DNA from: Thalia democratica
Lineage: Eukaryota
Assembly (NCBI GenBank): GCA_965202585.1
Contig: OZ241826.1
Location: 28,148,001-28,212,000 of the forward strand
DNA: 64,000 nucleotides
Reading direction: 5' to 3'
This document shows positions 1-64,000 of the stretch, one piece after another. Numbering within the stretch: position 1 is the stretch's first letter; each line of letters begins with the position of its first letter. The notes beneath the pieces were generated by a model, which searched no databases, had not been told where the DNA came from, and saw only the letters and a list, made by a program, of their open reading frames with translations. The position numbers were made by a program, and so were the translations under genes.

Positions 1-469
1 AATAATTTGTTTTTTATCTTCAAACTATACATACAAAGTCTTACCAAAATTTCAAGGTATAAACTTGAAGTATCTGTGACATATCAATGTTTATCAATAA
101 TTTCATATGAAATTCTGTATGTAGTTCCAAATTAAAAAGAAAAATTACCAAATGGTTTAAAGGTTTTTAATATTTTCGCAGCTATCATCAAACTTTATTG
201 TAATAAGTATTTGATAAATAATCAGTAATATTTTGTTAGATTTAAACAAGTTTTTATAGTTTTACATTAAGTACCTTTAAAGGTAATTTATGATTTTTTT
301 ATCACTTATTTAGTTAATGCGGATTTGTTGGTTTTTAAGCAATGCGAATTTAAAATTTTTAAACTTTAAACTGCTAGCTTTCTTTTTTAAAGTTGTTTTT
401 ATAGATTTACGTCTACTTACACTCGCGCAAAATTTTAGCGGTAAGTATATATCAATCTTTCAACTGTTT

Positions 470-3400
470 TTTATACCAATAGCAGTAAAAGGATACCTCC
501 TTTGCAATTAAACCTTTGAAACCAACTGAAAAATGTAATTTTATAAGGTTTTGCGCGCTTTTTTTGTTTGGTGGAAAATTCCATTTTTTATAAAACTACG
601 TTTTTTTGTACTCTAATTTTGGTTTTAGTATTATAACAAACTTTTGCTTTTTTAAAATATATTTATTTTGACTACAATTAAACTTATTTTTCCAATAATT
701 AAAATACTGACTTTAGTTATAAAATCAAAAAATTTTTAAACTATCAAAACATATGACACTTTTGTTGGCAATCTAAAAGTTAGGACATGTTTAAACTCGA
801 TAGGTACAAACGTAAACTTGTATTCAAAACCTTATTAAAAACTATATTAGACACAAACTGTTTTGAAGTTTTAAATTTCATAAGTTTAGTAAGAAGAATT
901 TTATTTAATAAACATGTGAACTAGTTTTGTATAGAGCTCGTAATATTTTACAAAAACAAATATGTTTTTTTATTTGTTACATAACAATTTGAACTGTTTT
1001 CTAAATATTTAAAAAGCTATATTTCAATTATTAATTTTTGTAATTTCTTTTACTTCTAGTTAATAACATTATGATAAAAAAATAAAAAAATTTAAATGTT
1101 AATAAATAGTTTTCAAAATTACTTAAAATTACTATATTAAAAAATTTACTTTAAACATATATATTTGAAAATAAAAAAAAATTGTAGATAATTAATAAGT
1201 TTACACGAACATTTTTTAATATATGTTACTTTGTGAGATATTAGCCTCTTGTTTATTTTTAAAATAATTTCAATTGTCCGAATTTGAATTGTCCGAGTTC
1301 AAATAGTTGTGTATCCTTTTTTATTGAATAACTTATAACTCTGTTTTTTTTTGTGAATTCTTAACGTATTATCACTTGTTTCTCCTTGAAAATAAACGGT
1401 TTAAGTGTTATTATTTGGTTATTTTGTTAATAATCTTTTATAAAAAGAATTGGAGCTAAAATTAATAGAAAAAGTTATTGTTTCTAAATACAAGAATCAT
1501 AAAGGTATTAATTATTTTAATAATAATACAAAACAGTTTGTTCACTAAACCAATAACTATTTTTTGGTAAAAGAAGCTTTCTTTAAGATATAATAAACTG
1601 AAATTTTAACTATAAATAATACACTTTTAACAGTACAGTAACAATGGCAGTAATATAGAAATAATTCTATTAACTTGATAAAAACGTCATCAAAATCAAT
1701 AAAACAAGATAAATTTAAAATTATACACGCTTAATTCATTTAGTCAACTTATAGAAACTTTTTGTTGTTGAAAATTCATAATATTAATTTAAAATGTTCG
1801 AATACGAAAATAACATAAACAAAAAAGGATAAAAAAACTTACATAATGTTAAGCAATACAAAAGCTAATATGAATATTTTTAATCTAAACATGGCAGTTA
1901 ACTAAATCTTTTTGAAATAAACTCTATTTCACAGGTAGTGCTTGTTCTTTTAAGACGTAGTTATTGGTAAGTTTTGTGACAAAAACTACTTTTAAAACCA
2001 CTAAAAATTCTAAATTTTAAAATGTTTGTTTTAAAACCAAAATCAAGTGGAGTTACATAAATTTTAGAAACATAACTTTTAAAAACATAGCTCAAAAAAT
2101 CAGAACAATATTTTATGGTTTACTTTTAACAACTCAAAGAAAACATCAGCGAAAGCCTACATAGCCTATGCCTTGACCTTCGTATACCTTGAGACAAATC
2201 TCAGATACTGTCCTCAGTCTACCGAAAGCTTGTGGTCGGATGATCGAAGTAGTAGGATCAAACCTTCATTTTAATAACTTTAGCATAAATACAAGCATAA
2301 GTAGTGTTATGATGTATCAAAATAATCACTATTAACAAGTCAACATGCAAAAGTATTCAAGTAGTTCTTTAACTTCACTTAATTTTGATTTTTTTATTAG
2401 GAATTAAAAATATCTCATAAGTTATAAATGTTTGAATTTGCAATCTAAGCTTATGATTTGATGACCTTTTACAAAATAAAACTGTGAACTGAACTAGCTA
2501 TTACATAAGTTTAATACTAAGACGGTTAAATAGCTTAATATCAAACTACTGATGTTTAAAAAAAACTTAGCGTTTTACTACAACTATTCTCTTATTTTTT
2601 ACTCTAAAAGTGTTACATTTAAATAGATTTTAATATTTCACAATTTAAAGTTCATTATTGTTTGTAAACAATAATATAGCCTATTAAAATTTTAAGTTTT
2701 TTTCAAAGCACGGCTTTTGAAAATTATATACATGCAATACGTTTCTTATTTTAAGCCATTATTTTTAGAAAGTCAGCGACATTTCTTTCTTTAATAAAAT
2801 AACTACTGTTCTAGATAAAATAAAGTTAACCAGAAGCACTTCGATAACTTACAAGCTTCTGATTGCCATCCTTTATGATATTAACAAGAAAGTTTTGAAA
2901 ATTGATAACCTTTTAACTTTAGTAAAAGTCTACACTACGTAAAAACTAGGAAAAGCCAAAGTATAATATTTTATAATTGTTAAAAGTTTAAAAAAGTAAT
3001 AAAACACCTTAAGTTGCAATTTAATCTAACAATATCATAAAATTTCGTATTTTTTAATTACAGTTATAATACTTTCAGTAGTAAATTTAAACTAATTTTA
3101 GCTTTAAGTTGTTAATATATACAATGAAGTTAGTTTAACAGATTATCTTACATTTAAGACTTATTAGACAAAAAAATTAAGACAAAATGATTTTATAAAA
3201 TTATTAGTTTTTTTTTTATGCATGACATATCACAAAGTAATAAGGCAGTGATCTTCAGGCTTTGTAAATTAACAGTCAAAAATTAAATAAAAAAGTATAT
3301 AGCTCCTTAAAATTTTAGTACCACCGGTTCACCAGCTATATCATTAAGCTTATTAGATTAACAATAAAAACATTAGTAGTTAATAAAATCTGTAATAACC

Positions 3401-3995
3401 TAATACTATAATTAATTTCAATTTATCCGCAGTTTTAAATACAAACTAGCTGAACTGTTAAAGTACGATGCGATTTCGGGAGTAAATAATTTTTTAACGC
3501 CTATATATATATATATTGTTTTATATCATTTAAACTACAGCTATTATAGTATTAACTGAAGTTATTAAATATTAAAATTTCTATGTAGCTCAAATGTATT
3601 GGAGGCAAAAATTATTAACGGGTGCAACTGGTATTTGCAACTTTCAACTATAAGAGTATAAATAGAAAAAGCAATATTTGTGAAAAAGGATAGCTCCTTT
3701 TGGTGAAAAACAGTTAGAAAACTTTTGAACAGTAATAAAAACTATACTTTACAACGTTTTTATGCAAGTACTAAAAAATAAAAACCTAAACTTATGACAA
3801 ATTTGCAATATTTATGATACTTTTGCATACTTAGTCACGGCTCAAAAATACTCAAGAATTAAATAATTAAAACTATTTTAAAATTAAAATTTTATTTAAG
3901 CAACATAATACTATAAGTTACTAGTATTAAAAAAATGTAATAGACTAAAACATTAAAAACTTTATGATAAACAGTCACCCGAGTTCGGAACCCAA
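470..3995 (+). repeat. Segmental duplication, direct copy of ~48810-52229 (5' flank of homeobox gene A)
   Basis: Collinear, highly similar sequence, e.g. 775-830 vs 49120-49170 and 2150-2250 vs 50380-50490. Both copies end at ...ataaacagtcacccgagtt[c/t]ggaaccca. Weaker similarity continues from 1-470 to ~47800-48370. A diverged piece also occurs at ~55430-55750, and 3100-3330 recurs inverted at ~39470-39720. Confidence 0.9.
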
Positions 3996-4311
3996 TTAAA
4001 TATTTGTTCATTTAAAATCTACTGAGAGCTACAATCAGTCAAGTAAGCCGGTTGGTGTAATGATAATTCTGTAAAAAATATCGAAAATTGTTTGTTACGA
4101 AGTAAAATAATTTTTTTTATTTTTTTTTTCAACCAATTTGTGATTTTAATGAAATATCATGTTAGTTAGGATTCTAAATGATTATACGTTATAAACAATT
4201 TTTTTCAAACAGTACTTAGGACTTTTTGAAAAATAAAAACAATTGTCACTTTTGGGTGTTTATAAAGACAATTTTTTTGTTTGAAATAAAGAAAGATAAT
4301 TTATTCAAATT

Positions 4312-6037
4312 CTATTGAACGCTAAAAACAACTAAATAAGCTGGAATCATGCCGATCAGCTGTTGCATGATTTCCATTCCGGTTTTAAAACAGCACCCTC
4401 TTGTGTCGGAGTTGGGAAAAATTTCCTCATCTGCGCGTTTGCCGTCGCTTGCCACGAAGACGAACGACTGCTTTCCGGGTTGTCCGTTCGTGACGCAGTG
4501 GCTTAATCCTTTCGAAAGTTGCCTGTTCAGGCTATTGGACGCGTAGCAAAAACAGTCGCCGACTCCGCACTCGCGATGATTCAACAAATCTTCAGGACTT
4601 TCAGGGTAGCCTCTCGTTAGTACTTTTAACACCTGGTTGGACTTGACTCCTTGCATGTAGAACGAGCCTCCGCACGTCTTTTTGCTTCCACCGACTGGGT
4701 TGATCCTGAAAAGTTGCTGGATTGCCGCTTTCGGGCTCATTTTGGTCATTGAACCGAGCACAAACTGGTGATCTTGATCTGAAGTTTGCAGCAGCTCCGC
4801 TTTGTACTTGGCGAAACCGTTGGTTTCTGAGATGCTGCTCGTTTCAAACATCAGTTGTCGCATTAAAGAGTCACTTTGCGTTCAAACTGATGCTTTGCAT
4901 GTTAAACTTCTGCCTGCTGATTGGCGTTTATTTCTTTTTTGAGCTCGGCAACAAAAGTGATCATTGAGCAGTCTTCGGAACTGACATGACTGTTTTGGAT
5001 CAACGTGTCTTTTGGCGGATCCGAAATTGGCAGGTTTTCTGAAAAGTTAGTTTTGCAGAGTTCGCAGTACAAAATGTGTTTCGCAAGCTCGCGTGAGCTT
5101 TGTTTTGTTTTGATTTCTATAAGGTATTCAAGAGTTACTAGATCGTGGTGAGCCACAAATATTCTTTTTTCGTCATTACCCACTTAAAACGTTCCCGAAA
5201 TATTTTTGTTTCCGTTGTTGTCAAACTCTCGGGCTTGAACGTCTTCCAATTGAACTTGTTTGTTGGAATGCGAACTTCGATCGAAAACTTTTAAAACGGG
5301 CTTGTAACTCAAACTGGAGTCAAGATTGAGAAACGACGAGTTTATAAACTTAGTTGAAGTTATCTTCTTACTGAATAACGGTTTGTGAGTAATAGACTGG
5401 TCATCTTTACACTCTCCACAAAGACCACTTGAACTTGCTAGCGTCTTTTTCACTTTGTTTACAAACAAGTAAGTCAAGTCTTTGGCGCTCCTATGGTCTT
5501 TTAAGTAGTTTTGACCGTAACGTTGAGCAATTTCAAAGCTGTTCGTCAAATAAATTCCGGGGCCAAGTCTACCAGAAGAAGAAGGCCTCAGTCCTTCTCT
5601 CAAGATTCCTTCTACGTTGCTACCTTTGGTGCCGTGAAGAAGCAGCAAGCTCGGACAACTGCAACGCTCGACACTTGATTTGACCCTGTAAAGCCTGAGA
5701 GCGACGTTTTTGTTCGAGTACTTTTTTAATTTGTTAGTTTTACCGCTCAAATTGAGCGATCCTTTCAACAAATTATAATCCGGATCGTCGTTTTCCAACA
5801 ACTGAAGCTCGTGCTTGGAATCCTTGGAAAGAGAACTTCTTAAATCCAAAGTGTTGCATTCAAACAACTCCAATGTAGCTTCCACCAATTCTTCTTTTTC
5901 TGTATCGAATTCTTCGACCATTTCTTTGATTCAGCTTTCGTCTTTTGCTTTTCTTCTTCGCAAAGACTGCACAAATAGTTCTGAGGACCAGAAAACTCTG
6001 AGATTGTCTGTTCTAAATATTCTTTGTTTGAGTACAT
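4312..6037 (-). pseudogene. Tandem ART/PARP-fold gene, paralog 1, pseudogene
   Basis: Four ORF fragments are collinear with the intact copy at 29987-31687. Lesions: 1-nt deletion ~5930, CAA>TAA at 5184-5186, GAA>TAA at 4902-4904, 1-nt deletion ~4870. Retains LLLHGT...GPGIYLT and the C-terminal PAYLVVFSVQ. Confidence 0.92.
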
Positions 6038-6379
6038 GATTTATTTACTAAATAATCTGTGAAAAAATGAAAATTAATTTTTTTTTAACTTTTTTTTGTT
6101 GTATACAAGTGATATTGTATAAACGTAATCACAGTAAATACCAAATAAATATATAAAAACAATTATCTCAAAAATGTATAACATAAGTTTTATACATGTA
6201 AAACCCCTTTAAAGAATTTTTGTTTGAGACAAACTGTATATAAATAATCATTGTTCAATTTTTAGACTTAAAAGTAAACTTATTTAACTCATGTAAATAG
6301 TAAACTTTTTCAAAGTAAGTAGTTAATGTACTTGTAATGTTAATGTAATATTAATAATGTAATACAGGAAACAGTTGAA

Positions 6380-9080
6380 GACATATAAAGAATATTTTAT
6401 GGTGTTAAATGACAAATATTATTGAACAAAAATAAGTAGACGAGTAACAATGATCACTTATGACCTATTAACTTACATAGAATTTTATGTTTAATTATAA
6501 TATGATTTACACAAACACTATTAAACAAAAAGAAAAAATAATAAAACTTACATAACTTATAGTAATATTAAATAGCACTTAGGGCTATACTATATATAAT
6601 CAGGCATTTCATGAATGAACATGTTTTATACCAAGAACATGATTTATACCCACACATGGTTACCACTCGTTTTTACAAAACAGGGTTGCCACAGAACAAG
6701 CTGAGTAAAATTTCCTGACTTTTCATGACTTTTCTGAATCATTCTCTTAATTTAAACTTATTCTAAAATACATAATTTAACACTTTGAACTATATGACAC
6801 TTTTAATCTTATTTTGCTACAGGTAAAAACAGCAGTTTTATTTTTGCTGAATTCAATCATCAAACTTATTCTAAAATACATAATCCAACATTTGAAATTA
6901 TTTGAAGCTTTTAATCTTATTTGGATTCAGGTAAAAACAGCAGTTTTTTTTTCTGAATTCAATCATCAAACTTATTCTAGAATACATAATCCAACATTTG
7001 AAACTATTTGAAGCTTTTAATCTTATTTGGGTACAAGTAAAAACAACAGTTTTTTTTTGCTGAATTTAATCATCAAACTTCCATTACATCACTTGAACTA
7101 TCTGTGTATGATTGATGTATTTGAAATAAAAAGCTCTATAAGCAATTTACTTGTGTTATTAGCTTATAAACACAGCTTGTCTGAAAAAAGACACATTTTT
7201 TTAGCATTTAGTAACATATATACTTAAGTAACAGTAATAAAATACCAAAAAAATTACACTATATATTTTTTTTATAAAATGTATCCGCTTATTACTTAGT
7301 ATAATATTTCAACATATAAATCTATTCTTACTTTTATAAAAAACTTATGTTATTTTACAAAAAATACAAATGAGTAAACTAAGTCATTGCATATACCACT
7401 CTAATAAAATGTTTTATAAATTTAAACAACTTAAAAATATCATAAAGACTTAAAGTATACACATCAACTTGTTACTACTTAATTAAAAGAACTCAATTGT
7501 TTACGTAAAAAAAAGATTTTTGATTCTAAAATTATTCTAGAATAACTTTTGTGTATAAATTACAGTTCCACTTTGGAAGTGTCCTTACTTCAGATTATCA
7601 ATATTAAAAAGCTTAGAAAAACTGCTTGTTTAATATGTTTAAAGAAAATTTTTACAATTTTTTAAAGGATTTTTTATTAATTTATACCTGATGAAGGCAA
7701 TGGAAACTGAACTATTTTGTCAATTTCTAGGAAAACTTTGCAACTTTTTTCTGACTTTAAAAGATTTTTAATTATTTTTACCACATAGAGGCTTTGTAAA
7801 ATTTGGAATTTTGTAAATTAAAACTTATAAAACTAACTTTTTTTTTAATTTTGTATATATTCCTGACATTCCAGAATCTTTTTCATACCCCGCCTTTTCT
7901 TGACTTTTCCTTATTTCCTGACCTTTTAACAACCCTGTCGAAATTTTAGCTAGGTTTTCCAAATTTCTTCAAAGTTTTTAAAAGTACACATTTTGGGGTC
8001 TATTTTTATATTAAAGTTTAGTTTAAAGTAAGAAAATGTGTTCAATAACAGAAAAATATTTTAAAGCTACTTTATATGTATTTTATAGTAAAAAAATATA
8101 TTAATGATGACAAAAAAGTTTCATCTATTTGATAGAATTTTTTAGTCAAATCAAAATTTTACTACTGTAGATGTTAAAATTTTAAATTCCAGGTTTATTA
8201 GTGATTATTGTTCGAAATTCAAGGTTATTTTTTCAAAATTTCTCAAGTTCCAGGTTTTTTTTGCCTAAATTGTCAAATTCCAGGTTTTACCAGGTTTCAG
8301 GTAAAATGGAAACCCTGACCGAAACCATTAACTACAACAAATAAATAATTAAATTTACGAAACTAAAAGCTATATTATAAAATACTCAGGATTATTTTTT
8401 TAAAACTAGGCATTTCATGAATCAACATATATTATACTAAGAATAAATACAAACACTAACAAATAAATAAATCAACAAACTTTAGAAAATGATTTTAAAT
8501 AGAATAATAAAACATAATTTAAACCAAATCTATAAGAAATATTAATTTTTAATGTGAAATTAAATTGAAAACTGTTTACGGTATATAAAATACTCTAGTG
8601 AATTTAAAGAAATTATTTTAAATAACTAAAAACACAAATTACTATTCGAACAAAGTTTTGCAGCAGTAAGGGTGTCTATAATGGTCTTCTCTACAACAAA
8701 TGACTATTGATATATGACTATTGTATGCAAATGCAAACTTGCATCAGTAAAACAAGTGACTTTGCAAGCTTTCTCTTTAATGCTTGGATAAACAAGTGCT
8801 TTAACTTTTAATTTTGTTTCAGTTTAAACAGTTATCAAATTCATTCTTTTATTAAATTAAATTAAACTTTTTTAAAATTTAAATAGTTAACGAATGCAAT
8901 TTTATATCCTGTTCCACTTCCTCTTCTACTTTTGGAAGAGAGTCTTCACTCTACTTCTCATCTGCCATTTTGTTTTTTGAAAAATAAACACTACTCATCC
9001 CTTATAAGCAAGAAAAAAAAGTAATACATATCAAAATATAACTTGGTCTTAAACTAAAACTAAAGTTATATTTAAACTTT
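6380..9080. repeat. ART upstream module (putative 5'-UTR intron plus promoter) containing a degenerate non-autonomous DNA-transposon relic
   Basis: Inverted homologs at ~27060-29050 and ~37990-39400. Contains CAGGGTTGCCA (6681) and AACCCTG-ending motifs (7937, 8317) resembling TIRs, but no TSD was found. Confidence 0.75.
8660..8815 (-). promoter_or_regulatory. Conserved promoter-like unit upstream of ART paralog 1 (TATA degenerate)
   Basis: Homologous to units at 16320, 16810, 27245, 41180 and 42180. Includes an ATGCAAAT octamer on the + strand. About 2.65 kb upstream of the ATG, in gene orientation. Confidence 0.5.
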
Positions 9081-11559
9081 ATAGGAAGTTTTAATACTGC
9101 TAAAATCTACCAGGTGAAAGATTTTTAAAAAACACTACCTTAGTTATTTTTTAAATAACATTTTTAACTTTGTGTTTTAATTGCCATGCAGAGTTTAGGA
9201 GCTAAACAAGGTTTACTTAGTTTTATTTTTCCGTTCGGATAGTTCTTTTAACATTAGCAGAAAAACTTTAAGTGACTTTGATGGCTTTTTTGTTAAATCT
9301 TATTTGTAGCTAAGAGCCTTCTGAAAAATCTCTATTATTAATTTGACAATGTTTATGCGTAATGTCTTATGTAGCTTAAAGCCTTTTGGCAAATATATAT
9401 TTACAAGCTAGAAGAATTCTTTGCCGACTTTGGTTTTGACTAAGTTGCTGTATGAGGGGAGAAAATTTTTTTTTAACTCTGCGCATGTAGTTTCTAGGTT
9501 GTGTGATGCATTTAAATTCATTGATTGGTTGGAAGTCGCTAGTAATTTAATTTAATTTGAACTGCAGCTGCAGTAATTACACCCAAAGCCCTTTTAATGG
9601 TCAATGTCTGCTCAAAGTTATGTTTAAAGCTACAATTTCATATGAAAACACGACTAATGAGCACAATGAGGTCGTATTTAAGATGAGATAGAATCAGTTA
9701 AAATGTATAAAAGTCAAACATTTTTACCAAAACAACTTTGCATATATAATGAAAAATAATCTTTACTGCAACAATATCTCACGGACTACTATGCACAGTG
9801 CAATCCTAAAAAACAGGAATAGGCGTCATTGCAGTTTTCAATAACAGCCATTACCGAGCTCGCAGCTCTATGCCCCCATTTCATGTCAACGTTTTGATTT
9901 TGAAATTTTTTTAAAAATATAATTTTCTTTTTTTAAATTTATTCATGTTGTTTTTTTTTCATTTTACTTTGTTTGTTTTGTTGTATACAAAGTGTATAAT
10001 AATTAAAAAACTTATTTGTTTAATTTTCAATAGCTTATTCTCAATTTAAATACATCATTTAAGTAATATTTTAGTCTTTGTTTTGTACCGTTGAATCAAT
10101 ATCCTTCGAAATAAAACTGAAAGTTTGTGAACACTATATAAAAATCTTTGCTTTTGTACAAGAAACAAGGCTTTTATTTTAATTAGTTCAGCTCAATTCA
10201 TTACCGAGTAATTTTATATATAAAATACATTCAAGTAAGTAATAAAGCGACAAAATTTAGTAATAGAACGTTTCCAAAACCAAAGTAACGACGTAATTTC
10301 AAGTTTCTATTGTAGTTTGTTAATAGTTATGATACCAACCAACTCCAACTTGTATGAAACCAAAAACGTCAATTTTATAAATATTTTTGTATAAATATTT
10401 AGAACTGTGTTACTAAAACTAAGCAAAACAAATTAACGAAAAATTATATATTATTTTTATTATTATCGAGAAAATAACGAAAAATTATATATTATTTTGT
10501 ATATGTGTCGACTAGCGAGTTTTTATTTCTAATGTTAAAAAACATCGATAAAGTAATTATAACCAATACTCGAAAACCTAGAAAAGTTTATATTTTAAAT
10601 ACAACCAGAAAAATAGCTTTAATGAAGTTCCTTATTAGTATAAAACACTAAAATGCTTTATAAAAATTTTGTTCACTATTCTCTGTTGTGTAACTTTTTT
10701 AAGTTTTGTATGTTTAAGTCTGAAACATTTTAGTACTTTGGAGATTAGTGAGAAAAACTTATATAGTATTTCAGCTATTTGCCAACATTTGATAACAAGT
10801 TCTCACGGCTTTAAACACTACAATGTAAATAAATTGAAAATAATATGAAATATGGCAATAGTTTCCGTTCAAAGACTTTAAAATAAGGTTTATATTATCT
10901 AGTTTGAAACCTGAAGTCCTCACACAAATTAAATTAGTTTTTTATAACGTTGAATTTGCACTTTATATATGCATACATTATTATATTAAATGTCACAGTT
11001 TTTACATTCTCTTAATTAACTTGCATTGTAGTTTATTAATTGTATATAAACTTGTCCTAGTAAAAACATATCCTATTCAATTTTTAGTAATATTAACTAA
11101 GTTTAAAAAACTTATGACCGTGGACGAAAAAAAAACTTTGAATATTTATTTGTATTATAAAAACAAATACCAAAACAGCTATAATTGCCAAAATAAACAT
11201 GCACTATAAGTAATAACAGAATAATATGTTTAGGTACAATGTACAAGCATAAAAAAAATATTAGCTTTTAGTCATTAGTAACATAACATAAATGCAAGTT
11301 GACATAGGTTCTTTTCAAAAGCTGACAGTATTAGTATTACGTGTAACGCAATTTCGTTTGAAATGACCCTAAAAAACGTTTGTTTGGAAAGAGAATATTT
11401 TTGTGTCTTTTACTATTTAAAGGTATTACAAATATTATAAACTCTGTAATAAAAAGTTTATACAATCTAAATCAAAAATTAGCCTGATTTATCTTTTAAT
11501 TGGATTAGTTTCCTTTACAAGACTAATCGTATGCATATTGACACTTCTAAGGCAATTCA

Positions 11560-12690
11560 TATATATGTGCCGCTTACGCGGTAATTGTCTCTTTTTTACT
11601 TTCTTCTTTTTTCTCAAGCGAGTATAAATTCAACAATTGCGAGTAATTTTGACTTGTTTTAGTTTCTACTTTAGCAAACTGAAGTCAGTGCAGCTTTTCG
11701 CTGCACTTAAGTTTTAATGGTTTGAATCTTGTTGTCGATTTAATTTCGATTTTAGAACACTTTTTGAGTTTGATTTAAACGTTTAGTTTTTAGTTTCTTT
11801 GATTCAAGTATTGTCGTCTTTTAAAAGAATTGATAATTTGATTTATTAGTTTAATGTTGTGCAGTATTTTATCATCTTTTCGTTTCGCAAATTCATTGTA
11901 AATATAATCATTATCACAGATTCGAACTCAGTTTAAATTAGTATAAGTAACTGATTTATTAAACCTTTAGTAAATAGTAAGTAAGTCATAATAGTTTATT
12001 TAAGTCAACTATAATTTAAGAGTTATCTTGGGGGCATCTACTATATAAGTTAGAGCGCACCTTGCGTTATAAATCAGGCCAATAAAAGTGTATAAGTAGA
12101 AGTCTGGGTTAGCGACATATATATACAAGAGCTTTTACTAACAAAGTTAGATTAAAAGAGGCGCTCTAGTATTTCAATAGAAATACGACCTTCAAGCAAT
12201 GTTAAAACTCATCACGGAACTAATAATAAGGCTAATGCGACTCGGCCAACTTGCCAGATAAAAACTTTTTGTTGAAAAACTTGAACCCGTCTCACCGCAC
12301 AAAAAAGTCCAGGCGTAATCTCCGTAGACTTTGGCTAATGTTTTTGTTGATCGCCTTAACTATAGAAAAACAGCAGTGGAATTTTGTTTTGCTCAAATCT
12401 ACTGAAAGCTAAAATCTGTCAAGTAGGCCGATTGGTGTAATATAAAACCTGTAGAAAATATCGAAAATTTGTGCATTGGACAGTAAAATAACTTTCCATC
12501 TTTTTTAAACAAACCTGTGATTTTAATAAAATATTATGCTAGTTACCATTCTAAATAACTATTTGTTTAAAAATCTGTATAAAAAAAAGTGTATAGGACT
12601 TTCCGTAAATTAAAACATTAATATCTTTTATGTGTTAAAACAGAGAGTTCTATTGTTTCAACTACAAAAAGATGGTTTACTCAAAGTCTA
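11560..12690. repeat. ART downstream duplicon, inverted relative to 31690-31920 + 33630-33950 + 35470-36020
   Basis: Reverse-complement matches, e.g. 11580-11800 vs 35800-36010 and 12140-12380 vs 33700-33930. The ART3-side copy is interrupted by insertions. Confidence 0.85.
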
Positions 12691-14414
12691 TTGAACGCTA
12701 AAAACAACTAAATAAGCTGGAATCACGCCGATCAGCTGCAGCCAGCTTCTTTTGTTGCTTTGAAAACAGCACCCTCTGGTGTCGGAGTTTGGTAAAACTT
12801 CATCGTCCGCGCTTATTCCTTTGCTTGCGACAAAGACGAACGACAACTTTCCGACTTGTCCGTTCGTGACACAGTGGCTCATTCCTTGCAAAAGTTCTAT
12901 GTCCAAGCTGGTGGACGCAAAGCAGTCACAACTGAGTCTGCAATCGCACTGCTCCAAAAAATCCTTGTCGTTCGCCGGGTACCCTCTCGTCAGAATGTTC
13001 ACCACCTCGTTCGCCTTGACTCCTTGCAGGTAAAGTAAGCCTCCGCGTATCTGTTCGCCTTCGTCGACTGGGTTGATCCTGAAAATTTTCAGGATTGCCG
13101 AGTTCGGGCTTATTTTGGTCATCGACCCGAGCACAAACTGGTGATCTGAATCTGAAGTTTGCAGCAGCTCCGCTTTGTACTTGGCGCAATCGTTGGTTTC
13201 CGATATGCTGCTCGTATCGAACAACAATTGCTGCATAAAAGAGTTCACTTTGCGTTCAAACTGATGCTTCGCAAGTTCAACTTCTGCCCGTTGATTGACG
13301 CTTATTTCTTTTTCGAGTTCGGCAACAAAAGTGTTCATGGAGTAGTTTTCGGAACAGACAGGACTGTTTTCGATCGACACGTCTTTTGGCAGATCTGAAA
13401 TTGGCAGATATTTTGAAAACTTGGTCAGGTTAAGTTTGTCGTACAAAATGTGTTTTGCAAATTCGCGTGCGCTTTGTTTTATTTCGATTTCTATCAGGTA
13501 CGCTAGAGTTACTAGGTCATGGTGAGCAACGGCTATTCTTTTTTCGTCATATCCTACTTGAAACGTGCCCGAAAGAATTTTGTTTCCGTCGCTGTCGAAC
13601 TTGCGTGCAGGAGAGTCTTTGAATTCAAGTTGTTTTTTGGAACATGAGTTACCATCGTAGACTTTTAAAACGGGCTCGTAACTAAAACTGGAGTCAAAAC
13701 ACGGATACGAAGATTTTACAAACACAGTTGAGGTTGTCTTCTTATCGAATAACGGTTCGCGAGTTTTAACAGACTGGTCATCTTTACAGTTTCCACTAAG
13801 ACAACCTGAACTTTCAAACTTCTCATTCACTTTGCTAACAAACAAGTACGTCAAATCTTTAGCATTCCCATCGTCCTTTGCGTAGCAATTGCCGTATCGG
13901 TGAGCAATATCAAAGCTGTTCGTCAAATAAATGCCTGGGCCATGTTTGCCGGACGACGAAGGCCTCAGTCCTTCTTTCAAGATTCCCTCGACGTTGTTCC
14001 CTTTGGTGCCGTGCAGAAGCAGAAAGCTCTTACATCTGCAGCGTTCCACATTCGATTTGACCCTGTAAATCCTGATAGCCACGTTTTTGTTCGAGTACTT
14101 ATTCAATTGATTTAGTTCAGTGCTCAAACCGAGAGATCCTTTCAACAGTCGTAATCCAGATCGTCGCTTTCCAACAACTGAAGTTCATAATTGAAAACTT
14201 TTGAAAGAGATTTTTTGAATGTCGAAGTGTCGCACTCAAACAATTTTACGGCGTGTTTCACTAATTCTTCTTTTCTCGCATCGAATTGTTTGACCATTTT
14301 CTCGATTTCAATTTTCGTCTTTTGTTTTTCTTCTTCGCACAGGCGACGCAAGTAGTTCTGAGGACCAGGAAACTGTGATATTGTCTGATCTAAACATTCT
14401 TCGTTTGAATACAT
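12688..14414 (-). pseudogene. Tandem ART/PARP-fold gene, paralog 2, one frameshift
   Basis: The 90-aa and 485-aa ORFs join into a full-length paralog if one T is restored at ~14148 (TAC GA-CTG TTG vs TAC GAT CTG TTG in paralog 3). No other lesion is visible. Could be a sequencing error or a polymorphic allele. Confidence 0.8.
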
Positions 14415-16319
14415 GATGTATTTACTAAATAACCTGAAATAAATTCTAAGTTAAAAAAAAATCTTAATTTTTCTTGTTATATGTAAGAAGTGCTATTCTA
14501 GAAGAACTGTGTATAAATATTCACTGTTTGCTTTTTACACTTAAATGTAAATTTATTTAACTCATGTAATTCATGTAGTTAATTTTTTCTAACAAAGTAA
14601 GTAGTTAATGTACAGAAAATGCTTTCAATACAAAACTTATTTATTGATTTTCTATTTATATAATGTCTTTCGATTGAAAAAATAATTACTTTTTAAATGT
14701 TTGGTTTAAGGGGAAACCGGTCAAATATGCACGATGGGACAATTTTGCACGAAGACACTTTTGAACGAAGGGTCACTTTTGCACGGAAGTAAGAAAAAAA
14801 TAAATTTAAAAATAATAATAATTTATTAAAAAAAAACAACCTTACCAACCAAGGGTAAGTGTTAGGAGTAACAGTGAAAGTAAAAATAAAAAAGTAAAAA
14901 GTTAATAAATTTTGGTTATCGACCACATGATTTTAAAATTTCTTACGAGTAAATAAGAATTACAATTTTATAATCTAGAACTTTTAAATCTTAAAAATAA
15001 ACAACTAATAAAATTAATGAAAAGAAAGTTAAGTTATATATGTGTTTATTTAAAAAGTTTTATTCATGATGTACTCAAAAACTTTTTTAACAACAAAAAA
15101 TTTAAACACAGTCTAATCCTAAACCTTAACATCAAAATCAGTAGACAATGTTTAAATTTTAGAATTTAGAAAGCAAGTTAGATTTGATTCATGAAACAAG
15201 AAAAGCGATATTTATAGCAAACATGAAAGTATTAGGAAAACAGCTCACAACTTCTTTAAAAACTAAAAGTAAAATTGTAGTAAGCTGAAAGATTTTGAGT
15301 ATTATTAGTATTTTATGTTAAATATTTAACTTTTCATTATTCATTTAACAATTTGATTGAATTACTTAAAGAAGTTATTATTAAAACTAAATTAATATTA
15401 TATAACTTTAAGAACTTTGCAAAGAATTTAATTCAATTATATATATAAAATATATTGAACCCCTTATAAAAGGACTAAAATGTATGGTACTAAGACCTAG
15501 TGCACAAAATCATTATTTGGTCCATAAACTCAATTTAACTTTATTTGTAGATTTGAATATAAAAAACAAAACTGTAACATCAGAAATTACGCATTTAACA
15601 AGAATATAAAAATCCTTCAGTTAAAAATACTTTTTAAAGTAGATGTCAGTATTGCTTCTTTAAAAAAAATGCAAGATTACTGTTAAATATTCTAAATCTA
15701 CTGTTAAAGAAAATAAACTGTAAAATTAAGATGATAAAATAATAATAAAAAGTGTTCTAAAAGTGTGATAAATGCTGCCTTAAAATAAAAAGTAATATAC
15801 AAGTAAATCTGGTATTGGCAAACTGCTGTTTAGGTGAAACTAACACCTAAAAGACTGGTGATTCTTTACCTGAAGGATGCCAAGTGGAACCGAAATGTTA
15901 TGTGGGTTACTTAAGACAGTTGTATGGTTATAGTAAACTTAAACTTTAGTAAGTATAAGTAAATGAAATCATCCCCACTAACACTGATAGCAAAAAATAT
16001 TTAAGGCACTCTATATAAAACTAGGCATGACAATTAATAAACATATAATATAAAAGAACAGTTGCAAAAACTAACAAATATAAAAACCATGCACAATATA
16101 AAATATCTTATATTTTAGAAACTATTTCCATATTATTAAAATCTTCAAGCAAAAATAAAATTTAAAATATCTATACTTATAGAAAGTTTTAACTAGAGAT
16201 TGAGAAAAAACTGCTTAAACTTAAAGTTATAAAACATATTTATGAAAAAAAAAACATTCTTTAACAAAAAATTGAAAAAAAATTAAGAAATATAAATGTT
16301 TATTCTGTAATTACATGTT

Positions 16320-16420
16320 AACTGCAGCAAGCTGTGGCTTGAATGATCTGCTCTCCAGCTGATGAGTATTTATATATGGCGCGAGCTTTCTCTTAAATGC
16401 TTGGACGAACAAGAACTTAA
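16320..16420 (-). promoter_or_regulatory. TATA + Inr core promoter candidate for ART paralog 2
   Basis: Minus strand TATAAATA starts at 16374 and Inr-like TCATTC has its A at 16344 (30 nt apart). Lies ~1.9 kb upstream of the ATG, which is preceded by a splice acceptor. An inverted half-unit at ~16460-16510 and a second full unit at ~16810-16960 lie further upstream. Confidence 0.6.
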
Positions 16421-19400
16421 ACTCGAGTGTTCAAATTTAATGGAAAACTTTAATTTAAAATTTTTATTCATTCAAGGGTTTAAGAGAAGCTCGAAAGGTC
16501 ACGTGTTCAGTTTGATAGGCTGTTACCCATCTATTATCAGTACCTATATTACAAAATGTTTGAATAGACATACTAAAAAAAAAGGTTAAAAATATTCTGA
16601 AGTTATTTTGAAATAGTTTCCTTAGAAAATAATGAAAAGAACAATTGAAAACACTAGAAAGTATACAAAAAAAAAACCTTACTTCTTAGCTTATTTCAAA
16701 ATGTATAAATTAAATTGAAAATTATTTACTTCGAATTTAAATTAAAGAAATAGCATTGTTTACATAAGAACTTTACATTAACAACAAAAAAAATGTTTAT
16801 TTGAACAGCGAGTTAGCAGCAGCAAGGTGGCCTAGAAAGATCTCCTCAACAGCTAATGAGTGTTTATATATGGCTGTAGTACTCAAATTCAAACTTGCAT
16901 ATATAAAACATTTGACTATGCCAGCTTTCTTTTAAACGCTAGGATTAACAGAGCTTTAAATTAAATGTTTTATAAACTTAAACAGCTATCAAATGAAGTT
17001 TGATATCATGTTATAAATTAATAACAACAATTTAATAAATAACGTTCAATTTCAACCTGTAACTTTCTAAAAAGGTTGCAATTTTTTTTACAGTAATCGT
17101 ACCTCAGTCTATAATTTACTACCTTGTAGGCTAGCGATTTGTAACTTCATTTGTTGTTAAACCTAGGTAGAAAAAGTCTGTTTCTGAAGACCTTGTATGA
17201 TAAATATAGTTTGAATTGCACTATAATTACTTTGCTATTATTTAATTTTTTATGAATTTGAGACTTTAGAAATTTATTATAAGTTAATTTGTTATCTATT
17301 TGAGACTTTGGGAACTTATTATTAATAATTTTGTTATCTATTTGAGACTTTGGGAACCACTTCTCTGTTTAATAGAAAATTATAATATTAATGATTTTAT
17401 TTCCTAAGTTTACTAAGTATTAAAAAAAATAAGTTGTAAGTAAATTAAATATTCGAATACTTTTATATACTCATTTCTAAACCTTAAATCTCTATTTTCA
17501 AGTTTACTGTAGATTTTATTTATAGTCATTTGTTGATTTTGATAGTTAAGACTAGCAGTTTATATTTTCGTCAAATTACTAAATTAATTATGTTTCATAA
17601 AACCAAAAAAAACCTTATAAATTTAATATAAACTACTTACAGTAAGGGTATATTTACTTACTAACTGAGTTTGGCATTTATAATTAAAACTATATGTATC
17701 TAAATGAAACGGTTTAACTTTCAAACATTAAAAAAATGAAGGAACTGTTAAATAACCTTTATTAAGTAAAAGTTGCTTTAATTTAACAAAAAAAAAAGAT
17801 TAGTATTTGTTTGTGTAAAGCCTCTGTCAATTCCTGAGTCAGTTTTTTTTAAAGAAAAATATCTTAAGTACATGACCATTTAACATGATCCTCTAAAAGA
17901 TGTTTTTGTCTAAAATGAATTATTAAGAGCTTATATGTAAAATTCTAGTATATAAGGAAAGTTGTTGACTGAATTTTGTGTGTACTTAAAAGATTAAGGC
18001 AATCCTTTTTAGTTAAGGGTCAAGATAGGCTTTACTTATATTAAGGTGGGAAGAACGGACTTACTTTGAAAAATTATTGTCATAGCTTTTATGAAAAATA
18101 TCTCAAGAAATGAAATAAGTATCTAATAATATAGAAAACTTTCATTTATCATAATACAACAGAGTTAAATATTGCAGATTTTCCAAAAAGTTTTCCTATA
18201 AGCAAAAAAGTCAGCTGGTCAACCCAAAACTAACCTGAGTTTTAAATATAATTAACACTGCAGTAAATAGAGCAAAGATCTATAATAAATGTAAGTCTTA
18301 TTTGAATCCTTTGTTATCATATTTAATAAAAAAGATATAAAATGTAAAAAATCACAATTATTAAAAAAATCAAATCATAAAAGCTAGCATAAGATTTTGA
18401 ATAATTCAAACTAAACTAATTTTATTCAATAACAAAAACAATTTTAAAACAAAACTAAATCAGCCTTAGTTTTCACTCAAATAAAAATGCTTTTTTAAAC
18501 TATAAAATACACACATTTAACTTATATCCAACGCACTAAATAAAAACATATTCATTCAATATTCTTTCATTATCAAAGGGAAAAAATTAAGTACATTAAG
18601 TTAGACATTAGTATAAAAAATTTTAGACTAGAAACTTCTAAAACCAACGTCGAACTTAGAAAGACTTAAAAATTTTCATTTAACGCTTTGAAACTCCGAG
18701 TACTTAGTTTAAAATAAATAAACAATCTAAACATACCACAAATTCTAAGTAATTATATGTCTTTTTGTTGTAAAGCTTATTAAAAATATTATTTAAAATT
18801 AAAAAAAAATTATCTGTTAACAAAAGTTTAACGTTTAAAAAATTGAAACATAAAAGTTCAACAAAAAACTTTTATGCAGTTATGAGTAAACAATATAGGT
18901 TTAATTCTTAGTTGCTAAGTTTTTTCTAACACAATATAAGTAAAAACCGTAAGTAGAGAAACTTTTTAAATATCATGCTTGATTACACAAACCCAAGTGT
19001 ATTTATTTTATTTAGGAAAACTGCATATTCAATATATGAAATGCAAGTAAATGGAGCAGGGTTAACACAGACAAACATATGTAAATGATAATTTTAATTA
19101 TTTATGTGTTAGGATTAAAAAAATTTGAAACTAAAACCTTTTTTATCCTGTTTTTTTTGGTAGTTTAACATATAAATAATATGTGAATATAGTTAGGAAA
19201 AAACAGCAAGTGGTTATAATTATTTTGTTAGCCTTTACTATAGTAAACATTAGCCTTTAATATAGAGCTTTTGTAAGCTTAAAATATATTTTTTAAGAGA
19301 AAAAAAAAATCTCTAGCACATACAACATATTATAAAAACAGTTTAAATTTTGCTGATCTGTTGTTAAACGGACAAGTAAAAATGCTTGTTATAATATAAA

Positions 19401-20435
19401 AATTCTGAAAAAAAGCATAGAATTTAAATAGATTTTGTATAAGAAAATATTTAATGAAGTAGTGTAGAAACTAACAAAAAAAACCTTGGTACATTTTTAA
19501 AATTCCAATAATCCCAGGGAATTTTAGCTAGATTTTGAATAAGATTTAAATAATTCAATTTTAATACTAAGTTATTTTATAACCAATTTGGTTAAAGAAT
19601 TCTGAGAATATTTTAAATCTTACGTAAATCTCAGGATGACCCAGACCAATTCATTTTAGAATAACCTGGGGATATTTTTAAGATTTTTTACAATCTCAAG
19701 CAGTTTTTCTTAGGTTTTAAATGAGATTTAAATGATTTAATTCTAAACACAAAATTAGTTAAAGAACCTAGCTTTTATTGATTTTTGCTAAGCTAAAAAA
19801 TATTCTTAAGCACTAAACATAGAAAACAAGGTTAGAAAAAATACATTTTTTATGACTTGAATAGTGGCTGGCCATCCTGTTATATTAAAAAGAACCAAAA
19901 TGCTTTTACTTATAAAACACATGAAAAAATCAGGATGATCCATACTAGTTTAGTTTCATAAAAACTGGAAATGCTTTAAATTTATAATATTTCTACGGAT
20001 TTTCAGTTAGATTTTGAAAGAGATTTAAATGATTTAATTTCAATTTCTGCTAATTTATTACTATTTTTGTTGAAAATCTAATTTTTGTTCACTTTGTTAA
20101 TTGTAAAAAAATACTTAAACGATTAAAAAACCAAAGTTGGTTTAATACAGTTTCTTTTTTTTTTGAATCAAAAACTTGCCAGCCTGTTATCTTAAAGAAT
20201 GACTAAAAATATTTACTTTAACAAATAAAAGAAATCAGAAATCCTTGAAAATACTTTTAGACATCATAAATTAAACACGTATTTTAATTTTATATTTTTA
20301 TCATAAGATTTTGAATTAATTTAAGTAACAGAAGAAATATAAATTGTATGCTTTGTAGTTTATGACATAAAAACTGATATGAACTCACCGTCATCTGCTT
20401 ACTATTGTCATTCTATTTCAATGTAAACAATAGAC

Positions 20436-23400
20436 CAGGGGTCGGCAAACTGCGGCCCGCGGGCCAAATGCGGCCCACGAAGGGTAAATCTGCGGCCCGT
20501 GAGCACGTTAGTTTTTTGAATGGAATGCGGCCCGCGATAGAAATTTCTGCGGCCCGCGAGCTACTAAATGTGGCCCGCTGAGCAAAAATAGATTTTGGTG
20601 AATATTTTTTCGGGAATTTGTTTTAGATTGATTAATATCGTTTTAAGTCCCTGAATAACATTTTAAAACAACTAAAAGACTATATTGCTTTGACTTGAAA
20701 TTGTTAAAAAGACAGATTAGCATTTGAAAAGTGATTTTCTATCAGTTTTACAATAACTTTCTTATTGCATCTGTTTTATTAGCTAAAAAGAAGTGCTTGG
20801 ATACAGTAGGTTGTATATATTACATTTATTTAGTTATTTATATAACAAACTAAACGTAAATGCTTTCCATGTAATGCACAGTAATTATCTAAAATTTCAT
20901 TCTGTATAGTTTAGGTTTTTTTTTCAACATGTTATTAGTACCTAAATTCTTTTATAAATGTTTTTTCACAGTAATTTATATCTAAGTGTGCACAAAAACA
21001 TTTATAATAGCATAATAGTAAATAGGTTTAATTTATTTTCCATTTAAAACATATTAAATTTTAGAAGGATTATGTGCAATTTAAATTAATTACTATACAC
21101 ACCAATGTACACAGATGCACAGATGTTTAGAACCATTTTTTAAACCATTTTTTTTAAATACTTAAGTTAGATTAAGTAAAGTTTTAACATATATATAAAT
21201 TTTTTTTCTGCTTGAAAATCTTAGTATTTACAAACAGTTTTAAAACAGTATATATGCAGAAATAAAAATTTACTTGTTATGTAAATTGATAGGTATACAG
21301 TTTTATTCTCAAACAAAAGTTTTTGGTAGATCGAATTTATTTCTTTGCTTTCCACTCTAATATACATATATGCCATTTTTTGTAACTACGTATTTAAGGT
21401 ATATTATATTTAGTGATGGAAAATTTAATAAATTTAAAAGTTGTTAATCAAAATAGTTCAAATTCAAGCAATTAAGCAACTTAATTTTGCCACAATATTG
21501 GACTAAGTCAGTCATTGAATACTTTTCGAATTTCAGGCTAATTTAGACATTTTTTTAGTATTTAGCTTGAATTGCTTTTTTTTTCTAAAATTTAAATCTA
21601 AGTTATCAGGCTAGTTTTTTGCACTCATTCAAAACTTTTTTGCTTTGAAGTGTAACCGTCATCAATTACGTTGATGTTAGGTTGCTTTAGCTGCTCTTAA
21701 ATAAGATAACAAGAAACGGTTATTTAAAGTATTACAGATGTTCAGATGGAACGCAGGCTTTATTTGATATACTAGTACTTACCATGAAAATAATAATATA
21801 AAAACTAGTTATTAGTGCACGTGATTTTATATACAACATTAATAAACACATCGTGAAATAAGTGAAAGAAAAGAAACTAAAACCAATGACTTCTGATAAG
21901 AGCCCAGTAGGCACATATACTAACTACTAAACATGTTGTTGAAATGTACAGAAAATAGACTGGACGATCAATTCTTCTATCCACATTCTATCAACAAAAC
22001 CCTTCTCGATTGTTCATCATACGATTCGCAATCCTATCGTCAACACGTCGTTTTGTGCGTTCTCTCCCCCGGTAGTAATACAACGACTCGCGTCTCTCCC
22101 GTCACTAATCCGCCGACTCGCGTCTGCAAGCTAAGTTTTAAACTCTTTCTCTCAAATTTACTTCACGCTTCTTTTTCTCATTTTCTATTCTCAATACTAG
22201 TTGTGACGTCACTGAAAACATTGAAATTCTTTAACTTTAACTCTTCTGAAATAATCGAAACATAAAATGCAATGATTGGTTCGTTACATTTTTTTTTGCT
22301 TAATTTTTTTTTGTTCTTTTTTCTTGATTTTTTTTTTATATTTTTCTAAATCTAGTCTCTTACCTTGCCTCTCTATTTTGTCTTAATTTAAGATTTTTTT
22401 TTAAATTCTATTTTTGTCTAGTATCAGTTTCTACAAACATTTTTATACTTAAGATTGTTATATCAACATTACCTTTTAATGTATCAATAATCATTTACGT
22501 CTATCATTCAGTACCTGTACCCACAAACTCCTTCCGAAACCATTGGTAGAATAAAAAAAAAGAAAAAGATAAAAAAACAAGTAAATAGAAAAAAAGGTGT
22601 ACATAAGTTAATTATTTAACAAGAATATGGTATTTTTAATTACATGTGTATATACTTTTCTTAATTAAAAATAATTATTTAAGTCAGTAATTCATAGTTT
22701 AAAAAAATTATAATTTTGGAATTTAAAAACTGTAAATTGTTGTTGGTGCTTAAAATATAAAATTTAATAGAAATGTTAATAAAAAGTTAGTGAGTAATGG
22801 ATTAAAAACACGGCAAAAAATTACAAACCATAGCAAAACATTTTCTAAAGTAAAACTAATTAATTGATTCAGTAATTCATAATTTGTAAGAATTAAGTTT
22901 GGTGTTACAAAAACAATTGACAATCATTGTTTAACATACATATTTACAATTAATTTTTTTATTTGCCTGTTTGCAGAGCAGGAGTTATGTAAGTAAAAGT
23001 GTATGTAGAATTAAAAATCTTATTTTGAGCTTATTAAATCTTAAAAAAAAACTGATGTTTATGTTACTTTGAAAATTGAATGTTATTTAAAGTTAAGTAA
23101 TTGAAAATACATAAAAAACTTATAACAAATCCTAAATATTGTTTTTTTATTTTTTTAATGCAATAAACTCAATGTAAGTTTTTTCGTGAATTCCTTGTCA
23201 ACTTATTCGTCTCTCCATCATCTTCCATGTCAACTTCTTCGTCTCTCCATCATCTTCCATGTCAACTTCTTTGTCTCCACACATCATCTTCCATGTCAAC
23301 TTCTTCGTCTCCAACCATCATCTTCCATTTCAACTTATTCGTCTCCACACATCATCTTCCTTGTCAACTTCTTTGTCTCCACACATCATCTTCCATGTCA

Positions 23401-26313
23401 ACTTATTCGTCTCCACACATCATCTTCAATTTCAACTTATTCGTCTCCACACATCATCTTCCATGTCAACTTCTTTGTCTCCACACATCATCTTCCATGT
23501 CAACTTCTTCGTCTCCACACATCATTCTCCATGTCAACTTATTCGTCTCCACCCATCATCTTCCATGTCAACTTCTTCGTCTCCACCCATCATCTTCCAT
23601 GTCAACTTATTCGTCTCCACACATCATCTTCCATGTCAACTTCTTTGTCTCCACACATCATCTTCCATATCAACTTATTCGTCTCCACCCATCATCTTCC
23701 ATTTCAACTTGTTCGTCTCCACACATCATCTTCCATGTCAACTTCTTTGTCTCCACACATCATCTTCCATTTCAACTTATTCGTCTCCACACATCATCTT
23801 CCATTTCAACTTATTCGTCTCCACACATCATCTTCCATTTCAACTTCTTTGTCTCCACACATCATCTTCCATTTCAACTTATTCGTCTCCACACATCATC
23901 TTCCATGTCATTTTCTTTGTCTCCACACATCATCTTCCATATCAACTTATTCGTCTCCACACATCATCTTCCATTTCATCTTATTCGTCTCCACACATCA
24001 TCTTCCTTGTCAACTTCTTTGTCTCCACACATCATCTTCCATTTCAACTTATTCGTCTCCACACATCATCTTCCATGTCAACTTCTTTGTCTCTACACAT
24101 CATCTTCCATTTCAACTTATTCGTCTCCACACATCATCTTCCATGTCAACTTCTTTGTCTCCACACATCATCTTCCATATCAACTTATTCGTTACCACAC
24201 ATCATCTTCCATTTCAACTTATTCGTCTCCACACATCATCTTCCATGTCAACTTCTTTGTCTCCACACATCATCTTCCACGTCAACTTTTTAAAAAAACT
24301 TATGATTTATGTTTTGTTATACTCACAGTTATGGTTATGATTATAATATATTTTATATTTTAATATTTGCAGCTGCTATACTTTGAAATATTATTTATAT
24401 TAAATTATAAGTGAATCAGTGTTGACGTAATACCTTGAATTTGACAATTTGGCTACAAACCTGGAAATTGAGATTAAAAAATATAGTTTTAATTTTTTTT
24501 TTTTAAAAGCTACAGATGCAGATATGAACAATATAATTTTTTTGTATGTGATTCAAATGATCCTTCCCTTCATTAATTTCATTATTAATTCTTTTGCCAT
24601 TTTTTGCGTTGTTTGATAACTTATGATACAACTTAATTTACAAAAAAAAAACTTTAATCAAGCTATTGCACGCAGAAAACTTTGATTGTAAATGTGCGTT
24701 AGACTTTAACTTAATTTTTTTTTGTATAAGTTTTTTAGGATCTAAATTTAATTTATAACTATTGAATTAATTGAATTGTAGAAAAACAAATTGTCTGATA
24801 AGTTTTAATTGCATCTAAAAAGTCAAAATCTGTTATTAGTTTAATGTTTCAAAGGTTGTGTAAGTTTTTATAGTTGTTTTTGTTTACCTGAAACTCCAAA
24901 AGTTTTGACTTTGTTTCAAGTGTCGTGTCATTATATGGCACCACATTTCATAGATAACTTGTATTTTTTTGTAGTATCAAGTTAAGTTGCTAAGACAAAT
25001 GTTTTAAAATGTTTTCAATTCAAACGGTACTCCTTTTTATTAATTACTTTTGCTACTTTATAAATGCCTTGAAATTTTTTTCTGATCAGTCTGTAGTTAC
25101 TGAAGATAATCATGCGCTTTGTTAAATCTGACGTAAGCATTTTTACGTTTCTTGCAATAACTCCTAACCAACGTTTTTATATTTTTATATTTCGTCTTAT
25201 ATTTCACATTTACTATTTTTAAATGCAATATTCTTATTGCGATAAAGATTTGTTATAATTCTGAAAAAAAAAACTTCTTTTTATTAATGGGTTAATACAT
25301 TTTCATTTTTTCGTTATAAATATTTAAAAAACTTAAATATACATTCAAGCTGACTTATAACATTTAGTTTTTTTTTAGTTATATTTAATTCACTGTTAAT
25401 AAACTTCGTTATTTTTTTTTTTGTAAACTTTGTTATAAACAGGGTTGCAAAAAAAATGCCTAGTTTAGAAATTTGTGTACTCAGACTAAAATAAACCTGT
25501 TTAAGACATTGTTGAAAACTCAGGTCTGTGTGAATTTTATTTTTCAAGTACTTTCAGTAAATCTATCAATACTCATAATAATTTTATTATTGTAGTGTAG
25601 TTTATTTGTTATAATTTATTCTAGGCTACGTACATATTTTCTACTTTTTAATAATGATAATATTTTAGTTAGTTATTTAAGCTTGATTAACAGCAATTTT
25701 TAACCTTTTTTAACTTTTGGTAAACTTAGACTGGTTTTATATAACTCAAACATTTTTGCTGTTAAAGTGACAACTATGTAAAAGACTAGTTAATTAGTAA
25801 TAAAGTATTCGAGCAATAACTATGTAAAAAAAATGTTTTAGGTTTCTTCAATACAAATAGGTTTTACTTTTATGTAAACTAATTACTGAATTTTTAAAAG
25901 AGTGTAAATTTTTGAAAACTTAAAATTTATTTTCAATAATTAACAATTTTTTATATGAAAGATTAGTTGATACCATAAAAATGTATAAAAGTCACTCATA
26001 AAGTAATTCAAGCTTGGGTTTTATAAAAAGTTAAGTAAATATTAAATTAAACTATTAACTGGAAAAAGTAGTACATAGTTTATTAAGAATTAAATATATT
26101 AGTCAATGTAAATGTAAATCTTTTTTTTAATAAATAGTCGATGTAAAAATAAAAGCAAATCAAAATAATAAACTTAATAAAAGTTAACTAAAAGTGTGAC
26201 TAAAACTAAAACCAGAAGATTATTTAAATGTAACTAAAAATAAAACTGCGGCCCGCGAAGTTTTTTGAAACTTGAAATTTGGCCCGCGAGCACCAACTGC
26301 CTGCCGACCCCTG
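20436..26313. mobile_element. hAT (Buster/Charlie-like) non-autonomous DNA transposon, 5.9 kb
   Basis: 12-bp TIR CAGGGGTCGGCA ... TGCCGACCCCTG. 8-bp TSD CAATAGAC (20428-20435) / CAACAGAC (26314-26321), one mismatch, nnnTAnnn pattern. Subterminal GCGGCCCGC repeats. No transposase ORF recognised. Confidence 0.88.
23190..24290 (+). repeat. 34-bp minisatellite, about 32 units, inside the hAT element
   Basis: Unit tcttccatgtcaacttcttcgtctccacacatca with point variants and no unique spacers. The unit is not a multiple of 3 and is stop-free on +, which produces three artefactual ORFs. Confidence 0.95.
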
Positions 26314-27244
26314 CAACAGACGGTTGTGGAATCAACGTGCAATAGAAGGTTTTATTGAACAAAGTATCATAGGGAAAGAAATAGTTAAAAGAGTGTGAAC
26401 AGAGTGTTAGTTCTATTAAGTCACCTAAAGTTGGTGACAAGTTTTAATCCCTTAAAGTCAAATTAATGCAAGAAAATTTAATTCCACTGAGCCAAAAAAG
26501 AACTGAATTAATTTAAGACAATAAGTCACTATATAACCTTGCAAAAAAAATTATAATAGAACTCACAAAATTGAAGTCTAATCAATTACCACGAGTATTG
26601 ACAATTTATAAGTTACAAGTAATCACAAAAACTAGTGACCAGCTTTAAGTCAAAGTAAGTGATATAAAATTCATGTAAGGTCTTAAATCTTAATAGAATA
26701 ATAAAAACGACAATATTTACAAGTTAATAAGACAGCAAAGACTAGTAACACCCTGAGATATTTAGGAGTTTCTTATAAGGGTATTGGCATGACATTTGAG
26801 TGTTTTGTTTTGTGATTTTTTTACTTATTCGTTTCAAATGCTGCAATATTTATAATAGGTTGTAACACATATTTGATTTTTTTTTTGAAATTAAAATGAA
26901 AAATATAAGCGAAAAGATAAGTTTTTCTTGTCAAAGCACAATAGATATTTTTTTTATTATTATAAATATTTTTTTTTACTAAAGACCATTTGTAGAAAAT
27001 TATTTAATTATTTTATAGTTAAATATATTTAAAATGTTTTTTACGAACATTAGTATAAGTTTTAAGACCAAGTTATATTTTGATATGTAATACCTTTTTT
27101 CTTTTAAATGAAGGAAGAGTAGTGTTTATTTTCCAACAAAATGAAAGAGGAGAAGTAGAGTGAAGATTCTCTTCCAAAAGTAGGAAAGGAAGTGGAACAG
27201 GATTTAAAACTACATTTGATAACTGTTTAAACTTAAAAGAAATT

Positions 27245-27400
27245 AAAAAGTTAAAGCTCTTGTTCATCCAAGCATTAAAGAGAAAGCTTGCAAGGTCAAT
27301 TATTTTACTGATGCAAGTTTGCATTAGCAAACAATAGCCATATGTTAGTAATCATTTCTTGTAAAGAAGATCATTCAAGACACCCTTACTGCTACTAAAA
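27245..27400 (+). promoter_or_regulatory. Conserved promoter-like unit upstream of intact ART paralog 3
   Basis: Same upstream block (gttcatccaagcattaaagagaaagcttgcaaggtca...ctgatgcaagtttgca) and intact gaTCATTC at 27371-27376. TATA is degenerate. About 2.6 kb upstream of the ATG. Confidence 0.5.
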
Positions 27401-29986
27401 CTTTGTTTAAATAGAAATTTTTGTTTTTAGTTATTCAAAGTAAGTTTTGTTTTAAACAGTTTGTTTTTTATATACAGTAAATAGTTTTTAATTTAATTTA
27501 TACATTTTAAAGTATACCCCTTATAAATTAGATTTTAATTAAATTTTTCAATCCAGTTAAATTTATTTTTTAAAGCTGTTGATTTTTATTTCTTTCTTAG
27601 TGTATGTATCTGTTTTTTGTATAAAATATATTCATCCATGACATGTCTAGTTTTATACACAGTAGCACTAAGTATTATTTAATATAGCTTTTAGTTTCAT
27701 AAATGTTATTATCTACTTATTGTGGTTAATGGTTTGGGTCAGGGTTGCCATTTTACCAGGAAACCTAGTAAATCCTGGAATTAAGGCAAAAAAACCTGAA
27801 ATTTGAGAAATTTTTAAAAAACGCAGAATTTTGAACAATAATCACTGAGAAACTTAATATTTTAGCCATTTTAAGCTTACTGAGTAGTAAAATTTTGATT
27901 AGACCAAAAAAACTATGAAATAGATAGAAAAAATTCGTCATCATCATGATTTTTTTATATTAAAATATACATCTAATGTTTAATTTTACATTACTATTTT
28001 ATTATATTATTTTGCACAGTTTCTTACCCAAAATTAATTTTAAACTAAAAATATACCCAAAAATATGTACTTTTAGAAACTTAGAGGAAATTTAGGAAAC
28101 CTAGAAAAAAATTTGACAGGGTTGCTCAAAAGTTAAGAAATAAGGAAAATTTAGGTTTTCAAAAAAAATTAAGGAAATGTCAGGAAAATTCAAAAAAAAA
28201 CCAGTCACAATTTGTCAATTTAAGTTTATAAAGTTACTTGTTTTACAAAACCTTGCAATGGTAAAAAATTAATCAAAAATTCTTTAAAGTCAGAAAAACA
28301 TTTCAAAATTTTTCTAGAGATTACGAAATTATTAATTTTCCATTTTCTTTATCTAGTGTAACATTAAAAAAATTACATGTTATAAAAATATAAAAATTTT
28401 CTTTAATCATATGGAACAAGCAGATTTTGTAAGCTTTTTAATATTGATGTTCTATAGCAAGGATACTTCCAATGTGAAACTGTGATATATACATAAAAGT
28501 TAATCTAGCATAATTATATAATTAAAGTGTTTTTTTTCTTTAAGTAAATAGTTAAGCTATTTAAAATTAATCAGTTAGTTATGTATTTTGTGTAACAAGT
28601 TGATGTGTATATCAACCCCTTTTATGATTTTTTTAAGTTGTTTTAATTTGTAAAACAAGTTTTAAGAGATGTATATGCCATGAATTAGTTTACTTATTTG
28701 TTTTTTTGTAAAATAACTTAAGTTTTTAATATAATTAAGAGTAAATTTATATGTTACAAGTTTTAGGCTAAGTGATAAGAGAAAATATTTTATACAACAG
28801 ATAAAAAGTTTTATTTTTTATGTATTTTCTTACTGTTGCTGAAATAGATATATAAAAAATGCTAAAAAAGTTGTCTTTTTTTAGACAAGCTGTGTTTATA
28901 AGGTAATAATACAAGTAAATTGCTTATAGAGCAGTTTATAGCAAAAAAATCAATCATACACAGATGGTTCAAGTAATGTGCTGGAAGTTTGTTAATTGAA
29001 TTCAGCAAAAAAAAACTGTTGTCTTAATCTGTATTATAATACGACTAAAAGCTTCATATAGTTTAAAGTGTTATATTGTGGTTGATTTAACTTCTTCAAA
29101 AATTATATACTATTTATTCAAATATATATTGTTTATTAACTAACATATAAACCGCTCAATATTTTTGTTCCTAGGATTTGGTGCACAAAATACCTTTCGG
29201 TTATTGAATCGAACTCCACGGATACCTTTTAACGTCTTGTCCAGGACGAGACAAATATAAACTATTTTAAGTGTTTCAATCTAATTATCAAATCAAAAAG
29301 AAAGGTGAATTTTAGCAAAAAAATACTTATAACACTCAACCTAAAAATATTTAAGCTTATCATTATTTTTCATTTATAAAAAAGTTGTGACCACTTTTCT
29401 AATTATTTCCATGCTTGGTATAAATATTGTTGACTTCGTTTTATCAATCTATTTTAGGTTAATATTTAAATTGTAATATTCTAAATATTCTCTACTAATT
29501 TTTTTGAGGTTTAGGCTTGGACTGTATTTAAGTTTTTTGTTCTTTGATAAGTTTTAAAGTACAGTGTGAATAAATATATTTTAAGTAAACCCATAACTAA
29601 CTTCACTTTCTTTTTTTTCTTTTCATTATATTCATTTTTTACTAATCAAGGTTTAAAAGTTTAAGTTGAAAAAGTTTAACATTTGTTGCTAAGAAAAAAT
29701 TGTAAAAGCATGTGATGTACGACTTGATAACTGAAAGACTTTTATCACATTAACTCCTTATTAGACCAAACCTTTGTTCAATAAAAAAAATAGACAAAAA
29801 AAATATGCATGGAAAGCATTGTCTGAACATTAACTGCTTACTTGGTTAAGAAATCTAAGATAAACCATTATACTTTGATTTAATTACGTTGACTACATTT
29901 AAGTAATTTAATTATTTAATTTAATAAAAAAAATGATTAATTTATTAAATTTAGACTTTTTATACAGATTGTACAGTAAATACATC

Positions 29987-31687
29987 ATGTACTCAGACGA
30001 AGAATGTTTAGATCAGACAATCTCGCAGTTTCCTGGTCCTCAGAACTACTTGCGTCGCCTATGTGAAGAAGAAAAGCAAATAACGAAAAGTGTTATCGAT
30101 AAAATGGTGGAACGATTTGAAGCAAAAAAAGAATGTTTGGTGAAAGAAGCTGTGAAATTGTTTAAATGCGAAAATTCGGCTTTCAAAAAATCTCTTTCTA
30201 AGGATTCCAAACACGAGCTTCAACTATTGGAAAGCGACGATCCGGATTACGATCTGTTGAAAAGATCGCTAGATTTGAGCGGTGAAACGAACAAATTGAA
30301 AAAGTACTCGAACAAAAACGTCGCTCTTAGGATTTACAGGGTCAAATCAAATGTGGAACGTTGCAGATGTACAGGCTTGCTGCTTCTGCACGGCACCAAA
30401 GAAAGCAACATCGAAGGAATTTTGAGAGAAGGACTGAGACCTTCTTCGTCAGGAAAACATGGCCCCGGTATTTATTTGACGAACAGCTTTGAAATTGCTC
30501 ATTGTTATGGAAATCGCTTTGTGGAAAAAGATGGTAGCGCCAAAGACTTGACATACTTGTTTGTAAGCAAAGTGAAAAAGACGCTCGCAAGTTCAGGTTG
30601 TCTTTGTGGAGAGTGTAAAGATGACCAGTCTGTTGAAACTCACGAACAATTGCTTAATAAGAATACAACTTCAACTTTGTTTATAAAATCTTCATACCCG
30701 TGTCTTGACTCCAGTCTTATTTACGAGCCCGTTTTAAAGGTTTTCGATGGAAATTCATATTCCGAAAAACAAATTGAATTTGAAGACTCTCTAGCCTGCA
30801 AGTTCGACAGCGACGGAAACAAAATTCTCTCGGGAACGTTTCAAGTTTTAAGTGACGAAAAAAGAATATTTGTGGCTCACCATGATTTATTAACTCTCGA
30901 ATACCTGATAGAGATCGAAATAAAGCAAAGCGCACGCGAGCTTGCGAAACACATTTTGTACGACTCTTCAATCTCAGATCCACCAAAAGACGCGTTGATT
31001 GAAAACAGTCCTGTTAACTCTGAAGACTGCTCCATGACTGCTTTAGTTGAGGAGCTTGAAAAAGAATTAAGCGCCAACCTGCAGGCAGAAGTTGATCATG
31101 TGAAGCACCAGTTTGAACGAAAAGTGAAGTCTTTCATGCGGCAACTGTTGTTTGAAACGAGCACCATATTGAAAACCGACAACTGTGCCAAGTACAAAGC
31201 GGAGCTGCTGCAAACTTCAGATCCAGATCATCAGTTTGTGCTCGGTAATATGACCAAAAACAGCCGAAACGCGCTAATCTTGCATATTTTCAGGATCAAC
31301 CCAGTCGACGAAAGCAAAAAGACACGAGGAGGCTTGCTTTACCTGCGAGGAGTCAAGTCCCATGAGGTGCCGAAAGTTCTGGCGAGAGGCTACCCTGCGA
31401 ACCCTGAGGATTTGTTGGGTCAGTGCGAGTGCGGAGTCAGTTACTGTTTCTGCCACGCTTCCACCATCTTGAACTGTGAACTAGGAGATGGATTAAGCCA
31501 CTGCGTCACGAACGGAAAAGTTGAAAAGCTGTCGTTCGTCTTCGTGGCGAGCGACGGCAAAGTAGCGGACAATGAAGCTTTTTGCAACTCCGACACCAGA
31601 GGGTGCTGTTTTAAAACTGGACTGGTGTTCAAGCATCAGCTGATCGGCATGACTCCGGCTTATTTAGTTGTTTTTAGCGTTCAATAG
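29987..31687 (+). CDS. Tandem-domain ADP-ribosyltransferase (PARP catalytic fold x2; second domain degenerate), 566 aa, intact
   Basis: Domain 1: ELQLLESDDPDYDLL...IYRV...LLLLHGT..NIEGILREGL..GPGIYLT..AHCYG...IFV..DLLTLEYLIEI. Domain 2: AELLQTSDPDHQFV..IFRI..LLYLRGV..VPKVLARGY...TPAYLVVF. The ATG at 29987 matches the paralog starts (MYS[DN]). All three copies have a CAG acceptor exactly 19 nt upstream of the ATG. Confidence 0.85.
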   Translation: MYSDEECLDQTISQFPGPQNYLRRLCEEEKQITKSVIDKMVERFEAKKECLVKEAVKLFKCENSAFKKSLSKDSKHELQLLESDDPDYDLLKRSLDLSGETNKLKKYSNKNVALRIYRVKSNVERCRCTGLLLLHGTKESNIEGILREGLRPSSSGKHGPGIYLTNSFEIAHCYGNRFVEKDGSAKDLTYLFVSKVKKTLASSGCLCGECKDDQSVETHEQLLNKNTTSTLFIKSSYPCLDSSLIYEPVLKVFDGNSYSEKQIEFEDSLACKFDSDGNKILSGTFQVLSDEKRIFVAHHDLLTLEYLIEIEIKQSARELAKHILYDSSISDPPKDALIENSPVNSEDCSMTALVEELEKELSANLQAEVDHVKHQFERKVKSFMRQLLFETSTILKTDNCAKYKAELLQTSDPDHQFVLGNMTKNSRNALILHIFRINPVDESKKTRGGLLYLRGVKSHEVPKVLARGYPANPEDLLGQCECGVSYCFCHASTILNCELGDGLSHCVTNGKVEKLSFVFVASDGKVADNEAFCNSDTRGCCFKTGLVFKHQLIGMTPAYLVVFSVQ

Positions 31688-31921
31688 ACTTTAAATAAAT
31701 TGTATTCCTTTAGTTGATACAAGTGTCTGTATAAACACTCAAAAACGACAATTGGTTTAATTTTTCAAAAAGTTCTATATACTTTTTAAACTGTTTTATT
31801 TGAATAAATAGTTATTTATAATAGTTACTAACATGATATTTTCTTAAAATCACTGGTTCGTTTAAAAAAGATGAAAATTTATTTTACTTCTCAACAAATA
31901 AATTTTCGACTCTTTTTACAG

Positions 31922-33621
31922 CAGGGGTCGGCTGGCAGTTGGTGCTAGCGGGCCAAATTTCAAGTTTATAAAATCTTCGCGGGCCGCAGTTTTAGTTTTA
32001 GTGAAACTAAAATAATATTTAGTTTCTAGTTTAGTTACACTAGATAAAGTTTTACTTTTACTCACTTTATTATTTTAAATGACGTTTTTACTCTCTAAGA
32101 AGTTCAGAAATTAGTTAACTAAATAAAATTAATACCTATTTGTATTGTAGAAAAGCTAAAACATATTCCTTAACATAATTAATGCTCGAATATTTTAATA
32201 GAATATATTATTAGTAATTCATAAGTATTTACATGGTTGTCACTTTAAAAGCTAAATATTTACAAGTTATATAAGATCAGCCTAAGTTTATAAAAGTTGA
32301 AAAACTAAAAATTTGCTGTTAACCAAGCTTAACACCTAAATAAGTTATCATAATTACAAAAAAGTACACAATATTTAAGAAGGCAATAAAAAAAACACTA
32401 TTATTAAACTGCATTACAGTCATAAAAAATATTCAGAGATTTCTAAGACTTATTTAAAATGTTGTAAATCAAAGTTTAACACACACCTGAGTTTTAAAAA
32501 CAATTCTTAAAGTAGTTCAATCTAGTCTGTGTTTTTTTGATTTTTAAACTAGCTCGTGTGTTTGGCAACCCTGTCTAAATTAAAGTTTAAAAAATAAAGA
32601 AATAACGAAGTTTATTAACAGTAAGTTAAAAGTATAGCAAAACAATTTTTTAAGTCTGATTGAATAAAATATTAACTTTCTTAAACATTTTATATTAAAA
32701 TACAAAAATCATTAAGCCATTAATAAAATAAATAAAAAATAATATTGTATTTAAAATGAGTAAATAGAAATATTAAAGAAGCTATAAGAATTTAAAAACG
32801 TTAGTTGGGAGTTTTTGGAGAAACGAAAAAAAAATTGCTCAAGTCAGTTCCAACAAAGCACATGATTGTTTTCAGTAGCTACAGAATGTTCAGACAATTT
32901 GTTAAGGCAATTTGATATTTTTGAACTTTTTTATAGAATTTGTGTTGGCCGCTGTAAAATATTTTTGTTTATTTCTTCGATGAAAACAAGATTTATGTTT
33001 AGGAAATGTCACATTGTATAATTAAAAAACCACATAATTCAATGTGGACTTTAATAAATTTGTTAAGATGAGAGCACTGATACAACATTTTTTTTTATCT
33101 GGGAATGTTTATTAGAGGTGTTTTTAATAACTTTGATATTTTAGAAGAACTTTTAGGTTAAGTTCAATGCAAAGCACAGCAATAGGCAAAGAAATTAAAA
33201 AGAAAAAGGTGCAATGCAAAAATATAAAGTTTTTTTAAATACAACTTTTTGTTTCTTTTTTTAGTATAAAACTAAATTAAAGGTAAAATAATTGTCTTGA
33301 ATAACAAAGCAATTAAATAGCAACACAGTTATTGAACATCTACAAAATAAACTTAGGAATAAAAATCATTGAAAACCTAAACTGTAAAGAAATGACATTG
33401 TAGTTAATTACTGTTTATTACTTTTGTATAAAATCGAAAACATATGTATTTAGTTTATTTACTAAAAATGTATTATAAAATAACTTACTTAATTCAAGCA
33501 CTCTTAACACTCTGTTTCAAGATAATAACTTGCTGTTAAAAAAGAAAGTTATTATGATCATTTGTGTTGATCCATTCAAAAAAATAACGCACTTGCGGGC
33601 CACAGATTTAACCGACCTCTG
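31922..33621. mobile_element. Internally deleted hAT element, inverted relative to the 20436-26313 family member
   Basis: Ends CAGGGGTCGG ... CCGACCTCTG with a perfect 8-bp TSD TTTTACAG (31914-31921 / 33622-33629). The body matches the reverse complement of ~24600-26313 plus the first ~100 nt of the larger element. Confidence 0.9.
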
Positions 33622-36359
33622 TTTTACAGGTTTATTATTACATCAACCGGTTTATTTAGCTGATTATAGCTTTCAGCAGATTTTAAGTACAAATGTTTAA
33701 TTGCTGTTTTTCTATAGTTGAGGTGATCAATAAAAACATCAGAAAATATCTTCAGAACCTAAGCCTAGACTTTTGTATGTCGTGAGACAAGCTCAAGTTT
33801 TTCAATGTAAAATTTTATTTGACAAGTTGGCTAAGTCACATTAGTCGTATAAAGTAACACCCGTGATAAGTTTTAGCATTGCTTGGAGGTCGTATTTCTA
33901 TCGAAATAGCAAATCGCCTCTTTTAATTAAACTCTGTTAGTATAAGTTCGTAAGTATATGCGTTGTCTTGAAAGTTTTAATTTGTTTACGGTTAGTCTTG
34001 TACAACTTAATTCAATTAAAAGATAGATAAGGCTAAGTTTTCAGCAGTTTATATAGTTTGTTTAATACCGAATTTACCAATTGTAATACCTTTTAAATAG
34101 TAAAAAACGAAGAACCTTGAATTCTTCCCTTTTTAACAACAAACGTTTTATGGTTCATTTCAAGCAAAATTGCGTTGCATTTAAGACAAAATTGTCAGCT
34201 TTGAACGTTTTGTTATCTTACTTGTTATTTTAAAACTATAAGTATGAGATAATCACGACGCAGGCTCATTTAAAAACAACTCAAAGAAACTGTGATTTAA
34301 ATTATGTTTTTTGTAGGTTTTGTTTTTTGACCTCTAGATTATATTCTAATTCAACGTACAACATTTAAATGAAGTTTAATTGAGTTTTTTATTCTATTTT
34401 TTTCAAACTTTATTTAAAGTTAATTATGTAATTCAGCACTTACGTCTCGTCACTCAAGATTAAACTCATGTATTATTATTATGCTTGCACGTGATATTTA
34501 AACAGTTCTGATCTTTTTTTTCTTATAATGCATGATTTTTTCGCAGTAATAACTATTTTTATAATTGTTTCTATCGGGACTAGTTAAAATACAAATTCGT
34601 TTCTTTTAACTATGTACATTTATTAGGCGAAAATTCTTTACAGAGTGCATCATAAACTATTCTCTCTTTTAAACATTTTAAAAGTTTGAAATCAATTTGG
34701 AAAATTTTTCCATGCATTAATCCTAAAAGAATTAAGAATAGTAGGAGCTCAGAGTGGTTACTGCTCCTTGGTAGTTAAACTATTATGATTGTATTTTATA
34801 TATTTAAAATATAATATTTTTTTAGCAAACCATCAACCTAAACTTTTTTTATGAAAATAGGAAGGAATAAAAAAAATTAGAAAAACGTAGTAAATAAATA
34901 TGATACAGTGCATAATGCATACTTTTAAGTATATTGTTGCCTCATTATACAAAAAGACTAATTTAAACCTTAGTAAATTTAAAAGTTTTAGCGTAAGTAA
35001 TTTATTATTTATTGAAAAATTAACAAATCAAAGTGTGTAATTGTACTAACCAGTAGAGTTGAAAAATTAACTACTTTTAAAAGAAAAAAGTCCATTCGAT
35101 TCTTTTTCCTTTTATTAAAATAATTCTCAAGACTTTTATTTTATAACAGTTATCTGATTTTTATTTTATTTTTTTATATATTAAAAAATCAATCTAAAGA
35201 TAAAAATATTTATTGATATCTAAAAAACAAAAATTTAAAATCTTTTAGCTTTTCTGCTAATTTAATAAGTAATTACCTAAACGCACAAAAAAAATAAATA
35301 TACTTAAATTGACTGCTAAACTCTGAAGCTGCATTCTTTATAAAATTAACAATGTTTTATACCAATTAAATTTGTTAATCAGTTAATGTTTGCTGCCATT
35401 AAAAAATTTGAAACTTATAAAGTTTTTACACTTTTTACTATGTATTAAAATAAACCATTTTAACTGTGTCGCTATCCCCAAGGATTCTACTTATAAACTA
35501 CTATTGGCCTGATTTAAAACGCAACGTGCGCTCTAACTTGTGTAGTAGATGCCCCCAAGATAACGCTTAAATTATAGTCGACTTAAATAAACTAATATGA
35601 ACTACTTACTATTTACTAAAGGTTTAATAAATCAGTTACTTATACTAATTTAAACTTAGTTCGAATCTGTGATAATGATTATATTTACATTGAATTTGCG
35701 AAACGAAAAGATGATAAAATACTGCACAACATTACACTAATAAACCAAATTATCAATTTATTTTAAAAGACGACAATACTCGAATAAAAGAAACTAAAAA
35801 TAGATGTTTAAACCGAACTCAAAAAGTGTTCTAAAATCGAAATCAACTCGACAACAAGATTGAAACCATTAAAACTTAAGTGCAGCGAAAAGCAGCACTG
35901 ACTTCAGTCTGCTGCAATGCAGTAGAAACTAAAAGAAGTCGAAATTACGCGAGATTGTTGAATTTATACTCGCTTGAGAGAAAAGAAGAAAGTAAAAAAG
36001 AGACAATTGCCACTAGAGTGGCACATTTCCTCTCCATACTTTCGTACTTTAAGAATTTATTCTTGGTTTTCCGAAAAAAACATTAGTTAATAATCATTAA
36101 CACTTGTAAGAATGCTTAAAACTCCCTATATAGAAAAATGAACGAAAAACGACCGCCGACTTTTATCTCTTTAGTTTAAAAAGTATTACTTTACTTAACT
36201 CTATAAATTCTATAAGTCGGTTTAAATTACACAAAAATGATTAAAGTATGATAAAATTTTACAAAATGACAGAAAAATATAGAAAGTTTAAAAAAATTTC
36301 TTCGCTGCTGGAACTCGCTCCACCCTTGTTCATCTCCACGTCGTTTGACCGGTTTATGC

Positions 36360-36545
36360 TAATCCGTCTCCTAGCCTCACCTTACCGGTCTGTTGGCGCA
36401 ACGGAATCCGTCTCCTGGCCTCACCTTACCGGTCTGTTGGCGCTACGGAATCCGTCTCCTGGCCTCACCTAACGGTCTGTTGGCGCTACGGATTCCGTCT
36501 CCTGGCCTCACCTTACCGGTCTGTTGGCAGTACGGAATCCTCGGA
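36360..36545. repeat. 44-bp tandem repeat (about 4 units) in a GC-rich island (~36295-36660)
   Basis: Unit ggaatccgtctcctggcctcaccttaccggtctgttggcgctac; observed periods 44, 43 and 44 nt. Confidence 0.9.
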
Positions 36546-37989
36546 TCCGTCTCTCCATACATCTCCTCGTTCATCTCCTCGTAGATAAAGCTCGGTCTCC
36601 TCGTACTGCTCCTCGCCGATTCGTTTTTCGAGCCTTTCGTGCGATAGTCCAAATAGAATGTACGTAACATTTAAATTTTAAAAACAAGTTTAAACATTAG
36701 AAAAAAATCAATTTAGAAACTTATATGCTATTAGTTAGCAAAAACATTACTTAAATCAATTAGTCTATTCATATTTTAACTTTAAAGTTTGTTATGTTTT
36801 AAAGTAATTGAGAAACATTTATGGCTCCAATCAATACACAGTAATTCTCTACAAGCTTTAAAATAAAAAAACATTTCTCATTTTACACGAATTAGTTGAC
36901 TAAACAAGCATTCACATGCGTATCAAAAGTTTAAACTTCTTTTCGTAAAAATATAAAGCTAGTGAACTTGTACTGATTTTAAAAACTTTAATATTCTAAC
37001 AAATTTTAAACAAAGTTGTTTTTTATTTTCAGATTTTAAATACCGGGTAAGACATTTGTAGCTCGAATGACCTCGTTAAAAATGATTTTTTATAGTACGG
37101 TTAGATTTAAAACAACAAAAAACATGCCAATAAAGTTTGTTACAAGAAATTAACAAGGTCATTGTAAAACAACCGTAAATATAATAGTTTAAATTTTGAA
37201 CATAACATTGTTGCTAAATATAAAATTAAATTAAGCTTAATAAATTTAAGACATTTCAATTTAATAACCGATTATGCACTCGAAAACAAGTTTTAATAAC
37301 CTCATACAAATATATTTACAAGGACGAACGAAAAACAACAATGTTTTTACATACAGTTTAAAAAGTTTCTTATCCGTTATAGTTCAAATTAAAACGATTG
37401 TTTGAAAACAAAACAATTAAACTTTACAGTTGCTAACTTTTCTAGACGTTTAAAACTCTTTTTGTTATAAGAAAGTTTTATTATTAGAAGCCTATAATTT
37501 CATTTAAATTTTTAGTGAACTTTTCTCTTTTGATAAAATGTTTAAAACGATTGAACGATATTTAATTAATTTGACGAAACGGCGGAACAACTTGAAAACA
37601 AGACTAACTTTTGTTTAAACTTACTCGTACAAGTTTTAAAATTCATTTTAAAAAACGCTTCAACAATGAATTGCAAAAATATCATACACCACCAATACAT
37701 TTTAGTTCTAACACATGTCGATTAGCCTTTCCCCAAACCACTTTAACATAAAATTAAACACAATAAAGCTAATTACCATTAGCAAAAAACAACCCAAATC
37801 TATCACAAACTCGAACTAATTAGTTGTTTTTCCAACTAGAAATTTTAAACTCATTTTAATAAATTTTACAGACCTGATGACTAGGTTAAATAAATGCCAT
37901 AAAGTTTATCGAATTTATACTATTATTATATCAGGTTTATTTCACTCTGTCCCAATGTCACCATCTAAACAACGTAAAAAAAATTTTTT

Positions 37990-39400
37990 ATAAATAATAC
38001 ATTTAAAGTAGCTTTATAGTATATTTTTAGTGATTTTTTTATTCTTTAACACAGTTTCTTACCTTAAACTTAACTTTAAACTAAAAATAGACCCAAAAAT
38101 GTGTACTTTACAAACTTGGACGAAATTTGGTAAAACTGCAAAAATTTTGATAGGGTTGCTACAAGGTCAGGAAATAAGGAAAAGTCAAGCAAAATTGGGG
38201 TTTTTGGAAAAAAGTTAGGAAACGTTAAGAAAATTGATAAAAAAGAAACAATAGTCAGATTTTTAGAATTACAAAATTCCTCATTTTAAAAATCCTTCAA
38301 ATGGTAAAAGAGTTAATTAAAATGCCTTTGAAATCAGAAAAAAATTCCAAAATTTTGCTAGTAATTATCAAAATTATTCAGATTTTATTGTGTTTATATG
38401 GTATAAACTAATAAAATATCCTTTATATAGTTGCAAAAAATTTCTTTAAACATATTGAACTAGCAGATTTTGTAACCTTTTTAATATTGATAATCTGTAG
38501 CAAGGACACTTCCAAAGTGAAACTGTGATATTTACACATAAGATAATTTAGCATAATATTAGAATCAAAGTGTTTTTTCTTCTAGTAAATAATTGAGCTC
38601 TTTATAAATAAGCAGTTAGTTTAGTATATTATGTAACAACTTAATGTGTATACTTTACCTCTTTATAATTTTTTTTAAGTTGTTTAAATTTTTTAATTAA
38701 GTTATAAAAGAGATATATGCCATTATTCAGATTACTTGTCTGTATTTTTTGTAGAATAACTTAAGTTTAAATACAGATAAGAGTAGATTTATTTGTTACA
38801 GATTTTATGTTAAATGATAGGAGGAAATATTTTATCAAAAAATAAATAGGTTGATTTTTTGTGTATTTTCTAACTGTTACTTAAGTATATATGTTAAAAA
38901 TGATAAAAAAATGTTTCTATTTTCAGACAAGCTGTGTTTGTAAGGTAATAATAACAATATTTTGCTGATAGGTCAGTTTATTGCAAACACATGAATCATA
39001 CACAAATGGTTCAAGTGATCTAATGGAAGTTTGATCATTGAATTCAGCAAAAAACAAAACTTTTGTTTTAACCTGTATTAAAATTAGATTAAAAACTTCA
39101 CATAGTTTCAAGTGCTTGACTATGTATTTTAGAATAGGTTAAAATTAAGAGTTAGATTTAAAAAAGTCAGGAAATTTTTCTCAGCTTGATCTGTGGCAAC
39201 CCTGTTTTGTAAAAAAAATGTGGAATCCTGTGTGGACGTAAAACAAACTATAACCATACATACAATTCCTTGTAGGTTACTGGATCATAAATCATGTTTG
39301 CTAATCGACTGTCTACTTTTGTTTAAGGAATTAATAATATTTGTCATTTAACAACAAAAAACATTCATTCAAATCTGACTTTTTTGGTTAATGTAACAGT
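37990..39400. repeat. Orphan copy of the ART upstream module with no ART ORF following
   Basis: Direct homolog of ~27980-29050 and inverted homolog of ~6400-8080. It continues into a piece of the homeobox-flank duplicon (39470-39720) rather than an ART ORF. Confidence 0.8.
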
Positions 39401-41039
39401 AATTAAGTCTCATTGCAGCATTAGCTACTAATGTTTTTACTATAAGTCTTAAGTCCCTAATAACATAGCTGTTAAACCGTTGGTATTAAATTTTCAACGA
39501 GCTAAATACTTTTTTATTTAACTTTTGAGCTTAACGTTTAAAGCCTGAAGATCACTGCCTTATTACTATGTGAAATGTCGTGTATAAAAAAAACGCTATA
39601 TTTTTCATAAGTTTAATCTAAACAGCAATTTTATAAGTAACTTTACTATGCTAATTTTACAACATCATTTTGTCTCAATTTTTTTGTCTTATAAGCCCTA
39701 AATATAAGATACATTTTTAAAGTTCGTTTAATATTTGAGTTTTTTTTTGATTGCTAGTTTTTTTGATTTAAGATTTTTTAAGAATAATGACTCTTTTGAA
39801 TAGTTAGTCTTTTTATCATTAGTATTTTATTTTAGGACTTAAGTAAGAGTTACATGTATTACAGCTCTTGGCTCTATGTACTACATTCTACCTACAGTGT
39901 TAACCATATTTAAAACTCAGGCTAGTTTTGGGTTAATAAGGATGACTTTATTGCTTAAAAGAAATTTTTTTGGCAAAATTGTATTACGTAACTTTGTTAT
40001 ATTACAATAAATGAAGCTTTATTATATAACTAAATATCTAATTCATTCCTTTAAATGATTATAAAAACTATGACAGCCTTCATTTCAAAGTAAGTAAAGT
40101 ACGTTCTTCCGAGCTTAATAAAAGTGAACCCACCCTTGACCCTGATCTAATAAAAATTGCCTAAGTGTTTAAAGTAAGTACGAATCTCAGTCAACAAGTT
40201 CTCTTGAAACATATTTCTGTTTGGTTGTTTGATGAAAATATAAACTGTTAGTCTTAACTATCACAATCAACAATTTACGATAGTTGCTGAACAAAAGCAA
40301 AGTAAAGATTAAAGTTTTAAGGTTTAAAAATTATTTTAGGAAAGTATTCGAAAACTTAAGTTTAGCTATATTAGTTTTCTTTTAATTTATAAAAAGTAAT
40401 TATTGAACTTTAAAGAAAACAATAAAAATAATATTGTTAAAAAACTTAAGTAAATGTTTTAAAAATACTTGCTTTTTATTAACAGAAAACCATTGGTTAA
40501 ATTTTAATAAAATTATAAAACTAACAGTATTACTTTCTGTTAAACAGACTTGTGGTTGCCAAAGTCTCAATTTAATAACAAATTAAGAGTAGTACACCGG
40601 AATTTAAACTAAAATTATCAAACGAGATTTTTAGAAACAGATTTTTCCTATCTAGGATCAACAACAACTGTGGTCACAAATTGCTCGCCGACCAAGGTAG
40701 TAAATGATTGACCGGGTTACCATTATGTTTAAAAAATCAAAGTTGTTTAGGAGGGTTCAAGGATGAACTTAGAAATTATTAATTAAATAGTGATTATTTA
40801 AGTCATAAGTGATAATTGATTCTTGTTTATTTACTTTTGTTTAAGAGTTAATAATATTTGTCATTTAATATACTAAAATTTTGGTTCACAATCTGATTTG
40901 TTTGGTTACAATAACAGTGGTTAAGTCTAAGTTGTAGAATTTTCTATATAGCCAATTTTTTCATTATTTTTTAACATAACTTTTTAAAATAACTTCAGAA
41001 TAAATACAACGTTTATTTTTAAGTATGCCTATGCGAAAA

Positions 41040-41990
41040 ATTTAAGGTAGAGGTACTGAGTTATAAATGGGTAACAGTCTATTAAACGGAACACGTGACC
41101 TTGCAAGCTTTCTCTTAAACGCTTGGATGAATAAAAATTTTAAGTTAAAATTTTCAATTAAATTTAAACAGTTGCGTTAAAATTCATGTTCATCCAAGCT
41201 TTTAAGAGAAAGCTCGCGCCATATATAAATACTCATCAGGTGAAGAGGAGATCATTCTAGCCACGGCTTGCTGCAGTAAACTTGTAATTACAGAATAAAC
41301 ATTTATATTTCTTAATTATTTTTTTGGAGTATTTTGTTTTAGAATGTTTTTTTCTTAAAAGTATTTTTTATAATTCTAAGTTCAAGCAGTTTTTTCTTGT
41401 TCTCTAGTTGAAACTTTCTAAAAGTATATATTTTTACAATTTCATTTATGCTTGAAGGTTTTAATAATATGCAAATATTTTTTGAAACATAAGGTTTTTA
41501 TATTATACATATTTCTTATGTTTGTTAGTTTTTGCAACTTTTCTTTTCTACTTTATGTTCCTATATTGTCATGCCTAGTTTTATATAGAGTGGCCTTAAG
41601 TATTTTTTAGTATCAGTGTTAGTAGGGATAATGTTGTTATTAATTTATTATGTTTGTAGTGTAAGTTTAAAGTATAATATAGCCATAAAAATTTCTTAAG
41701 TAACCTACACAACATTTCGGTTCCACTAGGCGTCCTTCAGGTAAAGAATCACCTGTCTTTAAGGTGATCGTGACAACCTGAAATTATTTTACCAAAACAA
41801 GTTTTAATTGTACATTAATTTTTATTTTAAGGCAGCATTTAGCATACATTTATATGACATTTTTATTTTACATAGTGCATTTTATTTAACTGTAAATTAA
41901 ATGAAACTTTACAGTATTCTCGCATTTTTATTTAAACAAGCAATACTGACATCTACTTTCTGCCCCTTTAAAAAGCCCTTGAGATTTAAC
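41040..41990. repeat. Inverted copy of the ART paralog 2 upstream region (~15480-16560)
   Basis: e.g. 41700-41760 is the reverse complement of 15850-15910. Includes a TATA+Inr unit (TATAAATA 41224, TCATTC A at 41254). A further partial unit lies at 42180-42305. Confidence 0.85.
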
Positions 41991-42486
41991 CATAACCAAA
42001 AATAATCAAAACTAACAGGCAATAGAGGGTCATACTAAACATAGTATCATAGGGGTATTAAATAATTAGTAACAAAAAATAGAGTGAATATTCTCATTTA
42101 TTAAGGAATAAGAGGAAGTGTAACAGGATATCTAAATTAATTTGATAACTGTTATAATTTAATTGAAAGTTTTAAGTTGAACTTTTTGTTCATCCAAGCG
42201 TCTAAAAGAAGGCTTGCAAGGTTACGTGTTTAACTGATGCAAGTTTGCATGTGCACTAGTTCTAGAGAAGATCATTCTAGCAACGGTTTTCTGCAGTAAA
42301 CATTTAGTTACAGAATATATATTCATGATGCTTAATTGTTTGTTTTTATTGTTTTTGTTTAAAATTGTTTTGTTCACGTAAGTACTTTTTATTCTTTCAA
42401 GTTTAAGAAATTAATTATTTTTCCAATATAAACACTCTTGAAGTATAATTTTTTAGATTTAAATTGTATTTAAAGGTTTTAAAAAC

Positions 42487-42970
42487 ATGCGGTTGCCCAG
42501 GTTGTTGGGACTGCTCGATGTGGTGTTGGCTATGATGGCTCTAATCCTTGGCTCTGGTCTTGGAGGTTCTGGCTTTGGTGGCTCTTACCTTGGTTCTGGC
42601 TTCAGTGGCTCTGACCTTTGACTCTGGCTCTGTTGATTCTGGCTGCGGTTGCCTTGACCGTTGGGACTGCCCGTTTTGGTGCTGGTTGGCATTGCTCTGA
42701 TCTTTGGCTTTGGTCGTTGACTCTAGCCTTGGTGATTCCGGCCGTGGTTGCTCAGAACTTTGGTTCTTAATAGATACTTTTGTTGCATTACTTGACGAAG
42801 TACTGGTGACGTCATAATTTGGTATGGCGACAGCGCGATTGCGTTTTGATTCTCTAGCAGCTTCACTTCGATTGTGTTCGGCTAATTCGGCTTCTAATTC
42901 GCGTAATTCTTGTAAAGAATTGCTAGCACGGACTGAAATAAGGTGTGTGTTAAACAACTAGGGGTCACCA
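42487..42970 (-). mobile_element. GC-rich fragment, possibly the PBS + gag-like start of an LTR retrotransposon (alternatively an isolated exon)
   Basis: TGGTGACCCC (42970-42961) matches the 3' 10 nt of eukaryotic tRNA-Trp. It is immediately followed by a 138-codon low-complexity frame without ATG (coiled-coil-like ELRELEAELAE; 9-aa KVRAT[EK]ART repeat). No LTR pair or TSD found. Confidence 0.35.
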
Positions 42971-44374
42971 TTTAACTATCCCGATTTTCTTATAACGTTA
43001 CTTATACGCGCGATGCTGGTTATTATCTGACTCCGTGCGCGTTATAAATATATCGGTGATGTTATTTAAATGTTTAGATATGACTTAGCTAAGTTATTTA
43101 GCTAAGTCGACTTAATGAATTGCGAACTAAACTTCGACTATCTTTTAAGCTTAGTTTAATTAAATAGTTAGATTGTTAGAATGCTTAACTAATTGTATAT
43201 AAGAAATCGAGTCTAGAAACACAAATTGTATTAAAATGAATATAAACTACGATACATGATAACAAAATATACAAATAAACTATTCAAATTTCCAATAAAA
43301 AACAGTCGCCTTCGTACAAGAAGTACGAGGCGACCACAATCTTTTCAAACGATATACTATCAGTACAAAGGTAAAACTAGACTGACTAGAAACTCGCGTT
43401 TTACTCAACTTAAGCATTTTTTGAGATAAAAGGTAGAAAGAACAGCGCATGCTGTTACAAAGCTTGTTTGGAGGTTTTTTTTTGATTTAATAATATACTT
43501 TTAAGATCAGTACTTAATATAACAAATCTTTTATCAATTACTTATGATTATACTCTGTCTAGAATTTTTTTTATATGTTTACTCATGACACTGTAAAAGT
43601 AAACTGAAACTAAAGTTTTATTTCAATGTAAGCTAGTATTTCCGCAGTAGTTCACAGTTATATATAAACTTTAATTGAGTATACATTGCTTTAATAGTAA
43701 GAAGTAGCCAAATATTAGTACTATGAAATTAAACACTGAAAAGTTTTTCTTAATACTTAAAAGTATCTAAAATTTATAAAATAATAGTTTACTAACATTT
43801 TTAAGGAATGGACTAAAAGTTTAAGAATAAAATTTGAGACTTAGGTAAATTAAATAATAAATTAGTTACAGTTTTAAACTAAAACTATATTATAGTTAAT
43901 TTATTCATATTTTTTGTTGATTAAAACTATTCAGTTTTCTTAATAATACGTTTATTTTAACTTAAAAAACGAATCACAAAAAATATAAAACCATCAAAAA
44001 ACACTAAGTACGTAGAGAAAGGTAACTAATTTAATAAAAAATATCTAATTTTCATTAAACTTTGTTAACTTTTAAGTTTGTTTAAACAAGTCACAATAAA
44101 ACTTTAAATAAATTTAATGTAAGATAAAACAAAAGTTTATTCTTTAATACTTGTTTTTATATAACTAATTTAATGCTTAATATTTCAAAATTATTGATAA
44201 CGTGATTATTTAATTAAACCAGAAAACTATTTCAAGGTAAGATTGATTGTAGTTGGATTTTGGTGTATTTCTTTTAGTTTCTGTAAAAAATAACTTTAGT
44301 AAGGTGTAAGTAAATAAGCAAAACATCAAAATACATAAAAAGAAAATTTGTTCAAACTACAAATAAAGTAATAC

Positions 44375-44432
44375 CTTCAAGGTATTTCGATTAATCAGGG
44401 TTAGTTTTGGAAGAGAAAATTCAGACAGTGAC
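44375..44432 (-). CDS. Homeobox gene A, conserved downstream exon (58 nt)
   Basis: tacag|GTCACTG...TTGAAG|gtatt. Same length and sequence as 63202-63259. Phase-1 reading gives GHCLNFLFQN* in both copies. Confidence 0.55.
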
Positions 44433-44739
44433 CTGTAGAAAATTAAATGTTTTGTAGAAATTTTCATCATAGAAATCAATTGTATGTTAGTAAAAAATGC
44501 AACTAAGTATTAAGTATATCTTTATAGTTTTCAGGTTCTTGAGGAGGTTTGTGTAATTAGTATAAAAAATGTTTTAATATAATAGTTGGTTTGTATTAAT
44601 ATACTAACAGAAGCAAAAATATTAAAAAACAAAACGTTATAAACTAAATATTCAAAAAGAAAAACTTTAAATACTACTTGTAGAAAGTATTATGCTTTAT
44701 ATTGGTATATTAACTTTAGTACAAAAAATAAAAACTCTT

Positions 44740-44827
44740 CTAAAGGTAGATACTCTTTCACTAGCTTATTTTTTGTGCGGTTTACACAAGTATCCCTGAA
44801 TTTTTTCCTACGATTGCTCACCCATCT
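44740..44827 (-). CDS. Homeobox gene A, helix-3 exon (RWVSNRRKKFRDTCVNRTKNKLVKEYLPL)
   Basis: tttag| acceptor at 44829-44828; 88-nt homolog of 62798-62885. The donor reads AAGAGT instead of GTGAGT; read-through stops at 44690. Confidence 0.85.
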
Positions 44828-45141
44828 CTAAAAGTATTGTTAAAGTCGATGGACAGAGCTTAAAGCAAATGTTTTTATTACTCAAGGAGTCAAAAGTGTG
44901 TTTTAAATTTATAGTGTGTTCTTTAACAATCTACAAAACTTGGAAAATTGTAAAAATAATGACAAAGTTTTAAAAAAAATCAGATTTTGTCAGTTTAAAT
45001 TTACAAAGTTCCTAATTTTACAAAGCCTTCAAGAGGTAAAAAATAGTTAAAAATCCTTTACAGTCAGAAAAAAGTTGCAAAGTTTTTACTATATACATGT
45101 ATATACGTAATATATAAATGCTAGATCATACAACATCTCAC

Positions 45142-45283
45142 CTCAATTTTAACAACATTCACGACACCTAGTGCTTTCGCCAGTAACTTCTTGTCTTCAC
45201 GTTTCCACACTTTCAATTTGTAACACATTATGTAACTGTGCAGAACTAAAAGCTGCCACTTTTCAAATCGAAGTCTCATTGGT
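45142..45283 (-). CDS. Homeobox gene A, helix 1-2 exon (PMRLRFEKWQLLVLHSYIMCYKLKVWKREDKKLLAKALGVVNVVKIE)
   Basis: aaacag|A...GAG|gtgag, 142 nt. The phase-2 start matches the upstream AG|gtaag donor. Differences to 62113-62254 include synonymous ones (CTT CGA/CTG AGG, AGT/AGC, GAA/GAG, GTT GTT/GTC GTG). Confidence 0.88.
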
Positions 45284-46154
45284 CTGTTTGATGAATTATT
45301 AACAAAAGTTTTAAATTTGCAAACTGTTATAACAAAATGTTTTGTTAGTTAGAAGTGTTAAAAACTTTTTTGAACTTAAGATTAGTTCTCTTTAAACAAA
45401 TGGTAAAAAAATATAACTTTGGTTCGACTTGACTTTAAAACTGTGTGTGGTTTATAAATTCACAAACTAGTACTTTTGTTTAGTAGTAAGTTATTTTATA
45501 AAAAGTTACCATTTAAAAAAAGCAGTTCAAAATATATAAGTTATAAAAAATAAACTTTAGGGGACTCCCCTCTTTGTTATTACCGGTAGTAAAACAGACT
45601 GATCACCTTAGCTAAGTTCCCTAATTATGTTGGGGAAGTATTGGTTTTGTCCATAATAAGTTAGTAAATTTTTGAGGGAGCAAACATATGTAAAATACAA
45701 TAAATTAATTATGAAAGGATAAATAAAAGACTCGAGCTATATTTTATAAGGAGATGAAATAAAGTAAATAAAATGGGAGAAAATTTAACCGTTTAAGTTA
45801 CAGACCAATTCCTTTGAAAAGTTGTTTTTGCAGAATTTTTGAATGCGTATTGTGGATTTTTGAGTTCATAATATGATGCAGCATAATTAAACAAAATTTG
45901 ATAACAGCTATAGTAGTTTCGTACTAGTTTTATAGTTCATATTATATAAAAAATTTAGTATGGATATAAAACTATGAAAAACATATAAATATCTGAATAA
46001 AAAGTTTAAATAAACAAGCGAATACTTATCACATTTTACTCTTAGAAAAAAAAGCTTACTTGCTTTACTTCAACGCGTATTGTTGAAAATAGTAGAACAT
46101 TTTTAATTTGTAGCTAAGAAATAACCTTAATTTCATATAATGTAAACATCTTAC

Positions 46155-46963
46155 CTTCTCCTAGCATTTGTGTACCTCGCTTGTCTTGGTAGTGGTGCCG
46201 CATAAGGATGGTGTCGTCGACTAGTAGGTCGTTGTCCACTGTTCAGCAATTGGTGTTGTTGCTGTACATGGCTCGCTACATTCGCTGATTGCCTTGGTGT
46301 GGCCGTAAAACCATGACTTGGTTCACTGTTCAGGAATCTTGTCGGTTGTTGAAGATCACTGTTCAGAAATCTTGCTGGTTGTTGTTGGGCTCCTGCATAG
46401 GCTTGTTGGCTAAACTGGCCACCTACCTGAGCAGTCGGGTGAGGGAATTGACCAGGGTTTGCCTTGCGAATCGGGCTATTAAACTGTACATGGCCACCTC
46501 TGTGAGCTGATCCATTAAAACTTCCGTAACTAGTTGTCGGAGGTTGACCTCTATAATGCGAATAGCTGCCTAACTGAGCTGGTGCGTTAAACTGCCCATA
46601 ACTTGGTGCCTGTGCTGGTTGGACGGACAGTCTATAGTTCGTCATACTCGCTTGCCCGTTCAAGTGTCCGTAGCTTGCTCTGTAGACCGGTCTAATAAGA
46701 TTACCGTAAGCTGCCAATCCTGGTTGGTTAAGACGTGCATAGTCTACCGTCTGCCCTGGCTGATTGAGCTGTCCATGGTCTGCTCTATATACCGGTCCGT
46801 TAAAATGTCCACTGCTTCCTACGTGTGCTTGTGTACTACGATTTCCATGGCTTGCTATCGGAGAAGAAGTGCTGAAAAGTCTAAAGCTTGCCATTTGAGT
46901 TGGCTTATTGACTTGATAAATTGGAATCTCGTTCAAGTTTGCTTTAACATTTCGTTTAGCTTC
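46155..46963 (-). CDS. Homeobox gene A, large low-complexity (G/Q/N/P/S/Y-rich) exon ending in RHHPY...ARR
   Basis: Acceptor tactaataaacaacgcag|GAA; donor AG|GTAAGA, whose TAA is the ORF-track stop. 809 nt (phase 0 to phase 2). Paralog of 60348-61192. Confidence 0.85.
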
Positions 46964-46990
46964 CTGCGTTGTTTATTAGTATTATAATAC

Positions 46991-47124
46991 TTAAAATGAC
47001 CATAGCTTCCTACGTTTGCTGGTCCAACAGAGTTACCATAGATTGCCATTTGAGCTGGCTTGTTGACTTGATAAATTGGAATCTCGGTCAAGTTTGCATG
47101 CACATTTCGTTTGGCTTCCTGCAT
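46991..47124 (-). repeat. Partial tandem duplicate of the start of the large exon, beginning ATG CAG GAA
   Basis: Encodes MQEAKRNVHANLTEIPIYQVNKPAQMAIYGNSVGPANVGSYGHF, closer to gene B (60342-60477) than to the adjacent exon of gene A. Confidence 0.85.
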
Positions 47125-48379
47125 GTATTTAACTAGATGAAAAAAACAAAAAATTAAAAAGTTATTCAACTTTTTAAAGCAGTAAAACTTTGAAGATTTT
47201 ATACTTTGTGAAAATTAAACAGGTGTAAATTAAATAAAACTTAATTTGTTAAGTAGTATTTGATATTTTTAAATCAAAACCTAAACTGAAAAAATTTAAG
47301 CCTTTTTGCTTTATATTTAAACCTTATAACTCTATATTTTTTCTAAAAACAATCTTTCAAAATTTTATATTTTTTACAACTAAAATTTAAACTTAATGTT
47401 CTAAAGTTAAATTTAAACATTGAATCATATTTAAAAAAATATTTTAAATTTTTAATTAAAATAGTAAGTTTTAAATACTTTAGTAGCAATTCACTATTTG
47501 TAGTATTATCACTGTTTTATGCATTTAAAAACAAACATTTACCTTCTAAGACAAAATACAATTTTACCAAAATAACTTATTTTTGTCAAAAATATAAGCT
47601 GATATGTTTAAAAAGGTAAAAAAATGTTTAGTTGTTTCTAAGTTTAAGGTATAAATGAAGAATGAATTAGCTTTCTGCATTGAAATGAAATTTTGTAACA
47701 CAAAAACTAAAAGTCTACAGTACTCTCAGTGTTTCTCAAACCTTTTTTCATAAGGCCCCCTTTAAATAAATCAATAAGCTAACGGCCCCTGCGAAATAAT
47801 TTTTCAATAAACTACCTAAAGCTTTTTTTTCACTCTCCATCAACAACACCAGAATATGTAGTGTAAGTTTCAGCTTTAGCCAAAATATTTTATATCTCGC
47901 AAATGTTTCAACAAGTTTAAAGTGAAAAATGACCGTCTAAAGTTTAAAAAAGTTTTCATAAAAACCAGTCAGCAATAAAGTTATCCAATTAAGCATTTAA
48001 GTAAACATGATTGTGTATCACAAAGTTCAATAATGAAGTCTTCGTCATAGAAAAGCAAAGTCACTGTAAAACTTATAAAATAAAACGACCGCCCCAGTTA
48101 GCACTCTAAAGATTAAAAAAAACGCTAAGAATGCGGCTTAGCTAAACTACTTAAAAAGCAAAATACCGCTTCTAAAAGATTTAAAAACTCTGATTATAAA
48201 AGCTAGGCATTAGAAGCAATCTGGCATATTTGTTACAGCGCTAGATTTATCTGTTTGTATTTCCCTTCTAGGAAAATATTCCTGTTCTAAGTGGCCTATC
48301 CCAGTATATATACTGATACTTATACCATTTTAAAACCAATATTCGTAAATAAATGAAACTGAACTTATAGGTACTAGAC

Positions 48380-48765
48380 TAGGGTTTCCCAAAATTGGCC
48401 AGATTGCCTATTTTTGGGCCATGATAGATACTCAAAGGGCCACGAGCTGCAAAAGGGCCAGAGGAGCGAGGGGGGGGGGGGAGAAGTGAGTACTTGAAGA
48501 GCCAAAAGGGGGCCATGAGGTAATACTTTGAGATTTAGACTAGATATTGTGGAAGTGTTGAAGAGCAACATAAAAAAAGTTATATGTGTTTTTATTGGTA
48601 AATTTGAAACTTATACTATATATTCTACAGTTGCTAATAAAGAGCAAAAAAAGGTCTTAGGTGTTTCTAATGATAGATTTTTGAGAAGTCATGTTCGGGG
48701 GATGGGGGGACAGCTTTTTATTTCTTTAAAGCGGTCCATTTAAAAAAAACGTTTGGGAAATTACG
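48380..48765. mobile_element. hAT-type MITE, 386 bp
   Basis: Perfect 8-bp TSD TACTAGAC (48372-48379 / 48766-48773; nnnTAnnn). Imperfect TIRs TAGGGTTTCCCAAA ... TTTGGGAAATTACG. A separate unpaired hAT-like end, CAGTGTTTCTCAAACC, lies at 47727. Confidence 0.75.
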
Positions 48766-48777
48766 TACTAGACTCAC

Positions 48778-48870
48778 CAGTAGCAAGCTATGCCAACCAA
48801 AGTGCAATAAGCTTGATACTTGCGAGCAGTAGAAGGATAGCTCCTTTGCTCGTAAACCGTTAAAAACCAT
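48778..48870 (-). CDS. Candidate upstream exon of homeobox gene A (MVFNGLRAKELSFYCSQVSSLLHFGWHSLLL)
   Basis: cattttacag|ATG...CTG|gtgagt, 93 nt, phase 0, compatible with the phase-0 acceptor at 46963. The homologous segment at ~421-526 also has acceptor and donor sites but not the same frame, so it may be UTR. Confidence 0.35.
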
Positions 48871-51800
48871 CTGTAAAATGTAATTGTACAAAGTTTTTGG
48901 CGCTTTTTTTGGTTTAGTAGAGAATTCCATTTTTAATCTAATTACGGTTGTTTTGTACTCTTTTTCTTTGGTTTTAGTACAACAATAAACTATTAATTTT
49001 ATTTTAACTATAATTAACTTGTTTTTTGTTATAGATGAAATTATTGATTTTGTTATAAAATTTAAAATATTTAAAACTATCAACACATGTGACACTTTTG
49101 TAAACTATTTTAATTTAGGACATATTTGAACTCGATAGGTACAAATGTAAACTTGTTAACAAAAGCTTATTTAAAACTATATTAGACACAAACTGTTTTG
49201 AAGTTTTAAATTTTATAACTTAAGTAAGTAGAATTTTATTTAAAAAATGGAATGAACTAGTTTTAAATAAAGTTAGTAATTTTTTACAAAAACAAATAAG
49301 CTTTTGTTATTTCATACATAAAAATTTGAATTGTTTTTTAAATATTTAAAAAGCCGCATGTCAACTATTTTTTTTTCTTGTACTTCTAGTTAAAAAACTT
49401 ATGTTAATAAAAAAAAATTAAAATATTAATAATTTATTTCCAAAATTACTTAAAATCACTATATTTAAAAAGTTATTGTAAACATATATATTGAAAAACA
49501 AAAATAATTCTTAGGTAATTATTAAGTTTACACGAACATTTTTTTTTAATATATGTTACTTTTTGTGATATGGCCTCTTGTTATTTTCAAAGTAATTACA
49601 ATTGTCGGAAATCGAATTGTCTGAGTTCAAATAGTCGTGATCCAATTTTATTTAATAACTTATACATTTGTTTTTTTTTTGTGAATTCTTAACGAACTAT
49701 TTCTTATTTCTCCTTAAAAAAAATTTCACGTGTTGTAATTCTAAATACAAGAATCATAAGGGTATCAACTATTTTATTACTAATACAAAACAGTTCTTTC
49801 ACTAAGTCAATAACTATTTTTCTGGTAAAAGATGCTTTCTTTAAAAATATAATTACCTACAATTTTAAATATAAATGATACACTTTTAACAGTACAGTAA
49901 CAATGGCAGTATTATAGAAATACTTTTTAAAACTAGATGAAACTTTAATTAAGATCAATAAAACTATAGAAATTTAAAAATCATACACATTTTATTCATT
50001 TAGTCAACTTATAGAAAACTTTTGTCTATGAATATTCATAACACTAATTTAAAATACTCGAATACGTAAATAACATAAACGAAAAGTATAATAAAACTTA
50101 CATAACGTTGAGCAATACAAATTCTAATACAAATAATTTTAATCTAAACATGACAATTAACTAAATCTTTTATAAACAATCTCTATTTTAAAGATAGTAC
50201 TAGTTCTTTTAAGGCATAGTTATGAATACTTTGTTTGACAAAAACTTGTTTTTTAAGCCTACAAAAATTAAAATTTACACAAAGCCAAAATCTAATGGAG
50301 TTACACAGATTTTAGAAACATAGCTCAAAAAATAAAACAATATTTTCCGGTTGACTTTTAACAATTTAAAGAAAACATCGGCGAAAGCCTACATAGCCTA
50401 AGCCTTGACCTTCGTATACATTGAGACAAATCTCAGATACGGTTCGCAGTCTACCGAAAGCTTGTGGTCGGATGATCGAAGTAGTATGATTAAATTTTCA
50501 TTTTAATAATTTTAGCATAAATACAATCATAAGTAGTGTTACGATGTATCAAAATAATCACTATTAACAAGTCAACATGCAAAAGTATTCAAGTAGTTCT
50601 TTAAATTCACTTAATTTTGAATACTTTTTTAATATTATTAGGAATCAAAAATGTCTCATAAATTATAAATGTTTGATTTTGCAATCTAAGCTTATGATTT
50701 GATGACCTTTTACAAAATAAAACTGTGAACTGAACTAGCTATTACATAAGTTTAATACTAAGATGGTTAAACAGTTTAATGTCAAACTATTGATGTTTAA
50801 AAAAACTTAGCGTTTTACTACAACTATTCTCTTATTTTTTACTCTAAAAGTGTTACATTTACATAAACTTTAATATTTCACAATTCAAAGTTCATTATTG
50901 TTTGTAAACAATAATATAGCCTATTAAAATTTTAAGTTTTTTTCAAAGTACGGCTTTTGAAAATTATATACATGCAATACGTTTCTTATTTCAAGCCATT
51001 ATTTTCAGAAAGTCAGCGACATTTCTTTCTTTAATAAAAAAACTAATGTTCTAGATAAACTAAAGTTAAACAAAAGCAGTTCGATAACTTACAAGCTTCT
51101 GATTGCCATCCTTTATGATATTAACAAGAAAGTTTTGAAAATTAATAACCTTTTAACTTTAGTAAAAGTCTACACTACGTAAAAAATAGGAAAAGCCGAA
51201 GTATAATATTTTATAATTGTTAAAAGTTTAAAAAACTAATAAAACACCTTAAGTTGCAATTTAATCTAACAATATCATAAAATTTCGTATTTTTTAATTA
51301 CAGTTATAATACTTTCAGTAGTAAATTTAAACTAATTTTAGCTTTAAGTTGTTAATATATACAATGAAGTTAGTTTAACAGATTATCTTACATTTAAGAC
51401 TTATTAGACAAAAAAATAAGACAAAATGATTTTATAAAATTATTTGTTTTTTTTTTATACATGACATATCACATAGTAATAAGGCAGTGTGATCTTCAGA
51501 CTTTGTAAATTAACAGTCAAAAAATTAATAAAAAAGTATAAAGCTTTTTGAAATTTTAGTACCACCGGTTCACCAGCTATATCATGAAGCTTCTTAGGTT
51601 AACAATAAAAACATTAGTAGTTAATAAAATCTGTAATAAACTATCACTATATTTAATTTCAATTTATCTGCAGTTTTAAATACAAACTAGCTGAACTGTT
51701 AAAGAACGATGCGATTTTGGGACTATATATTTTTCTAACACCAATATATACTTTTATATCATTTAAACTACAGCTGTTTTAGTATTAACTGAAATTATTA

Positions 51801-53519
51801 AATATTAAAATTTCTATGTAGCTCAAATGTATTGGAGGCAAAAATTATTAACGGGTGCAACTGGTATTTGCAACTTTCAACTATAAGAGTGTAAATAGAA
51901 AAAAGCAATATTTGTGAAAAAGGATAGCTCCTTTTGGTGAAAACCAGTTAGAAAACTTTTGAACAGTAATAAAAACTATACTTTACAACGTTTTTATACA
52001 AGTACTAAAAAACAAAAACCTAAACTTATGACAAATTTGCAATATTTATGATACTTTTGCACACTTAGTCACGGCTCAAAAATACTCAAGAATTAAATAA
52101 TTAAAACTATTTTAAAATTAAAATTTTATTTAAGCAACATAATACTATAAGTTACTAGTATTAAAAAAATATAATAGACTAAAACATTAAATATTTTATG
52201 ATAAACAGTCACCCGAGTTTGGAACCCATTTGAGTGCATTAATTACAAAAAAAAAATTAAGCAACTATTAAACATTTAAATAAGGCATAACTCATTCATT
52301 ATTGAATAAAAAACTAACAATAACACACATAACAAACATTGGTTATCAATTTAAAATAAGTTATTTACTGCATAATATATTTTTTAATCGACAAAAAATG
52401 TTACTTTTAACAATAAACATACTGACTTTAAAGTAGATTATTAAGTAAAATTACTTTAGATTAAAAAACAACAACAACATTAAAAAGAGAAACAGAACTT
52501 AAAAAGAAAGAGATGAAAACTCATATTTTCTTTAAATTATTTTAATACAATGAACTCTAGCAGATTGTTATTAATACAACTATAAAATAACTCAAAATTA
52601 TCACGAATAAAATAAATTTTACTTTTTCTTTATTAACTTTTGTTGGTTTACGAAATTACAAGTATACTTTAAAGTTTATTATTACCAGTACAAATTTACG
52701 AGTTACACTAATCTTTTAGAATTTTATAAATAATAGTTATAAGTATTTAGACACTACTATTTGTTTTGTTCTATACTTATTACGGTATACCTTAAAACCA
52801 TACAAAAGATCTAAAAAAACTATATTTACTATTTTTTTTTTGACAAATGCTTTTAAAGCAGTAAGTATAAAAACTATAGTGAGAGAGTTAAAAACAATGT
52901 AAACTGAGGACTATTAAAGAGAGACTCTTTTTTTCTCATAAGGGCGGTGAGCTGTTAGCTAATAACAAATTTATCACTTATTATAACACTATTAGGAGAT
53001 GTTGAGAAATATTAATCCAGGTTTATACTTTTTTTTCGTACTTAAAAAAGCTAATTATGATTAAGTAATAGTTTGTTTTGACTAGTGTTAGTATATATGT
53101 TTTTTTAATACTTATATTAAATATTTATAGTTATAAGACAATCTAGTCAACCTATTAAAGTATTAAGCTAAATTTATTAGCTAGTTTTCCACAAAGTTTA
53201 TTTTACACAATCTATGTAATATATAAGCTTTTGTTAAAAACATAAGTGTCAAGTAGCTCAAGTAAGGCGATTCCAAATTAAATTAAACAGGAATATTATA
53301 ACTTTTGATTATTAACTAATAAAAATAAAATTCAAAAATTTATTTACAATACTTATATTTTAATTTTAAGCTTAATATTTTGTGAGCCTAGTCTTTAGAT
53401 ACATTCATATTCATTATGAAGCAAATTTTTATTTAATACAAAAAGATATATTAAATTTTGATTGTTTTGTTTTGAAACTAAATCTTTTGACAGCTGTCTC
53501 TTTCAGTTCAGTTGGCAAC

Positions 53520-54461
53520 ACTAACACAGAATTTCTTGACGTCTCCCTGGACCTATCCCTAAAAACCTACAGTCCCTACCGTAAACCTAATTCCAAAACT
53601 AGCTACATCAACAACAATTCCAACCATCCTAAAAATATACGTAACAATATACCAAAAATGATTGAAAAAAGATTATGCAAACTATCTAAAAATGAAGAAA
53701 TTTTTAATAACATCAAAGGCTTATACCAAAATGCATTAAATAAAAGTAATTTTAAATATAGTTTAACCTACAAACAATTTAATAATACAAATATTAACAA
53801 AATTAGAAAAAGAAATTGCATTTGTTACAATCCCCCCTTTTGTAAATCTGTACAGACTAAAATTGGCAAACTTTTCCTGGATTTAGTAGATAAACATTTT
53901 AAGAAAGACACCATCTATCACAAAATAATCAACAGAAATTCTATAAAAATATCATACTGCTGCACACCAAATATTATGGCCCTTATAAATTCCCACAACA
54001 AAAAACTCACGAAAAAATCAGATAAAAACGAAAAACTTTGTAATTGTAGAATAAAAACAAACTGCCCCGTGGATAACAAGTGTTGCCTAAGTAATGTAAT
54101 ATATCAAGCTAAAGTCTCCACATCCGTAAATGACCACAAGATTTATATTGGTTCAACCACAAGAACATTTAAGTCTAGATATAATGAACACAAAACCTCT
54201 TTCCCAAAACCTTTTAAAAGCAAACCCAAAAATTGTACCAAACTTGCAAATCACCTATGGGATCTATACAGTAACCATATAAAATACTCAATTGAATGGA
54301 AAATAGTAGAATCAGTAAAATCTAACACAAACCATACTAACATGTGCACTTTATGTAACCTAGAAAGACTCCATATAGCCCTAGCAGATAAGAGAAAAAC
54401 CTTAAACAAGAGAAACGAACTGATAACCCAATGCCCACATTACTTAAATGAATATTTATAA
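53520..54461 (+). mobile_element. 5'-truncated Penelope-like retroelement (RT thumb + GIY-YIG endonuclease)
   Basis: FLDV.L.L..KTYSPYRKP..SYINNNSNHP (thumb); CNCRIKTNCP..KC linker; VIYQAKV...YIGSTTRTFKSRYNEH (GIY-YIG); terminal C..C..E...H.C.H. About 310 codons without a stop. Confidence 0.9.
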
Positions 54462-57400
54462 TTTATATCTCACATAGGTATCAATTTTATTAAGATTTTT
54501 TATTATTTGTGCATATATCATAATATTATTCCCATTCTCAGTCTTAAAATATTAAAACTATTTTATTTTTTTCAAGTCTGTTTATTAGTTAAATATATTT
54601 CATTAAGATATAAGATAAATTGTGCATACCCTATAATATACCCATTTCCAGTTGTAAATCATAATTGTTGGAGAATTAGTATATATATATATTTTCTGGA
54701 GTTGAATTATTAGTAGTTTATACTCTCTTTGATTATCTCTCAACTAAATATATTTAATTTTTTATCTTGTTTTTTAAATTTAACATCTGAAATCTAACCC
54801 TCATTCTATTTTTCGCTTATCTAAAATTTTTCACAAAAAGCCATTTTATTCTTTGTCATCATAATACAACTGTGTTAACAACAACAATGCTTTCAAAAAT
54901 TTTTTTTTAATGCTTACTCCCTTGTTTTATTTTGAACATTATTACATTATTAATTTATTATTAGAACTGTGTGCTTAATAATATGTATTTACTACTCCAT
55001 AACTTTTAACTCTGTAAAAGTTATTATCTCTTTAAATCTATTAGATATCAATACCCCACAGTATACTATGGTTTAATTGTATTGTTTGTAGACTATATTT
55101 TGATATTTTTTAAATTAAAGGTTGTTTTGCATTAGAATAATATAATTCTTAAGTTATTTTTTAATTTTTTTGTATATAAACTTAACTCAAACCAATTTTT
55201 AAAGATTTGTCATTTTTAACATTATTATTTTACTACAGATTTACAATTTGAAAATCCGCTCTGCGGTGAAACTGAGTAATTGTAGATCAAACGATTTGGC
55301 AAAGCTGAAAAAAATATGTCCAATTTTTCGATTTTTTTTAGATTTTAAATACCTGATAAACTTCAATTCAATTTTAATTTTGTTTTAACTGATATTAGTC
55401 TATATTGAAATGATAAAGGTAGCTTGAAATAATGGGAGGCAAAAAAAAAACGGTTTGAATAATTTTGCGCAATTTTCAGTAATAAAATAAAGATAGAAAA
55501 AAGAGAATTTTTTAAATTTGAGAGCTCCGGTTTGAATGAAACCGTTGGAAAAATAGCTGAACTGTAATAAAAGTTTTATTTAAAGTATTGTCACTGCAAG
55601 TGGAAAAGTTTTATTAACATTCAAACTTATGACAAATTCGTAATACTTATGACATGTTTGTGTAATTATTTGCCACTCTAAAAAAACTTACTTTATCCGT
55701 AAAATTAAACATTTTAAGTGTTTTAAATACTGCTAATACATTATAAAAGTTTAATTTTTGTAGCTTTGAATTACAAAAAACCTTTATAAGAGGACATTCT
55801 TTGGGTTTTATTTTAAGTATTATCAGTATTTAGGACGCATAAGAGCGCATATATTAAAACATTTGTATTGTGTATTTGTATAATTTTACCATTAGACTTT
55901 ATCGAGTATAATATAAACAAACTAAGAATAAGTTTATGTGTTTTGAAATTACTTAACATTTGTAATAATAAAGATAAAGTGAAAGAGGTTTTTTTATTAA
56001 CACAATTTACTTACTGCACAATAAAGATTTCAATACACATAAAAATGGTATCAACAATAAAAATACTGAACTTAAAAGCTTAGTAAATTTCTTTACATAA
56101 GTTAGTTAATGTAAAAAGTATATATAATGAGAACTTATTTTAAACTTTTTAAATTTCGGTTTTTTAACTGTGTTCTTTATTTTTAATCCATACAACAACA
56201 TATTTGTAAAACAATAAAAGTAAAAATATGTGTATAAATAATGTATATATTAGTTAAGATAGACTATTAAATATTATATTTAAATAAAAATAAACTAACT
56301 TAGAATACTAATATTGTATACATTTTTTCTTGCTAACTTTTTTAGCATTAACGGTATTCTAGTGTTTTTTATGTTTAACGTTGATATTCATGGTTCGAAT
56401 GTTATAACGGTTTTAAATTTTTTGTAAAATGTTTTGAAATAAACATTTAGCAATACTTTTTAGTATAAATTTCGTTTAAATATATGTCAAAATAGTCTTA
56501 AATGTTTTTTTAAAGTTGTTTGTACACTTGAACTTTTTGTTTGAATTTTTTTTGATAGTAGTAAAAATGCATTTGTACTCTAATTAGAGAGTTGGACTCT
56601 TTTTATTTTTAAGGCAGTAAAAAGTTTTAGCTAATAATTTATCAAGTACTTTTTATTATATTATTTGCGTAGCACTATGTTCAAAAATATAGTGCAAGGT
56701 TTATATTTGTTACACTTTTTTTATTAAACCTAGTTATAACAGTGTTTGTCTATAATACAGTTAGGACTAAAAACAAACAAGAACCTATATATATTTTTAT
56801 TTTTATATCTTTGTTATAACTGTTGTCTGCTTTAAATGTTTAAATAATTACAATAAATATTTCAACTAAGAAGGTAACTTAGTTTAACTACTAACTTGTT
56901 AGAAAATTTTTTAGTAGTTTGTTTTACACAAACATATTTAACATTATCGAGCATCACTTAAAGTGAATTATTAACATCGAAAACTTTATAACAAATAAAG
57001 ACATTTATTATAAACTAAATAGTGATTCTCTTTTTCAATTTAGTTTTGTTTATACAGATCAACTTCGCTCCAACTACTACGCTGGAATAAACAACCAGAG
57101 ATGTGAGTTTGAGCTTGATTATTTTATTAATTTATATGTAATTTAACTGAGTTAAATTTTCAAACAACAACGACTATCCTAAATGTTCTGGATGGACCGA
57201 GTTCGATCCGTTTATAGCAGATTTAGGTAGGTATAACGAAAACATATGAAAGTCTAAAAATACTGAAGTAGCATATATTTTTTACTAATAAATTGTATAT
57301 GAAACAATAAGGCTCACTTTAAAGTTCAATGCTTCATGTACTTTTATAAAGTTTTTAATCAATTATTGGTGCTGTAATTTTTGACTAAAACATTAAATTT

Positions 57401-60347
57401 TTTTCGACTTAAAGCAAAAGTTTTTGGTGTATTGCTTTTAACAGACATCAATTAAAGTTGCTTGTGTTTTCTTTTAAAGTAGAGCTACAATTAAAAAAAT
57501 ATTTATTTAGTTTATAAATATATATACTAGATTTTATTCTTTATTGATAAACAACCATTTTCAAAGCGTTTAATTTTTTGAAAACTAACATCATATCTCT
57601 AAAACTTTACTTTTCAAACAGATAAATACTTTGCAAATTGCTCTTTTATTTACCAACAAACTTGTTTTTTCAGTTGTTTAAAAACAAAGATTATTTGCAA
57701 TAAATAATGTTTAAAGATTTATTTCATTTGCAATTGCTAGATATAAAAAACAGTTGTTTGCGGCAGCGCTGCAATAAAATGCTTAAAAATTTATGATTTT
57801 TAGTTTACATTTTAAAATTTACATTAGATTTAGGCTATCAACTTAATAATCAGTTAATGTTTTTTAGTTCCTTATGACCTGTTAAACAATCAGTTAGAAC
57901 GATACTATTACCCAGATGAATGGACCCTTGTATATGAGGCTAGTTTATATACATTATACACCAACTAATTAAATTTGTTTCAATTTGCTCCATTTTCTTA
58001 AAATTTCTTTTAGTGGTCATAAAAATTAATTGTAACATATATTTTTGACTTTACTTCTAGTTTTCAAACTTTATTACAAAAGTTGAATAAAAGGTCAAAT
58101 GAATTATTGACATTCATTTAGGGTTAAATGAAAATAAAGACTTGATATTATTAAATGTAAATCGCAATACAGTTAGTAGTTTGATTTGTTTTAAATAATT
58201 AGATTTCATAAACCATATAGTTAATAAATACATTCGTAGTAGAAATATACACAATGTTCTTGTTTAAAGCACACATTTTTTTAAAACTTGCTTTGGATTG
58301 CTGTCTTAAACCTATTTTTCAACACAAATCATGTTCATACAAAAAAGTTAAAAATTAAACATATTTTCCAATTTTTTTTCAAATGAATGTTTTTAACTTT
58401 AATTTTTTATTAGTTAACAAAAGCTAAGGTATCGACTTAAAATGAGCACCACGTCGCCGTATTGTCCTTAACAAAGTTAGATTCTTGCTGTTAGATGTAG
58501 CGCAATTTAGTAAACCTCTAGTTGCTAAATCTTTGATGTACACATAAATATCTATAAACTTCTATCTGCTCATTGTTAAGCTTATGTTTTTAATCGCTAC
58601 CACATATTGATATTTTTCCATCACTAAAGCTACTTTTTTTACATATAACTAAATTTACTAGATTTTTAACTTTTAAGAGCTTTCAAACAGATTATCTGGT
58701 GTTAAATGAAAACATTTTAGATAGTAAAGTTTTAGCATTCCTAAGTAGAACTTATTGTGACACTACACCTAACTTGAGAAATTTTTCGAGGCACGAAGTA
58801 AAAACTGAACAAATTGAAAGTATTGTACTTTGAACTGTTTCGTTTTTAAAAGACTCAGCTTATTTTTATCGATTTTTAGTCAAAACTCATTTTCCTAAAA
58901 TTTGCTAAAAAACATTATCTATAAGTTTTTTAAAGTATGTTCGTCTTTTTACGCTTGTGTCTTTATAAGCTCAGTTATTTTTAAGTGAACATTATAAAGT
59001 TCATGTTTGCCTTAATTTTTAACTTTATTAGAGAAAATTTGATGAAAGCTTCTAATTTTAGATAAAGCAGCTTTTTCTAAACAATGGATCAGGTTTACTA
59101 GATATAAATTATTTGGGCCGCAGCGTTTTATATATTTGTGCATAAAACTGACTCTTCTTGTTTAACTACCAAAAAAATCATCATATATTTATGTTAAAAT
59201 TAGAAATACAATAGTATTTTCTTTTATTTTTCTTCAAATCCTTCACTCTTATCTTAAGTTTCTTTCTATTCTTCTTAAAATGAAGTACAGTTAATTTATT
59301 AAACATAAACAGTACGTTTTACATCGAAATATGATGAACGGATTTTTAAATTTTTAGATCTTAGTTAGTAAAAAGTAAATTTTTTTGACATAGGTTTGTG
59401 CTACACTCGTTTCTTTATGATATATTTTTGCAGTTGGTTTGTGAACAAGTCATAAAACTGGTCTTTTTTTCACTTGGCTTAGTGTAATGTATAAAGCTTG
59501 TAGACTGTTCATATTTATCTTACATGACGAAAATATAGCAAACTCATTCATTTCTTGTTTGCAACTACTCAAATTTAGACCTCTTATCCAATATATTTAT
59601 AAATATAAACTTAAAGTTTAGTTCGTTTCTGTATTTCAAGCTTGAGTTAATGAAAACAAAAGTAAAAGTTTTATAGAAACTATTTTTCTGCATTTTAAGC
59701 AATTTTTAAAAAGCTATAAAATTAATTTTAACTCATTTGATGTATTATTAAAATAGTACTTACAAAACTGTTTAAAGCAATTTTAGATTGATTTTCTCAT
59801 AAACATTAACAAATTTCGAGCTTTAAAACTGTAGCAATGCATATCTTCTACAAAAATCCAAAACTATTAATTAATTGTTTATTTTATCTTACAAAGATTA
59901 AAAACCATTTAATAAAGTTTGCAAACTGTTGCGAATATTTGAGAACTATAAAGTTTCAAAATAAATTACATTTGTGTATTAAAGTGTTGAAAATTTGTTT
60001 TTAAAATAAATTTAAGAAAACTATTAAAATACTTTAAATTAGTTTCCAAATAAACTGAAGGCTTTATAACTTACATACTTAATAAATGCCGAAAACAACT
60101 ACAAAAATCTCAACTTCTAGAAGAGAATTAATATAGTTTATTCTCTCAAGACTTTAATTAGTAAACTAAGTTTCTGTCAAAGACCTCGTCAGAATTAAAT
60201 TTGAATAATTATAGAGGTACTGACAACTGTAATTATAGAGGTCGTAGACCGAAACTTAGCTTACTAATCAAAGTCTTGAAAGAAAACAAACTATAATAAA
60301 TTCAGTTTAAATTTTCACCAAGTTTTATACTGATAAAAAACTTGCAG

Positions 60348-61192
60348 GAAGCCAAAAGAAATGTGCATGCAAATTTGACCGAGATTCCAATTTATCAGGT
60401 CAACAAGCCAGCTCAAACGGCAGGCTATGGTAACTCTGTTGGACCAGCACACATAGGAAGCTATGGGCATTTTAACCAACCAGCCCAAAACTGTAGAAGA
60501 CCAATTCAGACGGGAGCAAACTTTAATCAACCAGGGCAGACACCAAGCTTTGGGCGTCTCAACCAACCAGGATTGGCAAGCTACGGTAATTTTATTGGAC
60601 AGGCTAGCTATGGCTACTTTAACGGACAAGCCCGAATAACAAACTGGTTGGCACAACCAGGGCATAATAGAGGCGATGGACAGACCAACGGACCAGCTCA
60701 ATTGGGTAGCCATGCGCATTTTAGAGGTCCATCTTCGACAACTACTAACAAAAATTTTAATGGACCGGCTCACATAGGAAGCTATGGGCAGTTTAACAGT
60801 CCAATTCGTATGGCAAACCCTGGAAAATTCCACCACCAGACTGCTCAGGTAGAGGCCTATGGACAGTCTGGTCCACCAGCCCAAGCGGGAATCCCTGGAC
60901 AACAAAAGCTGACCAGTAGACAGCAACCAGCACGTCTAAGGTTCACTGGACAACAACTATTTCTGAACAGTGAACCTCAACAACCAGCAAGATTTCTGAA
61001 CAGTGAACCTCAACAACAAGCAAGGTTCCTGAACAGTGAACCTCGTCATCGTTTAACCGCCGCAAACTTACCAAGGCAAGCAGCAAATGCAGCGAGCAAT
61101 GGACAACAGCGACACCCACCACGTTTACTGACCAGTGGACGGCACCATCCTTATTCACGACCAGGACAAGCGAGGTACGCTAACGCTAGAAA
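60348..61192 (+). CDS. Homeobox gene B, large low-complexity exon ending in RHHPY...ARK
   Basis: Acceptor tactgataaaaaacttgcag|GAA; donor AA|GTAAGC, whose TAA is the ORF-track stop. 845 nt, phase 0 to phase 2. Confidence 0.85.
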
Positions 61193-62112
61193 GTAAGCTG
61201 TTTGTATTATAATTTAACAAGGTTATTACTATTTTTTAGATAGAAAGTTTAAATATTCTGCTATATTAAAAAATACTCGTATAAAGAAAGCATATATGAT
61301 TTTTCTAAGAATTCGATAGTTAGTTTAGAATGTGTTATTTTTAAAATTATTTAAATTTAATATCTTTTTATCAAACAAATTCAACAATCAAACTAGTACA
61401 TAATTACTGTAATTGTTATTAAATCCTGTTAAACTACGCTGCATCAATATATAAAAATTCAAAAACACAAGATGTATTTAAAATTTTACAAAAGCTACTT
61501 ATTATAGAAGTTGTTCTTTTATTTAAAAAAACAATAGAGTACTTTGTAGTAATTCAGTACAATGTATTTGCTACCTTTTTTTACTATACTTTGTCTCATT
61601 CCCTTTTTAAACCTTGTAAAACTATTTGGCTTGAGTATTTTATAATCTTTTTTATAACTAAATTATTATACATCACGTACATTTGCTCACTCAATTATTT
61701 TGTAAGATATTATGGACGAAACTAACACTTCCCCATTATTTAGCAAAGGTGGTCAGTCTTTCTGTAAGAGAAAAGAGGGGAGTCTCTTAGAGTCTAAACT
61801 CAGCTTTTAATTTTTGATCAGTTATAAAATTAATTCGACTTTACATAAACTATGAACATATTTTTTTTTAATTGCAATTTTTTAATACACTTTATTCAAT
61901 TACTGACTACTTTAACAAAAAAAATTTTTGTAAAGTTTTAAGCTGTTCACAGTTTCAAAGTCATATCGAACCAAATTATATTTTTAATACTAATTGTTTG
62001 ATTAGAACTAGTTTTAAGTTTTAAAAGTAGTTTAACACTTTTTAAACAATTTCAAGGATGAATTTTATTTTTAATGTAAACTTAAAATTTAAGTTAAAAA
62101 TTTATCAAACAG

Positions 62113-62254
62113 ACTAATAAGACTGAGGTTTGAAAAGTGGCAGCTTTTAGTTCTGCACAGCTACATGATGTGTTACAACTTGAAATTATGGAAATGTGAG
62201 GACAAGAAGTTACTGGCGAAAGCACTAGGTGTCGTGAATGTCGTGAAAATTGAG
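62113..62254 (+). CDS. Homeobox gene B, helix 1-2 exon (LIRLRFEKWQLLVLHSYMMCYNLKLWKCEDKKLLAKALGVVNVVKIE)
   Basis: aaacag|A...GAG|gtaag; 142 nt, identical length to the gene A exon. Confidence 0.9.
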
Positions 62255-62797
62255 GTAAGAAGTTGTATGCTTGAGTGTATATAGACGTAAATATGGTAAA
62301 ACCATTTATTTAAACTTTATGTACAAATCCATTTCTAGTTGAATAGTCAAACAAACAATATTCTTAGAACCTCTAGTGTAAAAAAAATGATTTGATCACT
62401 TTTAAGTTTATTAAAATTTACTACGCTTATTACCAATCAAATAATCTTTTTAACTCAGCTGTTTTTAATACCAAAGTTCTAAAAGTTTAGTAAAAATTTT
62501 GCACATTTAATAAAAAACGAATATACTTCTAATTATACTAGAAATAAAGTTGCTTTTATTTTAGAAGCGTTTTTTTTTGTTTATAGCCTAGTACTCTCCT
62601 AAAATAAGTTAGGAAAAATTGAGATAGGGCTTAACTTAAAATCAGTGTGTTTAGCATATCTGATTTAATATACAATAAATACATTGTGGTTTTTTATTTC
62701 TTTTGGTTTACTATTTAAACCACAAATTTAAAATGGTGGTTTATAATTTTATCACCTAAAACTTTGTACAAATTTACTCTTCTGTTATGATTTATAG

Positions 62798-62885
62798 AGA
62801 TGGGTGAGCAATCGTAGGAGAAAATTCAGGGATATTTGTGTGAACCGCACCACTGATGAGCTGGTGAAGGAGTATCTGCCTTTAG
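62798..62885 (+). CDS. Homeobox gene B, helix-3 exon (RWVSNRRRKFRDICVNRTTDELVKEYLPL)
   Basis: tttatag|AGA TGG GTG AGC AAT CGT AGG...TTA G|gtgagt; 88 nt. W48, N51 and R53 are in register after the phase-0 intron. Confidence 0.9.
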
Positions 62886-63201
62886 GTGAGTATTTATTTT
62901 CATTACCATAGTTAATATATCAATACAAAGCTTAATGTTTTCCATAAAACTTTTTTTTTTTAATTTAACCATTAAGCTTTTCATGTTCTATTTCTTGTTA
63001 TATTTAAATCTATTTCTTAGTGTCTTGATACGAACCAAGCAACGTCTTAAATAATAACAAAAATACATTTCACCATCTTTAAATTTTTAAACATACTCAA
63101 GTATATATAAATAAATTACTCTGAGTACTAAATACTTAGTTGCATCTTATATACTAACAAGTCTCACTTATTTATAAAACATTTTTTTTAACTTTCCACA
63201 G

Positions 63202-63259
63202 GTCATTGTCTGAATTTTCTATTCCAAAATTAACCCTAATAAATCGAAACAATTTGAAG
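63202..63259 (+). CDS. Homeobox gene B, probable last coding exon (GHCLNFLFQN*, stop 63231-63233)
   Basis: ttccacag|GTCATTG...TTGAAG|gttag; 58 nt as in gene A. The three differences before the stop are all synonymous in this frame. A further conserved acceptor opens an exon at 63356 (44280 in A). Confidence 0.6.
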
Positions 63260-63966
63260 GTTAGATTTTGTTTGTAGTTAAGATTACTTTTTTTTATTAT
63301 TGGTTTTAATATCTTTTTCATGTACTTAATACATTACTGAAAAATTTATTTACAGAAGCTGAGAGATACACACTAAAATCTAGTCACAATCAAATTTAAC
63401 CTGAAACAGTTTAAGAGTTACAATTAGGCGATCACGTCATTTGTAATAATATTAAACTTTAATGTTTATTTCAATAAAATATAAAAATGTCATTTACAAC
63501 TAAAACTTACTCCTATTTCAATCTTCATTAATAATGATTTAAACGTTATGCAGCTTGTTATAATTAACTTAAAAATTATCAAATTTCATCAAATTAAAAT
63601 GTTTTTAATTCAACTTATTAATTTTATTTGTGTGCTTAGCATTGGTTGATCGTTTTACTTTTTGTGATTTTTTTCTTCAGTTAGAATAAATTTTTAAACA
63701 GGATACTCCTCTAGTTATATTAATATAAAAAGTTTTGAAGCAAGTTAATTAAAATCTAGACTATAAGTAAAACTTTAAAATATTAAAAAAAAATCTCGAC
63801 TTGTTTCCTAAATTTTAAGTCAACATCTAGGAGTTATTGATAAACTAATATTAAAAGACTGTAGAATGCTTTTTATATGTGTTTAGATATTTTTCAGTGT
63901 TTAATGTTATTTTACTTATAGTAAGTTACTTTTACCTTTAGTTTAATCAATCCCAAATTAATCTGT

Positions 63967-63970
<4 letters not shown>

Positions 63971-64000
<30 letters not shown>
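63971..64000. repeat. (AT)n microsatellite running off the window end
   Basis: At least 15 AT units. Confidence 0.95.

Follow-up and report, generated by a model that had tools for sequence, protein, structure and literature searches.

A predicted tandem PARP-type protein with one pocket-bearing and one degenerate module, encoded by a multicopy gene family of Thalia democratica

PARP-family proteins are classed by the fusions made to a single catalytic domain, and the human genome contains 17 PARP genes. Human PARPs devoid of the catalytic glutamate are active mono-ARTs; PARP10, PARP14, PARP15 and PARP16 belong to this group and harbor H-Y-I/L/Y triads. Arrays of genes evolving by birth and death are typical of immunity or genetic-conflict genes. 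Outside the PARPs, the toxin components Ia (iota toxin), C2I and VIP2 each contain two similar ART-fold domains in tandem, one binding NAD+ and the other acting as a binding adaptor (PMC3202787). Our search of full texts for PARP catalytic domains described as tandem or double returned nothing relevant, and broad PARP surveys yielded no such architecture under the terms searched. Within the portions of the literature covered by these phrase and term searches, we found no description of a PARP architecture and expansion of the kind reported here, in line with a previous sequence-only reading of the locus, which had not recognized the architecture from described families.

The gene lies in a 64,000-nucleotide stretch of Thalia democratica DNA, referred to below as the window. 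Mechanical calling placed the open reading frame at 29933–31687 (584 aa). Conservation identifies the ATG at 29987 as the start: all aligned relatives begin there with MYS or MYL. A conserved TTACAG acceptor is located between the ATGs at 29933 and 29987, 19 nt upstream from the latter, and is a candidate trans-splice or 5'-UTR acceptor. The GC content is about 40% in the coding sequence versus about 24% in its flanks. The signals of the gene are as follows.

29960..29967, plus strand: 3' splice-acceptor-like site TTATACAG / TTTTTACAG, shared by almost every one of 26 paralogues and by metagenome locus L001
29987..31687, plus strand: coding sequence without introns (566 aa and a TAG stop), start supported by the alignment of relatives
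31694..31699, plus strand: AATAAA polyadenylation signal, 6 nt past the stop, shared by almost all of the 26 paralogue flanks aligned

The gene was found in none of the RNA runs searched. Three runs considered as evidence of expression were rejected, as their contigs are short and DNA-like, derive from a multi-copy family that has been collapsed, and show no start, end or splice. An mRNA-sized JGI contig carrying the relative P0004 was also discounted because genomic contigs are colinear with it and it lacks both a leader and a poly(A).

The sequence-only reading had proposed a duplicated module, each copy consisting of a helix followed by a PARP fold. The layout of the protein, as deduced from an AlphaFold2 full-length model (DSSP assignment for the helices) and from profile, structure and column comparisons, agrees with this proposal.

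30041..30157, plus strand: long helix 1 (aa 19–57), preceding ART domain 1
30212..30925, plus strand: ART domain 1 (aa 76–313), from Pfam PF00644, PDB profiles, Foldseek and column counts
30590..30718, plus strand: variable low-confidence insert inside ART domain 1 (aa 202–244), pLDDT below 50
30968..31018, plus strand: disordered inter-module linker (aa 328–344), pLDDT below 50
31034..31150, plus strand: long helix 2 (aa 350–388), preceding ART domain 2
31193..31681, plus strand: ART domain 2 (aa 403–565), putative pseudo-ART, from the model, Foldseek, VIA-align, Atlas and column counts

Each ART domain is therefore preceded by a segment predicted as a single long helix, corresponding to the similar helices noticed earlier. 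All the paired PARP landmarks were located, including LLLLHGT (residues 131–137) and LLYLRGV (450–456), and LEYLIEI (304–310) and PAYLVVF (557–563); module 1 additionally contains GPGIYLT at residues 159–165. Comparison of a profile of the N-terminal halves of 34 relatives with that of the C-terminal halves by hhalign gave a probability of 99.5% (E 2.7e-22, 174 columns). In a tree of the same relatives, the N and C domains were separated by one branch (support 100/85, present in 100% of bootstrap trees), the branches of the C domains being consistently longer than those of the N domains. These sequence comparisons indicate that the helix and ART module was duplicated once, before the family radiated.

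The only Pfam match of the 566-residue protein was PF00644, at residues 130–196, with 24.2–24.6 bits against a cut-off of 26.7. Pfam detected no WGR, PARP_reg, BRCT, macro, WWE, zinc-finger or ankyrin domain, in agreement with the absence of other PARP-associated domains noted from the sequence. The N-terminal halves of 23 of 24 relatives matched PF00644 (best E 2.1e-10). Profiles from the PDB matched ART domain 1 to PARP3, PARP15, PARP1, PARP14 and PARP4 (E 1.6e-8 and weaker), and Foldseek matched the full-length model to PARP3 and PARP1 at E 5e-8. The assignment of an ART fold to the C-terminal half, on which the earlier proposal depended, held when module 2 was modeled alone (pLDDT 91.4, pTM 0.89): the top 50 Foldseek matches were all PARPs (E 1e-6), VIA-align gave Z scores of 12.5–11.7 with PARP14, PARP1 and PARP3 at about 12, and Atlas returned TM values of 0.63–0.67, with a ZAP cluster among the structural neighbors. 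Thus, both modules are predicted by the models to have a PARP-type ART fold. The C-terminal part of helix 2 lies inside the model ranges aligned to PARP1 756–1008 and PARP3 277–532, a correspondence established at the level of ranges only; these ranges begin upstream from the ART core, and the portion overlapping helix 2 is where the helical domain has its final helix. Prediction of a complex between modules 1 and 2, in which alignments were not used, gave a score of 0.31 versus a mark of 0.34, a value that speaks neither for nor against packing of the two domains. Some AlphaFold DB entries span both modules at very low TM (0.20–0.22) with rmsd above 20 Å and might be other two-ART proteins.

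Module 1 retains the residues of the NAD+ pocket: H135, G136, T137, Y163 and Y174 are all present, and F285 and H298 are invariant. Conservation among the 34 relatives is 31/34 for H135, 33/34 for G136, 34/34 for Y163 and at least 90% for Y174, and both H135 and Y163 were found in 37/37 complete genome copies. The position matching PARP1 E988 and PARP15 L659 is Arg293, an assignment on which a weak HMM alignment, the ungapped register relative to PARP15 L659 and the start of a strand at residue 293 of the AlphaFold2 model agree, and which does not come from residue-level superposition. A short profile of the C-terminal strands of ART1, aimed at locating the E988 position, gave no matches against the PDB. 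Lys (16), Arg (5), Asn (3) and Ser (3) occupy this position in the 34 relatives, Glu never; Glu is found in at most 9/34 relatives in the surrounding columns, none of which conserves it. The Glu of LEYLIEI, which had been listed among the catalytic landmarks, does not have this role: it is located in the last β-strand (PEYLITF in PARP15) and is replaced by Ala in most relatives. In addition, the equivalent of PARP1 Ser904, which contacts nicotinamide, is an invariant Ala171. The predicted triad is H-Y-K/R, and module 1 would be at best a mono-ART because Lys or Arg, and no conserved Glu, is found at the E988 position; polymer formation would be excluded on the same grounds. To our knowledge, a basic residue at this position has no precedent among active human PARPs. 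Together with Ala171, it implies that module 1 could be inactive too. Conversely, the conservation of Lys or Arg at this position is strong enough to suggest that the chemistry or the acceptor differs.

In module 2, the pocket His is replaced by Arg454 and the second pocket Tyr by G500, and the tyrosine loop is replaced by a Cys-rich loop of variable length (C480, C482, C487 and C489). The degeneracy of this domain, which the sequence-only reading had deduced from the loss of the His, extends to the tyrosines: no relative has a conserved equivalent of either one in its second module. The loss of the His holds for the copy studied here but is not special to it: the residue is present in 14/34 relatives, lost in 20/34, and kept in 3/37 genome copies. 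Gly455 is retained in 31/34 relatives. Only 4/34 C-terminal halves gave even a weak PF00644 match (best E 0.0071). The earlier picture of an enzyme joined to a pseudo-domain is maintained with respect to the His, Gly and Tyr residues kept in the pocket of module 1, but this module does not harbor the canonical H-Y-E triad.

Selection was estimated by pooling pairwise counts over 10 independent paralogue pairs. The dN/dS ratio was 0.44 for the whole gene (CI 0.38–0.50), and ART1 was the most constrained part (0.32–0.34). ART2 is also under purifying selection (0.48, CI 0.38–0.60). The highest value was that of the linker (0.69), and the insert of ART domain 1, which varies in length among relatives and contains Cys in this clade, had a value of 0.62. 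A codon model gave an omega of 0.557. In sliding windows of 15 codons, dN never exceeded the dS of the family as a whole; this coarse test did not reveal the pattern usually left by an arms race. Module 2 is best regarded as a retained pseudo-ART, its inactivity being read from the sequence, because its pocket residues are lost yet purifying selection continues.

The family comprises at least 79 protein-level matches in the genome, with 92 DNA candidates and 37 confirmed complete open reading frames. Most copies are located in a 1.2-Mb array at 27.2–28.4 Mb of C1, with satellite clusters on C1, C4, C9 and C560; the earlier reading had not noted that the gene belongs to such an array. About half of the 79 matches are intact and the other half are broken by stops, frameshifts or truncations. 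The window contains two other copies, both of which are broken.

4315..6037, minus strand: paralogue A, 65–70% identity, detected by tblastn in three frames; Pfam PARP 28.8 bits for the middle piece, above the cut-off
12691..14414, minus strand: paralogue B, 71–78% identity, from tblastn and sequence; Pfam PARP 29.2 bits, above the cut-off of 26.7

Paralogue A contains two frameshifts and an in-frame stop. Paralogue B contains one frameshift, due to a 1-nt deletion near 14148, outside any homopolymer. Within the window, the sequence shared by the copies extends from about 30–90 nt before the ATG to about 230–300 nt after the stop. More distant flanks match only within paralogue subgroups. The DNA around the copies is segmentally duplicated and rich in repeats, with flanks common to copies in either orientation. 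Comparison of the flanks revealed no transposase or terminal repeat traveling with the gene. A retrocopy origin was rejected, since flanks are shared far beyond the transcript in subgroups and neither a poly(A) tract nor a leader sequence was present. Marine metagenomes, those of Tara Oceans among them, were the only source of relatives. Full-length two-module relatives down to 20–30% identity occur in other marine samples; these keep both modules, and the architecture has therefore been long maintained. Searching for named relatives with the N-half profile returned only unnamed fragments of the same family. Viral contigs gave only generic ART-core matches of 40–60 residues and no two-module relative, and PADLOC gave no match.

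We consider it probable, if only just, that the gene encodes a cytosolic two-module protein associating a putative mono-ART (module 1) with a non-catalytic partner (module 2), within a birth-and-death family. The protein would be cytosolic, with no detected domain besides the two tandem modules of long helix and PARP-type ART, and the pair would have been made by a single internal duplication older than the whole family. Module 1 would most likely be an NAD+-binding mono-ART, transferring ADP-ribose as single units like the Glu-less human PARPs; it would not be able to synthesize polymers. Its acceptor could be phosphate-bearing, for example a nucleic-acid end, given the basic residue. For module 2, a non-catalytic role as binding partner or regulator of module 1 is the most likely. 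The gene would thus be a member of a lineage-specific birth-and-death family of about 80–90 intron-free copies, mostly in one array. We regard as decidedly unlikely the more elaborate version of this proposal, namely a hitherto unknown animal ADP-ribosylation system, encoded by the array of roughly 90 copies and combining a Lys/Arg active site, possibly phosphate-bearing acceptors, a pseudo-ART module for sensing or target recognition, and diversification by birth and death in innate immunity or genetic conflict.

The retention of the pocket in module 1 and its loss in module 2 are as expected if only module 1 needs a pocket. This observation bears on an alternative that we judge unlikely although it deserves serious consideration, in which both modules are catalytically dead and the protein is a scaffold or reader composed of two pseudo-PARP domains similar to those of PARP13/ZAP, TASOR or SRO proteins. 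Such a protein may bind NAD+ or ADP-ribose without transfer. The absence of a conserved Glu from the E988 position and its surroundings, with Lys or Arg instead, and the substitution of the nicotinamide-contacting Ser by Ala171 are compatible with a dead module 1, as are the score of the present copy below the Pfam cut-off (24.2 versus 26.7 bits) and the identification of inactive PARP-like SRO clusters among some lower-ranked neighbors in a feature search. However, module 1 keeps its His, its Gly and the two tyrosines of the pocket in essentially all of the 34 relatives and in all 37 genome copies, ART1 is the part under the strongest constraint, and human PARPs lacking the Glu are generally known to be active. 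The reverse possibility, that module 2 is a second active enzyme wherever the His is kept, the ancestor then having had two active domains and the pairing of enzyme and pseudoenzyme being limited to some copies, the present one among them, appears extremely improbable to us. It would account for the His in 14/34 relatives and 3/37 genome copies and for the retention of Gly455, but not for the lack, in every relative, of conserved counterparts of the GxGxY-loop Tyr and the second pocket Tyr, the Cys-rich and length-variable loop, the scarcity of PF00644 matches among C-terminal halves, and the longer branches of the C domains.

The array itself could be a recent, largely neutral or selfish segment amplification, made of decaying copies without function for the organism. 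We find this very unlikely. The proportion of broken copies, including both of the others in the window, and their location in segmentally duplicated repeat-rich DNA with flanks shared in both orientations are features that such an amplification would display. In contrast, every structured region has a dN/dS far below 1, 37 complete open reading frames exist with conservation of the start context and of the poly(A) signal, two-module relatives persist at 20–30% identity in other marine samples, and no transposase or terminal repeat accompanies the gene.

The nearest structures are those of PARPs (PF00644; PARP3, PARP1, PARP2, PARP4, PARP14 and PARP15), with which both modules share the ART fold and module 1 shares the HG[ST] and GxGxY motifs and the second pocket tyrosine. 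A D-G-x-x-[IV]-x-x-G-T segment of module 1 is also known from PARP1–3, and the helices preceding the ART domains lie within the aligned range covering the end of the helical domain of these enzymes. Unlike PARPs, the protein has Lys or Arg at the E988 position, Ala at the Ser904 equivalent and two ART domains per chain; unlike PARP1–3, it has a single long helix before each ART domain, and WGR and PARP_reg are undetected by Pfam. The fifth core strand of the poly-ADP-ribose-forming PARP1, PARP2 and tankyrases opens with the catalytic Glu, which is missing at the aligned position of module 1. An internally duplicated catalytic module, with one pocket-bearing and one pseudoenzyme copy, would add an architecture to those of the PARPs. 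The 80–90 copies are several times the human number, in a comparison made with human only, and suggest heavy use of ADP-ribosylation in lineage-specific biology, plausibly defense, in under-studied marine animals.

Module 1 resembles the Glu-less mono-ART PARPs in keeping the His and Tyr and lacking the Glu, from which mono-ADP-ribosylation is predicted, and PARP14 and PARP15 were among the best profile and structure matches. The human enzymes differ in having a hydrophobic or aromatic third residue instead of Lys or Arg, and in carrying macro, WWE, RRM or transmembrane parts that the gene product does not have. Short local matches around the HGT motif were all that was obtained with the Tpt1/KptA family profile (PDB E 0.39); the NCBIfam Tpt1 score was 14.5 bits against a cut-off of 231, and Pfam PTS_2-RNA matched 1/24 relatives (E 0.038).

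Module 2 is comparable to the pseudo-PARPs PARP13/ZAP, PARP9, TASOR and plant RCD1/SRO, in which the ART fold is conserved and the pocket His and Tyr are lost; unlike them, it is fused to a pocket-bearing sister domain and derived by internal duplication. In binary toxins of clostridia and Bacillus, the enzyme components (Ia, C2I and VIP2) would share with it the tandem association of an active and an inactive ART domain. These proteins are bacterial, secreted and of the R-S-E clade, with an N-terminal inactive domain, whereas the gene product is eukaryotic and of the H-Y type, with a C-terminal degenerate domain. The R-S-E toxin motifs (Arg, Ser-Thr-Ser and Glu-x-Glu) are absent, and all sequence and fold matches were H-Y-type PARPs. 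The resemblance to binary toxins is one of design, not of descent, and the locus would provide a natural pairing of enzyme and pseudoenzyme inside the H-Y clade, an arrangement otherwise known from these unrelated R-S-E toxins.

The window has a GC content of ~24% overall with isolated islands of ~40%, one of which is an uninterrupted ORF with a mechanical span of 29933-31687 (584 aa). The Met encoded at 29987 is the start in all relatives, and a conserved pyrimidine-rich TTACAG acceptor-like site (29960-29967) lies between the ATGs at 29933 and 29987. Thus, the gene occupies 29987-31687 and encodes 566 aa, as the sequence-only reading had it. In nearly all paralogues, AATAAA is found 6 nt 3' of the stop codon. 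A second conserved TTTTTACAG is located ~225 nt 3' of the stop in nearly all paralogues (window 31913-32000 region). Directly behind it, in the gene under study, a very-high-copy repeat begins at 31922, where many contigs have loose ends and contig depth is ~9e5, versus 1e3-1e4 over the gene.

Relatives were gathered by a word-indexed search (12 proteins) and by exhaustive phmmer (220 cluster representatives, 45 of them below 1e-30), and 34 full-length relatives were aligned. All were from metagenome assemblies, one being a Tara Oceans scaffold. The closest, 67% identical, shares the acceptor and the leader ahead of its ATG and is likewise a GC-rich gene within AT-rich flanks, indicating that it comes from a related animal. 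These searches found no named protein detectably close to the two-module protein, and viral contigs, PADLOC and NCBIfam contained nothing specific to it. Profiles of the N and C halves of the relatives matched each other over 174 columns (99.5% probability, E 2.7e-22), and, when all 68 half-proteins were placed in one tree, a single branch parted N from C domains (100/85 support, present in 100% of bootstrap trees). The proposal of a duplicated helix+ART module is therefore upheld, and the single-branch split shows one duplication, older than the whole family. Branches were consistently longer in C domains than in N domains.

Pfam detected only a PARP catalytic domain in the 566-aa protein (residues 130-196), at 24.2 bits versus a gathering score of 26.7. 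Among PDB structures, the N-half profile matched PARP3, PARP15, PARP1, PARP14 and PARP4 (E 1.6e-8 to 1e-5), and the C-half profile matched the same PARPs marginally (E 0.04-0.2). A separate model of the C half, built with its alignment, reached a pLDDT of 91.4 and a pTM of 0.89. The top 50 Foldseek matches of this model in the PDB were all PARP ART domains (E 1e-6), VIA-align gave Z scores of 12.5-11.7 over 130-177 residues to PARP14, PARP1, PARP3, PARP2, PARP10 and PARP15, and its ESM Atlas neighbours were PARP clusters (TM 0.63-0.67). These matches argue against a C-terminal half of another fold, the outcome that would have spoken against the sequence-only reading; both halves are PARP-type ART folds in these comparisons. 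The full-length model (pLDDT 80.7, pTM 0.68) comprised the following parts.

Parts of the protein in the full-length model
aa 19-57, helix 1
aa 76-313, ART1
aa 202-244, disordered insert in ART1
aa 328-344, disordered linker
aa 350-388, helix 2
aa 403-565, ART2

Some structural alignments included the pre-ART helix, spanning PARP1 756-1008 and PARP3 277-532; these alignment ranges suggest that the helix may be what is left of the final helix in the PARP1-3 helical domain.

In module 1, the NAD+ pocket residues are kept by nearly all of the 34 relatives (H135 31/34, G136 33/34, T137 31/34, Y163 34/34), and H135 and Y163 are present in 37/37 complete genome copies. The second pocket tyrosine, Y174 by alignment to PARP3, is kept in at least 90% of the relatives. 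Two features are specific to the family: Ala171, at the position of PARP1 Ser904, is invariant among ten close relatives, and His298 is almost invariant. The LEYLIEI landmark is the last strand of ART1 (PEYLITF in PARP15, LKYLLKL in PARP1); most relatives have Ala in place of the Glu. The position matching PARP1 E988 and PARP15 L659 is Arg293, which precedes the conserved Tyr of the last strand by 13 residues, a register that agrees with a weak HMM alignment to PARP15 and with the start of the model strand at 293. This position was never Glu in the relatives (K 16, R 5, N 3, S 3, L 2, E 0) and was R in 27 and K in 10 of the genome copies. Since loop lengths could move the register by 1-2 residues, neighbouring columns were checked, and Glu occurred in at most 9/34 sequences in any of them. 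By these counts, module 1 lacks a conserved catalytic Glu in this family, with its pocket residues kept.

In module 2 of the gene under study, Arg454 stands at the His position, which varies among the relatives (H 14, N 7, Y 3, T 3, R 2, K 2) and the genome copies (R 26, Q 8, H 3). In place of the GxGxY loop there is a segment of variable length, often rich in Cys (C480, C482, C487 and C489 in the gene under study), and the second pocket Tyr aligns to Gly500. Only 4/34 C halves were touched by PF00644 (best E 0.0071), versus 23/24 N halves. The lost His and Tyr positions agree with the proposed pseudo-ART, a property of the entire family and not of this gene alone.

A codon model gave an omega of 0.557. 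Nei-Gojobori counts pooled over 10 phylogenetically independent pairs gave the following values by region.

dN/dS by region
whole protein, 0.44 (95% CI 0.38-0.50)
ART1, structured parts, 0.34
ART2, 0.48 (95% CI 0.38-0.60)
linker, 0.69
insert in ART1, 0.62

The CI of the ART2-ART1 difference was 0.00-0.28, and no 15-codon window had a dN exceeding the family-wide dS. Both domains are constrained, module 2 slightly less so than module 1.

The window contains two broken paralogues, with 65-78% protein identity to the gene under study.

4315-6037, minus strand, copy A: two frameshifts and an in-frame stop
12691-14414, minus strand, copy B: one frameshift, a 1-nt deletion outside any homopolymer

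A genome-wide six-frame search returned at least 79 matches (77 of 1073 first-look candidates scored), and a 231-nt ART1 probe 92 candidates. About 65 matches lie within 27.2-28.4 Mb of contig C1, where they point in both directions and occur about once every 15-20 kb; smaller groups occupy other parts of C1 as well as C4, C9 and C560. Besides the window's own, 36 of the 37 retrieved loci have complete ORFs, one locus having no ATG; the remaining copies are interrupted or shortened, so about half of the family is intact. Retroposition was rejected as the origin of the array because flanks are common to subgroups well past the transcript and no poly(A) tract was found, which indicates growth by segmental duplication. 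The array is built of duplicated several-kb blocks. Large segmental repeats of the window (481-3997 with 48825-52231, 6985-9067 with 29080-27046, 27951-29070 with 37984-39114) are 76-91% identical and occur in both orientations. Copies stopping after module 1 (C1:27519211-27520188 and C1:28110745-28111710, both minus strand, and metagenome protein P0003, 330 aa) cover query residues 1-326/327, one with an open 369-aa frame; they are possible stand-alone module-1 variants. Other elements of the window were as follows.

23191-24288, minisatellite: 34-bp unit, 32 copies, 90% match, strong GC skew (-0.45), yielding three overlapping spurious plus-strand ORFs of 344-384 aa
53382-54461, plus strand, AT-rich ORF of 359 aa: an 'IYIGST...RYNEHK' stretch recalls the GIY-YIG nuclease motif; no Pfam match; possibly a transposable-element remnant
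46151-46936, minus strand, and 60342-61196, plus strand: mirror-image ORF pair, Gln/Gly/Tyr/Pro-rich low complexity, ~65% DNA identity across 2 kb

Together, the results give good support to a PARP-derived two-module protein in which module 1 retains the pocket, module 2 has lost it and a catalytic Glu is absent. Well supported too is a large family that is clustered in the genome and evolves under purifying selection. Full-text searches and term searches of broad surveys of eukaryotic PARPs revealed no PARP with tandem catalytic domains. AlphaFold DB entries A0A6P8ZTG9, A0A834I2D6, A0A812KCD0 and A0A7S1CMD4 aligned over both modules, though TM was very low (0.20-0.21); other eukaryotes may have proteins with two ART domains. 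The main rival to an enzymatic role is a scaffold or reader protein whose two modules are both inert. We favor an active module 1, which would be a mono-ADP-ribosyltransferase with module 2 as its putative binding or regulatory partner, in a family that may serve in defence or conflict. These proposed functions draw on knowledge of PARPs lacking the Glu and on the precedent of two-domain ART toxins (PMC3202787).

What the first reader, a model, noticed from the sequence alone, without database searches (positions are those of the whole stretch)
44375..63259. Hidden head-to-head pair of divergent homeobox genes with prion-like N-termini
Seen: both Q/G-rich ORFs end at a TAA inside a GTAAG donor (phase 2). 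The next conserved exons are 142 nt (phase 2 to 0) and 88 nt in both copies, while the introns differ in length (871/920 and 314/543 nt). Spliced, they give R[RK][PL][MI]RLRFEKWQLLVLHSY[IM]MCY[KN]LK[VL]WK[RC]EDKKLLAKALGVVNVVKIE|RWVSNRR[KR]KFRD, with 54/63 residues identical between copies. Established: R5, F8, Q12, L13, L16, L34-A35, L38-G39, W48, N51 and R53 are homeodomain hallmarks, and a phase-0 intron between codons 46/47 is characteristic of PRD-class homeoboxes. Inference: a lineage-specific, duplicating homeobox family that ORF-based annotation would miss.
Basis: partly seen in the sequence, partly recalled or inferred. Interest (0 to 1): 0.9.

Follow-up and report, generated by a model that had tools for sequence, protein, structure and literature searches.

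The report
Spliced orphan genes with homeodomain-like end
Two mirror-image copies of a multi-exon gene found only in this marine animal lineage are real and under selection, and their hidden C-terminal exons encode a 63-residue domain that looks like a very divergent homeodomain but fails every standard significance test.

Summary
Both long Q/G/N/P-rich ORFs stop at a TAA inside a GTAAG donor. Both are followed by a 142-nt and an 88-nt block with AG/GT borders. Intron lengths are 920/871 and 543/314 nt, as stated. The blocks are 88-91% identical between copies, against 53-71% for introns. Purifying selection is clear: dN/dS is 0.18 for exons 2+3 and 0.42-0.49 for exon 1. Splice sites and phases recur in two Tara Oceans metagenome contigs. 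About 20 contigs from genomic runs match exon 2, so the family has several copies.

No RNA data could be obtained, so splicing is inferred.

The homeodomain reading is plausible but unproven. Pfam gives no homeobox hit. The best solved-structure matches are homeodomains, but only at E = 0.07-0.4 (Lhx9 over the full length, MATalpha2 over helix 3). hhalign gives 38% probability. AlphaFold models exon 2 alone as one unbroken helix, unlike a truncated genuine homeodomain.

PRD-class membership is not shown. The spacing is 63 residues, as in MATalpha2, and LIM genes share the 46/47 intron.

Both copies have an unresolved 5' end, and copy B has lost the exon 3 donor.

The scan's own readers also noted parts of this locus, on this same window. 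Verdict: a real gene family with no detectable relatives, and about 0.55 that its end is homeodomain-derived.

The parts
57868..57938 (+). Candidate upstream coding exon of copy A, encoding PYDLLNNQLERYYYPDEWTLVYE. It is preceded by tttttag| and ends in phase 0. The donor would be the non-canonical GAG|GCTAGT in A and GAA|GTTTGT in L001.
   Evidence: 79% identical to L001:5-98, with mostly synonymous changes. It lies on the same strand and in the same order as in L001. Its link to the gene is inferred.
60148..60311 (.). High-copy short repeat (MITE-like) just upstream of copy A's long exon. Not part of the gene.
   Evidence: Summed contig depth is about 56,000-68,000 here, against 30-500 nearby.
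60348..61192 (+). Copy A long exon (281 codons + 2 nt). It holds a conserved N-terminal peptide, a Q/G/N/P/A-rich low-complexity region with SYG/FN repeats, ARFLNSEPQQ repeats, an RHHPY motif and a basic arm. It ends at AA|GTAAG, with the ORF's TAA inside the donor.
   Evidence: dN/dS is 0.42-0.49 against copy B, L001 and L002.
60959..61044 (+). 33-nt tandem repeat, 2.6 copies, encoding the ARFLNSEPQQ motif.
   Evidence: Tandem Repeats Finder: 94% matches. The motif is present 2-3 times in all four copies.
61746..61784 (+). Conserved G+C-richer block inside intron 1 of copy A, also in copy B and L001. It is flanked by AG and GTAA. It could be a cassette or poison exon, or a regulatory element.
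   Evidence: It occurs only in these two places in the window.
62113..62254 (+). Copy A exon 2 (142 nt, phase 2 to 0). It covers positions 2-46 of the homeodomain-like region, plus three extra residues.
62798..62889 (+). Copy A exon 3. It encodes RWVSNRRRKFRD and a conserved tail. The donor is at 62885 (GTGAGT) or 62889 (GTATTT).
63202..63259 (+). Copy A exon 4 (58 nt). With the 62885 donor it reads GHCLNFLFQN then stop (63232-63234). With the 62889 donor it stays open (SLSEFSIPKLTLINRNNLK) up to a conserved AAG|GT.
46991..47130 (-). Copy B: partial duplicate of the start of the long exon. It is 92% identical to copy A 60336-60475 and out of frame with the main ORF.
46155..46963 (-). Copy B long exon (cgcag|GAAGCT ... 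AGAAG|GTAAGA).
45563..45609 (-). Copy B counterpart of the conserved block in intron 1.
45142..45283 (-). Copy B exon 2 (142 nt).
44736..44827 (-). Copy B exon 3. The GT at the 88-nt position is lost (ag|aagagt). The next GT is at +4 (44735).
44375..44432 (-). Copy B exon 4 (58 nt), followed by AAG|GTATTA.

Best explanation
These are two divergently oriented paralogs of a multi-copy protein-coding gene family with no detectable relatives outside two marine metagenome contigs. The host is a very AT-rich marine planktonic animal.

**How the gene works (inferred).** Each gene is spliced with GT-AG introns. The TAA that ends the long ORF lies inside the GTAAG donor and is removed by splicing.

**The product, in order:**
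1. A conserved N-terminal peptide.
2. A basic, Q/G/N/P-rich low-complexity region with SYG/FN repeats.
3. Two or three ARFLNSEPQQ repeats.
4. An invariant RHHPY motif, which resembles a PY-type nuclear import signal.
5. A basic arm.
6. A strongly constrained 63-residue helical domain.
7. A conserved tail.

**Most likely function.** The 63-residue domain is most likely a highly derived homeodomain, which would make the protein a nuclear DNA-binding transcription regulator. The domain has W48, V49, S50, N51, R52, R53, three extra residues, and a phase-0 intron at position 46/47.

**What is shown and what is inferred.** Exon conservation, selection, splice-site conservation and copy number are shown. 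Splicing itself, nuclear location, the homeodomain fold and DNA binding are inferred.
For: **The gene is real and spliced as proposed.**
- Exon islands are 88-91% identical, against 53-71% for introns.
- dN/dS is 0.18 for exons 2+3 and 0.07 for exon 2 against L001. It is 0.42-0.49 for exon 1.
- The phase-2 GTAAG donor and the exon 2 acceptor and donor are kept in L001. L002 keeps the donor and the acceptor but ends inside exon 2.
- 21-25 genomic contigs match exon 2. In several of them homology begins about 15 nt before the acceptor, and 12 of 19 variant sites are at codon position 3.

**The domain resembles a homeodomain.**
- The family profile's best solved-structure hit is the Lhx9 homeodomain, aligned end to end (E = 0.12).
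- MATalpha2 homeodomains top the sub-region searches (E = 0.07-0.4). Their two aligned segments share one offset, so there is no net gap relative to a 63-residue homeodomain.
- hhalign against Lhx2/9 homeodomains gives P = 3.4e-4 over 60 columns. 1 of 389 column shuffles reaches the real score.
- The family HMM scores intact Lhx homeodomains at 10.6-14.9 bits, while 1e-4 of shuffles reach 12 bits.
- Exon 2 alone, without the WxxNRR motif, scores 6.65 bits (median) against homeodomain positions 1-45. Only 2.7e-4 of shuffles reach that.
- The intron falls exactly at 46/47, as in the cnidarian PRD genes hbn, otp and rx (PMC2938728) and in some Lhx2/9 genes.
- RHHPY is invariant in all four copies.
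Against: **Against the homeodomain reading.**
- Pfam gives no Homeodomain or Homeobox_KN hit at E <= 10 for either spliced product or for exon 2.
- Every homeodomain match is sub-threshold.
- The exon 2 profile alone does not retrieve homeodomains from the solved-structure sequences.
- AlphaFold2 models exon 2 (47 aa) as one continuous helix at pLDDT 78. A genuine Lhx homeodomain cut at the same place gives helix-loop-helix.
- Helix 1 would be unusually hydrophobic, and the loop has no helix breaker.
- The Lhx9 alignment needs two separate insertions (2 + 1 residues).
- Lhx2/9 was chosen after the fact as the comparison family, so the shuffle p-values are optimistic.

**Against the gene model.**
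- No RNA run could be listed. The three runs that hold the locus behave like DNA and show no splice joints.
- Copy A lacks an in-frame start codon in the long exon.
- Copy B has a 5' partial duplication and has lost a donor, so either copy could be decaying.
Confidence: 0.55

Rival explanations
1. The gene model is right, but the constrained C-terminal region is not a homeodomain. It is another small helical module. One option is a Myb/SANT-like three-helix domain made of the second, third and fourth predicted helices (W-x23-W-x24-Y, with RT before the last helix). Another is a novel hydrophobic helical interaction domain. In either case the WVSNRR resemblance would be convergent.
For: - The SANT domain of DnaJC2 aligns over 51 residues at E = 0.35-0.62, with matching W...W spacing and the RT motif.
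- Pfam finds no homeobox.
- Exon 2 alone is predicted as one long helix, unlike the homeodomain control.
- Exon 2 alone retrieves no homeodomains.
- The tail after the putative homeodomain is as conserved as the domain itself.
Against: - Pfam finds no Myb or SANT hit either.
- The SANT alignment needs a 5-residue deletion that removes exactly the best-conserved VSNRR.
- Homeodomains outnumber all other hit families: 4 of 7 hits and 4 of 9 (5 if 2da4_A, recalled from memory as a homeobox domain, is counted).
- The basic arm with R5, F8, Q12 and L16, and the intron at 46/47, have no counterpart in SANT domains.
Confidence: 0.3
2. The two copies in this window are decaying or non-functional members of the family (pseudogenes or recently disabled duplicates). 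Other paralogs elsewhere in the genome carry the function.
For: - Copy A has TTG where L001 and B's duplicate have ATG. It has ACG where four of five copies have a conserved in-frame Met.
- Copy B has an out-of-frame 5' partial duplication and has lost the GT of the exon 3 donor.
- One paralogous contig carries a 1-nt deletion in exon 2.
Against: - All reading frames are open in both copies.
- dN/dS between A and B is 0.18 in exons 2+3 and 0.42 in exon 1.
- The AG acceptor is intact in all copies. An upstream exon would make the missing ATG irrelevant.
- Both copies keep a GT at +4, which restores an open frame through exon 4.
Confidence: 0.1
3. No splicing occurs. The gene product is the ~280-residue low-complexity protein that ends at the TAA. 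The downstream conserved blocks would be separate features: exons of another transcript, or regulatory DNA.
For: - No transcript evidence was obtainable.
- Database gene callers report only the truncated ORF.
Against: - The stop sits inside a consensus GTAAG in all four copies, always in phase 2.
- The downstream blocks have AG/GT borders at conserved positions, continue the frame, and show a codon-position-3 excess and low dN/dS on this strand.
- The blocks are more constrained than the ORF itself.
Confidence: 0.05

Closest known systems
Yeast MATalpha2 and other 63-residue (TALE-type) homeodomains
   Same: - Helix 3 matches: WVSNRR[KR]K, against WVSNRRRK in MATalpha2.
- V49 and S50 are shared.
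- The spacing from the RF of the N-terminal arm to W48 is the same, with no net gap.
   Different: - There is no P-Y-P-type loop motif.
- Helices 1 and 2 show almost no residue identity.
- Only the helix 3 segment scores.
- The rest of the protein is unrelated.
LIM-class Lhx2/9 homeodomain (PDB 2dmq)
   Same: - It is the only solved structure that aligns over the whole domain (E = 0.12-0.38).
- Shared features are R5, F8, Q12, L16, SY[FM] at 18-20, a G before helix 3, and KFR after N51/R53.
- Some Lhx2/9 genes are split at 46/47.
   Different: - The alignment needs insertions of 2 and 1 residues.
- Identity is 25%, and hhalign probability is only 38%.
- There are no LIM domains.
Fast-evolving, tandemly duplicating lineage-specific homeobox families such as eutherian ETCHbox (LEUTX, ARGFX, TPRX) and DUX
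   Same: - Local duplication.
- Rapid divergence outside the DNA-binding domain.
- Restricted taxonomic range.
- An intron at 46/47.
- These families were also missed or mis-annotated at first (PMC8208926 and PMC6258689, listed; own knowledge).
   Different: - Those families still score as PRD-class homeodomains with standard HMMs and have 60 residues.
- This family does not score and has 63 residues.
- Nothing is known about its expression.
FET-family architecture (FUS-like low-complexity region plus PY nuclear import signal)
   Same: - [S/G]YG-type repeats in a region that is 51% G/S/Y/Q/N/P with few acidic residues.
- An invariant R-H-H-P-Y just before the structured domain.
   Different: - There are no RRM, RGG or zinc-finger parts.
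- G+S+Y+Q content is well below my recollection of the FUS low-complexity domain.
- The import-signal reading is by motif only.
SANT/Myb domain (DnaJC2 SANT, PDB 2m2e)
   Same: - W-x23-W spacing.
- An acidic-then-LL-x-x-AL first helix.
- RT before the last helix.
   Different: - The alignment needs a deletion of VSNRR.
- There is no Pfam Myb hit.
- The third aromatic residue is 24 residues away, not 19.

Membership tests
Homeodomain superfamily (Pfam PF00046 / PF05920) | Significant match to the family HMM | tested here: not met
   hmmscan of both spliced C-terminal products and of exon 2 gives no Homeodomain or Homeobox_KN hit at E <= 10. HMMER's filters drop most hits above about 0.1, so a very weak match could be hidden.
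Homeodomain superfamily (Pfam PF00046 / PF05920) | Helix 3 signature W48-F49-x-N51-R52/K-R53, followed by basic residues at 55 and 57 | tested here: met
   The sequence reads W-V-S-N-R-R-[KR]-K-F-R and is invariant in both copies. V replaces F49, as in MATalpha2.
Homeodomain superfamily (Pfam PF00046 / PF05920) | Similarity across helices 1 and 2 and the N-terminal arm, beyond helix 3 | tested here: inconclusive
   The exon 2 HMM against Lhx homeodomain positions 1-45 scores 6.65 bits (median), and 2.7e-4 of shuffles reach it. But the exon 2 profile retrieves no homeodomain from the solved-structure sequences. hhalign gives 38% probability, and 1 of 389 column shuffles reaches the real score.
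Homeodomain superfamily (Pfam PF00046 / PF05920) | Three-helix fold with a helix-turn-helix | tested here: inconclusive
Exon 2 alone is modelled as one helix at pLDDT 78. A genuine homeodomain cut at position 46 gives two helices and a loop.
PRD class of homeobox genes | Phase-0 intron between codons 46 and 47 | tested here: met
   The junction is KIE|RWVSN, which gives E46|R47-W48. The same position is split in Nematostella hbn, otp and rx (PMC2938728). It is not exclusive to the class: some Lhx2/9 gene fragments also end at 46/47.
PRD class of homeobox genes | 60-residue homeodomain that groups with PRD families; S, K or Q at position 50 | tested here: not met
   S50 is present, but the domain has 63 residues. 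The best full-length match is LIM class and the best helix 3 match is MATalpha2. No detectable relative exists in 1.84 billion representative proteins. No class phylogeny could be built.
TALE class of homeobox genes | Three extra residues between helices 1 and 2 (63-residue domain) | tested here: inconclusive
   The total length is 63 and the domain aligns to MATalpha2 with no net gap. HMMER and hhalign against Lhx9 instead place 2 extra residues in the loop and 1 before helix 3.
TALE class of homeobox genes | Loop motif of the P-Y-P type and TALE-specific flanking domains | tested here: not met
   The loop reads CYNLK[LV]WK[CR]ED and has no proline. No Pfam domain is found upstream.
Myb/SANT domain | Significant HMM match and three regularly spaced aromatic residues | tested here: not met
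   There is no Pfam hit. One solved-structure hit appears at E = 0.35-0.62. The spacing is 23 and 24 residues, and the alignment needs a 5-residue gap.
Prion-like / FET-like low-complexity domain | Strong Q/N or G/S/Y/Q enrichment with few charged residues | tested here: inconclusive
   Q+N is 19-21%, G/S/Y/Q/N/P is 51%, D+E is 2.5% and K+R is 9-10%. The region is low-complexity and repeat-bearing, but below typical prion-domain Q/N content. No dedicated predictor was available.

The most novel reading that the evidence does not exclude
This may be a previously unrecognised type of animal homeodomain. It would have 63 residues, V49 and S50, extra residues relative to the 60-residue form, and the ancient 46/47 intron. 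It would be fused to a FET-like low-complexity region and a PY-type import signal. It appears to be amplified to several loci, perhaps ten or more, in an under-sampled marine planktonic lineage, and it is invisible both to ORF callers and to standard homeobox HMMs.
Probability: 0.45. Interest if true: 0.55.

Novelty: new variant of a known kind. Interest (0 to 1): 0.42.

Why it matters
If the domain is a true homeodomain, homeobox surveys based on Pfam/HMM hits and ORF-level gene calls miss a whole expanding family in this lineage. The family would also add a case of a 63-residue homeodomain joined to a phase-separation-type region. That combination is useful for studying how young transcription factor families arise.

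If it is not a homeodomain, it is still a strongly constrained orphan domain with no relatives among 1.84 billion representative proteins. Either way, the locus shows that the two 'orphan' low-complexity proteins called from Tara Oceans contigs are truncated exons of a larger spliced gene.

Tried and rejected
**Transcript evidence.**
- The first run search returned three runs that cover introns as evenly as exons and show no splice joints, so they are DNA.
- The second search, on the long exon with the library word RNA-Seq, listed none.

**Looking for relatives.**
- The long exon, searched against 5.8 billion proteins, gave only two truncated ORFs from Tara contigs.
- The exon 2 profile, searched against 1.84 billion representatives, gave only a spurious repeat protein.
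- The JGI metagenome scan found no relative.
- The ESM Atlas returned nothing usable.

**Structure prediction.**
I did not resend it.
- Structure prediction was therefore limited to exon 2 and a control. No fold search was run on these fragments.

**Identifying the organism.**
- The neighbouring PARP-like ORF matched only unnamed metagenome proteins.
- Rfam and tRNA scans of the window were empty.

**Building a comparison set of homeodomains.**
- The search seeded with the Lhx9 homeodomain printed returned only close Lhx2/9 relatives, many cut at the intron. Profile comparisons are therefore against one class only.

**Ideas rejected.**
- The ATG in ATGCAG is not the start codon. It is present in only 2 of 5 copies, while the AG is present in 5 of 5.
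- A 27-nt intron cannot repair copy B's 5' duplication. It is too short and gives the wrong frame.
- The weak match to the upstream exon at 59454-59422 on the minus strand is not an exon.

Full report
**1. Setting**

The window is about 25% G+C, with G+C-richer islands at coding exons. It contains no N. Copy B lies on the minus strand at about 43951-47130. Copy A lies on the plus strand at about 60327-63690. Their 5' ends face each other across 13 kb. That spacer holds a long ORF with a GIY-YIG-like motif (my reading; no Pfam hit) and other repeats. Homology between the copies is confined to these two intervals.

**2.

Direct reading confirms the following:
- Both long ORFs end at a TAA inside a GTAAG donor, in phase 2.
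- The 142-nt and 88-nt blocks have AG and GT borders.
- Intron lengths are 920/871 and 543/314 nt.
- The spliced 63-residue stretch is 54/63 identical between copies.

**3. It is more than chance**

| Segment | A/B identity |
|---|---|
| Exon 2 | 90% |
| Exon 3 | 88% |
| Exon 4 coding part | 91% |
| Exon 1 | 76% |
| Introns | 53-71% |

- Exons 2-4 show 14 synonymous against 11 non-synonymous codon differences.
- Nei-Gojobori dN/dS is 0.18 for exons 2+3 between A and B, and 0.07 for exon 2 against L001.
- dN/dS is 0.42-0.49 for exon 1 in all six pairwise comparisons.
- The hidden exons are therefore the most constrained part of the gene. The low-complexity exon is coding but under looser constraint.

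**4. Relatives elsewhere**

- The long exon finds only two proteins among 5.8 billion. Both are ORFs called on Tara Oceans marine metagenome contigs, and both are cut at the same TAA.
- Contig L001 keeps the phase-2 GTAAG donor and has exon 2 with the same acceptor and donor. It is 93% identical at protein level, against 59% for exon 1.
- Contig L002 keeps the donor and the exon 2 acceptor but ends inside exon 2 (87% identical over the part present).
- This is comparative support for the splice model. It also shows how ORF-based calling truncates the gene.
- In genomic runs that hold the locus, 21-25 contigs lie on exon 2. In several of them homology begins about 15 nt upstream of the acceptor.
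- 12 of 19 variant sites are at codon position 3. One copy is frameshifted.
- The family therefore has several copies, though no exact count can be given from summed contig depth.
- The exon 2 profile has no relative among 1.84 billion representative proteins or in JGI metagenomes.

**5. What could not be shown**

- No RNA run could be listed.
- The three runs found cover introns and exons alike and show no splice joints.
- Splicing therefore rests on comparative evidence only.

**6. Corrections to the gene model**

*The 5' end.*
- The long exon is probably internal. AG directly precedes GAAGCN in all five versions of its start: A, both B versions, L001 and L002. ATG is there in only two.
- The first 23 residues are highly conserved.
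- A candidate upstream exon at 57868-57938 is conserved with L001:18-88, mostly through synonymous changes. It ends in phase 0.
- Its link to the gene is inferred, and its donor in copy A would be a GC.

*Copy B.*
- It carries a 140-nt out-of-frame duplicate of the exon start that is 92% identical to copy A.
- It has lost the GT of the 88-nt donor.

*The 3' end.*
- Both copies have a GT four bases further on. Using it makes exon 3 92 nt and opens a conserved frame through the 58-nt exon 4, up to a conserved AAG|GT.
- The alternative is available only to copy A. It ends the protein with GHCLNFLFQN.
- Both exon 4 frames show mostly synonymous differences, so the 3' end is unresolved.

**7. Is the domain a homeodomain?**

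*For:*
- The helix 3 motif W-V-S-N-R-R-[KR]-K-F-R is present.
- There is a basic arm with R5 and F8, then Q12 and L16, and S-Y-M at 18-20.
- The family profile's best solved-structure hit is the Lhx9 homeodomain, aligned end to end at E = 0.12.
- MATalpha2 homeodomains lead the sub-region searches (E = 0.07-0.4). Their two aligned segments share one offset, which implies the same 63-residue spacing.
- hhalign against Lhx2/9 gives P = 3.4e-4 over 60 columns. 1 of 389 column shuffles reaches the real score.
- Composition-matched shuffles reach the observed HMM scores at about 1e-4.
- Exon 2 without helix 3 still scores above all but 2.7e-4 of shuffles.
- The intron is exactly at 46/47 (PMC2938728).

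*Against:*
- Pfam reports no homeobox at E <= 10.
- Exon 2 alone retrieves no homeodomain.
- hhalign probability is only 38%.
- Lhx2/9 was picked after the fact, so the shuffle p-values are optimistic.
- AlphaFold2 models exon 2 as one unbroken helix. A true Lhx homeodomain cut at the same position gives helix-loop-helix.

*A rival reading:*
- A SANT-like reading of helices 2-4 scores about as well as some homeodomain hits, at E = 0.35-0.62.
- It has to delete the VSNRR core to do so.

I put homeodomain descent at about 0.55-0.6.

**8. Class**

- PRD membership is not supported. The length is 63 residues, no relative of any kind was detected, and the 46/47 intron also occurs in Lhx2/9 genes.
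- TALE membership is not supported either, because the loop motif is missing.
- The class is unassigned.

**9. The N-terminal region**

- Composition: Q+N 19-21%, G/S/Y/Q/N/P 51%, D+E 2.5%.
- It carries SYG/FN repeats and a 33-nt tandem repeat that encodes ARFLNSEPQQ.
- RHHPY is invariant in all four copies. It fits the R/K/H-x(2-5)-PY rule for PY-type import signals (own knowledge).
- 'Prion-like' overstates this. 'Basic low-complexity, FET-like' is fairer.

**10. Most likely mechanism**

The most likely product is a nuclear regulator. Its C-terminal derived homeodomain would bind DNA, and its low-complexity part would serve activation or self-association. The family is young and duplicates locally. 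Only the sequence-level steps are shown. Everything functional is inferred.

The spliced protein could therefore not be folded or searched remotely. That fold is the decisive missing test.

Noticed in passing
window 4312-5921 (-), 12688-14414 (-), 29933-31687 (+): There are three copies of a single-exon ~580-residue gene with a PARP catalytic-domain match (Pfam E = 8e-7 and 3e-5). One copy is broken into three ORFs. Relatives are found only in unnamed marine metagenome proteins.
   Followed up: partly
window 23186-24363 (+): A C-rich tandem-repeat region is open in all three plus-strand frames for about 1.1 kb. It has a strong GC skew (-0.45) and no Pfam hit. It is probably a satellite or minisatellite rather than a gene.
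   Followed up: partly
window 53376-54458 (+): A 359-residue ORF rich in K/N carries a GIY-YIG-like motif (IYIGST...RYNEH). It lies in the spacer between the two gene copies and is possibly a remnant of a Penelope-like element. It has no Pfam hit.
   Followed up: partly
window 60148-60311: A short repeat with inverted-repeat ends has an extreme summed contig depth (56,000-68,000) in all three runs. It looks like a very abundant MITE-like element, inserted just upstream of copy A.
   Followed up: no
window 61746-61784 (+), 45563-45609 (-); L001 about 2000-2070: Intron 1 contains a G+C-richer block conserved in copies A and B and in contig L001. It occurs nowhere else in the window. It is bordered by AG and GTAA, but its length differs (20 against 28 nt). 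It could be a poison or cassette exon, or a regulatory element.
   Followed up: partly
window 42541-42957 (-): A 138-residue ORF rich in S/E/R/K has a repeated KVRATEART-type end. It has no Pfam hit.
   Followed up: partly
proteins P0011-P0020: Metagenome ORFs of Lhx2/9 genes stop at two different places in the homeobox, after Q46 or after Q50. This suggests two alternative intron positions in this family across taxa.
   Followed up: no

Follow-up and report, generated by a model that had tools for sequence, protein, structure and literature searches.

We consider it reasonably probable that the homeobox in the window studied here (the whole 64,000-nucleotide stretch C1:28148001-28212000 of the 802 Mb Thalia democratica assembly, 27% G+C) is part of a gene, designated gene A, that belongs to a family of 17 loci restricted to this lineage and encodes a putative sequence-specific transcription factor with a diverged TALE-like homeodomain nearest to those of PBX and Extradenticle. 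The gene plan of the family comprises four exons, which encode a long disordered N-terminal region rich in Q, G, P, N and Y, a homeodomain of 62-63 residues and an extension of about 25 residues. A second member, gene B, lies head-to-head with gene A at a distance of 13 kb. The exons of gene A are the following (window coordinates; in the motifs quoted, a slash marks a splice site):

60342 to 61192, forward strand: exon 1, an open reading frame of about 283 codons with the donor AA/gtaagc in phase 2.
62113 to 62254, forward strand: exon 2, encoding the arm, helix 1, the extended loop 1, helix 2 and the turn to position 46.
62798 to 62885, forward strand: exon 3, encoding the recognition helix from position 47 (RWVSNRRRKF) and the C-terminal extension.
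63202 to 63233, forward strand: exon 4, the last ten codons (GHCLNFLFQN), the first of them split, with the stop codon TAA at 63231-63233.

The four exons form one open frame of 370 codons. An earlier sequence-only reading of this DNA had placed the two homeobox exons at 62113-62254 and 62798-62885; both sets of coordinates proved exact, and canonical GT/AG sites are predicted to join the exons. Exon 2 is bordered by the acceptor aaacag/A and the donor GAG/gtaaga, both of which are kept in all paralogs, and exon 3 by the acceptor tttatag/AGA and the donor G/gtgagt; the junction between the two exons is in phase 0 (..VVKIE/RWVSNRRRKF..). The product of exon 1 consists of a low-complexity region rich in Q, A, G, P and N together with three ARFLNSEP repeats, carries an RHHPY motif about 15 residues N-terminal to the homeodomain, and ends with the two residues that open the homeodomain arm, the domain itself running from R1 to about residue 60+3. 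The C-terminal extension encoded by exon 3 is conserved (..T.DELVKEYLPLG). The phase-1 join of exon 3 to exon 4 has counterparts in two paralogous loci: L011 is intronless at this point and reads GHCLS straight after the Gly codon, and L012 has the matching phase-1 peptide after an acceptor. These two peptides exclude an alternative exon 3 donor (62889/GT, phase 2) that leads to a longer open exon 4.

The unusual features that had been read from the letters of the homeodomain are all present in the predicted spliced product. F8 and W48 are 43 residues apart as against the usual 40, which gives a domain of 63 residues; positions 49, 50, 17 and 20 are V, S, H and M, with I at position 20 in gene B; and Y25-P26 is absent, an invariant Trp occupying the place of Y25. 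The minus-strand paralog, gene B, whose homeobox exons are at 45283-45142 and 44827-44740, has every one of the features listed for this domain. Splicing that restores a domain of 60 residues, the alternative that had been named as a possible refutation, was checked and is impossible because the two additional residues sit in the middle of exon 2.

Judged from its sequence relatives, the homology of this domain to the homeodomain is secure although the window copies miss the Pfam threshold, neither A nor B giving a Pfam match even at E<=10. The evidence consists of identity to paralogs that Pfam does match and of a profile comparison with the PDB that reached an E-value of 3.5e-7. Over exon 2, the window copies are 53-65% identical to L010, L012 and L014, and these score 20.4, 21.8 and 22.9 bits, respectively, against PF00046 (Homeodomain), each across profile positions 1-57; the curated cut-off of that model is 22.9 bits, the score of L014. 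The PF00046 E-values of the paralogs range from 7e-5 to 4e-4, and four of the five members tested match. When a family profile built from five sequences was compared with all PDB sequences, there were 85 matches, and the best 60 of the 85 are all homeodomains. The hallmark residues W48, N51, R53, a basic residue 55, R5 and L16 are present in the family, as is the three-helix layout. Among 13 distinct family sequences, W48, N51 and R53 are invariant, and K/R55 and R5 (K in two sequences) are invariant or nearly so. Two other standard residues are not kept, F49 being replaced by V, L or A, and position 20 being M, I, L or F. Across subfamilies, position 47 is R, K or N and position 54 is R, K, I or A; position 50 is S in the window subfamily and L014, M in L010, L011, L012 and L017, and T in L013. 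In sequence, the window copies are the most derived members of the family.

Genome-wide searches with exon 2 returned the same set of 17 loci whether a single sequence or a 12-sequence profile was used, and the next match had an E-value of 0.3. Ten of these loci lie in C1 27.2-28.55 Mb and four on C8, and the others are at C1 82.1 Mb, on C10 and on C7. Both splice sites and the reading phase are kept in all 14 loci that have both homeobox exons within reach, and the junction is always located one codon ahead of W48 (46/47, phase 0). For the 76 homeobox codons of the seven closest paralogs, dN/dS is 0.07-0.29 at dS values of 0.04-0.68; for the homeobox exons of gene A and its nearest paralog, L002, it is 0.09 (dS 0.21, dN 0.019). 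Exon 1, with a dN/dS of 0.44-0.49, evolves faster than the homeodomain exons. With 17 loci, conserved splicing in 14 of them and these dN/dS values, the family is not noise.

The range of the family appears to be narrow. The exon 2 profile, compared with 1.84 billion representative proteins, matched only one 42-residue unspliced ORF fragment of the family itself and two spurious repeat proteins. A search with exon 1 found two prokaryote-style ORF calls on contigs of the Tara Oceans marine metagenome and no others; one of these contigs carries exon 2 as well and has the family architecture and an ATG start. Our literature search found no description of this homeobox family. By the sequence comparisons made here, the window gene is a member of an undescribed, constrained and lineage-private homeobox family, and the earlier suggestion of a new subclass stands in this form, as a lineage-restricted family under selective constraint whose 17 loci have no relative among the representative proteins searched other than the unspliced ORF fragment.

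The window copies A and B may themselves be impaired. Gene B occupies the minus strand from 47124 to 44401 and has the same layout as gene A:

46967 to 47124, minus strand: duplicated 5' fragment with the family start ATG at 47124, part of a 158-bp tandem duplication.
46155 to 46936, minus strand: long open part of exon 1, reachable solely from an internal ATG.
45142 to 45283, minus strand: exon 2, encoding the homeodomain arm, helix 1, the loop and helix 2.
44740 to 44827, minus strand: exon 3, encoding the recognition helix (RWVSNRRKKF) and the C-terminal extension.
44401 to 44432, minus strand: exon 4 homologue, still conserved.

The most serious rival to our reading, which we rate as a real possibility although somewhat short of an even chance, is that A and B are pseudogenes of recent date and that the family is, or formerly was, functional elsewhere, the intact homeodomain exons of the two copies reflecting recent inactivation. 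A search for sequencing runs that contain this DNA turned up no RNA, and the three runs examined are genomic contigs that span introns as well as exons. The start codon context of the family is ATG CAG GAA GCC, as found in the upstream copy of gene B and on a Tara Oceans contig (L092). In gene A, the corresponding position (60342-60344) has TTG and the next conserved Met is replaced by ACG, so that no ATG is in frame before codon 157, at 60810, which is also the sole one in exon 1. In gene B, the 158-bp duplication moves the remainder of exon 1 into another frame, and reading from the ATG at 47124 meets a stop after 63 codons; the GT of the exon 3 donor has also been lost (G/aagagt), and read-through past this site would alter the C-terminal tail. 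Other members of the family are damaged too: L008 lacks both the donor and exon 3, no exon 3 lies within reach in L015, and L009 carries the substitution W11C. Against this stands the fact that all four exons of gene A and the long exons of gene B are open, and the divergence of gene A from L002 (dS 0.21, dN 0.019) indicates constraint through most of the time since they separated. A start at the downstream ATG would still yield the homeodomain, and an upstream exon or trans-splicing may be the source of the start.

The sequence-only reading had put two of the three additional residues at loop 1 and the third ahead of helix 3, a placement that is backed by the paralogs, by the HMMER alignment and by the AlphaFold model. 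The F8-L34 spacing in the family is two residues longer than the standard, and the third extra residue is in the turn between helices 2 and 3. L010 and L017 have 62 residues and a turn of canonical length, without the residue before helix 3; the turn residue is accordingly a later insertion inside the family. Aligned by HMMER to Extradenticle/PBX1, the family keeps the whole long TALE loop in register, with a one-residue deletion at the opening of helix 2 and one additional residue in the helix 2-3 turn; the placement of the gaps is therefore ambiguous. The AlphaFold models were made separately for the exon 2 and exon 3 pieces. The exon 2 piece (mean pLDDT 76) is modelled as a helix at residues 8-23, a loop of four residues (KLWK) and a helix of ten at 28-37, helix 1 being three residues longer than usual. 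The exon 3 piece (pLDDT 75.5) is modelled as a recognition helix at residues 2-15 followed by a second, short helix at 19-26 over TDELVKEY, and the conserved extension of about 25 residues thus probably forms a fourth helix. Foldseek found no significant match to the exon 2 model in the PDB (best E 3.6); 18 of its 22 weak rows are homeodomains, and the top TM-scores among them belong to PBX1, Exd and TGIF1, which carries almost no weight. A feature search of the ESM Atlas with exon 2 gave values of at most 0.84 to bacterial thioesterases, which is chance level.

The sequence-only reading had set the TALE class aside, yet TALE proteins are the nearest relatives of the family. In the PDB comparison, the top eight matches of the family profile are Extradenticle/PBX1 at 32-33 bits (E 3.5e-7 to 1e-6); in all but one of the eight, the alignment covers profile positions 1-60. 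The next class, represented by BarH-like 2, reaches 23 bits over helices 2-3 only. Aristaless, PRRX/PHOX2B, DLX, DUX4 and MEIS score 16-20 bits, the alignments of Aristaless, PRRX/PHOX2B and DUX4 again being limited to helices 2-3. Within the genome, an HMM of 13 family sequences gives its highest score, 26.1 bits from end to end, to the spliced homeodomain of the animal's own PBX gene; among about 50 further homeobox loci, the best reaches 19.9 bits. The margin over other classes, 6-10 bits, is partly due to loop length. A search with a single window copy gives eight matches, which are homeodomains without exception; six belong to TALE proteins (MATalpha2, TGIF2LX, PBX1). Their E-values are 0.09-0.9, and none is significant by itself. 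With Homeobox_KN (PF05920; cut-off 24 bits), L010 scores 20.3 bits and L011 18.0 bits, both below the cut-off and over helices 2-3 only, and the window copies do not match.

Descent from the TALE/PBC group is nevertheless not secure. The window copies have the 63 residues of a TALE domain, but their F8-L34 spacing is increased by two rather than three, and the family lacks the PYP motif, the Gly at position 50 and a PBC domain. Position 50 in the family is S, M or T and never the G that is the PBC-class state (PMC4901127, Table 1). The same source states that additional homeodomain residues arose many times independently and that "atypical" is no classifying character. The exons 1 of genes A and B contain no Pfam domain, PBC (PF03792) and PAX included. 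The true PBX gene of this genome, at C4:38.28 Mb, has a PBC domain that scores 102 bits, and its homeobox intron is at 44/45 (VSQ/VSNW), as opposed to 46/47 in the family.

The intron position bears on a second rival, namely that the family arose from a homeobox gene of the PRD or PRD-like (Pax) type, S50 and the intron at 46/47 being ancestral and the long loop 1 and the resemblance to PBX convergent. An intron at 46/47 is the classic PRD-class position, and in the family it is found there exactly, in phase 0, in all paralogs; many PF00046 matches in the genome end at profile position 46, and the true PBX intron is elsewhere. The Ser at position 50 of the window subfamily and L014 is the residue most common in PRD-class domains (PMC4901127). 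We nevertheless regard this origin as unlikely. The PRD-type proteins Aristaless, PRRX/PHOX2B and DUX4 remain at 16-20 bits over helices 2-3, compared with 33 bits end to end for PBC proteins; the most divergent members of the family have M or T at position 50; and the aromatic residue 19, the polar residue 47 and the extended loop are all TALE-like. The sequence-only reading had compared the domain with those of Pax proteins and had seen no paired domain. Its observation was correct, since exon 1 has no recognizable domain of any kind and the four-exon model leaves no space for a paired domain, but the comparison with Pax did not hold up: the gene model offers no paired domain to support it, S50 is a state of one subfamily, and PRD-type proteins score far below PBC proteins. 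An orphan TALE-like (PBC-like) family, rather than a Pax-like one, appears to be the best reading of the sequence data, given both the profile affinity to PBX/Extradenticle and the identity of the recognition helix with that of the yeast TALE protein MATalpha2.

As an orphan TALE-like family, these genes would most likely encode sequence-specific transcription factors descended from a TALE gene. The TALE-like domain retains the DNA-anchoring residues (R5, W48, N51, R53 and a basic residue 55), and its base-reading residues 47, 50 and 54 and part of its hydrophobic core (49 and 20) have been replaced; the target sequence would differ between subfamilies, and the disordered region would serve activation or self-association. 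Conserved anchor residues, variable base-reading residues and strong purifying selection are together what fits transcription factors with subfamily-specific targets. The base-contacting positions 47, 50 and 54 are unlike those of every canonical class, and the altered DNA specificity that had been proposed from the sequence is plausible. In the structure of MATalpha2 with DNA, S50, N51 and R54 contact bases, and the presence of the same trio in the window subfamily suggests, by analogy, a core of the TGT/TGA type for its target.

A different role for the same fold is very unlikely in our view, namely that the domain acts mainly by binding proteins or RNA, as a module joined to a condensate-forming region, and not in sequence-specific DNA binding. 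One could point to the replacement of the core residues F49 and F20, to the change of I/V47 to a charged residue, to the rewriting of the loop that in PBX forms the pocket for the Hox peptide, and to the FET-like, low-complexity N-terminal region. Yet R5, W48, N51, R53 and K/R55 are invariant or nearly so in the 13 distinct sequences, and MATalpha2, which binds DNA specifically, has an identical WVSNRRRK helix. We reject the remaining alternative, a chance match in AT-rich non-coding DNA, which could draw on the missing Pfam hits of the window copies and on exons so short that they are invisible to ORF lists, in view of the 17 loci with conserved splice sites, the dN/dS of 0.07-0.29, the Pfam hits of paralogs and the PDB profile E-value of 3.5e-7.

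A more specific version of the TALE-like reading can be put forward, which we hold to be doubtful. The family would be an offshoot of the TALE/PBC group that lost the PBC domain, rewrote the Hox-docking loop, gained an FET/prion-like region and diversified its base-reading residues by tandem duplication. If this were true, this pelagic animal lineage would possess private condensate-forming transcription factors with new DNA specificities, in parallel to the SPILE genes of spiralians or the DUX/ETCHbox genes that act in early mammalian embryos, and the alpha2-like WVSNRRRK helix would be a convergent way to read a TGT-type site.

Homeobox genes are among the best catalogued animal gene families, and families outside the established classes are uncommon. 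The family described here shows how far a homeodomain can drift under purifying selection: F49, F20, I/V47 and the YP motif have been lost, the lengths of both loops have changed, and the drift of the window copies suffices for the standard Pfam model to miss them. If expressed, the paralogs would constitute a natural series with differing residues at positions 47, 50 and 54 in which the evolution of DNA specificity could be studied, and they would add to the evidence for a strongly remodelled homeobox complement in this genome, in which we counted 870 candidate homeobox matches. The annotation of such genes in AT-rich genomes needs exon-by-exon profile searches.

Of the known systems, PBX1/Extradenticle offers the closest comparison. 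Its homeodomain has the same length of 63 residues, an aromatic residue 19 followed by a hydrophobic residue 20 (SY[FML] in the family, EYF in PBX1/Extradenticle), the pattern LA+..GIT in helix 2 and the following turn, a polar residue 47 and, in some family members, the sequence N-[KR]-R-I-[KR]-Y. PBX1 has a short helix C-terminal to helix 3, and AlphaFold predicts one for the family. The differences are substantial: the PYP motif is replaced in the family by [IVL]-W-[KR], the stretch that separates helix 1 from helix 2 is one residue shorter in the family, and most of its members have one additional residue in the helix 2-3 turn. Exon 1 of the family encodes low-complexity sequence without a PBC-A/B domain, and 17 fast-evolving copies stand against a single conserved gene.

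The yeast protein MATalpha2, a fungal TALE protein, has a recognition helix identical to that of gene A over the eight residues WVSNRRRK, including V49, S50, N51 and R54, whereas elsewhere in the domain there is little similarity (E 0.09-0.34; 15.9 bits for MATalpha2 with the family profile). The combination of V49 and S50 is thus not unprecedented. Since MATalpha2 comes from a different kingdom, the identity is most likely convergent. The domains of Pax3/7 and Pax4/6 have S50 in common with the window subfamily and the 46/47 intron position in common with the family; they differ in having 60 residues, in keeping F49, F20 and Y25, and in being linked to a paired domain.

The SPILE genes of Spiralia resemble the present family in that they are clade-restricted, duplicated and fast-evolving homeobox genes of the TALE type. 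They retain the three-residue loop extension. The published accounts describe the SPILE genes as lineage-specific and without counterparts in other phyla (PMC8524836, PMC6118893, PMC5322547). They belong to another phylum and are of independent origin, and expression in early blastomeres and function have been demonstrated for them.

Ten of the 17 loci of the orphan homeobox family lie within C1 27.2-28.55 Mb, and dS between gene B, the minus-strand paralog, and the locus L004 is only 0.04. The window also carries three PARP-like ORFs, all without introns:

window 4312-5921, minus strand
window 12688-14414, minus strand
window 29933-31687, plus strand, scoring 24.2 bits with PF00644, just below the cut-off

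The PARP-like and homeobox families may have been amplified jointly by segmental duplication.

Two further ORFs lie near the homeobox genes:

window 53382-54461, plus strand, 359 residues, between genes A and B, with a GIY-YIG-like stretch (KIYIGST..YNEH)
window 42541-42957, minus strand, 138 residues, charged and of low complexity, downstream of gene B

The first, which has no Pfam match at E<=0.01, may be a mobile-element remnant. The second sits in a segment locally richer in G+C and had no match in Pfam.

Repeats of two kinds were found:

window 23191-24288, tandem array of a 34-bp unit, 32 copies, 90% match
window 60001-60200, short element immediately 5′ of the plus-strand gene A, seen in contig depth in DNA runs

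The array has a strong G+C skew (-0.45) and contains no stops in any of the three forward frames, so that long spurious ORFs arise there. The element is a very high-copy repeat: in each of the three DNA runs, summed contig depth climbs there to about 47,000-58,000, as against 30-700 elsewhere; contig ends are numerous within it, at window 60131-60192.

Members of the orphan family are also carried by two Tara Oceans metagenome contigs, L092 and L093, with lengths of 2.6 and 1.8 kb. In L092 the start ATG is present and exon 2 is intact, whereas L093 has lost the start ATG and reads CTTAG instead; gene A likewise lacks the ATG.

The homeobox content of the genome as a whole is very large: a first look gives 870 PF00046 candidates, and the TALE model has 250. 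Long homeobox tandem arrays include, as examples:

C1 37.2-37.6 Mb
C4 36.2-36.7 Mb
C6 37.5-37.7 Mb
C6 69.8-70.2 Mb
C7 51.0-51.8 Mb, with multi-homeodomain ORFs

The genome also has a bona fide PBX gene (L072 and L073), in which exons for the PBC domain accompany a homeodomain of canonical TALE type:

G000:C4:38269001-38285000

The homeodomain of this PBX gene includes ..NPYPSEEAKEELARK.., an intron interrupts its homeobox at 44|45, and the helix-3 exon is found more than 2 kb further downstream.
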